Origin: Euglena gracilis
Lineage: Eukaryota
Reading direction: 5' to 3'
Assembly (NCBI GenBank): GCA_039621445.1
Contig: CP154954.1
Coordinates: 46,665,847 to 46,729,846 of the forward strand
DNA: 64,000 nucleotides
The number at the start of each line of letters is the position of its first letter. Position 1 is the stretch's first letter. The position numbers and the translations under genes are program-made. Shown here piece after piece: positions 1-64,000 of the stretch. A model generated the notes under the pieces. That model was not told the DNA's origin, searched no databases, and saw nothing but the letters and a program-made list of their open reading frames with translations.

Positions 1-84
1 CATCTGTGAAGGGGCATAGAGTGGGACCTCCCCCTCCCCAGGCAACCACCCCAGGCCCTTTTCACCTCTCCTTTCCCCCTTTTC

Positions 85-1137
85 TCAGGTTGCCGTTGCC
101 TTTAAATCCTTAGAGACATCCAACGGCAACCCTTTTCCCAGGCAATACGCTATTACGTCACTATTATACTCCTGGAAAAAATGTTCCACCGGTTCCCAAT
201 TCTCCTCCTCAAACCCTTGCCACTTCGTTAAGAAAAACATTTTTCCCTTAACGAACTTGTGGTTTAGGATTTTATCCACTAACCAGGTATCTGAGGCACC
301 TTCCGCCTCAGGTACCGTACGCCGGTGGATAAATAGGGGGATAGGCTTATCAGATGTGGGGTCCTCCACATACACCTTCAAAGCCTTCCGATGGGCCTTC
401 ATAATATAGTCCGGTTTAACCTCAATTAGGTAGGAGTGAATTCCCTCCCTCGCGGTAACCTTGCAAGGGCCCAACCAACGGGAATCCAATTTTGTGCCAC
501 TATCGGGGGGTCTCAGGTACCACACCAGATTCCCCACCTCCAATGGCTCCCAACCGTCTAAACCACGGTTGGCCCGAGCACATTGCTTGGCATGCAAATT
601 ATTCATTTTGCCAGCCACTACGAAATCAGTTTCTCTTTGCCGAGAGAAAAATGATCTGGCATCTTCACAATCCCTTAACGGTTCATAAGGTAAACCACCC
701 AATGAACGGTGTCGACCGAACAAGATTTGAAATGGGCTTAGGCCACTCTCCCCCGGCGTGTCATGGATACGGTCTAGTGCTTGGGGGAGGGCTTCAACCC
801 AATTCAACTTGTCCTCAACCTGAATTTTCTTAAGCCGTTCCATTATTTGTTGGCCAGCCCTCTCCGCCCTACCATCAGCCTGGTGATGGTAGGCCTGGGA
901 ATAGGCTTGCCTAATTCCCATCAAGGCACACATTGTCTGCCACCAACCGGCGACAAAATGTGAGCCTAGATCGGAAGTAATAATGGATGGGACACCAAAG
1001 GTCTCCAAGCATGCAACAGCATTTGCTTGGCTGCCTTGGCTCCCGTAAATCCTTTTGCTAGGTGGGGGATCGCCACTATCCAACCGGAGTGACGATCCAC
1101 ACACACAAGCATGGAGTCGTAAGAATTGCCTTCCCAC
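85..1137 (-). pseudogene. Element A integrase C-terminal core plus chromodomain (frameshifted from the upstream ORF)
   Basis: Integrase motifs ITSDLGSHF, YHHQADGRAERA and SPFQILFGR; SRWLGPCKV; chromodomain WLVDKILNHKFVKGKMFFLTKWQGFEEENWEPVEHF. Confidence 0.92.
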
Positions 1138-2426
1138 TCCACGAGAGGCATGCTAAACATGTCAAGGGCCACCGAATACATTACGGCTGGGGGTATGGGT
1201 GTAGATTCCACTAAACCCTTAAGACTCGCCGGCCTTCGGCACGCTTGGCAAGTCCCACAAAGGCCCATGACTCCTTTAGCAAAATCTCGAGCGAGTGAGG
1301 AATCAGCCCAATCATACCTAAGGGACATGCATTCCCATAGCCTTGGGAATCCCACATGCCCTTGGTATGAGTGGTGATCTCGAATGAGTTTTTCTTGGAG
1401 AGATTTGGGCACACAAAGCCTCTCCTCGAAAAACATTTTGTCACCAAAAACTTTGATATTTTCAGGCCACGGCACCTTTGAATCCTGGGTAGCGTGAAAA
1501 ATTGGTGACCAACGGGGACATTTTAAATATTCCTCCCTCCACGATAAATACCACACAGAACCAGGGGGGATGGGTGAGGAATCGGTTGTAGAAGTGGCTT
1601 CCCCACCCTCACCACTCAAACCACCTGAAGACAACACAGGTGATTCTCGGTCTGCCCCAGGTACCTCAGTGGTAGCCGCGGCAGCAGGTTCAGGGGTTGG
1701 CGTCGTTGGCGAAGCTGGTATAGAAGTGGGTGTCAATCGAAAATGCTCCCCCCTTGGCTCTTGGACCTCCTCCACAAGACTTGTCTCATTCCCAAACTCG
1801 TCAACCCGAGTTGAGAATGAAACATGTTTTCCTTTTTCTCCCTTGGGGGTGGAGGTTGAACCCAAACCCTGGGGTTTTGTTCCTCCAAGTGGTTCTGACT
1901 TCCTATCCCCCGGTCGTGTGCACCGTCCACTCGCGTCCCCGGACCCCGTGGTAGCACCACCCCGTGTGGTGACTCCACCAATGTATGTGTTGGCTGTGGT
2001 TGGTTGGTCCACCAACCGTAGCCACATACATTCGGCTTCCTCCATTTTTTCGGTTTGAATGATTTCCCTCATTTCCTCGGTGTCAAGGGCTGACCCATGC
2101 CTTGAAATGTCCTTCAAGGCTTGGGAGGCCGGGTAAGCGCATCTTGACAACAAATCGGCTACGGTATTCTCCCGCCCTGGGATATACCCAACCGACAGAT
2201 CAAATTTTGATAAAATCTGATGCCACCTAGCCCTTCTCCCAATGGGACCACTTGGTGTGTCTAGAACCTCTCTAGCCCAGGATTCTAGAGCCTTGTGGTC
2301 CGTGAGAACCAGGACGGGCTGCAGCCCAATCCATGATTCCCACTTTTGTAAGGCTAGGATTATGGCATAAGTCTCCTGTTCCCTAGGTGCCCAGTTTCTT
2401 TGGCTGCCCGTTAGCTTCCTACTCAT
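966..2426 (-). pseudogene. Element A RNase H C-terminal half, low-complexity linker, integrase Zn-binding domain and start of core
   Basis: RNase H: REQETYAIILALQKW, LVLTDHKALE, YIPGRENTVADLLSR. Integrase: HHSYQGHVG...CGTCQAC, VALDMF, VCVDRHSGWIVAIP. Confidence 0.92.
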
Positions 2427-3880
2427 GAACTCATGAAGGCGACAGGCACGGTACGCTTGGCCCGTACGTCTTCAGGAGTAGGAGCCCTGTCCTCCCCAAC
2501 CAATTGTTCAAGGGTGGCACCAACCGCATACTGGCTGGCATCCACTCTTAAAACAAATGGTTTGTCTGGCTTAACGTGTTGTAAAATTAATTCACTGCAC
2601 AACAGTGATTTAATTTTTTCAAATGCCTCAATGTCGGATGGTTCCCAAGAAATTCTTTTCTTGGAACCCTTCTTGCCGTCCACTCGAGAAACTTTGAGCT
2701 TATCCTGAAGGCAAGCGACAATGTGGGCATAATCCTTCACATAGGAGGTGTAAATATTTGTGAACCCCAGAAAAGCACGTAGACCCGTGATTGTTTGGGG
2801 TAGCTCCCATTTTTCAATGGCCATAAGCTTTCCAGGGGATGGTTTTCTCACCCCACCACCCAGAACATGGCCACAAAACTCAACTTCTTTTACGAAAAGA
2901 CGGCATTTTCTTTTGTCAGCTACAAATCTGTCTTTTCGTAAAACTTCAGGGACTCTTCGCAAATCCTTGTCGTGTGCTGCGAGTAAATCCTCACCAGGAC
3001 CCACTCGAGCTCCAATCAAAATGTCTTCGATGTAAGGATCGGCCACGTCCCCCACCGGGAAGAGGCGATCCTCCATCATTTGCTGAAACTGCTGGCTTGT
3101 GTTTGTTAGACCCATCACATTAACCCTCCACTGAAAAAGACCGAGGGGGGTACTGCAACATGTGATGGGCCGGCTTTCCGGGTCCAACGGCTGTTGGTGG
3201 AAAGCCTGCCGTAAATCCAAGATGGAAAACATCATGTTTCCACCTTGTTTTACCAGGAGGTCTTCAATTACGGGAAGGGGGTAGGACACACGCCTAGTTT
3301 GACTGTTAGGCCCCCGCATGTCTACCACTCCCCTCCATTCGCCTCCTTTTTTCGGCACCACAAATGTTACGGACAGCCGTTTTGAAACTGTTCCCTTGGG
3401 CAAACGCTCAACAAATTTCCGGTCCCACCATTCCTGGGGGACCTTTTTGTGAGCTTCAAATCTTTCACCGTGTAAGACAAAGGGTTTTTGCCGTGTGGGT
3501 ACAGCCCCCTCCTTCAGAGGAATCTGGGCGTAACCATAAGGTCCCCGAACGGGAGGGTCGGGGGGTACCTCCGTACCCAACACCTCCCCTTCAAAATCCT
3601 GAAAAATTTTATCCCGAAATGCTACCACCCTGGGGTCCTCCTTCTCACCCGAGTCGCGAGCCTGGATTATGGCATTCACTGCCTTGTCCTCGGCTGGCAA
3701 TTCGGTGAAATGCTTGGCTATGGTATGCAATTCCTTCTTGCCAAGGAATTTTGGTTGCATATCAAAGCCTTGCAAGGGTAGGTGCAAATTCATTTTTTGC
3801 AGGTCCAACCACACTTTTTCATTTTCAAGGGACTCCGTGGTTGGTGCGTTTTCAGGGGATTCTCCGAAGTCAGAAACCAC
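2423..3880 (-). pseudogene. Element A reverse transcriptase and RNase H N-terminus
   Basis: RT: FVVPKKGGEWRGVVDMRGPN, FSILDLRQAFHQ, MGLTNTSQQFQ, PYIEDILIG (YxDD altered to YIED), EVEFCGHVL, LRAFLGFTN. RNase H: LRVDASQYAVGATL. Confidence 0.95.
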
Positions 3881-5516
3881 AACCCCAATTCTTTTTGTGA
3901 ATTGTGTTTTTTCTTCCCCTTATGGGATTTCCGTTTCTGATTTCTTGATCCCACCCGTTCAAGAAAGTCAGATTAGGATTGTCAAAAACCAAGGCCTTAT
4001 GGTGTGGGAAAACACCCAAACCATGTTCGGCTAACCATGGAAACGATAATATAGCATCTACCTCAATATCCGCGAGGTAGAATTCCCCTTCGAGGTACAA
4101 GGCCTGGGTGCCCCCCTGCCCCGTACCCCTACGTTGAAATCCTAACTCCAACTTAATACACTGGTCGCCCCCCAAAACACATTGGCCGTTGGCAGCCACC
4201 AGCCGAACTGGCATTCGCGGTGACCTGGCCAAATGTCTTGGGACGATGGACCTTTTGACCAGGTTCACTTGGGCTCCCGTGTCAACCAAAATTCTGAGCT
4301 GCCTGGCATCTCCGTTAGGGAGATACGTCTGCAATAGCATCAAAAGTTGCAGCTCGTTTTCAATGGGCAACACCTGATTAACCTTCAAGGTGTTGGCCAG
4401 ATGACAGCAACGGTCTGGAATTTCCCATTCCTCAAAATGCTGGGAATTTTGGGAAATTTCTTTGGGCTGGCCCCCCAGGATATCCCCAGCACTTAGGAGA
4501 TAATCAATCACCAGGGGGGTTATCCTTCCTTTTTGTCGGGCGGTAAACTTCATTTTTCTGCCCCCCAACAATTCACGGTGCCGGAACTGCCCATTGTCCC
4601 CCATCACCAGGTAAGGGCACGATTCGCCATCACACAACACCGACCGTAATTGTGAAATGGCTGGGCAGCACCAAAAACGTGTGGGCTTTTTATAACCCCA
4701 ATCTGAAAACTGACAATAATCAATGTCGATATAGGGCAGGTTTTTCACCACCTCCCTATTTCGCAAAAGACCAGTGCGGGGGTTCTCCAACCACCACAAC
4801 TTGGGCTGAAAATAATTTATAATTTCCAGGGCTTTCTCCACCAGGGCATCCGCCTGGGAGAAATCCCTTGGTCTGGGGTTATAAGCCGTGGAATAAATAT
4901 TACAGGGGGGACTAGCGGCAATAACCTCAAAAAATCCAACCGGGTATCGCCTGTAGTCCCAGGTCAAAATGTCTGTGTGGGGGTGGAAGTCCGTCCAAGG
5001 AGCATTTTCAATTGACAAAACTTCATACCCCCGTTCTGCCAACCGCCTCCTCACTGAATCTGTGCCAGCAAATAAATCTAATGCCTGAGGTCGCTGGGCT
5101 GATGGTGGGGAGTTGGGCTGTGGCAGGTTTGTATGCAAAATGGGAACCCTTGAACATTTCCCTTCCCTCCAGGAGTATCGGGTCCGATTCAAAAATCTGG
5201 GGGGCTGATCCAAAGAATGTTTCTCACCACACCCCGAATCAGCCATAAAATCCTGTACACCCCAGTTTTTTGAATCAGAAATATTTACACCGTTTTCCTC
5301 ACAGGGGGGAGAGACACGGCCATGGGCAGCCCCCCCCCTTCTCAAACTGCCCCTGGCCCCCCTATTGGGCCCCAGGGGGAGAAGAGGTGGGCCCACCCCC
5401 CTTTGACCATGCACCCCCCTTGCCTGAGGAATTTCGCTGAGTGGTTGGCTGCCCTTTACCCTTGGGCTGCCCCTTGCCTTTTCCATTACTTTGCCAAAAA
5501 TCCTTAGATTTAGCAA
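3870..5516 (-). CDS. Element A Pol N-terminus: C5 DNA-cytosine methyltransferase domain (~4495-5084) fused in frame to aspartic protease (DTG at 4275-4283)
   Basis: Motif I LDLFAGT, motif IV IAASPPC, motif VI WWLENP, motif VIII region IDYCQFSDWGYKKPTRFW. These are followed in the same frame by ILVDTGAQVNLV, VAANGQ and AILSFPWL. Confidence 0.88.
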   Translation of the reverse strand: MLNLRIFGKVMEKARGSPRVKGSQPLSEIPQARGVHGQRGVGPPLLPLGPNRGARGSLRRGGAAHGRVSPPCEENGVNISDSKNWGVQDFMADSGCGEKHSLDQPPRFLNRTRYSWREGKCSRVPILHTNLPQPNSPPSAQRPQALDLFAGTDSVRRRLAERGYEVLSIENAPWTDFHPHTDILTWDYRRYPVGFFEVIAASPPCNIYSTAYNPRPRDFSQADALVEKALEIINYFQPKLWWLENPRTGLLRNREVVKNLPYIDIDYCQFSDWGYKKPTRFWCCPAISQLRSVLCDGESCPYLVMGDNGQFRHRELLGGRKMKFTARQKGRITPLVIDYLLSAGDILGGQPKEISQNSQHFEEWEIPDRCCHLANTLKVNQVLPIENELQLLMLLQTYLPNGDARQLRILVDTGAQVNLVKRSIVPRHLARSPRMPVRLVAANGQCVLGGDQCIKLELGFQRRGTGQGGTQALYLEGEFYLADIEVDAILSFPWLAEHGLGVFPHHKALVFDNPNLTFLNGWDQEIRNGNPIRGRKNTIHKKNWGCGF

Positions 5517-8500
5517 GGGCCTGACTCAGCGGTTTATCACACTCATAAAAATAATGTCCGGGCTCCCCACAGTTGAAGCATGGATATGGGGACCTGCCCC
5601 TACCCGATGCCTGCGGGGTCCAGGTCTTCCACCCCTTGCCTTGCCGGGCTGGGGGTGCTGGACTTTGGGTTCGCGACCGACGAAGAAGGAGACCTGCCCC
5701 GCTGGGCTGACTGGGCTGGCCCCTTATCTCCCTTTGGAGCTGGCTGTGAGGCAGATTTTGAGGTGTGACCCTGCCCCCCGGCTGCTGGTGCTGACATGGA
5801 TGTTGGGGACACCGGGGGGGGTCTGGCCTTTTTCCAACACCTGTATTTTCCCCGAGCCTTTTGTTGTCGATTTGCTGAATAATCTGGGAAAATGGTGCTG
5901 ATTCAAAGCCAAATCCTGCTTCTCCCGAAGAGCTAACTTGCCCTCGGCAAAAGCAAACATTTCTTCAACAGTCATTAGTTGTTCCACCAATTCGGCGTTG
6001 AGGAAATTTTCCATTCCCTGCAATTTCCTTCCATTTACGGCTGTTAATTTCAGTGCCTCTTCCGAAGAACTGAAATAAATAAGGCAAATGTCACCAGGGT
6101 TTTTGATAACCACTTTCCGTGGATCAATCCCCCCAGTGATCTGGCTCACACTCCTTTTTCCCATCCACCGTGGGATTTGGTATCCCTGTGAGCCTGACAA
6201 TGGGTTGTTTACGGGCTCGATTATCCTCCTCTTTTATGCAAAACTTGCTTAAAAAAGGAGGAATTCTTTCCAAGAATAATCTCCGAGCCTCCCCGGCTGT
6301 GGCATCCTTAACATGGTGCCAGGCACTGCAAAATTTAATCCAAAATTCTTGCAGATCCGCCCGGGTTATTTTTCCTTCGTTAACCATGGTTACCTCCTGC
6401 CATATTTTCCGAGCCGTCAGCCCCTTACTCGAGGCATAACGGTTCTGGAATTGGGCCAATATGGTGGGGTAATCTAATTTAGCTCCATTCAGCCGATAGA
6501 ACCTTATTTCCTCCCGGAATCTGGGTCCTAAACATGCCTCAAAAACCTGCAGCTTTTGCGAATCAGAATACGGTTTGCCTGATGTCAACCTATCCCAGTA
6601 AAGATTCCAATCTACTTCAAAATCTTGCCAGGAAATGCTGCCCGTTTCATCAAAATAGGGCTTAGCACCTCCCTGCAAAATTTCGAAAGCTACTGGGTCA
6701 CTGATAAAAGGAAAACCCAACCCGTGACCTGGGTTGGCTGCAGCCCCCCCTGTCCCGATGGGCCTAATCGAGAAAGCAGGGGCTGCGGAAACATGTGGGG
6801 GGACACACAATGACACAGAAGAAACCACTGCCGTGTCTTGCATGTCCTCCAAAACAAATCCCCCCTCAATAACTAAGGGAGGGGAAATGTTTGAACCTGC
6901 AGATTTATTTTGCAAAACATTCAGATCTGAAAAAGATGGGTCAGCACTGGGCACCGTGCTGGCCAGTGAGCTGGAAGGCTGCCCCAGGGGCTGCTGCGGT
7001 CCAGCCGACGGCAGGCCCAGCCCCCTTGGCAGCCCGTGAGCAGGCTGCGGCTGGCCTGCTGGCTGGCCAGGCTGCTGGGCTAGCTGGACGACGGGCTGCT
7101 GGGCCAGCTGCTGCCCAGGCTGTGGCAGCTCCACTGGGTGTAGGGGCTGCTGGCTGCCCTGCCGCAGCCACCACATGTCAGAAATTTTCTGCAAAACTTC
7201 TCTCGGTTCTGCAGTTGGATGTACGGGTCCATTTTTTTGTAAATCCTGCAGCACTTTCTGTAACTCGAAAGTATTCCCCCCAACTTTTGCAAGTCCCTGC
7301 CTGAATTCCTCCACCAGCCCACCAAATTTTATCTCCTGGGAAAAAATCTGCTGATAAACACTCTGAAAATTCTGCTGACAATCCGTCAACAGTTTTTGCA
7401 TTTCTGAGTGCCGTTTCTCTACTTCATCTGAAATATTCTGGTGCAGTTTTTGAATACCCCCACCAAAACCATGGAGGGCCGTATTCATTGCTGAATTTTG
7501 CTCACCCAGCTGGCGAACATAATCAGCGAACTGCTGGAGCCGCTGAGCCTGGCCCTGGACCGTACTACGCAGCGATACCAGGTCAGCCCGAAGTTCAATG
7601 ATTTTGGCAGCAACAACGGCCAGCTCCTGGAGAGTTTCTGCCTCCCCCCCCTGAGCGGGCTGGGCGGCTTTAAAATTCTCAGCAAACCGCTGAAATTTTT
7701 CAAGCACGAGATCCTTAATTGGTAAGGCAGCCACCTGATTTTGCACTTGTTTAAAAAATTCCTGTGGCAGGCTGTCCAAAATTCGTAAAAAATTTTGCCT
7801 CAGGGCCAAAAACTGATCACGGCTCGAAGAAAACTGCTGGGCCAGTTTTTCCTCAAAACTTTTTTCCTGCCCGACAAAAAGTTCAGGTGCCTGTGCGTCA
7901 ATTTTTTGCACAGAAATTTGCACCTGGGCCTCACATTTTTTCTCAAAAAGTTCAAAAATATGGAGGCAGTCAGCCCTGGCCGTTTCTTCGATTCGTGCAG
8001 CTACGTGCTCGACCAGGTGGTTGTCGACAGCGGGGGGTTGTTGCTGCTGCTGCTGCTGCAGAACCCACTCTTCGTTGGCTTTTTCCAAAGCCAAAACCCG
8101 AAAAGTCAGGTGCTGCACAGTCCGCTTGAGGTCTCTGTTGCTTTGTAAAAATTGCCCCCAGGGGTCTTCAAATCCCTGATTTTGTGAACCCCCCCTGGGG
8201 GTGGCTTCAGAACTTTCATAGGCTGGGGGTTGGACCTCCTCCTCACCCCCCTCGATGAAAATATGAGGAGGCTGGGGGCCTGCAGCAGCTGCTGGCTGAC
8301 CGTGATCAACCTCACGGTGCAGCCGTTTTTGCTGAACTTCATCACTACCTGGTGATGAAGCTGGTGTTCGGGGTCGCCGAGTAGAAGTAGAGCTTGGCTG
8401 GTCCTTCGGGTTTTCCTCTGCCTGCTCGACTTCTGCTCCGACCCGTTTGCTGCTGTCCCAGTTATTATTATCGTTTAAGCCCAGCACATTGACCTGTGCT

Positions 8501-9345
8501 TGCTTTTCAAAGAAAACTGGGCTGGGGTTATCACCCCCCTGCCCTGCCGAGGCACTTGCCGTTTCCTTCACCAGCCCATCTACCTGGGATGGTTGGGAAA
8601 ACTGCAAAAATGCTACCGGCTCTTGGGCTGGTGTTGAAGAAACTGGTTGAGCTGGAGGCAAAGGCAATGCAAAAGCGGGTAATGATGGCAGATTCCCTAA
8701 ATTTTGTAACCACGAAAAGTCTGGGAGAGGTTGCAACTCAGGCAGCATAAAACCGTACCCCATATTTTGCAAAGGAAAAACCCCTGAAAAAGGCTCTGGA
8801 AAACACGGTTGGTTGGAAATGACAACCTGGCCATCCCCACCCTGAAATACCAACATCTGTCCCATATTTGTGGGGGTTCTGAGTTCAGCCAAACTGGTTT
8901 CGGGTCCCAACTCCCTGTTCCCCGAAACTCCAATCGTCAGATTTGCCATCTGAGATTGGGCCATTGGCTGATCATCAAAGAAAACATTCTGAGTAGGGAT
9001 TTCCAACCCAAAATTTCCGACTGAAGGCTGAAGGATCAACCTCTGCTTACCATGTTTCACACCCGTGCTGCCATGTCCCCAGGCAGCACTGGGGTGTAGC
9101 GAAAACCCCCGCCCCGGGCCAGTTTCCGGCGTAGGATCGTTTTTTGGCTCCTCGAGCCGACTTGTGTCGGAAATTTCTTCCCATTCTGGCCCCGCCTGTG
9201 GCCGAAACTGGGCCATCATTTCCAAGGAGGAACTTCCCAGTGGACGCTCCCCGACCCCTGAGGGGGGTGTCACTGGGATCTCCAAGGGGGGTGCCTTTGG
9301 GGTTTCAACCCCTCCCTGCTCAGCTGAACCAGTGAGAGCCAACAC
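5362..9345 (-). pseudogene. Element A Gag-like protein (P/Q-rich and coiled-coil N-terminus, capsid-like region, RRM-like segment, CCHC knuckle)
   Basis: The 1073-aa ORF 6124-9345 continues through frameshifts. My translation of 5580-5539 gives CFNCGEPGHYFYEC, followed by a GKGKG-rich tail and TAG at 5362-5364. Confidence 0.8.
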
Positions 9346-10010
9346 CCACCCTGGGTGTCATTTCTCACAGTTTCTGGGCCAAAAAAGGGGGTTTTGGGGA
9401 GAAAAATGGCCTGTGGTTGCCTGAGTTGAGGAGTCCCTCCCCCCTGCCCCTTTTCACACAGATGAGGTGGGGGGAAGACAAACCTCACCTTCTTCAAATG
9501 ACTGATTGTTTTGTTGATCTTCCATTTGCAATTGAAATTCCAAATTCAATACTTGATTGTAATTGAATTGCCACAAAAAGTACAATGGTGCAACCGGTAA
9601 AGAGGAAAACCCTGTGAAAAGAAAGTGATTTTGATGCCCTTGATGGGCAGGTAAATTTAGGATTGAGTGCGCTGATTCCTAAGCGCTCTCAAATCCCAAA
9701 TCCTTGCCCATTGCATCAAAATCAACCAACCCAGGTGAAAATCAAGGTTCCCCCCCTTGATTTTGATAAATTATGCTGAATTCCATCATTATTGAGCTTT
9801 GCAAATCCCTACAAAAACTCCAGGAACTCAGGCGCCAATCTCAGAAAAATCTGTTCCAAGCGCTTGCAAGCGCTCTCACCAAATCCAACATTTTCCCTTA
9901 AAACCAAAGGAAAAATGCATAAAAAGCTTAAAAATATGCTAAATAGACCCAAAATGACCAGTTGGGAATACCTAGCATCACTCAATCTCTCTCCTTGCAC
10001 AACCAAACCA

Positions 10011-10144
10011 TGGGCGCCCTAGGACAGGGAATTTTAATGAAAATCTTTAGAAAGCCTTAAAATTAGAGTTAAACCGCCCTTAAAAAGGCCTTCTAAAAAG
10101 GAAAAACTCCGCCGCCCGGCGGTCGACCTCAAAAGGTCGTCACA
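10011..10144 (-). repeat. Candidate 5' LTR of element A (TG...CA) followed by a PBS-like TGG motif
   Basis: On the minus strand it starts TGTGACG, ends GCGCCCA and is followed by TGGTTTGGTTGTGC. The second LTR is not in the window, so it cannot be confirmed. Confidence 0.45.
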
Positions 10145-11283
10145 CGTGCCAAGCAAGTTCAAGGCGGGAGACTTTGAAGGGACCCATATATTCAACACCC
10201 ATTCCACCGGCACCCATGGCGAGTGTGGCCTTAGATGTTTTCAAAATGCCATTGGCAAAGTATGAGGGGGAAAAGTACAATACCATGGCGGTGTGTGTTG
10301 ACCGGCACTCCGGTTGGATCGTGGCCATACCGTTTTTAGAAAACGCTCAAACATTCGGGGGCTTTTCGGATTCCTTCAATCATTTCTAGTGACCAAGGGA
10401 GTCATTTCGCGAACACATGGTGGCAAACCTTGTGCTCATTTTTGGGACTTCGACAAGCTTTTTCTCAAGGCTACCACCACCAAGCCAACGGGCCGGTGGA
10501 AAGGGGGTCAACAAGTAATGCAGATTTTGACGAAATTCTTTGTGGACGGAAAAATGATTTGGGTTGAGGCTCTACCCCAAACCTTGCACAGGATTCTTGA
10601 TGTGAAGGGGGAGTGTGGTTTTAGCCCATACCAAATTATGACCGGTATGAAACGTCCCTTTGGGGGGGGGGGCCTTACCAAGCACCAAAAGAGTGCCAGG
10701 GTGCCCAACTATTTTTTCATCGAATGAAGCTAATCCATGAAACGGTGGCAAAGGTTTCAAACCATACGCATGGTTTGAGGTCCAAGCTAAAAGGATTAAC
10801 CAAGGTCGAAGGGAAATGGAACCATTAAAAATTGGAACCCATGTGTGGTACAAACGACCTGAGGGTTCGGGTGAAAAATCAAGTTAGAGGTGGATTGGTC
10901 CCGGTATTGTCAAAGCTCGGGAGGGGGAGAGGAGCTATGTTGCGGAAACCAAACTGGGTGTGCAAATTAAGACACACTGAAGTTTTCTAAAGGAGTTCAG
11001 GGAACCACCAGTTTTTGGAAAATGGGTTCCTTTTTATTTTTTCAAACGGACTGAAAAAGAGGATGAGGCAATGCCCGATGAGTGGGAGGTTGAGAAAATT
11101 TTGGCCCACCGTAGGAAGGAGGATTCGTGGGAATTTCTTACCAAGTGGGCTGGTTATGAGGAGGGGGAAGAAACCTGGGATCCTATTGGAATTTCATTAC
11201 GTTCCAGGAATGAGTTTGTTCGGTATTTTGCCCACAAAAATCTGAAGGTGAATTTAATTGGGCAGCTTCAAAAAAGTCTGTGA
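10145..11283 (+). pseudogene. Degenerate integrase-chromodomain of a related gypsy element C, 5'-truncated inside the Zn finger
   Basis: TCQASSRRETLKGPIYSTPIPPAPMASVALDVFKMP, AVCVDRHSGWIVAIP (near-identical to element A), WVEALPQTL, chromodomain EWEVEKILAHRRKEDSWEFLTKWAGYEEGEETWDP; stops and frameshifts present. Confidence 0.88.
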
Positions 11284-12706
11284 GCCAATTTCAATTGAGG
11301 CCCAATTTTGTTTTTCCTTCGGATTTTACAGGGTAAGCTCAATTTTTAGAAGCTCTGGGAGGTGGAACGGGGCCGAGTGCTGTGCGGCACCGGGGGGCCT
11401 TGATTTCTCGCTCCTCCGCTCATTCCTATCCTCCATTTTGTATGTGCACGTTTTTTTTTTGTATGCGGGAAAATACACACACACACACTTGATTTTTTTG
11501 TGTGCGTACACATGCGTGCATCATTATTTTGCTTGTTTTGCCCGCGACACTTTATCTTGCTTATTCTTGTTGTTTAGAATTGGCCTCTTTGTCACAGGAG
11601 TGAAGCGGGAAGCTCCAGCACTCCGGGAGCCCCGACTTCGTGATTATTGTAAATAGCCGCTGTGCATGTGTAAATACCAAAGTGCGGGCATTCCTTCAAA
11701 GTTAGGATGGAGGAAGGAAGGGGTAACGGAGGTTGGAAGGTTCCCTTTGTCAATTACCAACGTGACCACAATCAACGCCTTCACCGCCGGCTTCACCTCC
11801 AACGCCGACACCAACAGAACCGCCCCCATCAACCACGCCTTAACACTCCAACTTCTACGCTCGACGACTTCAATAGTACACAAAACATCATGCCGGGTTG
11901 GGGGGTGAGGAATGGAGAAGAAGGATGGCGCGCCGAGTACAGGCGCGTGTTGGAAATGAGGGGTTCCGGGGAACTCAACGAATTTGTGGAAATTGTTCTC
12001 GTGAGACGAACCATTTTGTTGCCAACAATTTTTGAGCAGGGTCGAAAGTACACAAAAGCCTGCACGACATGCGGATTTGAGGATGATTGCACGCCATGGG
12101 GGGATGCGCTGACAAGAAAAGAGGTTGGGACACAAACAAATGTGTTGGAGATGGGGCTTTTGGACAACACACATCCCCCTCGAAGGTATGGACCCCCCAT
12201 TTTTGGGAGCCGCGGTCGAGTGGGAGCCGGAGGCCACTCATCCCCCTCCCCCCCCCACGACGTGCGGCTTCGCAAGCCCCCCTGAACTCCAACGACGGTT
12301 GAATGGACAAGCCCCCGGACCACGACCACGACCACAACAGGAAGCCCCCATGAATGGAGGGTTTAACACCACGTGGTCCGAAGAATGAATATTTTTTAAA
12401 TCGACCTATATGCCTTTTCTCTCCCTCTCCTTTTATTTTCTCCCAACCCCAATGCATTTCTCTCTTCTTTTTCTACAGCCCACAAAAGCTACTTTTCCGC
12501 CAGAACGCAAGACCCAGGTGGGCGCGGCCCAGGCCCGACCCCCATACAGTATGATTTGCCTCCCTACCCCCCACACGCCCATGCGGCGGCCACACCAGCC
12601 CAAGGGACGTCCGCGTATGTGGTATATCAACCCCGTCCTGCCGCTTGCGCGGCCCAGGCACAAATGCCACCTCCCGCTCAAACGGTTCAGGCACAAATGC
12701 CATATC

Positions 12707-12914
12707 TGGACGTCTCAGAATATTCTTTTGTGTTCCTTGAAATCCTCGGATTCCCAATTTTCTTGATATCCCAATTGTCTCAAAGACGTAAACACAAGTC
12801 AATGTGACATGAAACCAGAGCCAGCAGTCTGCGGGGGGGGGAGGGAAGTTCGAATTAGGAATACAAAAGTCAGTTCCGCAGTTGGTAAGGTAAGCGGTCA
12901 GCAAATAGTTCGCA
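12707..12914 (-). repeat. 3' LTR of element B
   Basis: Direct repeat of 19049-19247, with about 11 substitutions plus small indels by manual alignment. Confidence 0.93.
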
Positions 12915-13339
12915 CACGCCCCCCATGCCAGAGGACGCGGCGCCACAATCACAGGACGAAACAACATCACACCACAAAACAAGGTGGCTTTACGGTTTTT
13001 CAAGCATTGATGAATGTGTTCCACACGAATTGTCCACAAAAGGTTCAGAACGACAAACGTCAACACAAAGAAAGGTAAAAGAGGTTACTTCCGACGTTCA
13101 CCGTGGTCCTTTCACTTCGTGGTTGGCTTTACTTTCAAAGGTAACACAAACCTGGGCGAAACTCCTTGCATCAATGGCATGTTTGTGACTGAAAGCCTTC
13201 AAAGGTTATATAACAATCCACCATGGCGAGGCGGGTTGGTGTCTCCTGACCCGAAAAAACATCCAAAAAGGCCCTGGGGGGATTGACTTTCTTCCCGCGT
13301 GACTGAAAGCACGATCAAAACGTTTGGGGAGAGGCCAGG

Positions 13340-14872
13340 CTGTCTCTTGAGGTGCCAATCCCCATTCACATTCTGAAACGTTACAAAGCATTCTGAGCGC
13401 CTGACGCATGCTCCCACCAAACCAAAAATTTCCATCCCCCTTGGTACTTGTGCTCAAAATCTTGTAAACATTGGAAAAACCCAATTGTGCTTGTTCTTCT
13501 TCTGAAATCTGAAGGGGGGTCCCATCCCTGGTATGGCATGGGGGTGACACCTGCACTGGGTCTCCCACAACCACATCACCGGTTAAAGTTCTGGGTCTTC
13601 TGCCAAAAGACTTTCTTCATTCAAAGCAACCTCCCACTTTTTGCACAAACCAAAAGAAACATAAATGACCCCTCCCAAAGATGGACTGTCTGCAATTTGC
13701 ACTGAATTGAACCTCGATTTGAGAACCAGAAAAGGTCCTTGCCAGGGGGGGAAAGCTTGGGCCATGATTTTTTTGGCCATGTGAACCAAAACATAGACAT
13801 CTTCTTGAATTTTTGCTGGTACCCTCCCTTTGTTGGAACTCTCAAAATTTTTTCCCCTCAATTCTTTCAATATCTGGGAAGCTCTTTCTTGAATTTCAAT
13901 GTGGGGCAAAGCCAGGAATGGGTGTCTGGGTTTGTCACCGGTTCTGGGGGTAATTCAAACCTCCAAGGTGGTCTTCCCAAAAACATTTCATGGGGTGACA
14001 ACATTGTTGTGGGGGAAACCTGTGAATTCATCAAAAAATGTGCAATACGGAATCAATTGAACCCAATTTTTGTCCTTGGAAGACAGACTGAAAGCTCTCA
14101 TATTCTGCAAAAACATTTTGCGGACATTTCCAACCAAACCGTTTGATCTGCGGTTCCGGGGTAGCGAAAACGATAATTTCACGTCTAGAGCTTTTAACGC
14201 TGTCTGGTAAAAACCACTGGGCTGTCTGAATTGCACGTCGTTGTCAGACCTCACAACGGATGGTTTTCCAAAAACAGCAATCCACCGGTCCAAAATAAGC
14301 CTCAAATCACCTTCTCCGGTTACCGTTTTCTGTGTGGGGATGAATTGGCAAAAATGGGACAAATTATAGACCAAAGTAAGCACATAGTCAATACCATTGT
14401 AGGGGTCCATTTGCATAAAATCCAAACACAAAACTTCACTGCTCACTGTTGAAATCGGTAAAGAACCCACCTTTCATCGGTCACTGGGGCGGTTTTGTTC
14501 TGAAAGGGTGCAAATTTCACAGGTCATCACAATGGCTTTGTAAATTTCCAACATGTCTTTCTTGGATACCTTCGACTGAAAATGGGTCAAAAAGAACAAC
14601 AAAGTCCTTTCAGCACCCACATGGTTGCTTGCCTTGTGACATTCATCCAAACAAACCTTCAGCAAATGAGAGGGAACAACCAACTTTCCTTCGTAATACA
14701 TTGCCTTGGCAGATCTGAACCAGAGCTCATTGTCAGTGAAACAGGGTTTTGAAACCTCCACATTTTCCCAAAATTCTTTCAGTTCTGAATTCAAGTAATC
14801 CTTTTCTGACACTTGCACTCTGTGGGACACACTGAAAATCTTTTGCAAAAACAGGTCAAGCTGCACATCCAT
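13340..14872 (-). pseudogene. Element B integrase (HHCC, core, GPF) and chromodomain
   Basis: ECHKASNHVG...TCEIC, LCLDFMQM, VRSDNDVQF, SNGLVGNV, PPWQGPFLV. The chromodomain NVYKIL/HKYQGGWKFLVWWEH reads across a frameshift near 13455. Confidence 0.85.
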
Positions 14873-14911
14873 TTTCTGAAAAGCGTTCCCTGCTTCTTCC
14901 TCAAAACGAAT

Positions 14912-16240
14912 TTAAAATTTGTTCTCAAAATCAGCACGAGCCAAAACATCACACAATTCATTTTTGCAACCTGCCACAAGAACGATATTCAGTTTGAACT
15001 GGTGCAAAAACACATACATCCTTCTCAGCCTTTTGTTGAGGGGGGGTTCACCCTTCAGAAAAGAGGTGGCTGCCTCATTGTCTGTCATCCACACAATTTG
15101 CAAATTTTGCAAAATACTTGTTTGTGAAGCAGTGGTCAGCACACCACTCAAAATTTGCTTTACCCAGGTTGTGTATTTTTTTATTGCCTCACTCCATTTC
15201 CAGTTGTAGTGGCCCAAGGGCACCAACCTCATTTCACTGGAGTAGTTGTTTTTCAGGGTCCCATCCACTTTTACACAACTTGTTCGAAAATTTTCAGCAA
15301 TTTGTGTTTGTTGGAGGGTTTGCCACTGAAACAAAGTAGAACCTCTCCCAAATCCGAACTTTCAGTCATCAAAACAATCTCTCCTGAACTCCTGGGGGTA
15401 CCTAATACATCAAGGGATGATAATTTCCTTTTCAAAGCGTTCAAATGACTCTCCTCCTTTTCAGTCCACCTCCATTTCACCTTCTTTTCAGAAGATCTGT
15501 CAGTGGGGCTGAGTCAAACGTAAAACCTTTCACGTGTTTGCGATAAAAATTCATGGCCCCCAAAATTCGCCTCAAATCCCTTTGGTTCTTAACTCGAAAA
15601 CTCAGAAGTGGTTCAACGTTTCTTTTGTTTTCCTGCCACATTCCCCATCACAACAAGGAACCCAAGTAGTCAATAGTCTGATTCGGAAAAGAACATTTGC
15701 TCAATTTGATTCTCACGTGGTTCTTTCTGTAAACTTCAAACCACTTTCACAAAAGATACAAATGGTCCTCCTCAGAATTCGCACCACCCCCTGTGTCATC
15801 GAAAAAAGAAACCAGGTGTCCATCTTTCAAAATTTCTCTCACCCTCAAATCCGTTTTGCATTTGGAGGATAGGATTTCGTCAGCTCCTGAAAAATTTCTG
15901 GGGCATTCATCAACCCAAACATCATCCTCTTTGGACGAAAACACCTCCCTGAAGGAATGCAAAATGCAGACAAATTTGCTGCTCTTTTTGTGATTGGGAT
16001 TTGCCAATACCCACTCCTGATGTCCAGGGTACTTTTGAACCGACACTTGGCCAAACTTTCAATCAGGATCTCCAGGTTTGGCAAAAAACCTGCATGCGCT
16101 TTGCTTCTGGAATTCAATTTTCCATAATGAATGACCATCGTTCTGGTACTTGACCCTTTTTTGTCCACCAAAAATGTGGGGCTGCACACCTGGTGGATTT
16201 CACCGACTGGGAATTGCTCAATCAACCCTGACTTTAGCAA
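14912..16240 (-). pseudogene. Element B reverse transcriptase and RNase H
   Basis: RT: SPTFLVDKKG, KSTLDIRSGYWQI, MMFGLMNAPEIFQ, VSFFDDTG. RNase H: IVWMTDNEAA, VAGCKNELCDVLAR. Confidence 0.9.
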
Positions 16241-16999
16241 TTATTCACCCTGAAGGTCAATTTCTTTTTCATCCTCCTGGGGCATGGGCCAACACGTTTG
16301 CCTTAGGGTTTCCCTTCCCATTCATGCTTCAGCTCAATTTCCAGCAAAACAGGCAGGGGGGAAGACTCAGAAATTGTGGGCAGTGGTCCAAAAACATCAG
16401 AAAATTTCACCAAAAGCTCATACAACCTGGGGTGGTTTCTTAATTTCTCAACTTCTTTCTCAAAATCTCCAACTCAGATTCTCAGTAAACAATTTGCTGC
16501 TTTTTTCATCAGCCTTTTCTGGGCCTCCAAAGTCCAAACCTTTTCATGTAAAACTTGGGAAATGCTTTTGAGTTCATCCATCTTGACTGTTGCCTTGGGA
16601 GTCATCACAGATTTTGCAAATTGAACATCTTCCACAGGCTTGGACAGCTGGAAAAACATCATCTCCACATCTCTTCTCGCCTCCTGAAAAAGACGCAGCT
16701 CACTTTCAATGTCCTTTGTCAATTCAGCCAAAAAATTGATGTTTTCATGCTCACTCATTGGTTCAAACACAACCACATTGTCCTACCATTCCTTCGTCTT
16801 TTCTTCTGATTCTTTGGAGGGGACTTTCTCCAAAGGAAAACTTGGACTTTCAAAAGCTTGCCGGGCTGCAGGTGGATTGGCAGACTGTTGTGCATGCTGC
16901 TGGGGGGGAACATCAGGAAGATCTGGGAAATCAACTTGAATTTCATCATCCACTCTGGGGTACTTTCTGATCTCACCTCTCAGTTCATGCAAACTCCAA

Positions 17000-17500
17000 T
17001 TTCTTGAATTTTTCCTGAGCCATCTGACAATTCGGGGTCCAAAAGCTCAAAATCCACTTTGAATTGCACTGTGTCCACCACACTCACAAAAGTGTTCCAC
17101 AGCGGGGAGGGCAGCACCTTTTTGCACCTGTCACCCACAAACAAGGGATCCCCACTTGAAATTTTCACCCTGGCCACCGGTACCCTTTCCAGCAGGGGGG
17201 ACCAGTACTGGTCCACCCAGTCTGGGCACACCAGGACCATTTTTGTTTCTTCAAGGCACAACTTGGTCACCACTTTGCTTAGTTGGCTGAAGGGAGGTTT
17301 GCCCACAGAAACTTGGAAGCACCAATGTAACACAAAATTTTTTCCCATGAATACCTGTAGGCCGAATTCCCTTTCGTCATGTACAAAGACTGTGTGTGGT
17401 TCAGGTGGTTTGCAAAAAGATCAATGCAAACCTAACCCTCAGAAATCTTCAATTCTTCCAAAGCTTTTGACTTCACTGGCTTGACCAAAGTGTAGCTTTC
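17000..17500 (-). pseudogene. Element B Dam-like (phage/DIRS-type) N6-adenine DNA methyltransferase domain
   Basis: Read through the TAG at 17432-17434 and a 1-nt frameshift near 17297: ESYTL...ELKISEG*VCIDLFANHLN...NSAYRYSW...FLWAN/PPFSQLSKVVTKLCLEETKMVLVCPDWVDQYWSPLL. Confidence 0.8.
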
Positions 17501-18617
17501 TGCCTTGAAATGTCTGAAAATTCTTTTGATGGTGTGGTCTCCATCATCGCTCTGAAGTAAAAACTCCTCACCTTCGATGATGATTCTTGGGGGTCTGGTC
17601 AACAACCCTCCAAAAAACTCAATCTCTGTGAAGTCGGTCCCCAAGACTGCCTCAAAGGCACAAGTATCCACCACAACAGCTTTCAGTTTTAAAATCTTGG
17701 GCCCAAACTGCAAACACATCTCACACGTTCCCTCGGAAAAAATGTACTCCCCGTTGCCGATCTGCAGGGGTACCGCAGCACTCCGGGTCCCTTGCCTGCC
17801 CCCTTCTGGGCTGCCGCCTTCTTTTTCTCAAACTTTTCTTTTGACCAACATCTGTCTTCATAATGCCCTTTTTTTGTGACAAAATCGACAGAAAATTGTG
17901 GCTCCAAATCGTAGGGCTGGGGTGTCATCAACTTTTCTTTCACCCTTGCCTTTGCCTTTTCCTTTGCCTTTTCCTTTTCCACCAGATTTTCCACAAAATC
18001 TGTCTGCCCTGATGTCTGCATACATTCTGGGGTGTAATTTTCTCAGCAAAACCAGAAACATTTCCTGTTCACTCATGCCCTGAGGGCTCAACCTGGCCAT
18101 CAAATTGCCCAACTCGATGAAAAGTTTTTTGATGTCTTGTGGTTCAGGGTTTCTGTGAAAGTGCTGGCAGTTTCTCAATGGCGGATCTCAAAGTCATGTC
18201 ATTTTCCAGTGTTGGGAACAATTTTGCAATTTCCAACAGCACTTTTTCAAAACCATCATTCTCTTCCATCACTTTTTCAACCAGTTTTTTCACCTTGGGG
18301 GTGCAACACTCCAACAGCCAATCCTTTTTCTGGACATTTCCAAATGCAACAGCACCAGTTAACCTCAACCATTTGCCAAAATATTTCAAAAACTCTGGCC
18401 AATTTGCACCATCAAACTCTGGCAATTTCACAGGGGGTAATCTTGAACTTTGGGTTGAACTTTGACTGGGGTTGCTGGAGTTTGGTTCCACAATTTGCTT
18501 CAGAAATCTTTCAACCTGGGTGATGGGGTTCACAGGGGTAAACACAGACTGACTGCTGCTGGATGATTTGATTTCCAATTCTTGCAACCTCCTTTCCAAA
18601 TCGTCAATGAAATACAT
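17500..18617 (-). pseudogene. Element B Gag (capsid-like, CCHC) and C-terminal half of the protease
   Basis: KLPEFDGANWPEFL; GKGKG tract; CRFCHKK/GHYEDRC at ~17848-17890; protease flap VPLQIGNGE and AVLGTDF. The catalytic DTG half appears deleted near 17790. Confidence 0.78.
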
Positions 18618-19048
18618 TTCTGCAGATCACTTTCAAAAAACTCAACTACTGGCTCTGAAAACTGGGAGAAACTGGCCAACCCAAAAAGACAAACAAAACT
18701 GAAGAAACCAGAACAGAAAACCAACCACTGGGTTCAGGACCACGTCAGCAAGATGATGAAGATCTTGCCTCCACCAGGATCTTGTTCTGGACAGCAAGGT
18801 GAACAGCAGCACCAGCTGCTTCAATAACCAAGTAACCAATACAACAACTGTTGAATTCTCCACTGAGAACTTGTTGACCACAGCTTGAATGACAACCTCC
18901 TGTTGAAGATGTTGTTCTGTACCAGCAACTCGGTTAACCTTGCCTTCAGGAAGACCAACTTCTGGAACTTCAACAACCAGTGAAACAATGATCAATCTCC
19001 TCGAAGACGTCTTGGACGATTGGAACAACAAACCTCTGCGACCAACTT

Positions 19049-19247
19049 TGGATGTCTCACAATATTCTTTTGTTTTCCTTGAAATCCTCGGATTCCCAAT
19101 TTTCTAGATATCCCAATTGTCCCAAAGACGTAAACACAAGTTAATGTGACATGAAACCACAGCCAGCAGTCTGGGGGGGGGGGGTTCGAACTAGGAATAC
19201 AAAAGTCAGTTCGGCAGTTGGTAAGGTAAGTCAGAAAATATTTCGCA
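19049..19247 (-). repeat. 5' LTR of element B
   Basis: Direct repeat of 12707-12914 with TG...CA ends. Confidence 0.93.
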
Positions 19248-22200
19248 ATATCCCCCTCAGTTACATATGCCATCCCCCTCTCAGGCACAAATGCCGCTCC
19301 CCTCTCAAGCACAACCGCCACCTTCTGTCCATCCGGCCCCTGTGCCAAGGGGAGCTTCATATGCGGCAAAGCCTCAGCAGGCATATCAAGTTTCAATGGA
19401 ACAACCACCACCTCAGCAGGTACACCAGGTTGCAATGGAACAGCAACAGTATGTGAGGCAGGGATAAGCACCTCCAATGGAGCAGGCGCATTACGCCATG
19501 CCTGGTCCCTCACCTCCCATGCTATACACGCCACAGTATGTTATCTCTCAGCAACCACGGACACAACCCCAACCACAACCTCTACCCCAACCTCAACCCG
19601 TACAGGGGTTGCGGCACCTTGTATTCGCCGGACCAACAGCAGCGAGAGAAATGGAAGTCAAAAGGGAAAGCATCCATACACATGAAACCAAAACGTCATA
19701 TGCAGAGATAATGCCCTTTCCCGGAGGTGTGTCCTTAGAATGAAATAAGTTGGAAAAGGTGAGGAGGGAGGTTCCAGACCTCCCTTGGACTCTCCCCCGA
19801 CCCCGAGGGAACATTCACAAGTACTCAGACTCAGTCACATTCAGCAAGTACTCAGACTCCCACGACACAGGAAGGGGGAGGAAGGGACCAAGAGGGCGAA
19901 GCACAAGAAGATGGTGAGGATGGCTGCCATTGCCTTGGAGTTTGGCCCAAGGCCCTGTAGATAGATGGCCGCCATGGCCATTTTGAGGAGGGTCTCCACA
20001 TTCCTGCCTTGAACCCTTTGAATTTGTCATATTTCCCTGCCATAGGGGTGGGGATTAGAAAAGGTATGGGTGGTCTGCCAGACCTGTCCTTCCATCTCCT
20101 GACAATGTTTCCTTGATGGAGGACTGTGATGGGTCCCCATGACCCAATGAGTCTTGCCCATGATGGCTTCTCCGTCGCTTTGCTCTGGCTAAAATTGTCC
20201 AGGGTCCATGGCCGTCACAAAAGTTTTGTTGAAAATGGGAAATTTCTGATGAGCTAGGGGGCGGAAGGGGTGCGACGGCCACAGACGGACCTGTTGGTCC
20301 TGCTCCATCATCATCAGGTTCCCCTGCGCCTGCAGCTCCTCGGTGTTTTCCAGCTTCAGCTGTCTGTTTTGAGCTTCCTTGTGCTCCCACTTCCTCTTGA
20401 CAGCTTGTTTTTTTTCAAAACAACTTTCATTGCAGTCCGTTGAGCACGTGCTTGATACTTCAGTTTCTTTTGTCTTTTTTATTTGCAGCACTCGTAGAGT
20501 TGAAAGTCTTTCGCCTTGAGGTCGAAGGGCAGAGTTAGGAATCAGCCAGCTCCGGCAACAAAAAGCAGTAAGAAGCACCCCCCGCACACGCACAAACACA
20601 CCAGAGCAGAACAGCCGGCAAGGAAAGCAGGACCTCACCATCTCGCAGTGCGGAGCCCGACTGGTCGTGCTTTCCCCACGCTGTCCCGCTTTTTGCCCAT
20701 TGGAAAAACGAAAATGGCTCAGAGTCCGAACCTCCGGTGCAAAAGAATTTCGATTCTTTGGAAACTCCTGTGATCTCCCAACTTGGGGGGTCAATTCAAA
20801 AATGCACTTCTCAAAACACCAGAAATGTTCGGGTGAACCCCGAAAATCGCGACATGCCAAATAAAGATCCCAAAACTGAAACCAATCAAACAAAATTTCT
20901 GGAGACCTCAATCATTGCCCTTAAACGCCGCGGTGTAGCTTAAAAAAGCTACACGCAAGAGGATCTGAGAAAAAAAATGCAATTGAACTTTTTTGTTTCC
21001 TCAGATGAGGGTTCCTTGGATGAGGGATGTCGTGGGTGAGGAACAAAAGTCTAACAGAGAAAATTTTCTTTGACGATTGGGGTGAAGGCATTCTTGAAGG
21101 ATGTGGACTGATGTACAACGGATTTTGGGGTCGAAATTGATGCCCCCACGCAAAAACGCCAACCAACCTCCCCAATCAATAATTGCCCTCGGGAGGGGGA
21201 ATATTGTTCTCTAAGTCTGGAATATTTTTGAGGAGGTTTTCGAGCATCAGACAACATATGTCCCACATCCCTCCCCCAAATGATCCCATGGCAACAAGGC
21301 CTGGTCACTCCGATCAAAACAGCAAGAATAAATAAAAATCAAAAAAAAAACGAAGCCGAAAAGGTAAACAAGAAGGTTGGTTTGGCTATTTTGTGGTCAA
21401 AGATTGTCCGGTCATCGCGTGCGGTTGCCACCTTGGTTGTGTTGTTGGTCAGCTATGAGACAGTGCAGCCTGCCATGGCGCTGCCAGGCACAGTATGGTG
21501 TTGCACATGCGACCCTGCTCCGGCAAAGGTTGCACGGTGGCAGGGACAACGTGATAAGCTCACTCCAACAAACCACTAAACTCACAGTCCATAATGAAAT
21601 GGGCATATGAAAAGTGAAATTGGTCCACACTCCATTGTGAAATTGGCGAAACAGCACTTGTGTTTGGCAGCGCTAATTGCCCACTGCCATTTTTTTTTGC
21701 ATTTTTTCGATGGTTGGGGTCCGAGGGGTTTTGTGCATAATTCTCCGAGAATTCCCTGGAGAAAATTTGAGGGGTTCAAATATGCCCCAAATTTTGGGTA
21801 ATTTTGGATTGGGCATATTAAGTTTTAAGCGGTTGGGAATTGCCCCTTGAAACCAAAAATTTTGAGGGAAGACTGCAGTTAGGCGGTTCCCCCTTGCGAA
21901 ACAAATGCATCTGCAGAGAAGGGAAACTGTCCTCGGAATACAAGCAAAAAGCGTTCGGGCGGCTATCCGCCCGAAAGACGGATGGATCCGGACACACTTG
22001 TGTTGTGCGCGCTTGCCCCGGGTTGCTCTGGTTTATTTGGGCAGATTGTGGTGGGGAATGGAATAACGTTGGCGTTTGCGGGCGAGTCGGAGTTGGGAAG
22101 ACGCTGAAATTGCAAACAGTTCATTGGTGCCTATGGTGCCACAAGTGAACAACTTTGGCAAAAGGGGAAAGGTAGCTGAGCTGATGGTTATAGGGAGGCA

Positions 22201-22545
22201 GACAGTGTCGGGGACAGGCTTCTTTCTGTCAATCCTGGGGGGGGGCGTTGTGCTGTGGGGTGCCTCAGCCCTGCCCATAGCAGGCACAGCCCTCCCAGGA
22301 AGCAAAGCAAAAACCATGTGAACGACGGAGAGAGAAGATGCTTCGCGATTTTGAGCAGTGGACACCATGCGGGGGGGGGTGGGTGCTATTGGGTGCCTGC
22401 CCCTTGAGCAGGCACACCCCCCCCGGGAGGATAGGGGTCCGGGGGGGGGGGGACGCAGAAAATTTTCATTGAAAATGGCCTTTTCCGGGCCCCCGGCGCG
22501 GCACAGGCAGGGTTATGGTAGGAGGATGTTCCGTAGGAGGATGCT

Positions 22546-22817
22546 CTAGAGCATCCTGTAGGGTCCGCTCGAGGTCGCTCGAGGATGCTCTAGAGCATCC
22601 TCGAGTGTCGCTCGAGGTCGCTCCAGGATGCTCTTGAGCATCCTCGAGTGTCGCTCGAGGTCGCTCGAGGATGCTCTAGAGCATCCTCGAGTGTCGCTCG
22701 AGGTCGCTCCAGGATGCTCTTGAGCATCCTCGAGTGTCGCTCGAGGTCGCTCGAGGATGCTCGAAAACATCCTCGAGTGTCGCTCGAGGTCGCTCGAGGA
22801 TGCTCTAGAGCATCCTC
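22546..22817. repeat. 43-bp CTCGAG-rich palindromic minisatellite (second block at ~23800-24150)
   Basis: Unit GCTCGAGGTCGCTCGAGGATGCTCTAGAGCATCCTCGAGTGTC. Confidence 0.9.
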
Positions 22818-22954
22818 CTGCGTACATGCATGCATGTATCATGAGACTCAGAACAGATTTCGAACGGGGCACTTTGTTGGATTGGCACTGGCACTGGGGG
22901 ACCATGAATTGAACATCCCTCGCAGGCACCACACAGCAGGCACCCTCGAGCTGT

Positions 22955-23765
22955 TACTCAACTGTTCGAGGGCCCCAAAATAACAAACTCCCTTGTGTTT
23001 CCCAGTCGTTTCGGGGGGTAAATCCCTTCTGTTGCTCAATTGTTCGAGGACCCCAAAATAACAAAACCCCTTGTGTTTCCCAGTCTTTTCGGGGGGTAAA
23101 TCCCTTGTGTTTCCCAGTCGTTTCGGGGGGCAAATCCCTTCCGTTGCTCAATTGTTCGAGGGCCCCAAAATAACAAAATCCCTTGTGTTTCCCAGTCGTT
23201 TCGGGGGGCAAATCCCTTGTGTTTCCCAGTCGTTTCGGGGGGAAAATCCCTTCCGTTGCTCAACTGTTCGAGGGCCCCAAAATAACAAAATCCCTTGTGT
23301 TTCCCAGTCGTTTCGGGGGGCAAATCCCTTGTGTTTCCCAGTCGTTTCGGGGGGCAAATCCCTTCCGTTGCTCAACTGTTCGAGGGCCCCAAAATAACAA
23401 AATCCCTTGTGCTTCCCAGTCGTTTCGGGGCCAAATCCCTTGTGTTTCCCAGTCGTTTTGGGGGCAAATCCCTTCCGTTGCTCAACTGTTCGAGAGCCCC
23501 AAAATAACAAAATCCCTTGTGTTTCCCAGTCGTTTCGGGGGGCAAATCCCTTGTGTTTCCCAGTCGTTTCGGGGGGCAAATCCCTTCCGTTGCTCAACTG
23601 TTTGAGGGCCCCAAAATAACAAAATCCCTTGTGTTTCCCAGTCGTTTCGGGGGGCAAATTCCTTGTGTTTCCCAGTCGTTTCGGGGGGCAAATCCCTTCC
23701 GTTGCTCAACTGTTCGAGGGCCCCAAAATAACAAAATCCCTTGTGTTTCCCAGTCGTTTTGGGGG
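22955..23765. repeat. ~112-bp tandem repeat built from 34-bp subunits (~7 copies)
   Basis: AAATCCCTTGTGTTTCCCAGTCGTTTCGGGGGGC subunits; 112-bp periodicity of the spurious ORF starts. Confidence 0.9.
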
Positions 23766-26700
23766 ACATACATGCATGCATATACGTAGGAGGACGTTCG
23801 AGATGTCGCTCGAGGTTGCTCGAGGATGCTCTAGAGCATCCTCGAGCGTCGCTCGAGGTCGCTCGAGGATGCTCGAAAACATCCTCGAGCGTCGCTCGAG
23901 GTTGCTCGAGGTCGCTCGAGGATGCTCGAAAACATCCTCGAGTGTCGCTCGAGGTTGCTCGAGGATGCTCTAGAGCATTCTCGAGGGACGCTCGAGGTCG
24001 TTCGAGGATGCTCGAAAACATCCTCGAGTGTCGTTCGAGGTCGCTCGAGGTCACTCGAGGATGCTTTTTAAGCCCCCCCCCCCCTGGAGGGGGGGGCTGA
24101 AAAACGCTCGAGGATGCTCGAGCTCGAGCGCTCGATCTCGAGCATCCTCCTACGGTAACCCCCCCCCCGTCGGGGTCGGAGGGAGGTGCCTGCTAGGGGC
24201 AGGCACCCCCCAAAACCCTACCCCCCCAGGGGGGTTCGGATCGGGTGCTATGGGGCGCCTGCCCCTAGCACCCCCCCCCCCCCGTGGGGTAGGCACTCGA
24301 CCAAGCACAAGCCTGGTGGACACATACCCTGTTTTGGACCAAGGCTTGGAGAGAGCAAAACAAGAACAGTGAGATAGAACCGCCAGAAATTTTCGGGGGA
24401 GGCTTCAGACGGTATCCTCTGCTTCCAGAATTTTCAGGGCTTGTCCAGGCGAGCCAGAAGTCAGACAGCATTTTCCTTTTGAAAAGGGCAGTTTTCTCCA
24501 AAACAGAATGCCCAAACTTCCCCCCCCTGACTCTTCCACTTTCAGTCCTGCCAACGTGTCTCGGATCCCAAAGTCATCAGACCTTTGGAGGGGTGGAAAT
24601 GGGGAGGACGGCGCCAGATCCCTGCAGTGTGTAGGTGAAGGGCTGGGGTTTGATATGGAGAAAGCTGTTGGCAAAAGGAAGATTTGGCTCAACGTATGGA
24701 GAGATGGCTGCCTTAAATTTGGGCTCTACCACAAGCAACATATTCAAAAGGATGGGACAAATGGTGGGACAGTAAACCCTCCCATTAACCCCCCCCCGGG
24801 TAATAGGATCTGTTTGGTGGTTTTGCCCAAGTGGGGGGTTATAAATGGGGGGGGGGTTACACGTGGAGGCTTAGTGTGTAACCGGAAGAACCACCAAACC
24901 GTGACTTATACCCGCCCCCCCCCCCCAGAGGGACAAATTATGAATAAACAAGAGACAAAATGTGCCAAAAATCAAAACGGTGTGCTGAAAAAACAAGCGT
25001 GGTGGGCCTGCAAACCGCTGACATTTTGGCCAAAAAAGCCAAAAACAGCTAAAATACATTTTGTACCCCCCCCCTGGTGCAGAAATAGGGGTTATTTTTG
25101 AACCTCTTCCGGCTACAAACAAAACCTGGGCTTATAACCCCCCCACTTATAACTCCCCTCGGGACTGACCACCAAAAAGGATCCTTTGTCCCTAAGGGTT
25201 TTCAGCGGGCGCAGCACAACAAACCCATAACATCGTGTCTTGCGGCCGGGACACCGGTAAACCACAAACCAAACCCGCCTGCACAGCACCATGCACCACC
25301 GTCTACACCACTGTCCACCACACATTTTGACGGGTAACCGCCCAAAAAAGAGAAGCCACATTACCTTACCAGGCTTCTTTTTAGGGAAGTGCGTCGCGGG
25401 GGGGGGTGCAATGGCAGGAGGGGATAGGGGACTTTCGACCCCCAGGGGGGGGTAGGGTTTTGGTGTGGGAATACCACAGCACACCCCCAGCACCGAAGGC
25501 GAAGGCGCTGGGGGCCCGAAAATGGCAATTATCAAAGGAGAATTGGCTTTGTTGTCAGGCACCGGGGTCTAAAACCAACCCCCAGGTTTCCTGCCTAACA
25601 CTTCCCCATATGATCTACAAACGTCGCTGTCAGGCAATTTTCTTGTTCATTGTTCATGTTCATCGTTGATGTTCCCCTCCCCAATCCCCCTCCATCCATT
25701 TTTTTGCGCCTCTGGAACTTCCTCTCTGCATCCACTAGTCAACAAGTCCCTATATTCACATCAAAGACTGGCAGGTTCCCTCCTAAAATTGATCATTCAA
25801 AAATATCATGATGGTTCCCCTCAATTAACAATGTTACACGGTAATTCATTCTCATTCATCACTAAAAACCACTTTGTGTCACCTGCTGTTTCATTTATTG
25901 CAGGCATCTGCATGCACTACAAAAAATTTTTTCTGTCTCAAACACCATCAGAAACAGAAACAAAATGCCATGTGACATCCACGGAAAAAAAGCATTTCGC
26001 TCATTACAAAGAAGACAAAATCGTACGCCCTCTTCATTCAAATTCAAAAAAACTCATCACAATGATTTAAAGGTCAGGCGGTTAGGTAGATATTCGTCCA
26101 GGTTATGTCTTAAAATTTTTGGCTCAAAGGTGTAATAATTTCGGCACAATAAATTAGGAGCTGTTGATTACGAAACAATGGGAATGGGACTGTCATATAT
26201 TGGTGATCACCAATTCTCAATCATCATTGTACTGGGGGGGGGGGGAATTGAAGCTAGATAAAATTAGACCCGACAAAATTGGAAGCCGAAAAAAAATTGG
26301 TGCCAAACCTGAAAACGGACCGGAAAAAATTGGCAGGTTTTGTTTGCAAGATGACTGGAAAAGGGGTGATTTTCAAAATTTGGAGGCAGGAATTTCAAAA
26401 AAGGCCCAGAAAAATTTGGCAAAATTTCTGTACGCCAATATTTTCCCAATCATTTTTTTTCGGCATCCAATTTCCCCCCCCCCCCCGGTATCTTAACGTC
26501 AACACAAATGTGAACTGTAAAACCTGGTGGAGCAATGAATAATTCGGGGCGGGCCATGAGAGGACAGTGGGACCCATTTCCACAATATCGATGGCCATTT
26601 GGAAGGGTTGTTGCAAATACTTTGGGTATTTTCCTTCCATTGCATGAAATGGAAATGGGGATTGTCGTCCTCCCAGACACACATGTGGGACGAACCCGGG

Positions 26701-28142
26701 TGATTTAGGGCTCAGTTCAGGGCTTTACGTTTGGGTTAGGGTTAGGATTGGGATCAAGGTTGGGGATAGAGGGAGGGATAGGGATGGGGAAAAATCTGCC
26801 CAGATGGGCGGTTTCATTTAACTTTTGCAAGTTGGTTCATGCTCAACTTTCATTTTTGCCTGATTGCCCACAGAGTGAACAAAAATTGCGGCAAACAAAA
26901 TTTTCGGTGAAATACCCACCTTCTTTACTGTAATTTTCGGCCGGTGTCATCCATGGAAACCTCAGTTCGGCCATGAGAAAATATCATTGACCCTTGATGG
27001 AAACTGTTGGGGCAAAGTAAACCCTCCCCCCAAATAATACCCCCCCCCCAGGTTTCCGGCTGAGGGCCCGGATTTTGACGGGAAAATTTAGGTAAATATC
27101 ACAATTTCTGACAACAAATTACGAAAAAAAGTCGATTTTTCTGGATCATCTGACCTCCAAAAAATGGTAAATTGCAGAAGAAAGTGCAAAAAATGACCCC
27201 AAAGGGGGGTTTTGGTGCTATTTTGGCTCCTACGGGACTTCGAAAAATTTTGAAAATTTTGGGGAAATAATACCCCCACCAAATAATACACCCCCCCTCG
27301 GGTCGGTACTTCGGGCAAAAAAAATAATACCCCGGGGGGGGGGGTATTATTTGGGGGGGTTTAGCCTGAATTTGTTCAAATCAAGTTGTTCCTTTGTGAA
27401 AAGCATGGCCACAAAACCTCCACCGAAAATACATTCCAAAATGTCCCACGTTAAAACCGTTTAACAATCACGGGGTACCACATGAGGAAGATCATGAAAC
27501 CGTCATGGGTGCCCATGGTGGCACCCGTGACTGTTTTGAACATTTCACAATATGGCACCCATGAACGTAAAACGTTTCACCGTGTGACACCCGTGAACAC
27601 TTTTGGGGTGTTAAAAGTAGCATATTTTGAGGGCTTGAAAGGAACCTTGGGGCGTGATACATGGTGGGCGTACCCCCCCCAAATGTAAAGCCCCCCAAAT
27701 ACTCCAAATATGGCAAAAAAAAGAGGTAAAGAGCGGCTGAATAAAATAAATTTTCCAAAATCAAAAATTACCAAAATATTTGATACCTTAATTTTTCCCG
27801 TAATTGTGATTTTTGTATGCCCTGTTGTTAGCTTGTTTTTTTATATGCATGTGATGCTGTGATGCCCGAAAGCCTTCACAAATGGAATTACGGCTCCTCC
27901 AGCTCAGGGGAAGAGAGCCCATCGGCAATGGCATCCGAGGCGCGACCCCGCTGGGCCCGCCCCATCCCCCGCAGCGTCCCACTGCACATCCCAGCCAGGG
28001 GGAGGTCCGGAGGGCCAAACAGGCTCCGGCCCCATCTGCTGGCAAATGGCCGGCATCGGTGCAGGCCGCTTTTCCCTCAAGCACCTCCGTCTGACAACGG
28101 GGACCATGGCGGGGGGGTGGTGGTCATGGCTTGGGGATGGAC

Positions 28143-28760
28143 CATCCTCGAATGTGCTCGAACTACATTTGAGGACAATCGGGACCCTCCTCAAATGTCG
28201 TTCGAGGAGGTTCGAGACCATTCTGTATCCCCTTTGGACACTTTTGTACGCAACTGTTCGGAGGGCTCTGAAATAGCAAATCCCTTGTGTTGCATATGCC
28301 GTGTGTGTGCAAGTCCCTTCTGTCGCCCTCCTTCTTGAGCGTGTGTTGACCTAACCCCATCCCTTCAATTAACAACACAACTCCTTCATCTGGGACCCAA
28401 AATATCAAAATCCCTTGAGTTACATATGCCTGTGTGCGTAATTCCCTTTCGTTGCCAATGCCCTTTCGAACGCAACTGTTCGGAGGGCCCTAAAATAACA
28501 AAATCCCTTGTGTTGCATGCGTGTTGCAATGCATGTTGCGATGTGTGTGATACCTGAATGCATATACACATGTGCGCAGGAGGAGGTTCGACCCTCCTTG
28601 AATGTCGTTCAAGCACATTTGAGGAGGGCCAAGACCCTCCTCAAATGTCGTTCGAGGTCGTTTGAGGAGGGTTTTTAAGCCCCACCCCAAGGTGGGGGGC
28701 TTAAAAACTTTTGAGCAGGTTCGAGCTTGAACGCTTGAGCTCGAACCTCCTACGGTCACC
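28143..28760. mobile_element. Diverged relative of the 22.5-24.2 kb element without expanded arrays
   Basis: Shares CAACTGTTCG.AGGGCCC..AAATAACAAAATCCCTTGTGTT, the TTTTTAAGCCCC...GGGGCT hairpin and the terminal CCTCCTACGGT. Confidence 0.65.
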
Positions 28761-29392
28761 CCCCCCCCTTCCCAGCAACAACCCCCTAGCTTTTTATCAG
28801 ACAGGAGCCCAAGGTGGATGGATTGCTGGGGCGACCATTTCACCTCTAGAAGCATTCACACCCCCACCATTCAGCATCCTGGAATTGCACGATGTACTTG
28901 GTCGCCAAAATTCTGCATCACAATCACGCAAAAAAAATCATACACCACGAAACAGGGGACGTTTTCAAGGTCCCCCCGCCAACCAGATTCAAATGGGAAG
29001 GCCTCCCCTTTGGTGGACTAAAGCCTCTGGTTGGCGCTGTATGTGGTTCCTGTGAGTGGGCCTACACCCTTCTTTGTAAACAACCACTTATGTTTGTCTC
29101 CGGCAGGGGGGTTGGCCGTTAAAATGGCCAATCTCAGGGGGATATACAATCATTTTTCAGTCGTTAGTGGACTTTTTTTGGCTAATTCCCGTCACTTGGG
29201 AAATATTTGGCCAAACCCACCGCCAGGCCTTTGCCCGGGTCGTCAAAAAAACCCATCTGAGTGTGGGAAAAGCGTCAATTTTTTTTGAAAAACATTCAAA
29301 AACGGCGGGGAAATGGGCATTATGGGGGGTAGTCAAAATGAGGTTTCAGGGTGGGCTTCTTAATTAATCCCTCCCTCCAATTAGAAGCCCCC

Positions 29393-29562
29393 CCCATCGA
29401 AATAACAACCCCCCATATTGAAGCCCCCCCCCCCTCGGGTTCCCTCCAAAAATCCAAATAACAGCCCCCCCCCCCCCTAGGCAGCCGCAAGTATTCAAGG
29501 CGCTGGCAAACTGCAAGCACACAAAAGCAGCATACATCGGGTTTTTGCCATAGTCTTAGCAA
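29393..29562 (+). repeat. Dispersed ~170-bp repeat, copy 1 (copy 2 at 42734-42908)
   Basis: Near-identical CCCATCGAAATAACAACC...GCCATAGTCTTAGCAA. Confidence 0.9.
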
Positions 29563-29811
29563 CCTTGGGTTCCTTGAACCATTTGGTGAGAAGGTTGGGA
29601 CAGAAGACACTTGGCACATAAAAAAGAGTGATTTCCACGTCAACAGAAGTCCAAAAAGCCTGACTTTTCACACCCGGCGCAACGCGCACACAAAGGTACC
29701 CAATAGCAGCCCCCTCACCCCCCCCCCCAGGTTTCCGCATCCGCAGACTGACCGAATGGGCCCTTGGGGGCTTCTTATTGGGGGGTTACAACAACAATAA
29801 TGACAATCACA

Positions 29812-29870
<59 letters not shown>
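29812..29870. repeat. (ATG)n microsatellite
   Basis: Direct inspection. Confidence 0.95.
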
Positions 29871-29874
<4 letters not shown>

Positions 29875-30364
29875 ATGATAATGCTGATGGTGATGATGAT
29901 AATAATTACTAACTATTACATTATTACAGCTATTATTGCAAATTATTATTATTATACGCTTATTATTTCTATTCGGGGGGTGGTTCACCCCAGTAGGTAT
30001 AGGTACGCTGTTCCGCCAGGGTTCGGGACCTGGTGCATTGAGAGTGGCCAGACCCCAAACGGGGGGGTAGGTGTCGGAGTTTCGGTCCGACCGACCCGGT
30101 AGGAGCCGCCACGGGCCAAAAATAGGGGACTCCTAAGTACTACTACTACTACTACTACTACTACAAATAATAATAAAGAGTTTTCCCGGGATATGACAGT
30201 CGGTCGACCCGATCTGATGTAAAAGTCTCCCAAGGACAGGGGGTCCCCCCATTGTATGGCATGGGTCCCGGGTCGCGACTGCACACGTAGGTGGGTGCAA
30301 CTGGGGGTCAGACCCCAAATTTGTCGACTTAAGCGTTTTCGTGGCCGTGCAGCCCATGTGTAAA

Positions 30365-33300
30365 GGGTCCAAAAATCGATTTTTTGAAAATTACCCAAAA
30401 CGGATGGGGAACTGCACGGACCCACCCGGGGACCCAAACCAACCATGGGGGACCCCCAAGTGGCCTGTATACACCCCACATACCCCCGGCCCCTCCGGAC
30501 CGTTCTGGGGCCCGTACGGGAGTGGCAAAAAGGGGTTCCCACAGGACTTAGCCGTTTTTCAGCCTTGCCGGGGCCAAAAAATCGATTTTTTGAAAATTAC
30601 CCAAAAAGGATGGGGAACTGCACGGACCCACCTGGGGACCCAAACCAACCATGGGGGACCCCCAAGTGGCCTGTATACACCCCACATACCCCCGGCCCCT
30701 CCGGACCGTTCTGGGGCCCGTACGGGGGTGGCAAAAAGGGGTTCCCACAGGACTTAGCCGTTTTTCAGCCTTGCCGGGGCCAAAAAATCGATTTTTTGAA
30801 AATTACCCAAAACGGATGGGGAACTGCACGGACCCACCCGGGGACCCAAACCAACCATGGGGGACCCCCAAGTGGCCCGTATACACCCCACATACCCCCG
30901 GCCCCTCCGGACCGTTCTGGGGCCCGTACGGGGGTGGCAAAAAGGGGTTCCCACAGGACTTGGCCGTTTTTCAGCCTTGCGGGGGCCAAAAAATCGATTT
31001 TTTGAAAATTACCCAAAACGGATGGGGAACTGCACGGACCCACCCGGGGACCCAAACCAACCATGGGGGACCCCCAAGTGGCCTGTATACACCCCACATA
31101 CCCCCGGCCCCTCCGGACCGTTCTGGGGCCCGTACGGGAGTGGCAAAAAGGGGTTCCCACAGGACTTAGCCGTTTTTCAGCCTTGCCGGGGCCAAAAAAT
31201 CGATTTTTTGAAAATTACCCAAAAAGGATGGGGAACTGCACGGACCCACCGGGGACCCAAACCAACCATGGGGGACCCCCAAGTGGCCTGTATACACCCC
31301 ACATACCCCCGGCCCCTCCGGACCGTTCTGGGGCCCGTACGGGGGTGGCAAAAAGGGGTTCCCACAGGATTTGGCCGTTTTTCAGCCTTGCCGGGGCCAA
31401 AAAATCGATTTTTTGAAAATTACCCAAAACGGATGGGGAACTGCACGGACCCACCCGGGGACCCAAACCAACCATGGGGGACCCCCAAGTGGCCTGTATA
31501 CACCCCACATACCCCCGGCCCCTCCGGACCGTTCTGGGGCCCGTACGGGGGTGGCAAAAAGGGGTTCCCACAGGACTTAGCCGTTTTTCAGCCTTGCCGG
31601 GGCCAAAAAATCGATTTTTTGAAAATTACCCAAAACGGATGGGGAACTGCACGGACCCACCCGGGGACCCAAACCAACCATGGGGGACCCCCAAGTGGCC
31701 TGTATACACCCCACATACCCCCGGCCCCTCCGGACCGTTCTGGGGCCCGTACGGGGGTGGCAAAAAGGGGTTCCCACAGGACTTAGCCGTTTTTCAGCCT
31801 TGCCGGGGCCAAAAAATCGATTTTTTGAAAATTACCCAAAACGGATGGGGAACTGCACGGACCCACCCGGGGACCCAAACCAACCATGGGGGACCCCCAA
31901 GTGGCCTGTATACACCCCACATACCCCCGGCCCCTCCGGACCGTTCTGGGGCCCGTACGGGGGTGGCAAAAAGGGGTTCCCACAGGACTTAGCCGTTTTT
32001 CAGCCTTGCCGGGGCCAAAAAATCGATTTTTTGAAAATTACCCAAAACGGATGGGGAACTGCACGGACCCACCCGGGGACCCAAACCAACCATGGGGGAC
32101 CCCCAAGTGGCCTGTATACACCCCACATACCCCCGGCCCCTCCGGACCGTTTTTGGGGCCCGTACGGGGGTGGCAAAAAGGGGTTCCCACAGGACTTAGC
32201 CGTTTTTCAGCCTTGCCGGGGCCAAAAAATCGATTTTTTGAAAATTACCCAAAACGGATGGGGAACTGCACGGACCCACCCGGGGACCCAAACCAACCAT
32301 GGGGGACCCCCAAGTGGCCTGTATACACCCCACATACCCCCGGCCCCTCCGGACCGTTCTGGGGCCCGTACGGGGGTGGCAAAAAGGGGTTCCCACAGGA
32401 CTTAGCCGTTTTTCAGCCTTGCGGGGCCAAAAAATCGATGTTGTGAAAATTACCAAAAGCGGATGGGAAACTGCACGGACCCACCCGGGGACCCAAACCA
32501 ACCATGGGGGACCCCCAAGTGGCCTGTATACACCCCACATACCCCCGGCCCCTCCGGACCGTTCTGGGGCCCGTACGGGGGTGGCAAAAAGGGGTTCCCA
32601 CAGGACTTAGCCGTTTTTCAGCCTTGCCGGGGCCAAAAAATCGATTTTTTTGAAAATTACCCAAAACGGATGGGGAACTGCACGGACCCACCCGGGGACC
32701 CAAACCAACCATGGGGGACCCCCAAGTGGCCTGTATACACCCCACATACCCCCGGCCCCTCCGGACCGTTTTGGGGCCCGTACGGGGGTGGCAAAAAGGG
32801 GTTCCCACAGGACTTAGCCGTTTTTCAGCCGGGGCCAAAAAATCGATTTTTTGAAAATTACCCAAAACGGATGGGGAACTGCACGGACCCACCCGGGGAC
32901 CCAAACCAACCATGGGGGACCCCCAAGTGGCCTGTATACACCCCACATACCCCCGGCCCCTCCGGACCGTTCTGGGGCCCGTACGGGGGAGGCAAAAAGG
33001 GGTTCCCACAGGACTTGCCGTTTTTCAGCCTTGCGGGGGCCAAAAAATCGAATTTTTGAAAATTACCCAAAATAAATAAAAAAATGGGGAACTGAACGGA
33101 CCCACCCGGGGACCCAAACCAACCATGGGGGACCCCCAAGTGGCCTGTATACACCCCACATACCCCCGGCCCCTCCGGACCGTTCTGGTGCCCGTACGGG
33201 GGTGGCAAAGAGGGGTTCCCACAGGACTTAGCCGTTTTTTAGCTTCCAAAAAATCGATTTTTTGAAAATTACCCAAAACGGATGGGGAACTGCACGGACC

Positions 33301-36300
33301 CACCCGGGGACCCAAACCAACCATGGGGGACCCCCAAGTGGCCTGTATACACCCCACATACCCCCGGCCCCTCCGGACCGTTCTGGGGCCCGTACGGGGG
33401 TGGCAAAAAGGGGTTCCCACAGGACTTTGCCGTTTTTCAGCCTTGCGGGGGCCAAAAAATCGATTTTTTGAAAATTACCCAAAAAGGATGGGGAACTGCA
33501 CGGACCCACCCGGGGACCCAAACCAACCATGGGGGACCCCCAAGTGGCCTGTATACACCCCACATACCCCCGGCCCCTCCGGACCGTTCTGGGGCCCGTA
33601 CGGGGGTGGCAAAAAGGGGTTCCCACAGGACTTAGCCGTTTTTTAGCCTTGCGGGGGCCAAAAAATCGATTTTTTGAAAATTACCCAAAACGGATGGGGA
33701 ACTGCACGGACCCACCCGGGGACCCAAACCAACCATGGGGGACCCCCAAGTGGCCTGTATACACCCCACATACCCCCGGCCCCTCCGGACCGTTCTGGGG
33801 CCCGTACGGGGGTGGCAAAAAGGGGTTCCCACAGGATTTGGCCGTTTTTCAGCCTTGCCGGGGCCAAAAAATCGATTTTTTGAAAATTACCCAAAAAGGA
33901 TGGGGAACTGCACGGACCCACCCGGGGACCCAAACCAACCATGGGGGACCCCCAAGTGGCCTGTATACACCCCACATACCCCCGGCCCCTCCGGACCGTT
34001 CTGGGGCCCGTACGGGGGTGGCAAAAAGGGGTTCCCACAGGATTTGGCCGTTTGTCAGCGATGCGGGGGCCAAAAAATCGATTTTTTGAAAATTACCCAA
34101 AACGGATGGGGAACTGCACGGACCCACCCGGGGACCCAAACCAACCATGGGGGACCCCCAAGTGGCCTGTATACACCCCACATACCCCCGGCCCCTCCGG
34201 ACCGTTCTGGGGCCCGTACGGGGGTGGCAAAAAGGGGTTCCCACAGGACTTAGCCGTTTTTCAGCCTTGCGGGGGCCAAAAAATCGATTTTTTGAAAATT
34301 ACCCAAAAAGGATGGGGAACTGCACGGACCCACCCGGGGACCCAAACCAACCATGGGGGACCCCCAAGTGGCCTGTATACACCCCACATACCCCCGGCCC
34401 CTCCGGACCGTTCTGGGGCCCGTACGGGGGTGGCAAAAAGGGGTTCCCACAGGATTTGGCCGTTTTTCAGCCTTGCCGGGGCCAAAAAATCGATTTTTTG
34501 AAAATTACCCAAAACGGATGGGGAACTGCACGGACCCACCCGGGGACCCAAACCAACCATGGGGGACCCCCAAGTGGCCTGTATACACCCCACATACCCC
34601 CGGCCCCTCCGGACCGTTCTGGGGCCCGTACGGGGGTGGCAAAAAGGGGTTCCCACAGGACTTAGCCGTTTTTCAGCCTTGCCGGGGCCAAAAAATCGAT
34701 TTTTTGAAAATTACCCAAAACGGATGGGGAACTGCACGGACCCACCCGGGGACCCAAACCAACCATGGGGGACCCCCAAGTGGCCTGTATACACCCCACA
34801 TACCCCCGGCCCCTCCGGACCGTTCTGGGGCCCGTACGGGGGTGGCAAAAAGGGGTTCCCACAGGACTTAGCCGTTTTTCAGCCTTGCGGGGCCAAAAAA
34901 TCGATTTTTTGAAAATTACCCAAAAAGGATGGGGAACTGCACGGACCCACCCGGGGACCCAAACCAACCATGGGGGACCCCCAAGTGGCCTGTATACACC
35001 CCACATACCCCCGGCCCCTCCGGACCGTTCTGGGGCCCGTACGGGGGTGGCAAAAAGGGGTTCCCACAGGACTTAGCCGTTTTTCAGCCTTGCCGGGGCC
35101 AAAAAATCGATTTTTTGAAAATTACCCAAAACGGATGGGGAACTGCACGGACCCACCCGGGGACCCAAACCAACCATGGGGGACCCCCAAGTGGCCTGTA
35201 TACACCCCACATACCCCCGGCCCCTCCGGACCGTTCTGGGGCCCGTACGGGGGTGGCAAAAAGGGGTTCCCACAGGACTTAGCCGTTTTTCAGCCTTGCC
35301 GGGGCCAAAAAATCGATTTTTTGAAAATTACCCAAAACGGATGGGGAACTGCACGGACCCACCCGGGGACCCAAACCAACCATGGGGGACCCCCAAGTGG
35401 CCTGTATACACCCCACATACCCCCGGCCCCTCCGGACCGTTCTGGGGCCCGTACGGGGGTGGCAAAAAGGGGTTCCCACAGGACTTAGCCGTTTTTCAGC
35501 CTTGCCGGGGGCCAAAAAATCGATTTTTTGAAAATTACCCAAAACGGATGGGGAACTGCACGGACCCACCCGGGGACCCAAACCAACCATGGGGGACCCC
35601 CAAGTGGCCTGTATACACCCCACATACCCCCGGCCCCTCCGGACCGTTTTGGGGCCCGTACGGGGGTGGCAAAAAGGGGTTCCCACAGGACTTAGCCGTT
35701 TTTCAGCCTTGCCGGGGCCAAAAAATCGATTTTTTGAAAATTACCCAAAACGGATGGGGAACTGCACGGACCCACCCGGGGACCCAAACCAACCATGGGG
35801 GACCCCCAAGTGGCCTGTATACACCCCACATACCCCCGGCCCCTCCGGACCGTTCTGGGGCCCGTACGGGGGTGGCAAAAAGGGGTTCCCACAGGACTTA
35901 GCCGTTTTTCAGCCTTGCCGGGGCCAAAAAATCGATTTTTTGAAAATTACCCAAAAAGGATGGGGAACTGCACGGACCCACCCGGGGACCCAAACCAACC
36001 ATGGGGGACCCCCAAGTGGCCTGTATACACCCCACATACCCCCGGCCCCTCCGGACCGTTCTGGGGCCCGTACGGGGGTGGCAAAAAGGGGTTCCCACAG
36101 GACTTAGCCGTTTTTCAGCCTTGCGGGGCCAAAAAATCGATTTTTTGAAAATTACCCAAAACGGATGGGGAACTGCACGGACCCACCCGGGGACCCAAAC
36201 CAACCATGGGGGACCCCCAAGTGGCCTGTATACACCCCACATACCCCCGGCCCCTCCGGACCGTTCTGGGGCCCGTACGGGGGTGGCAAAAAGGGGTTCC

Positions 36301-37816
36301 CACAGGACTTAGCCGTTTTTTCAGTCTTGCGGGGGCAAAAAATCGATTTTTTGAAAATTACCCAAAAAGGATGGGGAACTGCACGGACCCACCCGGGGAC
36401 CCAAACCAACCATGGGGGACCCCCAAGTGGCCTGTATACACCCCACATACCCCCGGCCCCTCCGGACCGTTCTGGGGCCCGTACGGGGGTGGCAAAAAGG
36501 GGTTCCCACAGGATTTGGCCGTTTTTCAGCCTTGCCGGGGCCAAAAAATCGATTTTTTGAAAATTACCCAAAAAGGATGGGGAACTGCACGGACCCACCC
36601 GGGGACCCAAACCAACCATGGGGGACCCCCAAGTGGCCTGTATACACCCCACATACCCCCGGCCCCTCCGGACCGTTCTGGGGCCCGTACGGGGGTGGCA
36701 AAAAGGGGTTCCCACAGGACTTAGCTGTTTTTTTAGCCTTGTGGGGGCCAAAAAATCGATTTTTTGAAAATTACCCAAAACGGATGGGGAACTGCACGGA
36801 CCCACCCGGGGACCCAAACCAACCATGGGGGACCCCCAAGTGGCCTGTATACACCCCACATACCCCCGGCCCCTCCGGACCGTTCTGGGGCCCGTACGGG
36901 GGTGGCAAAAAGGGGTTCCCACAGGATTTGGCCGTTTTTCAGCCTTGCCGGGGCCAAAAAATCGATTTTTTGAAAATTACCCAAAAAGGATGGGGAACTG
37001 CACGGACCCACCCGGGGACCCAAACCAACCATGGGGGACCCCCAAGTGGCCTGTATACACCCCACATACCCCCGGCCCCTCCGGACCGTTCTGGGGCCCG
37101 TACGGGGGTGGCAAAAAGGGGTTCCCACAGGATTTGGCCGTTTTTCAGCCTTGCGGGGGCCAAAAAATCGATTTTTTGAAAATTACCCAAAACGGATGGG
37201 GAACTGCACGGACCCACCCGGGGACCCAAACCAACCATGGGGGACCCCCAAGTGGCCTGTATACACCCCACATACCCCCGGCCCCTCCGGACCGTTCTGG
37301 GGCCCGTACGGGGGTGGCAAAAAGGGGTTCCCACAGGACTTAGCCGTTTTTCAGCCTTGCGGGGCCAAAAAATCGATTTTTTGAAAATTACCCAAAAGGA
37401 ATGGGGAACTGCACGGACCCACCGCGGACCCAAACCAACCATGGGGGACCCCCAAGTGGCCTGTATACACCCCACATACCCCCGGCCCCTCCGGACCGTT
37501 CTGGGGCCCGTACGGGGGTGGCAAAAAGGGGTTCCCACAGGATTTGGCCGTTTTTCAGCCTTGCCGGGGCCAAAAAATCGATTTTTTGAAAATTACCCAA
37601 AACGGATGGGGAACTGCACGGACCCACCCGGGGACCCAAACCAACCATGGGGGACCCCCAAGTGGCCTGTATACACCCCACATACCCCCGGCCCCTCCGG
37701 ACCGTTCTGGGGCCCGTACGGGGGTGGCAAAAAGGGGTTCCCACAGGATTTGGCCGTTTTTTAGCCTTAAAAAAAAAAAAAAATCGATTTTATGAGAATT
37801 ACCCAAAACGGATGGG
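30365..37816. repeat. Satellite array, ~206-bp unit, ~36 highly similar copies
   Basis: Unit CCAAAAAATCGATTTTTTGAAAATTACCCAAAACGGATGGGGAACTGC...CCCACAGGACTTAGCCGTTTTTCAGCCTTGCCGGGG recurs every ~206 bp. Confidence 0.98.
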
Positions 37817-37930
37817 TCAGCCAAGAAGGACCCTGGGGTACAACATCTCCTGGACGGCCCTCGAATAGAAATAATAAGCGTACCCCTTCATTTCTGTTTT
37901 AACAGAAATACTGACTGCCGTATGGCACAC

Positions 37931-37963
37931 TTGTTATTATTATTATTGTTATTATTATTATTA

Positions 37964-38000
<37 letters not shown>

Positions 38001-38037
38001 TATTATTATTATTATTATTATTATTATGATTATTATT
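37931..38037. repeat. (ATT)n microsatellite
   Basis: Direct inspection. Confidence 0.95.
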
Positions 38038-40149
38038 AACAACAACAATAATGTATAATAATTGCTTTATACATACATATGATGAGACATTGTATTATAT
38101 CATGTATAATAATATGTGTTTCTGTGCAATTAACTGCACACTCCAAATAGTTGGGTTCCTTGGGTCTGGGGTTCATCCTGCTGTTCCCCCTCATTGCACA
38201 TCTGCCTTCCTCGCCCGCCGTCCTTCCACTGTCTGTCTCACCATTGCCAACTCAAGAGGGACCTTCCCCTGAGCCCTGTCCCACCGCGGGACTCTCCTGC
38301 CAACCTTGCCGGAGTCGCCCATGACCTGTGCATCGCCGGCAGGCACGACATGTCAAAAAACTGAGCTGCCCCACGATGTGATTCCTGGCAAAGACACGGG
38401 GCCAAACTGCACCAAAAGAACTCGGACACAAAAAAAGCCTCAAAATACAATGAACCCCAAATAATGTACAACTGGGCATATTGTTTGAGAATATCCGCGA
38501 AGTATATACACCAAGCAGCGACACGCCGTATTAATAACTGCGTGTCGCTGCTTGGTTGGGAGCGAATATATCGGCTGGGGGATTTGGGCAATTCTTCAAC
38601 CTGGATAAACTCGAAAAATGTACATTTTGCTGAATTTCTCTGAAACATATGGCAATAAACTTTTCTTTGAGGTTGATACCGTTGCATCCCCATTGCTCCA
38701 AGATTTTGGCAATCCCTGCTAAAAAGAAAACCTACAATGTGGGGCATTTCATACACCTCCAATTTGTGGGTCAGGCAAGAATCATCAGAACTTACGTTTT
38801 CATACAACGAAAGCACGTTTTTTGAATTTGTGGACCCACAACCCAACCTCACGTGTCTGTATTTTTCTCACGGGGGGAGGGGGGGTTGTAGGTCATCGTT
38901 TGGCTTTAGTTACTGAGGCAGGGGAATAAGTGGGTTGCAGATTTATAAGGAGAGGTTCTTTCCAACCAGAATTTTGATAGTGGATCAATATGCGGTCTTC
39001 CCCGTTGCCCTTCTCTCTCTTGAGTTTGGTTAGGGTTAAAGCAACATGCGCTCAAAAGATGAAAAAAAGGAGGGATTGTTAATGAAAGGATAGGGATAGT
39101 TTTGGGGGCGGTTTATGGCTAGGGTTAGGGCACCGGGTTTGGTTGGGTCGTGGCCGGCTGTGCCTGACCGTGGCCCAACCAAAAACTTTGCACAAGCTTC
39201 AAGAGTGTCCATGGTTGGGCCGCGACTGGCTGCTGCACAAACCAATTCCAAATTTGATCAGAAATTCGGGTTTTGGTTGGGCCGCGGCCACCCAACAGCC
39301 ACCCAACCTCCCGTGGACAACTAACCCCCCCCCCCACTTATGAACCCCCCAACTTATAACTCCCCCTCACATATAACCCCCAGGCCGACAAACCCAACCT
39401 TAACTTATAACCCCCCCTGAAGAAAAAAAATGAAAAGACGCCGGGGGACGACTTTTTCGGCTGCAAACCACCCAAAAACATTTTTTGTCAATCTTAATGA
39501 GACCAACCCTAATCAAAAATGCCATTTTGGCAATTTTTTTTGCCAAATTGGGCAATTTTGCCAAAAAAATGCCAATTTGGGGGGCTTTGGGGTCATTGGG
39601 TCGGATTTTCATCAACAATTCCTTGACTTACAGGTTTTGTGTAGTGCTGAGATCTTTAACACCCCCCACGGGGCCGCTACAAGCACAGGGTCCAAATAAA
39701 AGCGCACCCCCCGCCGCTGAAGGCGGCGGTCCACCACAAGCACACCCCTCATTTTGATGGGATTTCCAAAAGGAAGTCAACAAAAATGGTGCAGGTGCAG
39801 GGTCCATTGAAGCGCACACCCCGCCGCTGGTGGCGGCTGTCTGTTATAAGCGCACCTGTGCTTCTATTGGGGGGAGGGTTACATACCTACCCCCCCCCCC
39901 GGGAAACTGTCACCTGACAGGTTGGCCAGTACTGGGGACCCTGACAACTTCCTATCATGACAGGTTGGCCGGTACCAGGGACCCTGACAGTTTCCCGGGT
40001 GGGACCCTGACAGGTTCTCGGGCATGACAGTTTCCCGGGGGGGGGGGGGGGGGTATGCCTGATGGCGGCCCAGAACGGGTGCGCACCTGACCTTGGAGGT
40101 CTATGCACAGTGATGGACAGTTCCCAGGGATTTCCTTCGATTCCCACAA

Positions 40150-40882
40150 TAGGGGAACTAAATAGTGGGACACCTGAGAATTTTGTGGGGTCACACCCAA
40201 CCCCCCAACTGGTGATGGTGTGTGCACATTGGCATGGCCCTGCCCCACACAGCAGTGCCCCAGCCAGCTCTGCTGCAGCACACGGTGCAAAATTCAAGGC
40301 CAATCCTATGCAAGCAGGTTTTTACCATTTCCTTCCTTTGGACTGCGAAGCAAACCCAGCCTCAGGTAAGGGGACGAGGCGGCTCACACTGCAGTGAGTG
40401 GCATTGGACCTCAACTTTGAACAATGCAAGTTAACAACCCCTGTCAACGTTGGCTGATGGGCTCGACACGCCGACCAATTTGGGAGAAAATTACCTTTTG
40501 GCCTCCTTTTGCCCAAATTGGTCGGCATATCGAGGCCATCGCCCCATCAGCCAACGTTGACAGGGGTTGTTAACTTGCATTGTTCAAAGTTGAGGTCCAA
40601 TGCCACTCACTGCAGTGTGAGCCGCCTCGTCCCCTTACCTGAGGCTGGGTTTGCTTCGCAGTCCAAAAGGAAGGAAATGGAAAAAACCTGCTTGCATAGG
40701 ATTGGCCTTGAATTTTGCACCGTGTGCTGCAGCAGAGCTGGCTGGGGCACTGCTGTGTGGGGCAGGGCCATGCCAATGTGCACACACCATCACCACATCC
40801 CATGGGCTGGCAGAGGCTTTGGAGCTGGGGGTTGGGCGTGACCCCACAAAATTCTCAGGTGTCCCATTATTTAGTTCCCCTA
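40150..40882. repeat. Long near-perfect inverted repeat (arms 40150-40484 and 40512-40882)
   Basis: The arms are reverse complements apart from a few substitutions and two small insertions in the right arm. Confidence 0.95.
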
Positions 40883-42733
40883 CTGTATTATGTTGGAGAC
40901 AATTCTTGGGGGGTGACCCCCTCCCCCTTCGGCTGACCAACCAAACCAGATCCAATAAACCTTTGGGTGTTTATAAATGGGGGGGGTTTACCCATCCCGT
41001 CCCAAAAGCAGGGTTTGCACTATTAACAAACAAAAAGTTGTCTCCAAAACACATAAGTTTATCACATACGTTTAAAAAAGCTCCGGAATTAAAAAGAATC
41101 GCCCACTCCTTATTGGGGGACATTTTCGCAGTATTGAGAGGGTCTTTTTTGGATTTCCTCATCTCTTTCATCATCACTCCTCTATTATCTCACCTTCTTA
41201 TTCACCTAACCCAATCCCTTTCATTAACAACAACGTCTCCGTTTCATCTCCACCCCAACTGGTACGAATATGGACACCATCCGAGTGTCCCTGGTATTTT
41301 TTTATGTATTGTGTTTAGTGGAGCCAATTACCATCCAGCTGTCAATGGCTGGAATTGTACAGTAATTCTGCAGATCAAATGAACTCAAAGCAAATGGACA
41401 TGGAGTGTGCATCGCCAGGCATGGTGCTTGGATGGTTACGGGAGGTTGGGCTGCGGTTAGCCGCTGCCAGCTACAGCCCAACCAAACATGAAGGCCAACT
41501 GAACTGAAACTGAAACTGAAAGGCCAAAAATTTGGTTGGGCTGCGGCCCAACCATCGTGGTGAAAACCATTGCGAGAAAAATACGGCATCAAAATGAAAA
41601 GAATTGCCTTGGTTAGACCTCGGCGGGCCACGGCCCAACCAAAAGCTTGAAAGTATTCAGCAAAACACAAAGAGTTGATTGAACCCCCCAAAAGACCCCC
41701 TCAAGATTTCCAGCAACGGACCCAGCGCCTTGTTTTGGGAGGGAGGTTCACTGACGAAGCAAACCACACCCTCCTGACCCCCAGGGGTGTGGGGGTTGGG
41801 AATTGCTCTATGCATCTCCTTTGAGAGGGCACCCCCGCCCCCCCGACCCATCCCCGGCTCGACCTGCAAATGCTGTCCCTGCCGCTCCTCTTCCCTGGCC
41901 GCCTCCCCCCGGCCCGCCTCCCGGCCGCCGGCGCCAATGACCCGCAGCGGCCGGTGCACGGCCCAGCCCGCCCCGGACGCCTGCTGCGGCCCCCGGCCGG
42001 TGTTGGCTGCGTGGCTGGCGGCCGCAGGGCCCGCCCGCCACACCGCCTGGTGCCCCGCGGGGCCAACCCGGTCCGGACCAACCCCCAACCCCCAACCCCC
42101 AACCCCCCCCCCCCTTGAGGGGAAAGGCCGGGAGAGGGACTGGGGGACCCCGGGGGAGGCCCTGTGCAGCGGAGGCGTTTGCCTGGGGGCTGCGAGCGGC
42201 GGTGCCAGGGCGGGGTGGAGTGCACGCCCCTCCCCGTGTTGCCGCAACAGGAGGCCTCCCCCCCCCCCGACACAGGTGGGCCTGCTTCCACATCGCTGCC
42301 CCAATATCGCCCCCCTGAGCGCTGGCCTCGCCCGCGCCCGACGCCGGTTCCGTTGCGGGGTCTCGGGACCGCGCAGCGGGCTGCGACGAGGCTGGCTGCC
42401 AGTCGGGAGGGGCGCGGGCACTCTGTGCACACGCAACTCTGATGCAGGCCTTTGCGTGCGGACCACATGGGATACGGCAACAGCCCTGCAGAGTGGCCGC
42501 GCTGGGGTTATGTGTCAACGCCGGGAGGGCATCGAAGCTGCACCTGAAGTGAAGGGACCGAAGCACAGCCTCTGTGGTTTTCTGTCAGGATTTATTGCGC
42601 GATGTCCTCCCCGTTGTCCGTTGAGAGCAGTGGCATTCACTCATATTCCTGCCATTTCTTTCAAGGTTGCAAGGTTATTTGTGAAGCAAACTATATTTGT
42701 AATCCTAATCTTGCATCAGTTTTTTTGTGCCAG

Positions 42734-42908
42734 CCCATCGAAATAACAACCCCCATATTGAAGCCCCCCCCCCTCGGGTTTCCCTCCAAAAATCCAAATA
42801 TAATAACAGCCCCCCCCCCCCCCCAGGCAGCCGCAAGTATTCAAGGCGCTGGCAAACTGCAAGCACACAAAAGCAGCATACATCGGGTTTTTGCCATAGT
42901 CTTAGCAA
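42734..42908 (+). repeat. Dispersed ~170-bp repeat, copy 2
   Basis: Matches 29393-29562. Confidence 0.9.
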
Positions 42909-45053
42909 TCTTGTCTCAAAAAAGAAAACTGCCGGGGGGAGTGCCCTCGCCCGGCACCAATTGCGTCAGCCGTCTCGGGCCCTCCATCCCACCAAACCTC
43001 CTCAGGCTCGTCCTCTGGGCCCGTCCCCTGCCATAGGGCCGCCTCCTCGCCGCTGCTCCAAGTCTCGCCCTCCGGCGGCCACCACCCGTCTTCCGCATGC
43101 CGGCAGCGATCGCTCCGCGGGGCACCGCCAACCACCCCCTCCCTGTAGGACACAGACGGAAATCCCCTGGCATTTGTTATGTTGGCTCTTTTTGCCATCC
43201 TCGACGTGGAGTTGGGGTGAGCGCCCGCCGCTGTCCCCAGTCCCACGAGCATCCCGGCACAGCGGCAGGGGGATCGCCGGCCGCGCCCGCCGGGCTGGGG
43301 GCTCGTCCGGCGCCGCGGGGGGCAGCGGCAGCCCCCCGGCGGCAGCCCGCCCCGCGCCGGCGAACGGCAGGGGCCGGGCCCCCGCCGGGCGGTGCAGCAC
43401 CCACTGGCCGGCGGGGCTGGCCACAGGCCGGGGCTGGCCCAGCCGACGGGGGACGCCAACGCCCCGGGTTTGGGGAAGACACAGCGGGGGGGGGGGGGGG
43501 GAGCGAAGCCAGCCCCTTGTCAGACGGGCACACTAGCGGGCACCCCCCTACCGCCATCAGGCTTCTTTTTTACCAACCGGGGGGGGTGCCTTGCGCTATG
43601 GGGTGTGCCAACCGGGGGGGGGGGTGCCTGCCCATAGCAGGCACCCCCCTCCAGGGGGTCGGTTCTGGACCCCAGTCCCTGCCGACCCAGGCAAATTTCC
43701 TTTACTCCAAAACCATCGAAGGACCGACTGACCACTTTTCCAAAAGCAATTTGCGAACAAATGCTGTTTCATTTTATAATTGTAACACAATTCAATGCTT
43801 CCGGCCATCGGACAACAGAGCAGTTTGCCCAATGACTTGGCAGGGGGGAACCCGAAAAAGATCCATCCAAATAACTTAGCCCCCCTCTGCTTAAGGAAAA
43901 ACGTGGAAAATAATGCATCTTTTTGGAGAATCAGGAGGTAAGCACTGCAAAGTGGTTTGGGGGTGTTCACAATGGGGCATCCCGCAACGACCCTTCACCG
44001 TCACTGCGGGCTAAATAAAATCCTAAATGTCCTCTTTCATTGCTTTGTGCATTCTGCTTTTGAATTCCTCGGGAGCTTGTTGTTTGATGCGTCGAGTAAC
44101 AGGGGGGGTAAATGCTCACCATTTCTTGAGAAGCCCACATTCACCTGAGGGTAACCAAAGACTCCCCAAGGATGTCGATTTTTGTATCTGACGCATTTGT
44201 GCCGGAGGAGTTGCCACATGCTTTTTAGCCAACCTTGAGAGGCAAAAAAAAATCATCATGATGATCATTCATTGCTGGCGACAAGTTGGGTGCACTTGGG
44301 GGGGGGGGCGGGAGGGGCGACACCTCGGTGCATATGATTCCGTACATGGGATACAAGCCGGGATAAACCAAGGGCTGCACCATTTTCAGGTGAGGAAACA
44401 CTTTTGGGGTTGAGACGCAATCGCACATACACACAGAGAGAGACAACGGAGGCAACATTACACAACACGACGCACAAGCACACCACAACAACACGATTCT
44501 TCTTTAGTCCTGTGCATCGCTCCCAGAAGCCTCGGGCCCGCAAAGCCTAGCCATGGCTTGGGCAGAGCTCTCGGAGTTGGCAGAGGCATCTTGGGTTCGC
44601 TTTGAAACAATACCACTGCTGCAGAAATCTCGGAGAAGTAAACCCCCCCAAATATAAACCTCCCCGGTTTCATATTTGGGCGGAAATTTCAAGACCCCCG
44701 GGGGGTTTTTATATTTGGGGGGGGGGTGATATTCGGTCGGAAAAATCAACTTCCTGGTGGGATCCAGTTGTCACTATTTCCGTCCAAAACCACAAATACA
44801 GGTCTAAAAATTTCACTTTTTGGGGAAAAGGAGCAATTTTCACACGTTTTTGGTAAAAAATGCTCCCAAATCTGCCAAAAATCACAATTTCAGGAGAGAT
44901 TTTGTCGAATTTTTTTTCCTTCCGGCGCTTCGCGCCGGAGGGGGGGGGGGGGTATATTCAGGCAGGATTTCAAGGTCCTCAGGGGGGGTTACATTTGGGG
45001 GGTTTTATATTTGGGGGGGTTACTTAAACCCCCTCAACCACATCACCCATCAA

Positions 45054-45542
45054 CAGGGAGTTTCTTGAAGACCTTAAGGACTTGAGGGGGGGTCCAGCCA
45101 GCTGGCTGGGAAAAGGCGCTGGCTGGAAAAAAGTTGCTGGCTGGCCTCCCCCCCCGGGGGGGGGGGGGGGGTCCAGGGGGGTGGGTCTGCTGGGCTGGAC
45201 CCGGCTGCACCCGAAAACAGCCAAAAAAAAGCCCAAGTCCAGCTAGCTGGGTTGGACTTTTTTTTGCCAAAGTTTTGAGGTGAAAAAACACAAAAAGGAC
45301 CAAAAATGGCCATTTTGGGCCATTTTTGACCCATTTTTTCGAAAAAAAAATTCGGCGCTTGATGTCAAAATATTTTCGATCCAGCCCGGCTTCGCCAGGC
45401 TGCGAAAACTTTATTTCCACTCGACCTCCGGGGGGGGGGGGGCGAGTGGGAGCTGCTTGCTGGAAAAAATGTGCTGGCTGGCTGGCTGGCTGGACCCCTC
45501 CCCTTTGGGGGCAGGGTGCGGTCTGGCTTAAGAAATTCTCTG
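45054..45542. mobile_element. hAT-like MITE
   Basis: Termini CAGGGAGTTTCTT / AAGAAATTCTCTG; 8-bp TSD CCCATCAA / CCCCTCAA (one mismatch). Confidence 0.75.
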
Positions 45543-46659
45543 CCCCTCAACCCTAACCGAACACCATAACCTCCTCAATTGAACTGGGAACTATGCAAAC
45601 TTCAGAGTTCACTTCCAAAGCATCGACAAACAAGAAGGTTTTGGGGTTCACACTGTGTGGGTTTTGCAACATAACCCCCCCCTAATAAGTGCACGGGTGC
45701 GCGCATTTTAAGGACGTAGTTTCGGACCCCAAGAGGTGTGCACTTATTGGGGCAGTGCGCACTTTTTAAGACAAAGCCGAAAATACTCATATTTCCCCCG
45801 CTCTTTTAATTTCCCCCCTATTTTGCGATTTCAAGCAATGAGTCAAGTGATTATGTGTCAAATTTGGGCTTGGACGATAGAAATAGTTGGTCTGAGAAAG
45901 ACAATTCTGAGGATTGTGTATGCTTTCCGACATGAGATGTAGCAGTAATTTCTCCTTTGGGGGGGTGCGAACTTTTTAGGGAGGTATTTTTTTAGGAAGT
46001 AGGACCCCTGGGGGTGCGCACTTATTAGGGCACTGCACACAATTAGGGCACTGCGCACTTATTAGGGGGGGGGGGTTACTTCACTGGCTTCCATTACCAC
46101 TCGGTGCAGTGTAAAAATGCACTTTTTTCCAAGACTTGGAATGCCCAGAGGAGTTCAACGTCCCAGCCCAACATAAAGAATCTGGATGCCAAATCCATTC
46201 AGGGTTTGCAGAAGGATTTGTCCGGCAGGTGGGGGGATAGACATAAAGCAATAGTATGTTTGGGACTGCGAGGTAGCTGCGGCTTGCCTTTTCCGCAATC
46301 CCCAGCAGCTGGCAGCTGTTTCCACCGACCCATTTATCCTGTTGGACTGCCACACCCCTGGGGCCCAAGCAGGTATTTTTGCTATTCACCGGCCACGACC
46401 AACACCCCAATAAGCAAGGGTCAAGGCATTCAGAGGGTGGCAGACACCCCAACTCCACCTTGACATATGGCCCCACCTTCACCACCTTGACTTTTGGCAA
46501 GAATTTACAAGCCGAGACGGATCTTACCTTCCATTGGCGGACTTAATGAAATCTCAAATCAAAGACGAGGTCACCCACCCCCTCCAAGAGCTCAGATGAC
46601 TGTGTGTGTCTCAGGGCAGGTGGAGGCCATAAAGAAGCCATAAAGCAGGCATAAAGCAA

Positions 46660-47041
46660 GCCATAAAGAAGTCAGGGAGTGCGGAGGTGCCCAGGAAGGT
46701 AGCTGTCGCCTGCTTGTCTCTTCAGGGATCGTTGCATGCTCATGCTTCGCCAGCTGCTCCTGCCTCCTCCGCTCCTTCTCTGTGAGCCACACAAGGTCAG
46801 GGTCCACCGTCGACCGGCGCGCACGGCGTCCCGACACCGGCACCGCTCCCGCCGCCCGCCGCCGCTCCGGCCACCCCTCCTCCGCCTCCGTCCTCCCCAG
46901 GGCTGTACAGAACAACCTGGTGTCAATCCCCCCCCACACGCGCGCTCAAACGCACACACACACGCACACACACACACACACATACACACACACACACACA
47001 CACACCACACCACACGCACACACACCACGTGCACACATAAA

Positions 47042-47118
<77 letters not shown>

Positions 47119-47770
47119 ACACACACACACACACACATGCATGCGCACGCCACCCATAGCATTTCTGGGATTCCCGCTCAGCCCTGATCCCGCCCTCCAC
47201 CTCCTGTCGCTGCCGCTCCTCCAGCCGCCGCTGCCGCAGCAGCTGGTCCCGCTCCTCAATGTCCCACCGGCCGCGCCGCCGAACGTCGATGTACCACTTC
47301 TCCGCCCTCTTCCGCAGCCGCCGCTGCCGCGTCTTGCCTTGGGGAGGCTGCTGGGCTGTGCGGGGACCCTCAGCACGGCCGGAGGGGATGGGGGTGGGGG
47401 GACGGGGGTCGACCCCGACGGTCAGGCTCACCGTTCAGCCGGGGGGGGGGGGGGGGGGGACGGCCGACTCATATGATGTGGGGGACCATGCCTGCCTGGG
47501 CCGCCCCTGTTGCTGTGGGTGGGGTTGGGGCTTCCCTGGGGAGGGCGGACGCAGCAGCCTCGGTCTCGTCCTGAAAGCCGGGGGGCAATGGCGTCTTGTC
47601 CGGCTTCTCGATGTGGGCAGAGGCACGCTCCGAACCCTCCCCAGAGGCCCCGGAGCCCCAGTTCTCGTTGGATACCAGTGGCCATCCACAACGTCAAAAA
47701 CTGGCAGGTCATCATGCGCATAAAATTCTTTTCCAAGCGGCTTCAGGCCACTAGGCGTCTTCAGTGCTTT
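46660..47770 (-). CDS. Probable exons of an unidentified host gene (R/E-rich), with a GT-AG intron containing a (GT)n tract
   Basis: Frames EFYAHDDLPVFDVVDGHWYP, KRAEKWYIDVRRRGRWDIEERDQLLRQRRLEE and VDPDLVWLTEKERRRQEQL; GT donor near 47153 and AG acceptors at 46903-46918 can join in frame. Confidence 0.45.
46953..47137. repeat. (CA)n microsatellite
   Basis: Direct inspection. Confidence 0.95.
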
Positions 47771-48772
47771 GTTGTCCCCAAAGGGAACGAAAGGGACTTT
47801 GTCAAAAGACGCCCCAAAAAAAAAAAAAAACAAAAAGGGACTTTGTCAAAAGGACGCCCCAAAAAAAAGCCAAAAAAAAAAAAAAAAAAAAAAAATCATA
47901 GGAATTGCAACTGGATTAAAAAAAAAGGGAAAGCAAAAAAAAAAGAAATAAAAAGAGAAATAAAGACATAAGAGAAAAAGAAGAAAATAAGAAAAAAAAG
48001 AAAAAGAAAAAAGAAAAAAACAAAAAAAAAAAAAACATAAACCTAAGGAAAAAAAATATCAGTAATAAAAAAAAAAAAAAAGCCCCCACAAAACAGACGA
48101 CACTGATGAGAACATATTGCAAGACACAAAAAAAAAGCAGGAAATTGCACAATGGTACCTACATTTCGTTAACAAATACACAGCAGAGCTTTGCCTCTGG
48201 ATTCCATCGACGGCAACAAAGAGCCACCAAAACAAAATGATTAATGACAGTGGAATGCTGACTCCCAGCTGACGTGTGCCAAACTATCCCCCCCCCTGTC
48301 ATACGACCACTCTATGTTGACTGCAGGAGTACTGGTTTGAATACCAACGAGTCCCTCTGGAAAGAGTATTCTCTGAGTTATTGCAACTGGCAATGGATAT
48401 TTCTATGATTTGGGGAACTAAAGGGGCAACATAAATGGAAATGTGACTCAAAAGCGTGGACACCGAGGAAATTTGTGTTGTTTCCCTTATATCTCGACGC
48501 AAAGCCTTGTTTGACCAGGATAAAAATGTTTCCACAAACAATTTTGCGTCAGCAATCAGAGGGAAACTTTATTTCTATCATTGACCCCCTACCAGGAGTT
48601 TTTCAACACCGGGGGGGAGGGGGGTCACTCACCCCCTTGGGGGGTCCCCGGGGGGTCCCGGGGGACACACTAACTTCCCCCCGAAAATGGCCAAAACTTG
48701 TGAAAAATGCTAAAAACAGCACCTTTTCAAAAAAATTTGGCTCCTTTGCCGCCGAAAAATATGGCCCACTCT

Positions 48773-51700
48773 CTTAGACGGCCGGGAATGCACTTTTCTT
48801 GTTGAGTCACAAAATTCTGGCAGTTTTAGTGAAAATGCGCATCCGTGCATTTCGGAAGCGGAGTGCACAGGTGCGCATTTTGAAGGGTTGTGTGTCTCTT
48901 CCAGACTAGGTGTGAACACCTCAAAAATGAGCTGTTTGGATTTAACACGACCACAGGGACCACCCCCTGGTATACTGTTTCAACTGCGTATCACGCTGTT
49001 TACCACTGCCTTCCGACGATTGCGGAACAGTGTGTGGCTGGACATACACTCGACAAACTCCGCACGACATGCGGAACACGGGCGACACAGGACAACCTGG
49101 ACCTGGGTGTGCCACCTTGTGTTCACCGATGTGTGCTGATGGCTCCCAGGGACAGGGCCTGGCGAACCCGGGATGAGCATAGGAAGGAACTCCTTGCAGC
49201 CAGAGAGGCACAGCCCTCCCAAGGTCAAAACATTGGGGGTGTCACTGAGTGCCAAGCCGAAGAATGCGCACCTGCGCATTTTTTGGAAACCTTACAGAAT
49301 GCGCAGGTGCGCATTTTGGAATGGACACAGGCTGTGGGAAGGCGGAATGCGCACACGCGCATTGATGTTGAAGGACACACTGGGTATGGCCTGTTGTTTG
49401 CCTACCTTGAATCCGAGTTGTGCACTGTGATGTGGTTTCGGGCTTGTAGAATATGGGTGTGTGAGGGGCAATTGAACCAGGAGAATCACCCTGGGCAACA
49501 ATGTCGCTGTACCAGACCACACCCTGGAACACAACACTTGCAGCGGCATGGAAAACCCTGGGCTCGGCGACGGCAAGTGTCAAGGCACGAATCCATGTCC
49601 TTCACTGACAGGGAAACTGCCCCCCCTGCAGGTCAAGTCACCGAACAAATCGGAATGCGCACCTACGCATTCGACTTGTGCCGCTGCAGTCCAGTGCCCA
49701 GCCCAGCCTACGCTGCTCTCATGAACGTGTGGAGCACGTCACAACGCACGTGCAACCGTCCCCCACCCGGCGGAGGTGATGGGCCGGTTGATGCCAGCGT
49801 TGTCCGACCCCACGCCCCAGGGCGTGCATAGCAGCACACAGCCAATGGTCACCCTGAACAACCTTACGTTGGGCTGCGGTGCACGGTGCAAGGAGCACTG
49901 TGCCCCACAATTAGGGTCAAAGCAGGGGGTTGTGTCTGGTTCCACACACAGTGCTCACGGGGTTGGCACCTCGAGAGCGAAACACGCCTATCACCACTTT
50001 CGGCATTATTCCCAAAAACGGCCTGTAAACACGGAATTAATTCACAATCCAAATGGATACAAAGAAGCGAACACCATTGGTCAGTCCTTGCCCCAAAATT
50101 TATCCAGGCCCTTGAGATTGTGAGACAGGCACAAGCACATCAGAACAAAAACTTGCCGATAAACCCAGTAATTTTTTTCGTTCTGCTTTTTCCGTGCATT
50201 CCATTGTGTCGTACCAAGGGAAAGCGGATGAGAAGGGACTTTGGTGCCCGAGGAAATTCCTCAGTGACGGGCACCCTAATTCCCAACTGCGGTCAGCAGT
50301 CTTACATGGCATGAGTAAAAAGCCAGTGAATGCGCACATGCGCAAAAAAGCGTCCTGTGACTTTCTGTAAATTACAGCCACACCGCCGAATATTTGCACT
50401 CCCAGGTGGGCATGCCACCACCCACGCCAACTCCCCCCGCCTGGCCTGGGTTTGAAACCACACGGCTGAGGTGTAGCCCCTGTGAGGATCGAATGGTGTC
50501 CGAGGTCGAGGCAGCCCTGGAGCGAAACACAGCAGGGGAGGATCCCCACCTGTGGCCTTGTTGGCAACAAACGTCACCCACCACACAGAACCCTCTTTGA
50601 TCATGTACTCAGAGTCGACGCTCCAGCACTGCAAAACTACACAACCCCTGGCCGCTGTGAAGACCAAGGAAAGCACATATGCACACACCTTCGCCACACA
50701 CCCCATCCGCAATGGCTGCAGTCAAACATGGCACATCAGGGTGAATGCGCACATGCGCATTCCCTTCTAGTGTCACCCCTTAAAGCACCCTGGTAGAAGG
50801 TTGCCACACAGGGCGATGCCCAACAACTCAGCACACAAGGTGAAGGCACAGCCAGGGAGACGTACACCCTGCTCTGGCGTCATCCACCTGTGCAACGAGA
50901 TGCCTCTGAAATCGTCAACAAAAAAGCCAGCAGTGCACCATGGGGGTTGCCCTGCCACAATGCTGTGCTGGCACTGGGTTCAGGAGTGCGAGACACAGCT
51001 CCCCACAACACAGAGAATGAGCACCTACGCACTCCCCCTCACGAAATGCGCAGGTGCGCACTCTTGTGGTTGCCCAGCACTGCTCCCCTCCTGCTCTCCT
51101 GCAGATAGAACCACAGCCAGCCAGCGAAGGAATGGCCTCAAGAGTGCGCACGTGCGCATTCTTGTGCCTGATGCAACCTCGGAGAGAAGTCATTTTACAT
51201 CGTTTGTGAGGGCTGCTCTGGAGAATGTAATCTGTGGCAGAAAGAGTTGAAGCGAGGCTCCGCTCCGTAGCTTTCAAAACCAGTGACACACAGGAAAGGC
51301 GTGCAAAGCCAGCCCCCTCCCCTCTATACCCAGCACCCCATCCCAAACCTCAGACCCAAGCACAAGTGGTCACCCATGGTGATGTGACGTAGTGCCTATG
51401 AGAAGGCACATGAGGAGCGGACGGCGTGCGCCACTGGAAGGATGCTGTGCCTGCATGTGTCACAGAGGGGTGCAGTGCACCGTGTGAAATGGCAAACAGC
51501 AGGTAGCCTGAGGAGGGTGACGAGCCCTCCCCAACACACATCTGGTGTGTATTTAAACACACCCACCCCGTCACTCTCTGAATGCAGAGTACACGCACAC
51601 AGCAAACATTCACCATCGCCCCCTCGTGCCCTGCTTCCAGCACAGGGCACAGAACCTCCCCTCCACTCTAACTGTAGAGACCACGGTACCCCCTTCCCAC

Positions 51701-52108
51701 AACCACTCCCGGGAGCCACAATAACTGTCCAAAACTTCAGGAAAAGGCCGAGACGGGGAGGGGGGTGAATGCATTCACTCGGCACCACAAAACAGGGGGG
51801 ACAGCCACAGGTACAACGCCTTCACCTGACGAGGGTTTGTCCTCGTGAAACAGCGTTTCGCGTCGCACTTACTTCGGCAGACGGGGGTTTTCCCCCGGTC
51901 AACGGAGGTGCTAAACCGTCATTTTCAAAACGAGGAAAAAACCCAGGGATCGAAGGTAGTGGTCCGTATTGCGTCCAGTATTGGTACCAGGGGTTTCACC
52001 TGACGGGTGCGCCGCCCCGTCAAGTGAAGGCGACACACTCGGTCACAAAAGAATGCGCAGGTGCGCAAAAAAAACCAAAAATGAAAAGTGCATTCCCGGC
52101 CGTCTAAG
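48773..52108. mobile_element. 3.3-kb DNA transposon-like element with perfect 26-bp TIRs and 5-bp TSD; no recognisable transposase
   Basis: TIR CTTAGACGGCCGGGAATGCACTTTTC (48773-48798 / 52083-52108); TSD ACTCT (48768-48772, 52109-52113). Confidence 0.9.
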
Positions 52109-52339
52109 ACTCTCCCCTGGGGGGACCCCCCGGGGGGGCTCGGCCAGACCCACACACCCTACCCTCCCCGGGGTCCAGGACTAAAAAATCCCCTGCCCCC
52201 AACCCATAAAATGCAATCCCCCCCTTCTGTTGAACCCTGGTTGGAGCAGGGAGTTGGCGCTTGTCCTACACTTGGACCGCACAGCACAGCAGAGTCACAA
52301 CACCCCCCCCCAGGTGTGGCGTGGCTCTGGCCGTGGGCA

Positions 52340-55300
52340 AAACCCAGGCGGTGGTACCAGTGGAACGGGCGCTTCATCTTCTTCGTGTTCTGGTCGGTCT
52401 CCCACGCCGGCGGCCGGGGCGGGGGCTGCACGGCATGCGGGGGCAGCCCCTTGATGGGGTGGGTCGGGTACAGCACCCAGTGCCTGCAGCGCCGCACAGG
52501 CCACGTCCGGTGAGCGAGCCCCCGATGAAACTATTTTTTCAGGCCGCAAAAAAAGAAATATGTTTGCCAATTTGCAAAAAATAAATTTGTTTGCAAATTC
52601 GCCCCCAAGAAGGATGCATCATCACCGACGACAACCACGTCCGCACGGCCCATCATTGACCTCCTGTCCCCTGGTGGGGCTGAGGCTGTTGCTGGACAGG
52701 GCATTTCCTTGCAAAGACGCCTCCAAGGGGTGCCCTGAAAAAATGGCTGATAAGCAGACAGAGCTTTGGAGGGCAACAAACAGAAGTCATCAATCCAAAC
52801 TGCTAATTCCAGCCGGATTTGGACAAGTCAGCGAGTACAGAGGTAGGAGAGAGACTCCTACAAATGCAGGTCAGTGGGTACAGAGAGACCCACTGACCTG
52901 TCCAGGAACAGGAGGAGGAAAATATCCCGGGTGGGTCCGGGTCAGAGGCTTTTGTTTTTGACAATCGACGTTTCACCCGGTGACAAAAAAAAACTGGGAA
53001 AGCAAAATGTTCACAAATTTGTAACCTGAAGCCTGAAAAAAATGTTTGGAATTTTGTTAACCTGGGAAATTGCCGTTTTCAAAAAAGAAAATTCGTAATT
53101 ATTTTTTAAAAAACCCTTGAGGAACAAGACAGTGGGTATAAGGGCAGAAGACAGATGAATACACGTGAACACGCGTTCAAATACAGAGGGTGGAGGACAG
53201 TTTCCCGGGGGGGGGGCGATTATTAGTAAAACTGCACTTGCATCTGAAAATGTATTTTTTCCTGTGACAAGGAGAAATTTTCAGAACAAAACATCACAAC
53301 TGAAAGGAAAAAAAAGGGCAACAAAAAGCAACAAAAGATGAATTTCTCATCCCAAATGCACATCAGCAGAATGTTTCTGAATTCCATTTTCTTCTTCATT
53401 GTTTGATATTTTGTCCACCTCATCCTGGTTCAAACCCCCTGCTCCACCCACAACATCCCAGCAGAGGTTTATCACCGCAACAGCTGAACAGCCGTCGGGG
53501 AGCGCTGGGCTCGACACTGGGGTCTTCCGATCGAGGACGGTCTTTGGCAGTCACCCACTGTCGGCTGGTCAAAGACAGAATGCTCACAACTTGGCCAGAA
53601 CCAATCCACCAAAGTGAACCTTTTGCAAATTCTTTTCTGCTCGCCTGCGGTTGCAGGGGAGGGGGTCTTCCTGGTGTTCATGGTGCGAGAATCTCGCACA
53701 ATTCATTCGCACTGTCTCGTTTGAAAAAGAGTTTACAGAAAAGCAAATTGGTGTGTGTGATCTCCTTTGATTGTTCCCCTTGCACCTGGAACTCGCTGGA
53801 AAATGTCACCTGACTGGTTGCCAATGCCAAAGGCCCTGAAAACTTCCTATGTCTTGGCCAGGGAGCCGTAAAATATTATTACTTATAATATTATATTACT
53901 GTTGGTAGGTTGGCAGGCGGGTAGGTGGGTGGGTGGGTGTGGGTAGGCAGGTGGGTGGGTAGGTAGGCAGGTAGGTAGGCGGGCTGGTAGGCAGGTAACC
54001 TTCAAATCCCCAACCCCAAGGGCTGAAAATTTCATTTGCTTTTGTGGAGACAACTTTTCCCAGGCCTTTTGGTGCTCCGCATCACGGAGGATGGGTCGGA
54101 GACGGCTGAAAATTTAGGTGTGTTTTCGAACAACTCCTGGCAGGGTGTGTGGGCAAGCCACCATATTAAGGATCTCTCCAATCCAGAGTCCAAGAATCCA
54201 CGCAAACCCAGTGAATTCGCTGATACAACTTCCCTGAACCCCGTCAGGGAAATTGTATTCACCTCAGCAACGCTCACCAACAACTGGCCTCTTTTGAAGT
54301 TGGCCTCCCCCTGTTCACCTGCAAGCTAAAGTGGTGGAAACTTTTCTTTCAGGTGGATTAAATCAAAGAAGACTGCTTTTTAAGACCCTGAGGGGTCCCC
54401 CACCCACCCAGCCCAGTGCAGGGCCCCAGGAGGGACTCTCAAAGTTGGGCATTCCCCCCCCAAAATTCTGGCGCTTTGCGCCAGAACGACAACAAAGCAT
54501 CTGGCCTGGGACCCAGGCATCTGCACGGGGGGGTCTTGCGAGTTAAAAAGAAGCTGGGGTGTGTCTAGTATCAGCAACCTTGTGCCTGCTGATCCGGGGG
54601 GGGGGGGGGGCTGTTGCACAGAGTTTTCAGTCATCAGATTGGGGGGTGTTGGACAAAATTTTCATGTCCTCCGATTGGGCGGGGGAATTGTTGGACAAGG
54701 CATTTTTCAAAGACCAAAAGATGAAGAAGCAGCCAAAATGATCCGACCAGGGTGGGGATATGTTCACTGGACATGGAGGGTGTCAAATATTCAAGTATTC
54801 ACTCTTAACTGACGCACCTTTGGTGAGGAGACCAATTTTCAAACAGAGGGAGACTGGTGACGATTTCTGGGATGGCTAGAATGAAATTGGACATGCGGTG
54901 GTAGCCCAAGAAGCGGAGGAATTTCTTCAAAGCGGGGCAAGCCTCCACAAGACTTCCACAATGGATGAAAGAAGGTTGGTGCAGAAACAATTTAAATAAT
55001 GAGGTTCCTTTAGAAACTTCCAGGAAATGTAACCCTTGTGAATTCCTTTTCCTAATCTGAGGTGTCGTTGTGACCATGCAATTGCTTAACGACCCCCGGG
55101 GGGGAGGGGAGTCACTCCACTTTTTTAAAAACCAGTCAGTCACTCATTTTCAAAAAACCAACCAGTCACTACCCCCCCATACATCTCTCTAAGGACCCCG
55201 GGGGGGGGTTGCTGGGCTAGGGCTAGAAATTTGGGCTGGCTAGAAATTTGGGCTGGCTAGCCCGCCCCCCCCCCCCCGGGGGGGGGGGGGGGGGGGCTGG

Positions 55301-58300
55301 ACCCCGGCTGGACCCGAACCGGGGCGAGCTGGACTGAAATCGGAAAAATGCCCAAAAATGACCTGCAGAACACAGTTTTGAAAAAATGATGCATCTGAAA
55401 CCCCCCAAAAATGCCCCAAACGCCCCCCAAACCCCATTTTTGGCCACTTTTGAACACAGTTTTTCAAAAAAATTTCGGCGCTTTGCGCCGAAAAATTTTG
55501 GGCTGGACCCCCAAAAAAGGGGCTGGCTCGCTGGGCCAGCCGCCCCCCCCCCGAGGGGGGGTGCTGCTGCCGCTGGGCTGCGCCCAAATCGGGGATGGCT
55601 GCAGCTGCCCCCCCCGGGGGGGGGGTTCGCAAAACCTTAGAGGGATGTATGCCCCCCCCGGGGGGGGGGGGTCGGCCACTCAGAAAAACGGCCACTTTCC
55701 AGTCACTTTAGGCCATTTTAGGCCCAAAAAAATTTTCCGGCGCCTTTGACGCCGGGGTCACTCAAGCCACCTTTGCCAACTCCTGGCCGACCCCGGAGGG
55801 GTCCGGGCCAAAAACCAGTCAGTCACTCTGAAAAAACCAGTCACCCCCCCCCCCCGGGGGGTCGGTCAGTGCTTAAGCAATTGCCTGGTTGTGACAGCTG
55901 TGGTGTTGTGCCCCTTTGCAGGGGGGGGGGAGAAATTGCACGTCGGGAGGTCGAAAATTGCAGTGCAAAAAAATGCACAAAATTGCACAAAATTGCACAA
56001 AATTGCACAAAATTGCACATACCAGAAAAGCCATACCAGAAATCAGAAAAGCTGCATATTCTGCCAATTTACCCTGTCGGTTCGCCCAAAAAGTTGCAAC
56101 ACAATCAGCCGTGGCAATATGCCATGGCAAGACTTACGCCATTCATCCTGAACTTGTTCATCATCCAGCGGAAGACACAACAATTCATACTTAGAAATTA
56201 CCAAGGCACAAAATACGAACCTGTTTGTAGAATGCCTATTGCTCCTTTGCCAATTGGCCGATTGGGTTTGGAAAAAAAAAAAAAAAAAAAAAAACAAAAA
56301 AAAAAAAAAAATCTGAGTAAACCAACAATAAACAGCCTTTGAACGGAAATTTTCAATTTTCAAATTTCCACTACGCACATCAGTTTCCCAGCAAAAAAAC
56401 TACCCCTGCTACCCATATATTGCAAAAACTGGCTCCTACACTAGTCAAGTGTGGGGGGGGGGGCAGGAGCCAGTTTTTGCAATACTTCCAGAAAAAAAAA
56501 CCGGTAAGTTCTCAATTGCATCAAAAACTGACATTTTCCAAAACAAAATGTCCTGGGCCATGTGCAATTAATTGCACAAAATTGCAAAAAAATTGCACAT
56601 TTCGGGAAAAATGTGCAATTGAAAATTGCACAAAATTGCAAAAATTGCACGGTGCAATTTTGCCCCCCCCTCTGCCCTTTGTCAGGTTGAGATTGACTGC
56701 AATAGGATGACAAATGTGCGTTCAGTGGGCAAAATTTTTGACCTTGTGGGGCAACATCCCATCCAGGAATGAAACTCTATGTGCCAAAATCACATGCAGA
56801 AGGAAATGCAATTATAAAACCATATATTACAATCAGATGGAAAAACTGTGACCCAGCAATGTAATGAAAAGCCCAACACTGTGACAAAGAACGACAGCCT
56901 TAAACTGTTGGCACATTTTGGTGTACGTTAATTTTTATCTGGGGCTAAAACATCCTTTACTTATAACCAACCACCTCCTGACCCCCCTTGCTCCAACCAG
57001 CTAAAAGACGACCTTCTACCCCCTCCCTTGGTGAAGAAAAAATAATATAAAGGTGTCCCAGAAAGTTTTTCACAAAGGTTTCTTTTTACCAAAGCATCAT
57101 GTCGTTTTTGACAAATTTTGTCAAAAATTTTTGTAGGTGGTATTTTGGGTCATGTTTTGGGATTGGATTTTGACCAACAACTCCTTGACCCCCCCACTGA
57201 CTACCACCCCCCCCCCCCTTCGGCCGACCAACCAAGCCAAATCACGCTTAAAAGTAGGGCTGGGGCTTATGTTCCGCTTCTGGCCGTTTGCATTTTTCTT
57301 TGGACCCCACCCCCTTGCTGCTTCGCTGCTGCATTTCCAATTCTTTCTCTGGTGAGGCTCTCTGATGAGGCCACTGTGCACTGTGCAATGGCCTTATCGA
57401 CTCACATTCCCTAATGTTGGTCCCCCCAAAAAAATCCCACCAGAAGAAATCACGGACTACAAGCCGAGGCAAACATGCCTCCTTGGCAAATTTTGAAAAC
57501 ACTTTCCAACATGACAGCCATACAGCCAAAAATGCCAACCACGTTGGTGTGACAATTCAGTGGGGGTTATCTGACATCATTTTAGACCAAACCTTATCAA
57601 AATTAAACCACACCATAATCCCAACTTTGAGCTGGTATTTTTTGGACCAACAAAAGGGTATAAGGTTAAATTTCCAGTGTAGTGTGCAAGTTCCTAACCC
57701 CCTCAAAAGAAAATAGAACACTAGGATAGAAATAAGACCCGGATCAACTGCAGGGGGACTCTTATTTTTGGAGGGGTCTTTGACCCTTTTCCTTGACCGA
57801 CCCAGGCTAGAAAACATCATTTTTCAGGTTGTAAAAAAACACTAAGCTTTTTTTCTTTTGGCACTTCATGCCATGTGTAAATTGGTGTAAATTGCCAGTT
57901 ACCATCTTCTTTTTGCACATCGAAAATACGAAGGTCTTTGAAAATGCACCATTTCCCCGTCTGAGGTTCTTGGTAATTTTTTCAGGTAAAAGATTTGCCG
58001 TCCCCGGCGCTTTGCGCCGTCAGGGGAGGTCTTCTTTGGGGGGTCATTTCATTTTTGAATTTTTGCTTGATTGGCCCAGGGGGTCTTATTTTGGGGGGGG
58101 GGTTATTTGGAGAGGGGTTGGTGCCATGTCAATGCTTGGTTGGGATTGTCAAAACCAGGCAACCGGTACAGCATGTACATCCTGAGGCCCATTTGATTGA
58201 TTTGGAGATACCTGAGAATGAGTGGATATCAATGACACCAATTCCACCTCAGGTGCACGTGGATAAAAGAAGCCCCCCAAAAGAGCCTGCAAGATCAACA

Positions 58301-61300
58301 CACAGGAAAGAAAAAACTCCAGCAGCAGGAAATCCCCTATGGACAACGATGGGCAACCTCCATCCTGCAACCGGGGGGGGGGGGGGGGGGTTGTTGGTCG
58401 GGGTTCTGACCAAAAAGGTGTCCTCCGACTGGGGGTCAGCTGTTAAACAAGGGTACATTTTCAGGCCAAATCATGTAGGAAGTCATCAGGTTCCCTGGTA
58501 CTGACGTATCGGGTTGTAGAGGTAGGTATTCTTTTTGCGGGTCCAGGAAACTTTCAGGGACCCCATACCAGGCAACCTGTCATTCTATGTACTTGATCTT
58601 TGACTCTTAAAACTCATGGGATGTGCCAAAAATGCAACTTGGGGGGCACATGTGGCGACGAGATCGAAATTGGGGTTGGCTACAGCGGCCCCCTCCCTGG
58701 GATGAGGGTCTGAAAAAACTCATAACCTCCTCCCCGATGGAAGCGTGGGGCTGCTACAAGCGCAGGGTCCAAATAACAGCACACCGTTGCCAAAGGCAAA
58801 GGTCCACTACAAGTGCACCTCCATCCCGATGGGATTTCTAAAAAACATCAACAAAAATCGTGCAGGTTTTTCCAAAAGATCCCCCCCGTAGGCGGTGGTC
58901 TACCTGCTCTAAGCGGGCACCCGTGTTTCTGTTGGGGGGTTTAGGGATGGATGTATGACACACACACACACACACACACACACAGAATACACAGAGAGAG
59001 AGGGGGGGGGGGGGGGAGAGATGGGCGGGACACACCGGTGCAGGAGGTCGCAGATGAAGATGAACTCCGCCTTGTGCATGTGTCGCCACAAGACGGCCAT
59101 CAACAGGGTCAGAGGGGGCTGAATGCCGCCCCGGGAGGTGGGCGGGGAGGGGAGGGTGGGGCGGGGCACCAAACCCTGTGCCATCCAGGGGGGGGGAGGT
59201 TCACACCCAACTGATGTGAGTCACGGGAGGGGTGGTCACGGGAGCTGCTGGTTGGACCGCGACCGGCCGCGGCCCAACCACTGCCGATTCTGAAACCCTG
59301 AAATTTGGTTTGGTTGGACCACAGCCACTCAACCACAACAGATCCAGCGACCCAAACCAGAACCGCATCGCACAATACCGTGATGAATTGGCCCCATGCG
59401 GGGTGCCAGTTACCCCAGGGCGACCATCCCCCATATTATTAGTTGAGCGGCACTCTTTGGGTTCGCTGAGTACCTTCTGGAAACAACTATAACGACGTTG
59501 AGCAGGAAAGGGTCAACGGTTTGCAAGAATCCTCACCAAACCGCTCTCCTTCACATAACCTCGCAAATTCTTTTTATGATCGCCCTTTGCAGTTTGGTTG
59601 GGGCCGCGGCTCGCTGCGGCCCCAACCAAAAAAACTTTTGGGTTGGGCCGCGGCCGGCTGTAGCCAAACCGCTTCCGATTTTCAAACCCTCAAATTTGGT
59701 TTGGTGGGCCGCGGCCAGCCTTCACCACCTACCCAGGGGGGGGGGGGCAAAAACTGCACACGGGCAGGTCAAAAACTGCACTGCAAAAAACTGCAAAAAA
59801 AAACTGCAAAAAACTGCAAAAAATGCATCAACAAAACAACTGCATCAACAAAAAATAACAATAAACAAGCTGAGCTGAAATAGTGTGCATATGCAAAACA
59901 ACGTAAATTGTAATCACAAGAGAACGCCCCAATTTCATCTAACTTTTGCACAGCTTTGGAGCTGATGACAATAAAAATGAAAGCAATCAATCAAGGTACA
60001 CTGTACATGGGTTTTCATGCACTGAAACACAAGTCATGTTTTGGTTTGGATGCTGGTTCACACTGGTTTTCCTGCACCAAAGCTTGTGACGGCCATGCCC
60101 ATGGAGGTGCCAAACAGCTAAATATGGAAAAAATGCACATACCCATATGTAGAAAGGTTCTATGTATGCTTTTAATTCTTGCATGGGATGTTCAGTTTTG
60201 GAACTTTCGGTCCATCACCTGGTGAACTTCACCCATGTCACGATGCAAAAAACCTACAAAACTAAAAAAAATCTACAACAACCATCACAAACTTTGAATA
60301 CTGTCTTTAGGGGATTGCCAAATGGTCTGGTAATTTCTTGCAAATAAGAATGACTTCTTTGAAGCATTTGGCTTGTGTGATATTTGGCCAAAATGCTTGG
60401 GACAAGCCCCAATCTTCTACAGGAGCTCGTGCTCCTTTGCGTCCCCACGAATCTCGCAAACTCCAACTTCAAACCAAAATTTGCACACAAAAAAAAACAG
60501 TTTTGAATTTGGTCCCCGGATCGCAAAATAATCAGTTGAATCTGCTCAGGAGTGCAAATGACAATTGCCAAAATAAGCATTGTGGCATCTGTCACCACAT
60601 GCACAAGTTGGAGATGGAGCGATTTTGGTTGGGGAGAAATTGTGGCGTTGTCACCGAAACAATCTGTTTTTTGGAATGGTGGCTACAACAATTTCTGTTG
60701 TGTCAAGAGGCAAGGCAGTTGGCAAAACAGTTGAGAGCAAGACAACTGGTGGGATCACTTGAGAAACACCCTTCAAACAATATAATCCAGCGTAACAAGG
60801 CGCACCTCAGGTTTCCTCAAAACTGAAATCAAAAAAAACTGCAAAAAACTGCACGCGTGCATTTTTTTTCCAGAAAAAAAGCTGCAAAAAACTGCAAAAC
60901 CCCCAAAATGTGAAAACTGCAAAAAACTGCAAAAACTGCACGGTGTATTTTGCCCCTCCCTGCCACCTACCTCTGTGAACCCGCCTCTCATGACCTCCTA
61001 ATTCACAACTCGCAAACACGCCAAAAATCCACTCTGGTTTTGGCATTCTGCTCCTCGTCAGTTGAATAGTGAAAAATGGAGAGGATGTCCAGGATGGCAT
61101 TCTCCCCAAATTCAGGGCGTTCTCACACTCTTTCCTCCCCTTTCCTGATTGGCCCGTTTTCCACGCTTGGGGCACGGCTGCCTGCCCTGCCCTGGCCGTT
61201 GCCAACGGCTGCCAACCGGGCCACCGCCGGCTGTCCCCCCTCAGGCCCTGGACAAGCCCGGCAGGGGCGGCAGGGGCGGCATGCGGAAGTTCTGCCACTT

Positions 61301-63064
61301 GGGGGGGAGGGCGCTGGGGATGATGTTCCCCTCGTCCACCAGGTCCTGGAACTCGACCTCCTCCGGGGCCTCCTCGTCCACCAGGCCGGGCAGCGGCTCC
61401 CAACCCTTCTCCACGTGACGGTGGCCCCTCATCCGGTCCACACGCACGCAGAGCTCCCCCGCAAAAAGCGCCAGTGCACAATTTTCTTGAGCTGGCAGTG
61501 AAATGACACAAATGCAACGGATTTGTGTGTGAGTACATTTGGACCATCATGTGTTTTATGTTGAACCATCTGTGCTTTGACTGCGGGCCTGCCTGTGTCT
61601 GCCCACCAGTACACGCGTGTGCGTGCGTTTGAACCCCTTTGGAGGCAGTGCGAACACAGCTGAGGCAGCGGAAGCATCAGGTGCACTGCGATGAAAGCAG
61701 CGTCCGGAGGGGCGCGACGGAGGAGAAGCCAGCCTCAGTTCCGCCCGGAGCAAGTCCCGCCGCGCCCGCCTCTCCTCCGGCGCCTTCATCATGGCCTCCG
61801 CTCGGTACAGTTCCGCCTCCGTCATCAGCCCGATGTCGTGAGTTTCAAGCGTCCAGCGCGGCTGGCGGCCATCCCCCCCCCCCGGGCGGATGAACACGTG
61901 GAAGGTGGGTCCAGCTGCGGGGCATGGAGTGGTAAGCACAGCGAAAGGGGAGCAGTGTTGACCCGTCCACCCAAGAGCCGTCCAGCAGCACCCGTGACCC
62001 ACCCGCGCCGGCCCGGGAAACTGTCCTCTGGGCCTGTCTGTGGTGGAATTCCCTGAAAAGCGGTCATTTTCAGGCGTTGGGAGGTTGGGCCGCCGCCCGG
62101 CCAGCTGGAGCCCGTCCGCCCCCTCCTCGACCTCCTCGTCCAGCCCGTCCTGCCCGGACACACTGAACGGCGGGGGCGGGGGCGCCGTCGGCAACTCCAC
62201 CGGCGGGGTCGGGACGGCGCGGACCGATGGGACACCGGCCCCCAGTGTGGAGGCCCCCCCCCCCTGGCGTGCCCAGGGTATGAAGTGAGCGGGGAGAGAG
62301 GGGGCGACCCTCCCTCCCCCTAGAAGGCCGCCCACTTAATACCCTGGGTGTGCCAGTGGGACGGTTCCACTGCGAACCCTCCCGTGGGGCCACCCCGTGG
62401 TGGTGACATGGTGTCACACAGTGTCCGGATGAATGCCCCCAAACCTGACACTCGACATCTCTGCTGCTCGCCATATTTGTTAAGTTAGACAATCGATGGA
62501 TGTGCACATTGCAACAGCTTTTTCACAACTGCATTGCAGATAAAGAAACTGTGGATATTCTTATGAAGCACAAAAGACGAGCGCTGACACAGAGAAATGA
62601 TTTCGTTCTTTATTTCTATTGGTCTTTTTTGCTTCATGGGTGATTACTGAGGATGCAAAATCAAGCTGATGCAATATGGTATTTATCTGCCTGTTCTCAG
62701 ATCGAATAATTCATATGAATATTAAGTTCCAATTTGCCGCCAGCTGTGCCAGTCGGTGTTGTTGTTCAATCACACTCAAGACTGCGAGCCGAGACTGGAT
62801 GCAAGACATGACGGTCCCCACAAACCCGTCAGCGCCACACGGCCCAGAGAGAAACAAACATCCACATCCTGGACCCAGCCCCCTCCTCCCGACCTCCGCG
62901 CCGGCCTGGGTGGCCGCTGCAATAGTTCCCGGCGCAGCAGCCGGGAGGGGTAGATTACGGCCACCTTCTTGCTGCGCCCCCTCACCACGGCGAGGTCCGG
63001 CATGCCGAGCAGGACGTCCCACCAGCTGGTGCCCAGGTAGGTCTTCAGCAGCTTGACACCCCGC
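52340..63064 (-). CDS. Multi-exon host gene of unknown product; exons approx. 63064-62875, 62263-~62000, ~61910-61615, 61491-61254, 59104-59036, 52483-~52340
   Basis: Strong G/C third-position bias (VKLLKTYLGTSWWDVLLGMPDL; DGLDEEVEEG; GLVDEEAPEEVEFQDLVDEGNIIP; LMAVLWRHMHKAEFIFICDLLH; HWVLYPTHPIKGLPP). In-frame GT-AG joins at 62874-62264 and 59035-52484. Confidence 0.6.
55075..55887. mobile_element. hAT-like MITE with a nested insertion
   Basis: TIR CA(T/G)GCAATTGCTTAA; perfect 8-bp TSD GTTGTGAC (55067-55074, 55888-55895). Confidence 0.88.
55178..55651. mobile_element. MITE nested in a poly-C tract of the previous element
   Basis: TIR CATACATC(T/C)CTCTAAGG at both ends; TSD is ambiguous in poly-C. 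Confidence 0.75.
55919..56674. mobile_element. CAG...CTG MITE with subterminal AAATTGCAC repeats
   Basis: CAGGGGGGG...AAATTGCAC / GTGCAATTTTGCCCCCCCCTCTG; flanking direct repeat CCCTTTG. Confidence 0.8.
59734..60962. mobile_element. CAG...CTG non-autonomous element with subterminal AAAACTGCA repeats
   Basis: CAGGGGGG..GCAAAA / TTTTGCCCCTCCCTG; 9-bp direct repeat CCACCTACC (59725-59733, 60963-60971). Confidence 0.82.
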
Positions 63065-63237
63065 CTGCGGGCACCCCCTGGCTGACCTCTGGGCCCCCGC
63101 CCGGTCGCTGTCCCCCGGGGGTGGGTCACCGCGGGAAGTGGCAAACGCGGGAGGGGCGCCTGTACACAGCCGAAGGTGCGCTGATAGATCCCCCCAGTAT
63201 GCCCTCTGCCTGCAAGTGATCGACCAGGACTCACACG

Positions 63238-63310
63238 GCGGGACCTGGGTCTCGAACCCACGACCTCCCGCCTGTGAGGCCAACACCTTAGCCGAATAAG
63301 CTACCCGCGC
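63238..63310 (-). pseudogene. Degenerate tRNA-like sequence (CAC anticodon position), probably a tRNA-derived SINE head
   Basis: A-box-like TAGCTTATTCGG, B-box GGTTCGAGACC, T-arm TGGG/CCCA; anticodon and acceptor stems are imperfect. Confidence 0.6.
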
Positions 63311-64000
63311 GATACTCGCTTTGGTGTTATGCACCTACCACTGTAGTGCGTTGTAGGCTCTCCCGTCTGCCGCACACGGCGCCGCAGTCCACTGTGACTG
63401 GCTGCAGCGCCACCGCCCATGATCCCACCTCCCGCAACAACCTCAGCCCGGTCCTCCGCACACACACGGGTGCCCTGCTCTTCCTTGGGTTGAGGCAATT
63501 TTCTTCCGACCAAATTTGCTTGCATGACGGGAGACCAGCCATAGCCATTTTTTTGTGCCGGTGGATTGTCGAGCCATAGGCGGTGGTGCGCCGGAAGCTG
63601 GCCAACATGGGTGGGCAGAGCCTGCTTTCGAACATTGTCACATTACCACATACTCACATACCAGCCCCCCCCCACACCTTTTCCATGCTGAGAATTGAGG
63701 AAGGCAAAGACCAAAACCTGCATCAATGTAAAGAACATCACCCTGGAGGCAGGTCAGCGCCATAAACTTGGTGACCCTGGGGGAGAGGTTTGGGTACTTT
63801 TCCCCTAGGCCAAAACCCACCCAGGGGGGCTCGTGGGCTTGTGGGTGGGTCACCAATCCCCTCAGCCAGCCCAAAACCACTGGAAATCCACCAAAAATCC
63901 TTAAACTCTTTCTGCCCAACCCGGCCCTGGCCAGGTTGGGCACACCTGGCCAGGGCCGGGGATGAAATAACTTAAGGTTTTTTGGCTGATTTCTGGGCAT

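What the first reader, a model, noticed from the sequence alone, without database searches (positions are those of the whole stretch)
4495..5084. C5 DNA-cytosine methyltransferase fused in frame ahead of the protease in a chromovirus-like retrotransposon
Seen: one open frame carries LDLFAGT (motif I), SPPC (catalytic Cys at 4902-4904), WWLENP (VI) and YC...YKKPTRFW (VIII), then the protease LVDTGA. It lies just downstream of the Gag CCHC knuckle. Known: retrotransposon-borne cytosine methyltransferases have been reported in dinoflagellates and charophytes, so the concept has precedent but is rare. The compact ENP-type domain is unlike host DNMT1/DNMT3 (ENV). Inference: this may be an independent capture or a new host lineage, with the enzyme released from the polyprotein to methylate the element's cDNA. 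Motif I reads FAGTD rather than FxGxG, so this copy may be impaired.
Basis: partly seen in the sequence, partly recalled or inferred. Interest (0 to 1): 0.85.

Follow-up and report, generated by a model that had tools for sequence, protein, structure and literature searches.

The report
Virus-type mini cytosine methylase in retrotransposon
A decayed copy of a very abundant jumping gene carries, just ahead of its protease, an unusually small DNA cytosine methyltransferase whose nearest free-standing relatives are genes of viruses of algae and protists, which suggests these elements took a viral enzyme that could mark their own DNA.

Summary
One open frame (5525-3873) carries motif I (5061-5081), the catalytic Pro-Cys (Cys 4902-4904), ENP (4779-4796), KPTR (4671-4718) and then the protease LVDTGA (4272-4289).

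Pfam PF00145 falls just below its cut-off for this copy. However, 29 of 30 aligned relatives match it. The AlphaFold model (pLDDT 92) matches DNMT3 and DNMT1 catalytic domains.

The domain is about 210 aa and has almost no target-recognition region. It belongs to a family with 2440 cluster representatives. Free-standing members of about 200-220 aa sit in viral contigs; 27 of 80 have a double-jelly-roll capsid gene nearby. The best viral structural match is a Tetraselmis virus 1 protein.

Retroelement-borne members form one clade (bootstrap 99). They lie in chromovirus-like polyproteins, often with a Dam domain, and in variable order.

The window copy is dead. Its pol is split over four frames, and it has a private Gly-to-Asp change in motif I. 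The family is very high-copy in the host.

The enzyme is therefore real for the family and virus-like rather than DNMT3-like. Self-methylation of cDNA is inferred, not shown. It probably overlaps the "EpiLTR" elements of a 2026 preprint.

The parts
4452..5105 (-). Compact C5-cytosine methyltransferase domain, about 210 aa. It has motifs I, IV, VI and VIII, a Cys/His-rich mini insert and a C-terminal helix.
   Evidence: PF00145 at 21.0 bits against a cut-off of 22. AlphaFold2 pLDDT 92, pTM 0.88. Foldseek top hits are DNMT3B, DNMT3A and DNMT1, E about 2e-8. 2440 family representatives.
5061..5081 (-). Motif I, LDLFAGT(D). The second Gly of FxGxG is Asp in this copy.
   Evidence: Other copies in the same organism read Gly at this codon (place 5059). 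Among 51 retro-linked relatives: Gly 41, Lys 6, Arg 1, Asn 1, Asp 1 (the window).
4902..4904 (-). Codon of the catalytic Cys of motif IV (SPPC).
   Evidence: Read directly from the sequence. Cys in 51 of 51 retro-linked rows and 76 of 76 free-standing rows.
4779..4796 (-). Motif VI, WWLENP (ENP in place of ENV).
   Evidence: Glu in 51 of 51 and 76 of 76 rows; Pro in 51 of 51 and 75 of 76.
4671..4718 (-). YCQFSDWGYKKPTRFW, the motif VII/VIII region holding the conserved Cys, Lys, Thr and Arg.
   Evidence: Among retro-linked rows: Lys 51 of 51, Thr 51 of 51, Arg 50 of 51.
4572..4640 (-). Mini insert in place of a target-recognition domain (VLCDGESCPY...FRHRE). Together with the Cys of DYC it gives an invariant Cys-Cys-Cys-His set. 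A zinc site is inferred from this.
   Evidence: The three Cys and the His are present in 51 of 51 retro-linked rows. The model shows a small beta hairpin at residues 166-176. Metal binding was not tested.
3873..4350 (-). Aspartic protease part of the same open frame (LVDTGA at 4272-4289).
   Evidence: Relatives P0004, P0012, P0029 and P0036 show [LI]IDTGA/LVDTGA downstream of the methylase.
5106..5525 (-). N-terminal Gly/Arg/Pro-rich leader of the methylase-protease frame. It overlaps the end of the knuckle frame.
5365..5964 (-). Frame holding the Gag CCHC zinc knuckle (5539-5580). It is offset by one base from the methylase frame.
6127..9357 (-). Long upstream open frame (1077 aa), presumed Gag or an upstream ORF. 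It matches no Pfam family.
2426..3919 (-). Reverse transcriptase and the start of RNase H, in a second frame.
   Evidence: RVT_1 2e-15 and RT_RNaseH_2 5e-13.
969..2471 (-). RNase H and the integrase zinc-binding domain, in a third frame.
   Evidence: RT_RNaseH 1.5e-13 and Integrase_H2C2 1.8e-4.
88..1152 (-). Integrase core and C-terminal chromodomain, in a fourth frame. The element runs off the window start.
   Evidence: rve 5.7e-4 and Chromo 1.9e-4, both below their cut-offs. 49-54% identity to the integrase-chromo part of P0155 and P0156, which do pass the cut-offs.

Best explanation
Window 88 to about 9357 (minus strand) is a decayed copy of a very high-copy chromovirus-like Ty3/gypsy retrotransposon. 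Its pol frame begins with a minimal (about 210 aa) C5-cytosine methyltransferase domain directly upstream of the aspartic protease.

The domain belongs to a large family of compact 'PC...ENP(R)...KPTR' methyltransferases. In this family the usual target-recognition domain is reduced to a short Cys/His-rich hairpin. Free-standing members are 195-307-aa genes (stop to stop) in viral contigs, many with a double-jelly-roll capsid gene nearby. The best structural match among viral proteins is a 218-aa Tetraselmis virus 1 protein. Retroelement-borne members form one clade. This fits a single capture of a virus-type enzyme, followed by spread and reshuffling within pol, often together with a Dam domain.

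Inferred mechanism for intact family members:
1. The domain is made as the N-terminal part of Pol, probably after a +1 shift from the knuckle frame.
2. It is packaged with Gag-Pol and freed by the protease.
3. It uses S-adenosylmethionine to methylate cytosines of the element's newly made DNA, or of DNA at the integration site. The copy then carries the host-like or virus-like mark.

The window copy cannot do this. Its pol is split over four frames and motif I carries a private Gly-to-Asp change.

Shown: the fold, the conserved catalytic residues, the fusion, the family, the phylogeny and the decay of this copy. Inferred: catalytic activity, DNA as the substrate, release by the protease, the zinc site, the frameshift and the biological purpose.
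For: Fusion and motifs.

Homology:
- 29 of 30 aligned members match PF00145 at E<=0.01; the best is 1e-9.
- The family profile matches the DNMT1 catalytic domain at 1.6e-5.
- The AlphaFold2 model has pLDDT 92. Its Foldseek top hits are DNMT3B/3A/DNMT1 with probability 1.00 and TM 0.5-0.62.

Conservation: the catalytic Cys, the Glu of ENP, and Lys and Thr of KPTR are in 51 of 51 retro-linked rows, and Arg in 50 of 51. In the 76 free-standing rows Cys, Glu and Thr are in 76, and Lys and Arg in 75. These rows are only about 40-55% identical to the window, which argues for long purifying selection.

Integral part of the elements:
- 26 of 28 long relatives carry RVT_1, 12 carry Chromo and 10 carry Dam.
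- P0151 (75-92% identical, by segment) is one ORF running methylase-protease-RT-RNase H.
- 32 of 51 multi-domain rows start with the methylase.

Copy number: 9446, 10056 and 4591 contigs of three DNA runs lay on the 9.6-kb stretch at >=85% identity.

Viral kin:
- At least 375 viral contigs encode relatives, against only 2 contigs among 185,579 prokaryotic species genomes.
- 34 of 34 full-length viral ORFs are 195-307 aa.
- One capsid gene matches Capsid_N, and 27 of 80 viral loci hold a homologue of it.
- The Tetraselmis virus 1 protein matches at TM 0.79, E 2e-17.

One clade: the 38 retro-linked rows lie on one side of a branch with ultrafast bootstrap 99 and SH-aLRT 92.

Decay of this copy.
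Against: - No activity data exist for any member of this compact family in what I could read.
- In the only published test, the Klebsormidium Gypsy and Symbiodinium LINE methylase domains gave no detectable methylation in yeast. The authors called that result inconclusive (PMC5890265, section 10).
- PF00145 covers only the first third of its profile. Motifs IX and X and a target-recognition domain are not detected by sequence.
- The window copy is below the Pfam cut-off.
- CpG observed/expected in the element (0.52) is no lower than in the rest of the window (0.55-0.58). There is therefore no element-specific footprint of CpG methylation.
- The tree root rests on two very long outgroup branches, so the direction of transfer (virus to element) rests on parsimony only.
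- 41 fragmentary rows of unknown context and random subsets of the other rows were left out of the 80-row tree.
- Only four viral loci had neighbours checked against Pfam.
- No LTR was found. The 3' end is off the window, and no repeat of 8900-10300 occurs in the window.
Confidence: 0.72

Rival explanations
1. The domain is a host-derived DNMT3-type capture. That would make it the same kind as KnitGypsy-Dnmt3 of Klebsormidium or SymbioDIRS-Dnmt3, merely shortened.
For: The top Foldseek matches in the PDB are DNMT3B and DNMT3A. Gypsy elements with a divergent, intronless Dnmt3-like domain in pol are published (PMC5890265, section 9).
Against: - DNMT1 chains score almost the same, and DNMT1 leads the sequence searches.
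- The much closer matches are 200-220-aa viral proteins: TM 0.79 for Tetraselmis virus 1 against 0.5-0.62 for DNMT3.
- Free-standing relatives at 33-46% identity are in viral and marine contigs.
- The ENP and KPTR signatures are shared with those viral proteins, not with ENV/QxRxR.
Confidence: 0.08
2. The domain methylates RNA rather than DNA. The target would be the element's genomic RNA or its primer tRNA, as DNMT2 and DNMT6 act on RNA with the same fold.
For: The fold cannot tell RNA-acting from DNA-acting members. The enzyme lacks a normal DNA target-recognition domain. It would be packaged next to genomic RNA.
Against: Free-standing relatives sit in DNA viruses and phages, where such genes are annotated as DNA methylases. 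Many retro-linked relatives pair it with a DNA adenine methylase domain.
Confidence: 0.08
3. The methylase fold is kept as a non-catalytic module, for example a DNA- or SAM-binding spacer in Gag-Pol. Methylation would then be irrelevant.
For: Activity has not been shown for any family member. In the window copy motif I is altered.
Against: The nucleophile Cys, the Glu of ENP and the Lys and Thr of KPTR are kept in 51 of 51 retro-linked rows, the Arg in 50 of 51, and Phe and the first Gly of motif I in 50 of 51. That pattern is hard to explain without catalysis. The window's change is private to a dead copy.
Confidence: 0.07
4. The fusion is an artefact. Either a viral methylase gene was inserted into one retroelement copy, or an assembly chimera was read through by chance.
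For: The window copy is broken in several places. Mixed or nested elements are reported for some hosts (bioRxiv 10.64898/2026.05.21.726589, section 7).
Against: The same fusion occurs in 50 other proteins or ORFs from independent assemblies. It also occurs in P0151 as one ORF. Thousands of contigs from three separate DNA runs cover the junctions.
Confidence: 0.02

Closest known systems
EpiLTRs of Euglena gracilis and Cymbomonas tetramitiformis (bioRxiv 10.64898/2026.05.21.726589; sections 7 and 8 and passages read)
   Same: These are LTR retrotransposons with a chromodomain and a cytosine methylase in pol. 10 of 28 long relatives of the window's domain also carry Dam, and 12 carry Chromo. An example is P0156: methylase, Dam, RT, RNase H, integrase, chromo.
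   Different: - The window element has no Dam. P0156 residues 213-383 find nothing in it, and Pfam finds none.
- The preprint places its DNMTs as sister to DNMT4 and, in Cymbomonas, at the 3' end of pol. Here the domain is at the 5' end of pol and its nearest kin are viral.
- I could not test whether the two DNMT sets are the same family. The figures and supplements were not available.
KnitGypsy-Dnmt3 of Klebsormidium nitens (PMC5890265, section 9 read)
   Same: A DNMT domain inside the Pol polyprotein of a Ty3/gypsy-type element, with conserved catalytic residues.
   Different: That domain is described as Dnmt3-related and host-derived. Here the domain is about 210 aa, of ENP/KPTR type, and sister to free-standing viral enzymes. 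No sequence comparison was possible.
SymbioLINE-Dnmt and SymbioDIRS-Dnmt3 of Symbiodinium (PMC5890265, sections 6, 7 and 10 read)
   Same: Retrotransposon-borne C5 methylases. The proposed role is self-methylation of retrotranscribed DNA. The DIRS versions methylate CG de novo in yeast.
   Different: They belong to different element classes: LINE ORF1 and DIRS pol. SymbioLINE-Dnmt is an orphan lineage whose relation to this family I could not test.
Putative cytosine DNA methyltransferase of Tetraselmis virus 1 (UniProt A0A2P0VN45, 218 aa), and free-standing homologues in viral contigs
   Same: The same compact architecture over the whole length: TM 0.79 both ways, rmsd 2.9, 31% identity. The viral-contig ORFs are 195-307 aa and share the PC, ENP and K.TR motifs and the three Cys.
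   Different: These are free-standing genes of DNA viruses, not part of a polyprotein. They form the sister group, not the same clade.
Bacillus phage JBP901 gp140 (221 aa) and Haloferax tailed virus 1 gp60 (218 aa)
   Same: Compact proteins of about 220 aa, annotated as C5 or DNA methylases, with PC and ENPR-like motifs.
   Different: They are only 25-35% identical and cover residues 2-163 of the query. In the printout they read KPTD where the family reads KPTR. They served as the outgroup and sit on very long branches.

Membership tests
C-5 cytosine DNA methyltransferase (Pfam PF00145 DNA_methylase) | Profile match at or above the curated cut-off (22 bits) | tested here: inconclusive
   The window scores 18.3 bits for the ORF and 21.0 bits for the domain alone, both below the cut-off. 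29 of 30 aligned members match at E<=0.01, best 1e-9. Relatives P0034, P0025, P0051, P0156 and P0160 pass at 25-29 bits. Only profile positions about 2-118 of 324 are matched.
C-5 cytosine DNA methyltransferase (Pfam PF00145 DNA_methylase) | Motif I, FxGxG (SAM binding) | tested here: inconclusive
   The window reads F-A-G-T-D. Phe and the first Gly are present, and the second Gly is Asp. The family has Gly in 41 of 51 retro-linked rows. Other copies in the host read Gly.
C-5 cytosine DNA methyltransferase (Pfam PF00145 DNA_methylase) | Motif IV Pro-Cys with the catalytic Cys | tested here: met
   SPPC, with the Cys codon at 4904-4902. Cys in 51 of 51 and 76 of 76 rows.
C-5 cytosine DNA methyltransferase (Pfam PF00145 DNA_methylase) | Motif VI ENV with the Glu that contacts the target cytosine (role recalled from M.HhaI work) | tested here: met
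   ENP. Glu in 51 of 51 and 76 of 76 rows; the third position is Pro instead of Val.
C-5 cytosine DNA methyltransferase (Pfam PF00145 DNA_methylase) | Motif VIII Arg (QxRxR) | tested here: inconclusive
   KKPTRFW has one Arg that is conserved in 50 of 51 and 75 of 76 rows. Its equivalence to the motif VIII Arg rests on position only.
C-5 cytosine DNA methyltransferase (Pfam PF00145 DNA_methylase) | Target-recognition domain and motifs IX and X | tested here: not met
   No profile match beyond motif VI-VIII. Only about 60 residues follow KPTR, forming a hairpin and two helices. The last helix may stand in for motif X; that is an inference.
C-5 cytosine DNA methyltransferase (Pfam PF00145 DNA_methylase) | Class I methyltransferase fold of DNMT catalytic domains | tested here: met
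   pLDDT 92. Foldseek against the PDB gives DNMT3B, DNMT3A and DNMT1 at probability 1.00, E 2e-8 to 4e-7.
C-5 cytosine DNA methyltransferase (Pfam PF00145 DNA_methylase) | Transfer of a methyl group to C5 of cytosine in DNA | not testable with these tools
   This needs expression followed by bisulfite or enzymatic conversion sequencing.
Chromovirus (Ty3/gypsy LTR retrotransposon with a chromodomain) | Pol order protease, RT, RNase H, integrase, C-terminal chromodomain | tested here: met
   LVDTGA, RVT_1, RT_RNaseH, Integrase_H2C2, rve and Chromo lie in that order on the minus strand. rve and Chromo are below their cut-offs here but pass in relatives P0155 and P0156, which align along the whole pol.
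Chromovirus (Ty3/gypsy LTR retrotransposon with a chromodomain) | Long terminal repeats | tested here: inconclusive
   The 3' end runs off the window start. No second copy of 8900-10300 occurs in the window. Summed contig depth rises about threefold at 8961-9600, which is only a hint.
EpiLTR (chromodomain, Dam and DNMT in one LTR element) | Dam (PF05869) domain in the same element | tested here: not met
   No Dam match in any of the six element ORFs. The Dam part of P0156 finds nothing in 88-9357. The methylase and the protease motif are about 75 residues apart. Across relatives this spacing ranges from 43 to 212 residues.
EpiLTR (chromodomain, Dam and DNMT in one LTR element) | DNMT of the clade described as sister to DNMT4 | not testable with these tools
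   The sequences are in the preprint's figures and supplements, which I could not see.

The most novel reading that the evidence does not exclude
Chromovirus-like retrotransposons captured, once, a minimal (about 200 aa) C5-cytosine methyltransferase of the kind carried by polinton-like and giant viruses of algae. In this enzyme the target-recognition domain is replaced by a small Cys3-His, probably zinc-bound, hairpin. The capture founded a globally distributed clade of LTR elements that mark their own DNA. It would be independent of every host DNMT1-6-derived capture described so far. The methylase has since been moved around pol and combined with Dam repeatedly. If the enzyme is active, it would be among the smallest self-sufficient DNA cytosine methyltransferases (my recollection of known sizes, not a search result).
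Probability: 0.35. Interest if true: 0.75.

Novelty: new variant of a known kind. Interest (0 to 1): 0.58.

Why it matters
Retrotransposons that carry their own DNA methylase are rare. They are a direct handle on how mobile elements manipulate, rather than merely suffer, host epigenetic silencing.

The published cases are described as host-derived (Dnmt3) or as orphans. Here the enzyme's nearest free-standing kin are genes of eukaryotic DNA viruses. That links two kinds of genomic parasite through a shared self-marking tool.

The family is large (2440 cluster representatives), mostly unannotated, and sits near or below the Pfam cut-off. Surveys based on PF00145 would undercount it.

Its very small size and missing recognition domain make it a tractable test case for what a cytosine methylase minimally needs. 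The window copy itself is a dead relic and has no functional importance.

Tried and rejected
**Host identity.** No whole genome is held. There are no RNA genes or tRNAs in the window. Ten long ORFs elsewhere gave only sub-threshold Pfam matches. Three protein searches and a cluster look-up returned no organism names apart from one partial Genlisea aurea record.

**Earlier findings.** Three look-ups returned nothing.

**dN/dS.** Not possible. There is only one copy in the window, the related loci are too divergent (36-54% identity), and DNA for P0151 could not be fetched.

As a substitute I classed the 37 of 40 displayed differences that fall in the open frames (436 were found in all) between the window copy and the bulk of the other copies. 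14 are synonymous and 23 are not, and codon positions are 11/11/15. That looks like neutral decay of this one copy and says nothing about selection on the family.

**Expression.** Run X15 covers the element with contigs of up to 1364 bases, but its RNA label is a guess. No verdict on expression.

**CpG footprint.** The element (0.52) is not lower than its surroundings.

**LTR search.** No repeat of 8900-10300 in the window.

**Gag-like ORFs.** No similarity to any fetched protein.

**Cultured phages.** Only distant matches: 33 records, all under 60% identity, and none covers 80% of the query.

**Literature searches.** 'LTR retrotransposon / DNA methyltransferase domain / chromodomain / polyprotein' and 'polinton-like virus / cytosine methyltransferase' found no description of this compact family in retroelements beyond the 2026 preprint. 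PMC6459981 mentions a putative cytosine methylase in one polinton-like virus (passages read).
Full report
**What is in the sequence.**

The finding's coordinates are correct, but the feature is on the minus strand. The plus-strand reading of 4495-5084 is full of stops.

The minus-strand ORF 5516-3870 is 548 aa, or 5525-3873 stop to stop. In one frame it reads:
- LDLFAGT at 5061-5081
- AASPPCNIYS, with the Cys codon at 4904-4902
- WWLENP at 4779-4796
- YCQFSDWGYKKPTRFW at 4671-4718
- a Cys/His-rich stretch and a terminal helix reaching about 4494
- about 75 residues later, the protease motif LVDTGA at 4272-4289

The CCHC knuckle (5580-5539) is upstream, in a frame offset by one base (5964-5365) that overlaps the start of the methylase frame.

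Downstream on the same strand lie RT, RNase H, the integrase zinc domain, the integrase core and a chromodomain. The element runs off the window start. No LTR could be shown.

**Is it a cytosine methylase?**

For this copy PF00145 is just below its cut-off: 18.3 bits for the ORF and 21.0 for the domain, against 22. It covers only the first third of the profile. Other evidence is stronger:
- A search of 1.84 billion cluster representatives found 2440 relatives at E<=1e-3 and 152 at E<=1e-30.
- 29 of 30 aligned members match PF00145, with a best E-value of 1e-9.
- The family profile finds the DNMT1 catalytic domain at 1.6e-5.
- An AlphaFold2 model built on the alignment has pLDDT 92 and pTM 0.88. 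Its best PDB matches are DNMT3B, DNMT3A and DNMT1 catalytic domains (probability 1.00, E about 2e-8, TM 0.5-0.62).

The catalytic residues are conserved. The catalytic Cys, the Glu of ENP, and the Lys and Thr of KPTR are present in 51 of 51 retroelement-linked rows. The Arg of KPTR is present in 50 of 51. In the 76 free-standing rows, Cys, Glu and Thr are present in all 76, and Lys and Arg in 75.

Three further Cys and one His are also invariant in the 51 retro-linked rows. They lie in and around the short insert that stands where a target-recognition domain should be. I infer a small zinc-bound hairpin there; this was not tested.

So the fold and the catalytic core are met. A normal recognition domain and motifs IX and X are not.

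**It belongs to the element.**

- Of 28 long relatives (960-2740 aa), 26 carry RVT_1, 12 carry Chromo and 10 carry Dam.
- P0156 reads methylase, Dam, RT, RNase H, integrase, chromo in one protein.
- P0151 is 75-92% identical to the window product, depending on the segment. It is one ORF from methylase through protease and RT to RNase H.

Among 51 proteins or ORFs with the methylase plus at least one other element domain:
- 32 start with the methylase; the window's order is the commonest, with nine full examples
- 13 have it between protease and RT
- 4 have it after RNase H
- 2 have other orders

These calls rest on single-sequence phmmer queries and on many partial proteins, so the exact counts are rough. 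The variability itself is clear.

**Where the enzyme came from.**

Scans of public collections gave:
- at least 526 relatives in metagenome contigs
- at least 375 relatives in viral contigs
- 2 relatives, both on short contigs of metagenome-assembled genomes, among one genome each of 185,579 prokaryotic species

In the viral contigs the homologue is a free-standing gene. All 34 full-length cases are ORFs of 195-307 aa, as are 40 of 43 full-length cases in the metagenome loci.

I examined the neighbours in four viral loci. They include a capsid protein that matches Capsid_N (the nucleocytoplasmic-virus type), D5-like primase-helicases, and ribonucleotide reductase with an SNF2 helicase. Homologues of that capsid gene lie within 8 kb of the methylase in 27 of 80 viral loci. 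Median GC of these loci is 0.32.

The best structural match among viral proteins is the 218-aa putative cytosine DNA methyltransferase of Tetraselmis virus 1 (TM 0.79 both ways, E 2e-17). Cultured phages give only distant matches.

I built a careful maximum-likelihood tree of 80 rows: 38 retro-linked, 40 free-standing and 2 outgroup phage or archaeal-virus proteins. All 41 rows of unknown context and random subsets of the other rows were left out. In this tree the retro-linked rows form one side of a branch with ultrafast bootstrap 99 and SH-aLRT 92. The free-standing rows form the other side, with support 94 and 85 (quick tree).

A FastTree of all 168 rows agrees. All 51 retro-linked rows, 28 fragments and one other row lie behind one branch with support 95.

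The root rests on two very long branches. A virus-to-element direction is therefore a parsimony argument, not a demonstrated result.

**State of the window copy.**

Single-ORF relatives align to the window in four successive frames, with breaks near 3.9 kb, 2.43 kb and 1.0 kb. The upstream Gag-like region is also split.

I laid the contigs of three DNA runs of the coded host on 1-9600. 9446, 10056 and 4591 contigs matched at >=85% identity, so the family is very abundant there. Small indel differences among copies occur at or near the places where the window's frame breaks.

I classed the 37 of 40 displayed differences that fall in the open frames (436 were found in all). 14 are synonymous and 23 are not, with no codon-position bias. 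That is what a dead copy would show.

**Mechanism.**

For intact family members I propose the following. The domain is translated at the head of Pol, probably after a +1 shift out of the knuckle frame. It travels into particles with Gag-Pol and is cut free by the adjacent protease. It then methylates cytosines of the newly made DNA copy or of DNA at the integration site.

This is the model proposed for other DNMT-bearing retrotransposons (PMC5890265, sections 7 and 10). In that paper two DIRS-borne domains methylated CG in yeast, while the Gypsy-borne and LINE-borne domains gave no signal; the authors called those negative results inconclusive.

Nothing in my data shows activity, substrate or sequence context. 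CpG depletion of the element (0.52) equals that of its surroundings (0.55-0.58), so it carries no signal specific to the element.

**Comparison with what is known.**

Retrotransposon-borne DNMTs are published for Symbiodinium LINE and DIRS elements and for a Klebsormidium Gypsy element (PMC5890265).

A May 2026 preprint describes EpiLTRs in Euglena gracilis and Cymbomonas. These have a chromodomain, Dam and a DNMT in one LTR element, and their DNMT is placed sister to DNMT4 (bioRxiv 10.64898/2026.05.21.726589, sections 7 and 8).

Many relatives of the window's domain have exactly that triple content, so overlap with the Euglena elements is likely. The window element itself lacks Dam. I could not compare sequences because figures and supplements were not available.

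The following appear new relative to the text I could read:
- the compact, virus-type nature of the enzyme
- its sister relation to free-standing genes of eukaryotic DNA viruses
- the size and environmental spread of the clade
- the mobility of the module within pol

A 2025 survey searched PF00145 at E<1e-4 (PMC12344493, methods passage). By that criterion the window's own domain would be missed.

**Verdict.**

This is a dead copy of a member of a large clade of chromovirus-like elements carrying a virus-type minimal cytosine methylase. Self-methylation is plausible but untested.

Noticed in passing
window 14501-18626 (minus strand): A second, more degraded LTR retroelement. It has a Gag-like frame, a protease-like stretch (VVDTCAF), a stretch similar to residues 176-359 of P0162 (which weakly match Dam, E 0.0014), and then RT, RNase H and the integrase zinc domain. 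It has no cytosine methylase. It looks like a protease-Dam-RT element next to the methylase-bearing one.
   Followed up: partly
window 10147-11280 (plus strand): An integrase-chromodomain fragment of a related element in the opposite orientation. It is 47-68% identical to the C-terminal part of P0156 and abuts the upstream end of the main element.
   Followed up: partly
window 30312-37900: A tandem satellite with a period of about 206 bp and at least 36 copies. Most are 95-100% identical to the reference copy. GC is 0.58, CC/GG is strongly over-represented (1.82), and CT and GA are depleted.
   Followed up: no
window 6127-9357 (minus strand): The upstream ORF of the element is unusually long (1077 aa), Gln/Pro-rich, and has a coiled-coil-like middle. 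It matches no Pfam family and nothing among the relatives fetched. In the run guessed to be RNA, summed contig depth is higher over 5441-8640 than over pol.
   Followed up: partly
L003 (metagenome locus), 412-4221: A relative in which the compact methylase sits between RNase H and the integrase rather than ahead of the protease. This shows the module has moved within pol.
   Followed up: partly
whole window: CpG observed/expected is 0.52-0.60 everywhere, and TA is strongly depleted (0.39-0.67). This fits a host with genome-wide CpG methylation. No host gene could be recognised in 64 kb.
   Followed up: partly
L163 (Bacillus phage JBP901, record 88184-90919): Three adjacent genes are annotated as C-5 cytosine methylases I, II and III. 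The middle one (221 aa) is the compact type that is distantly related to the window's domain.
   Followed up: no
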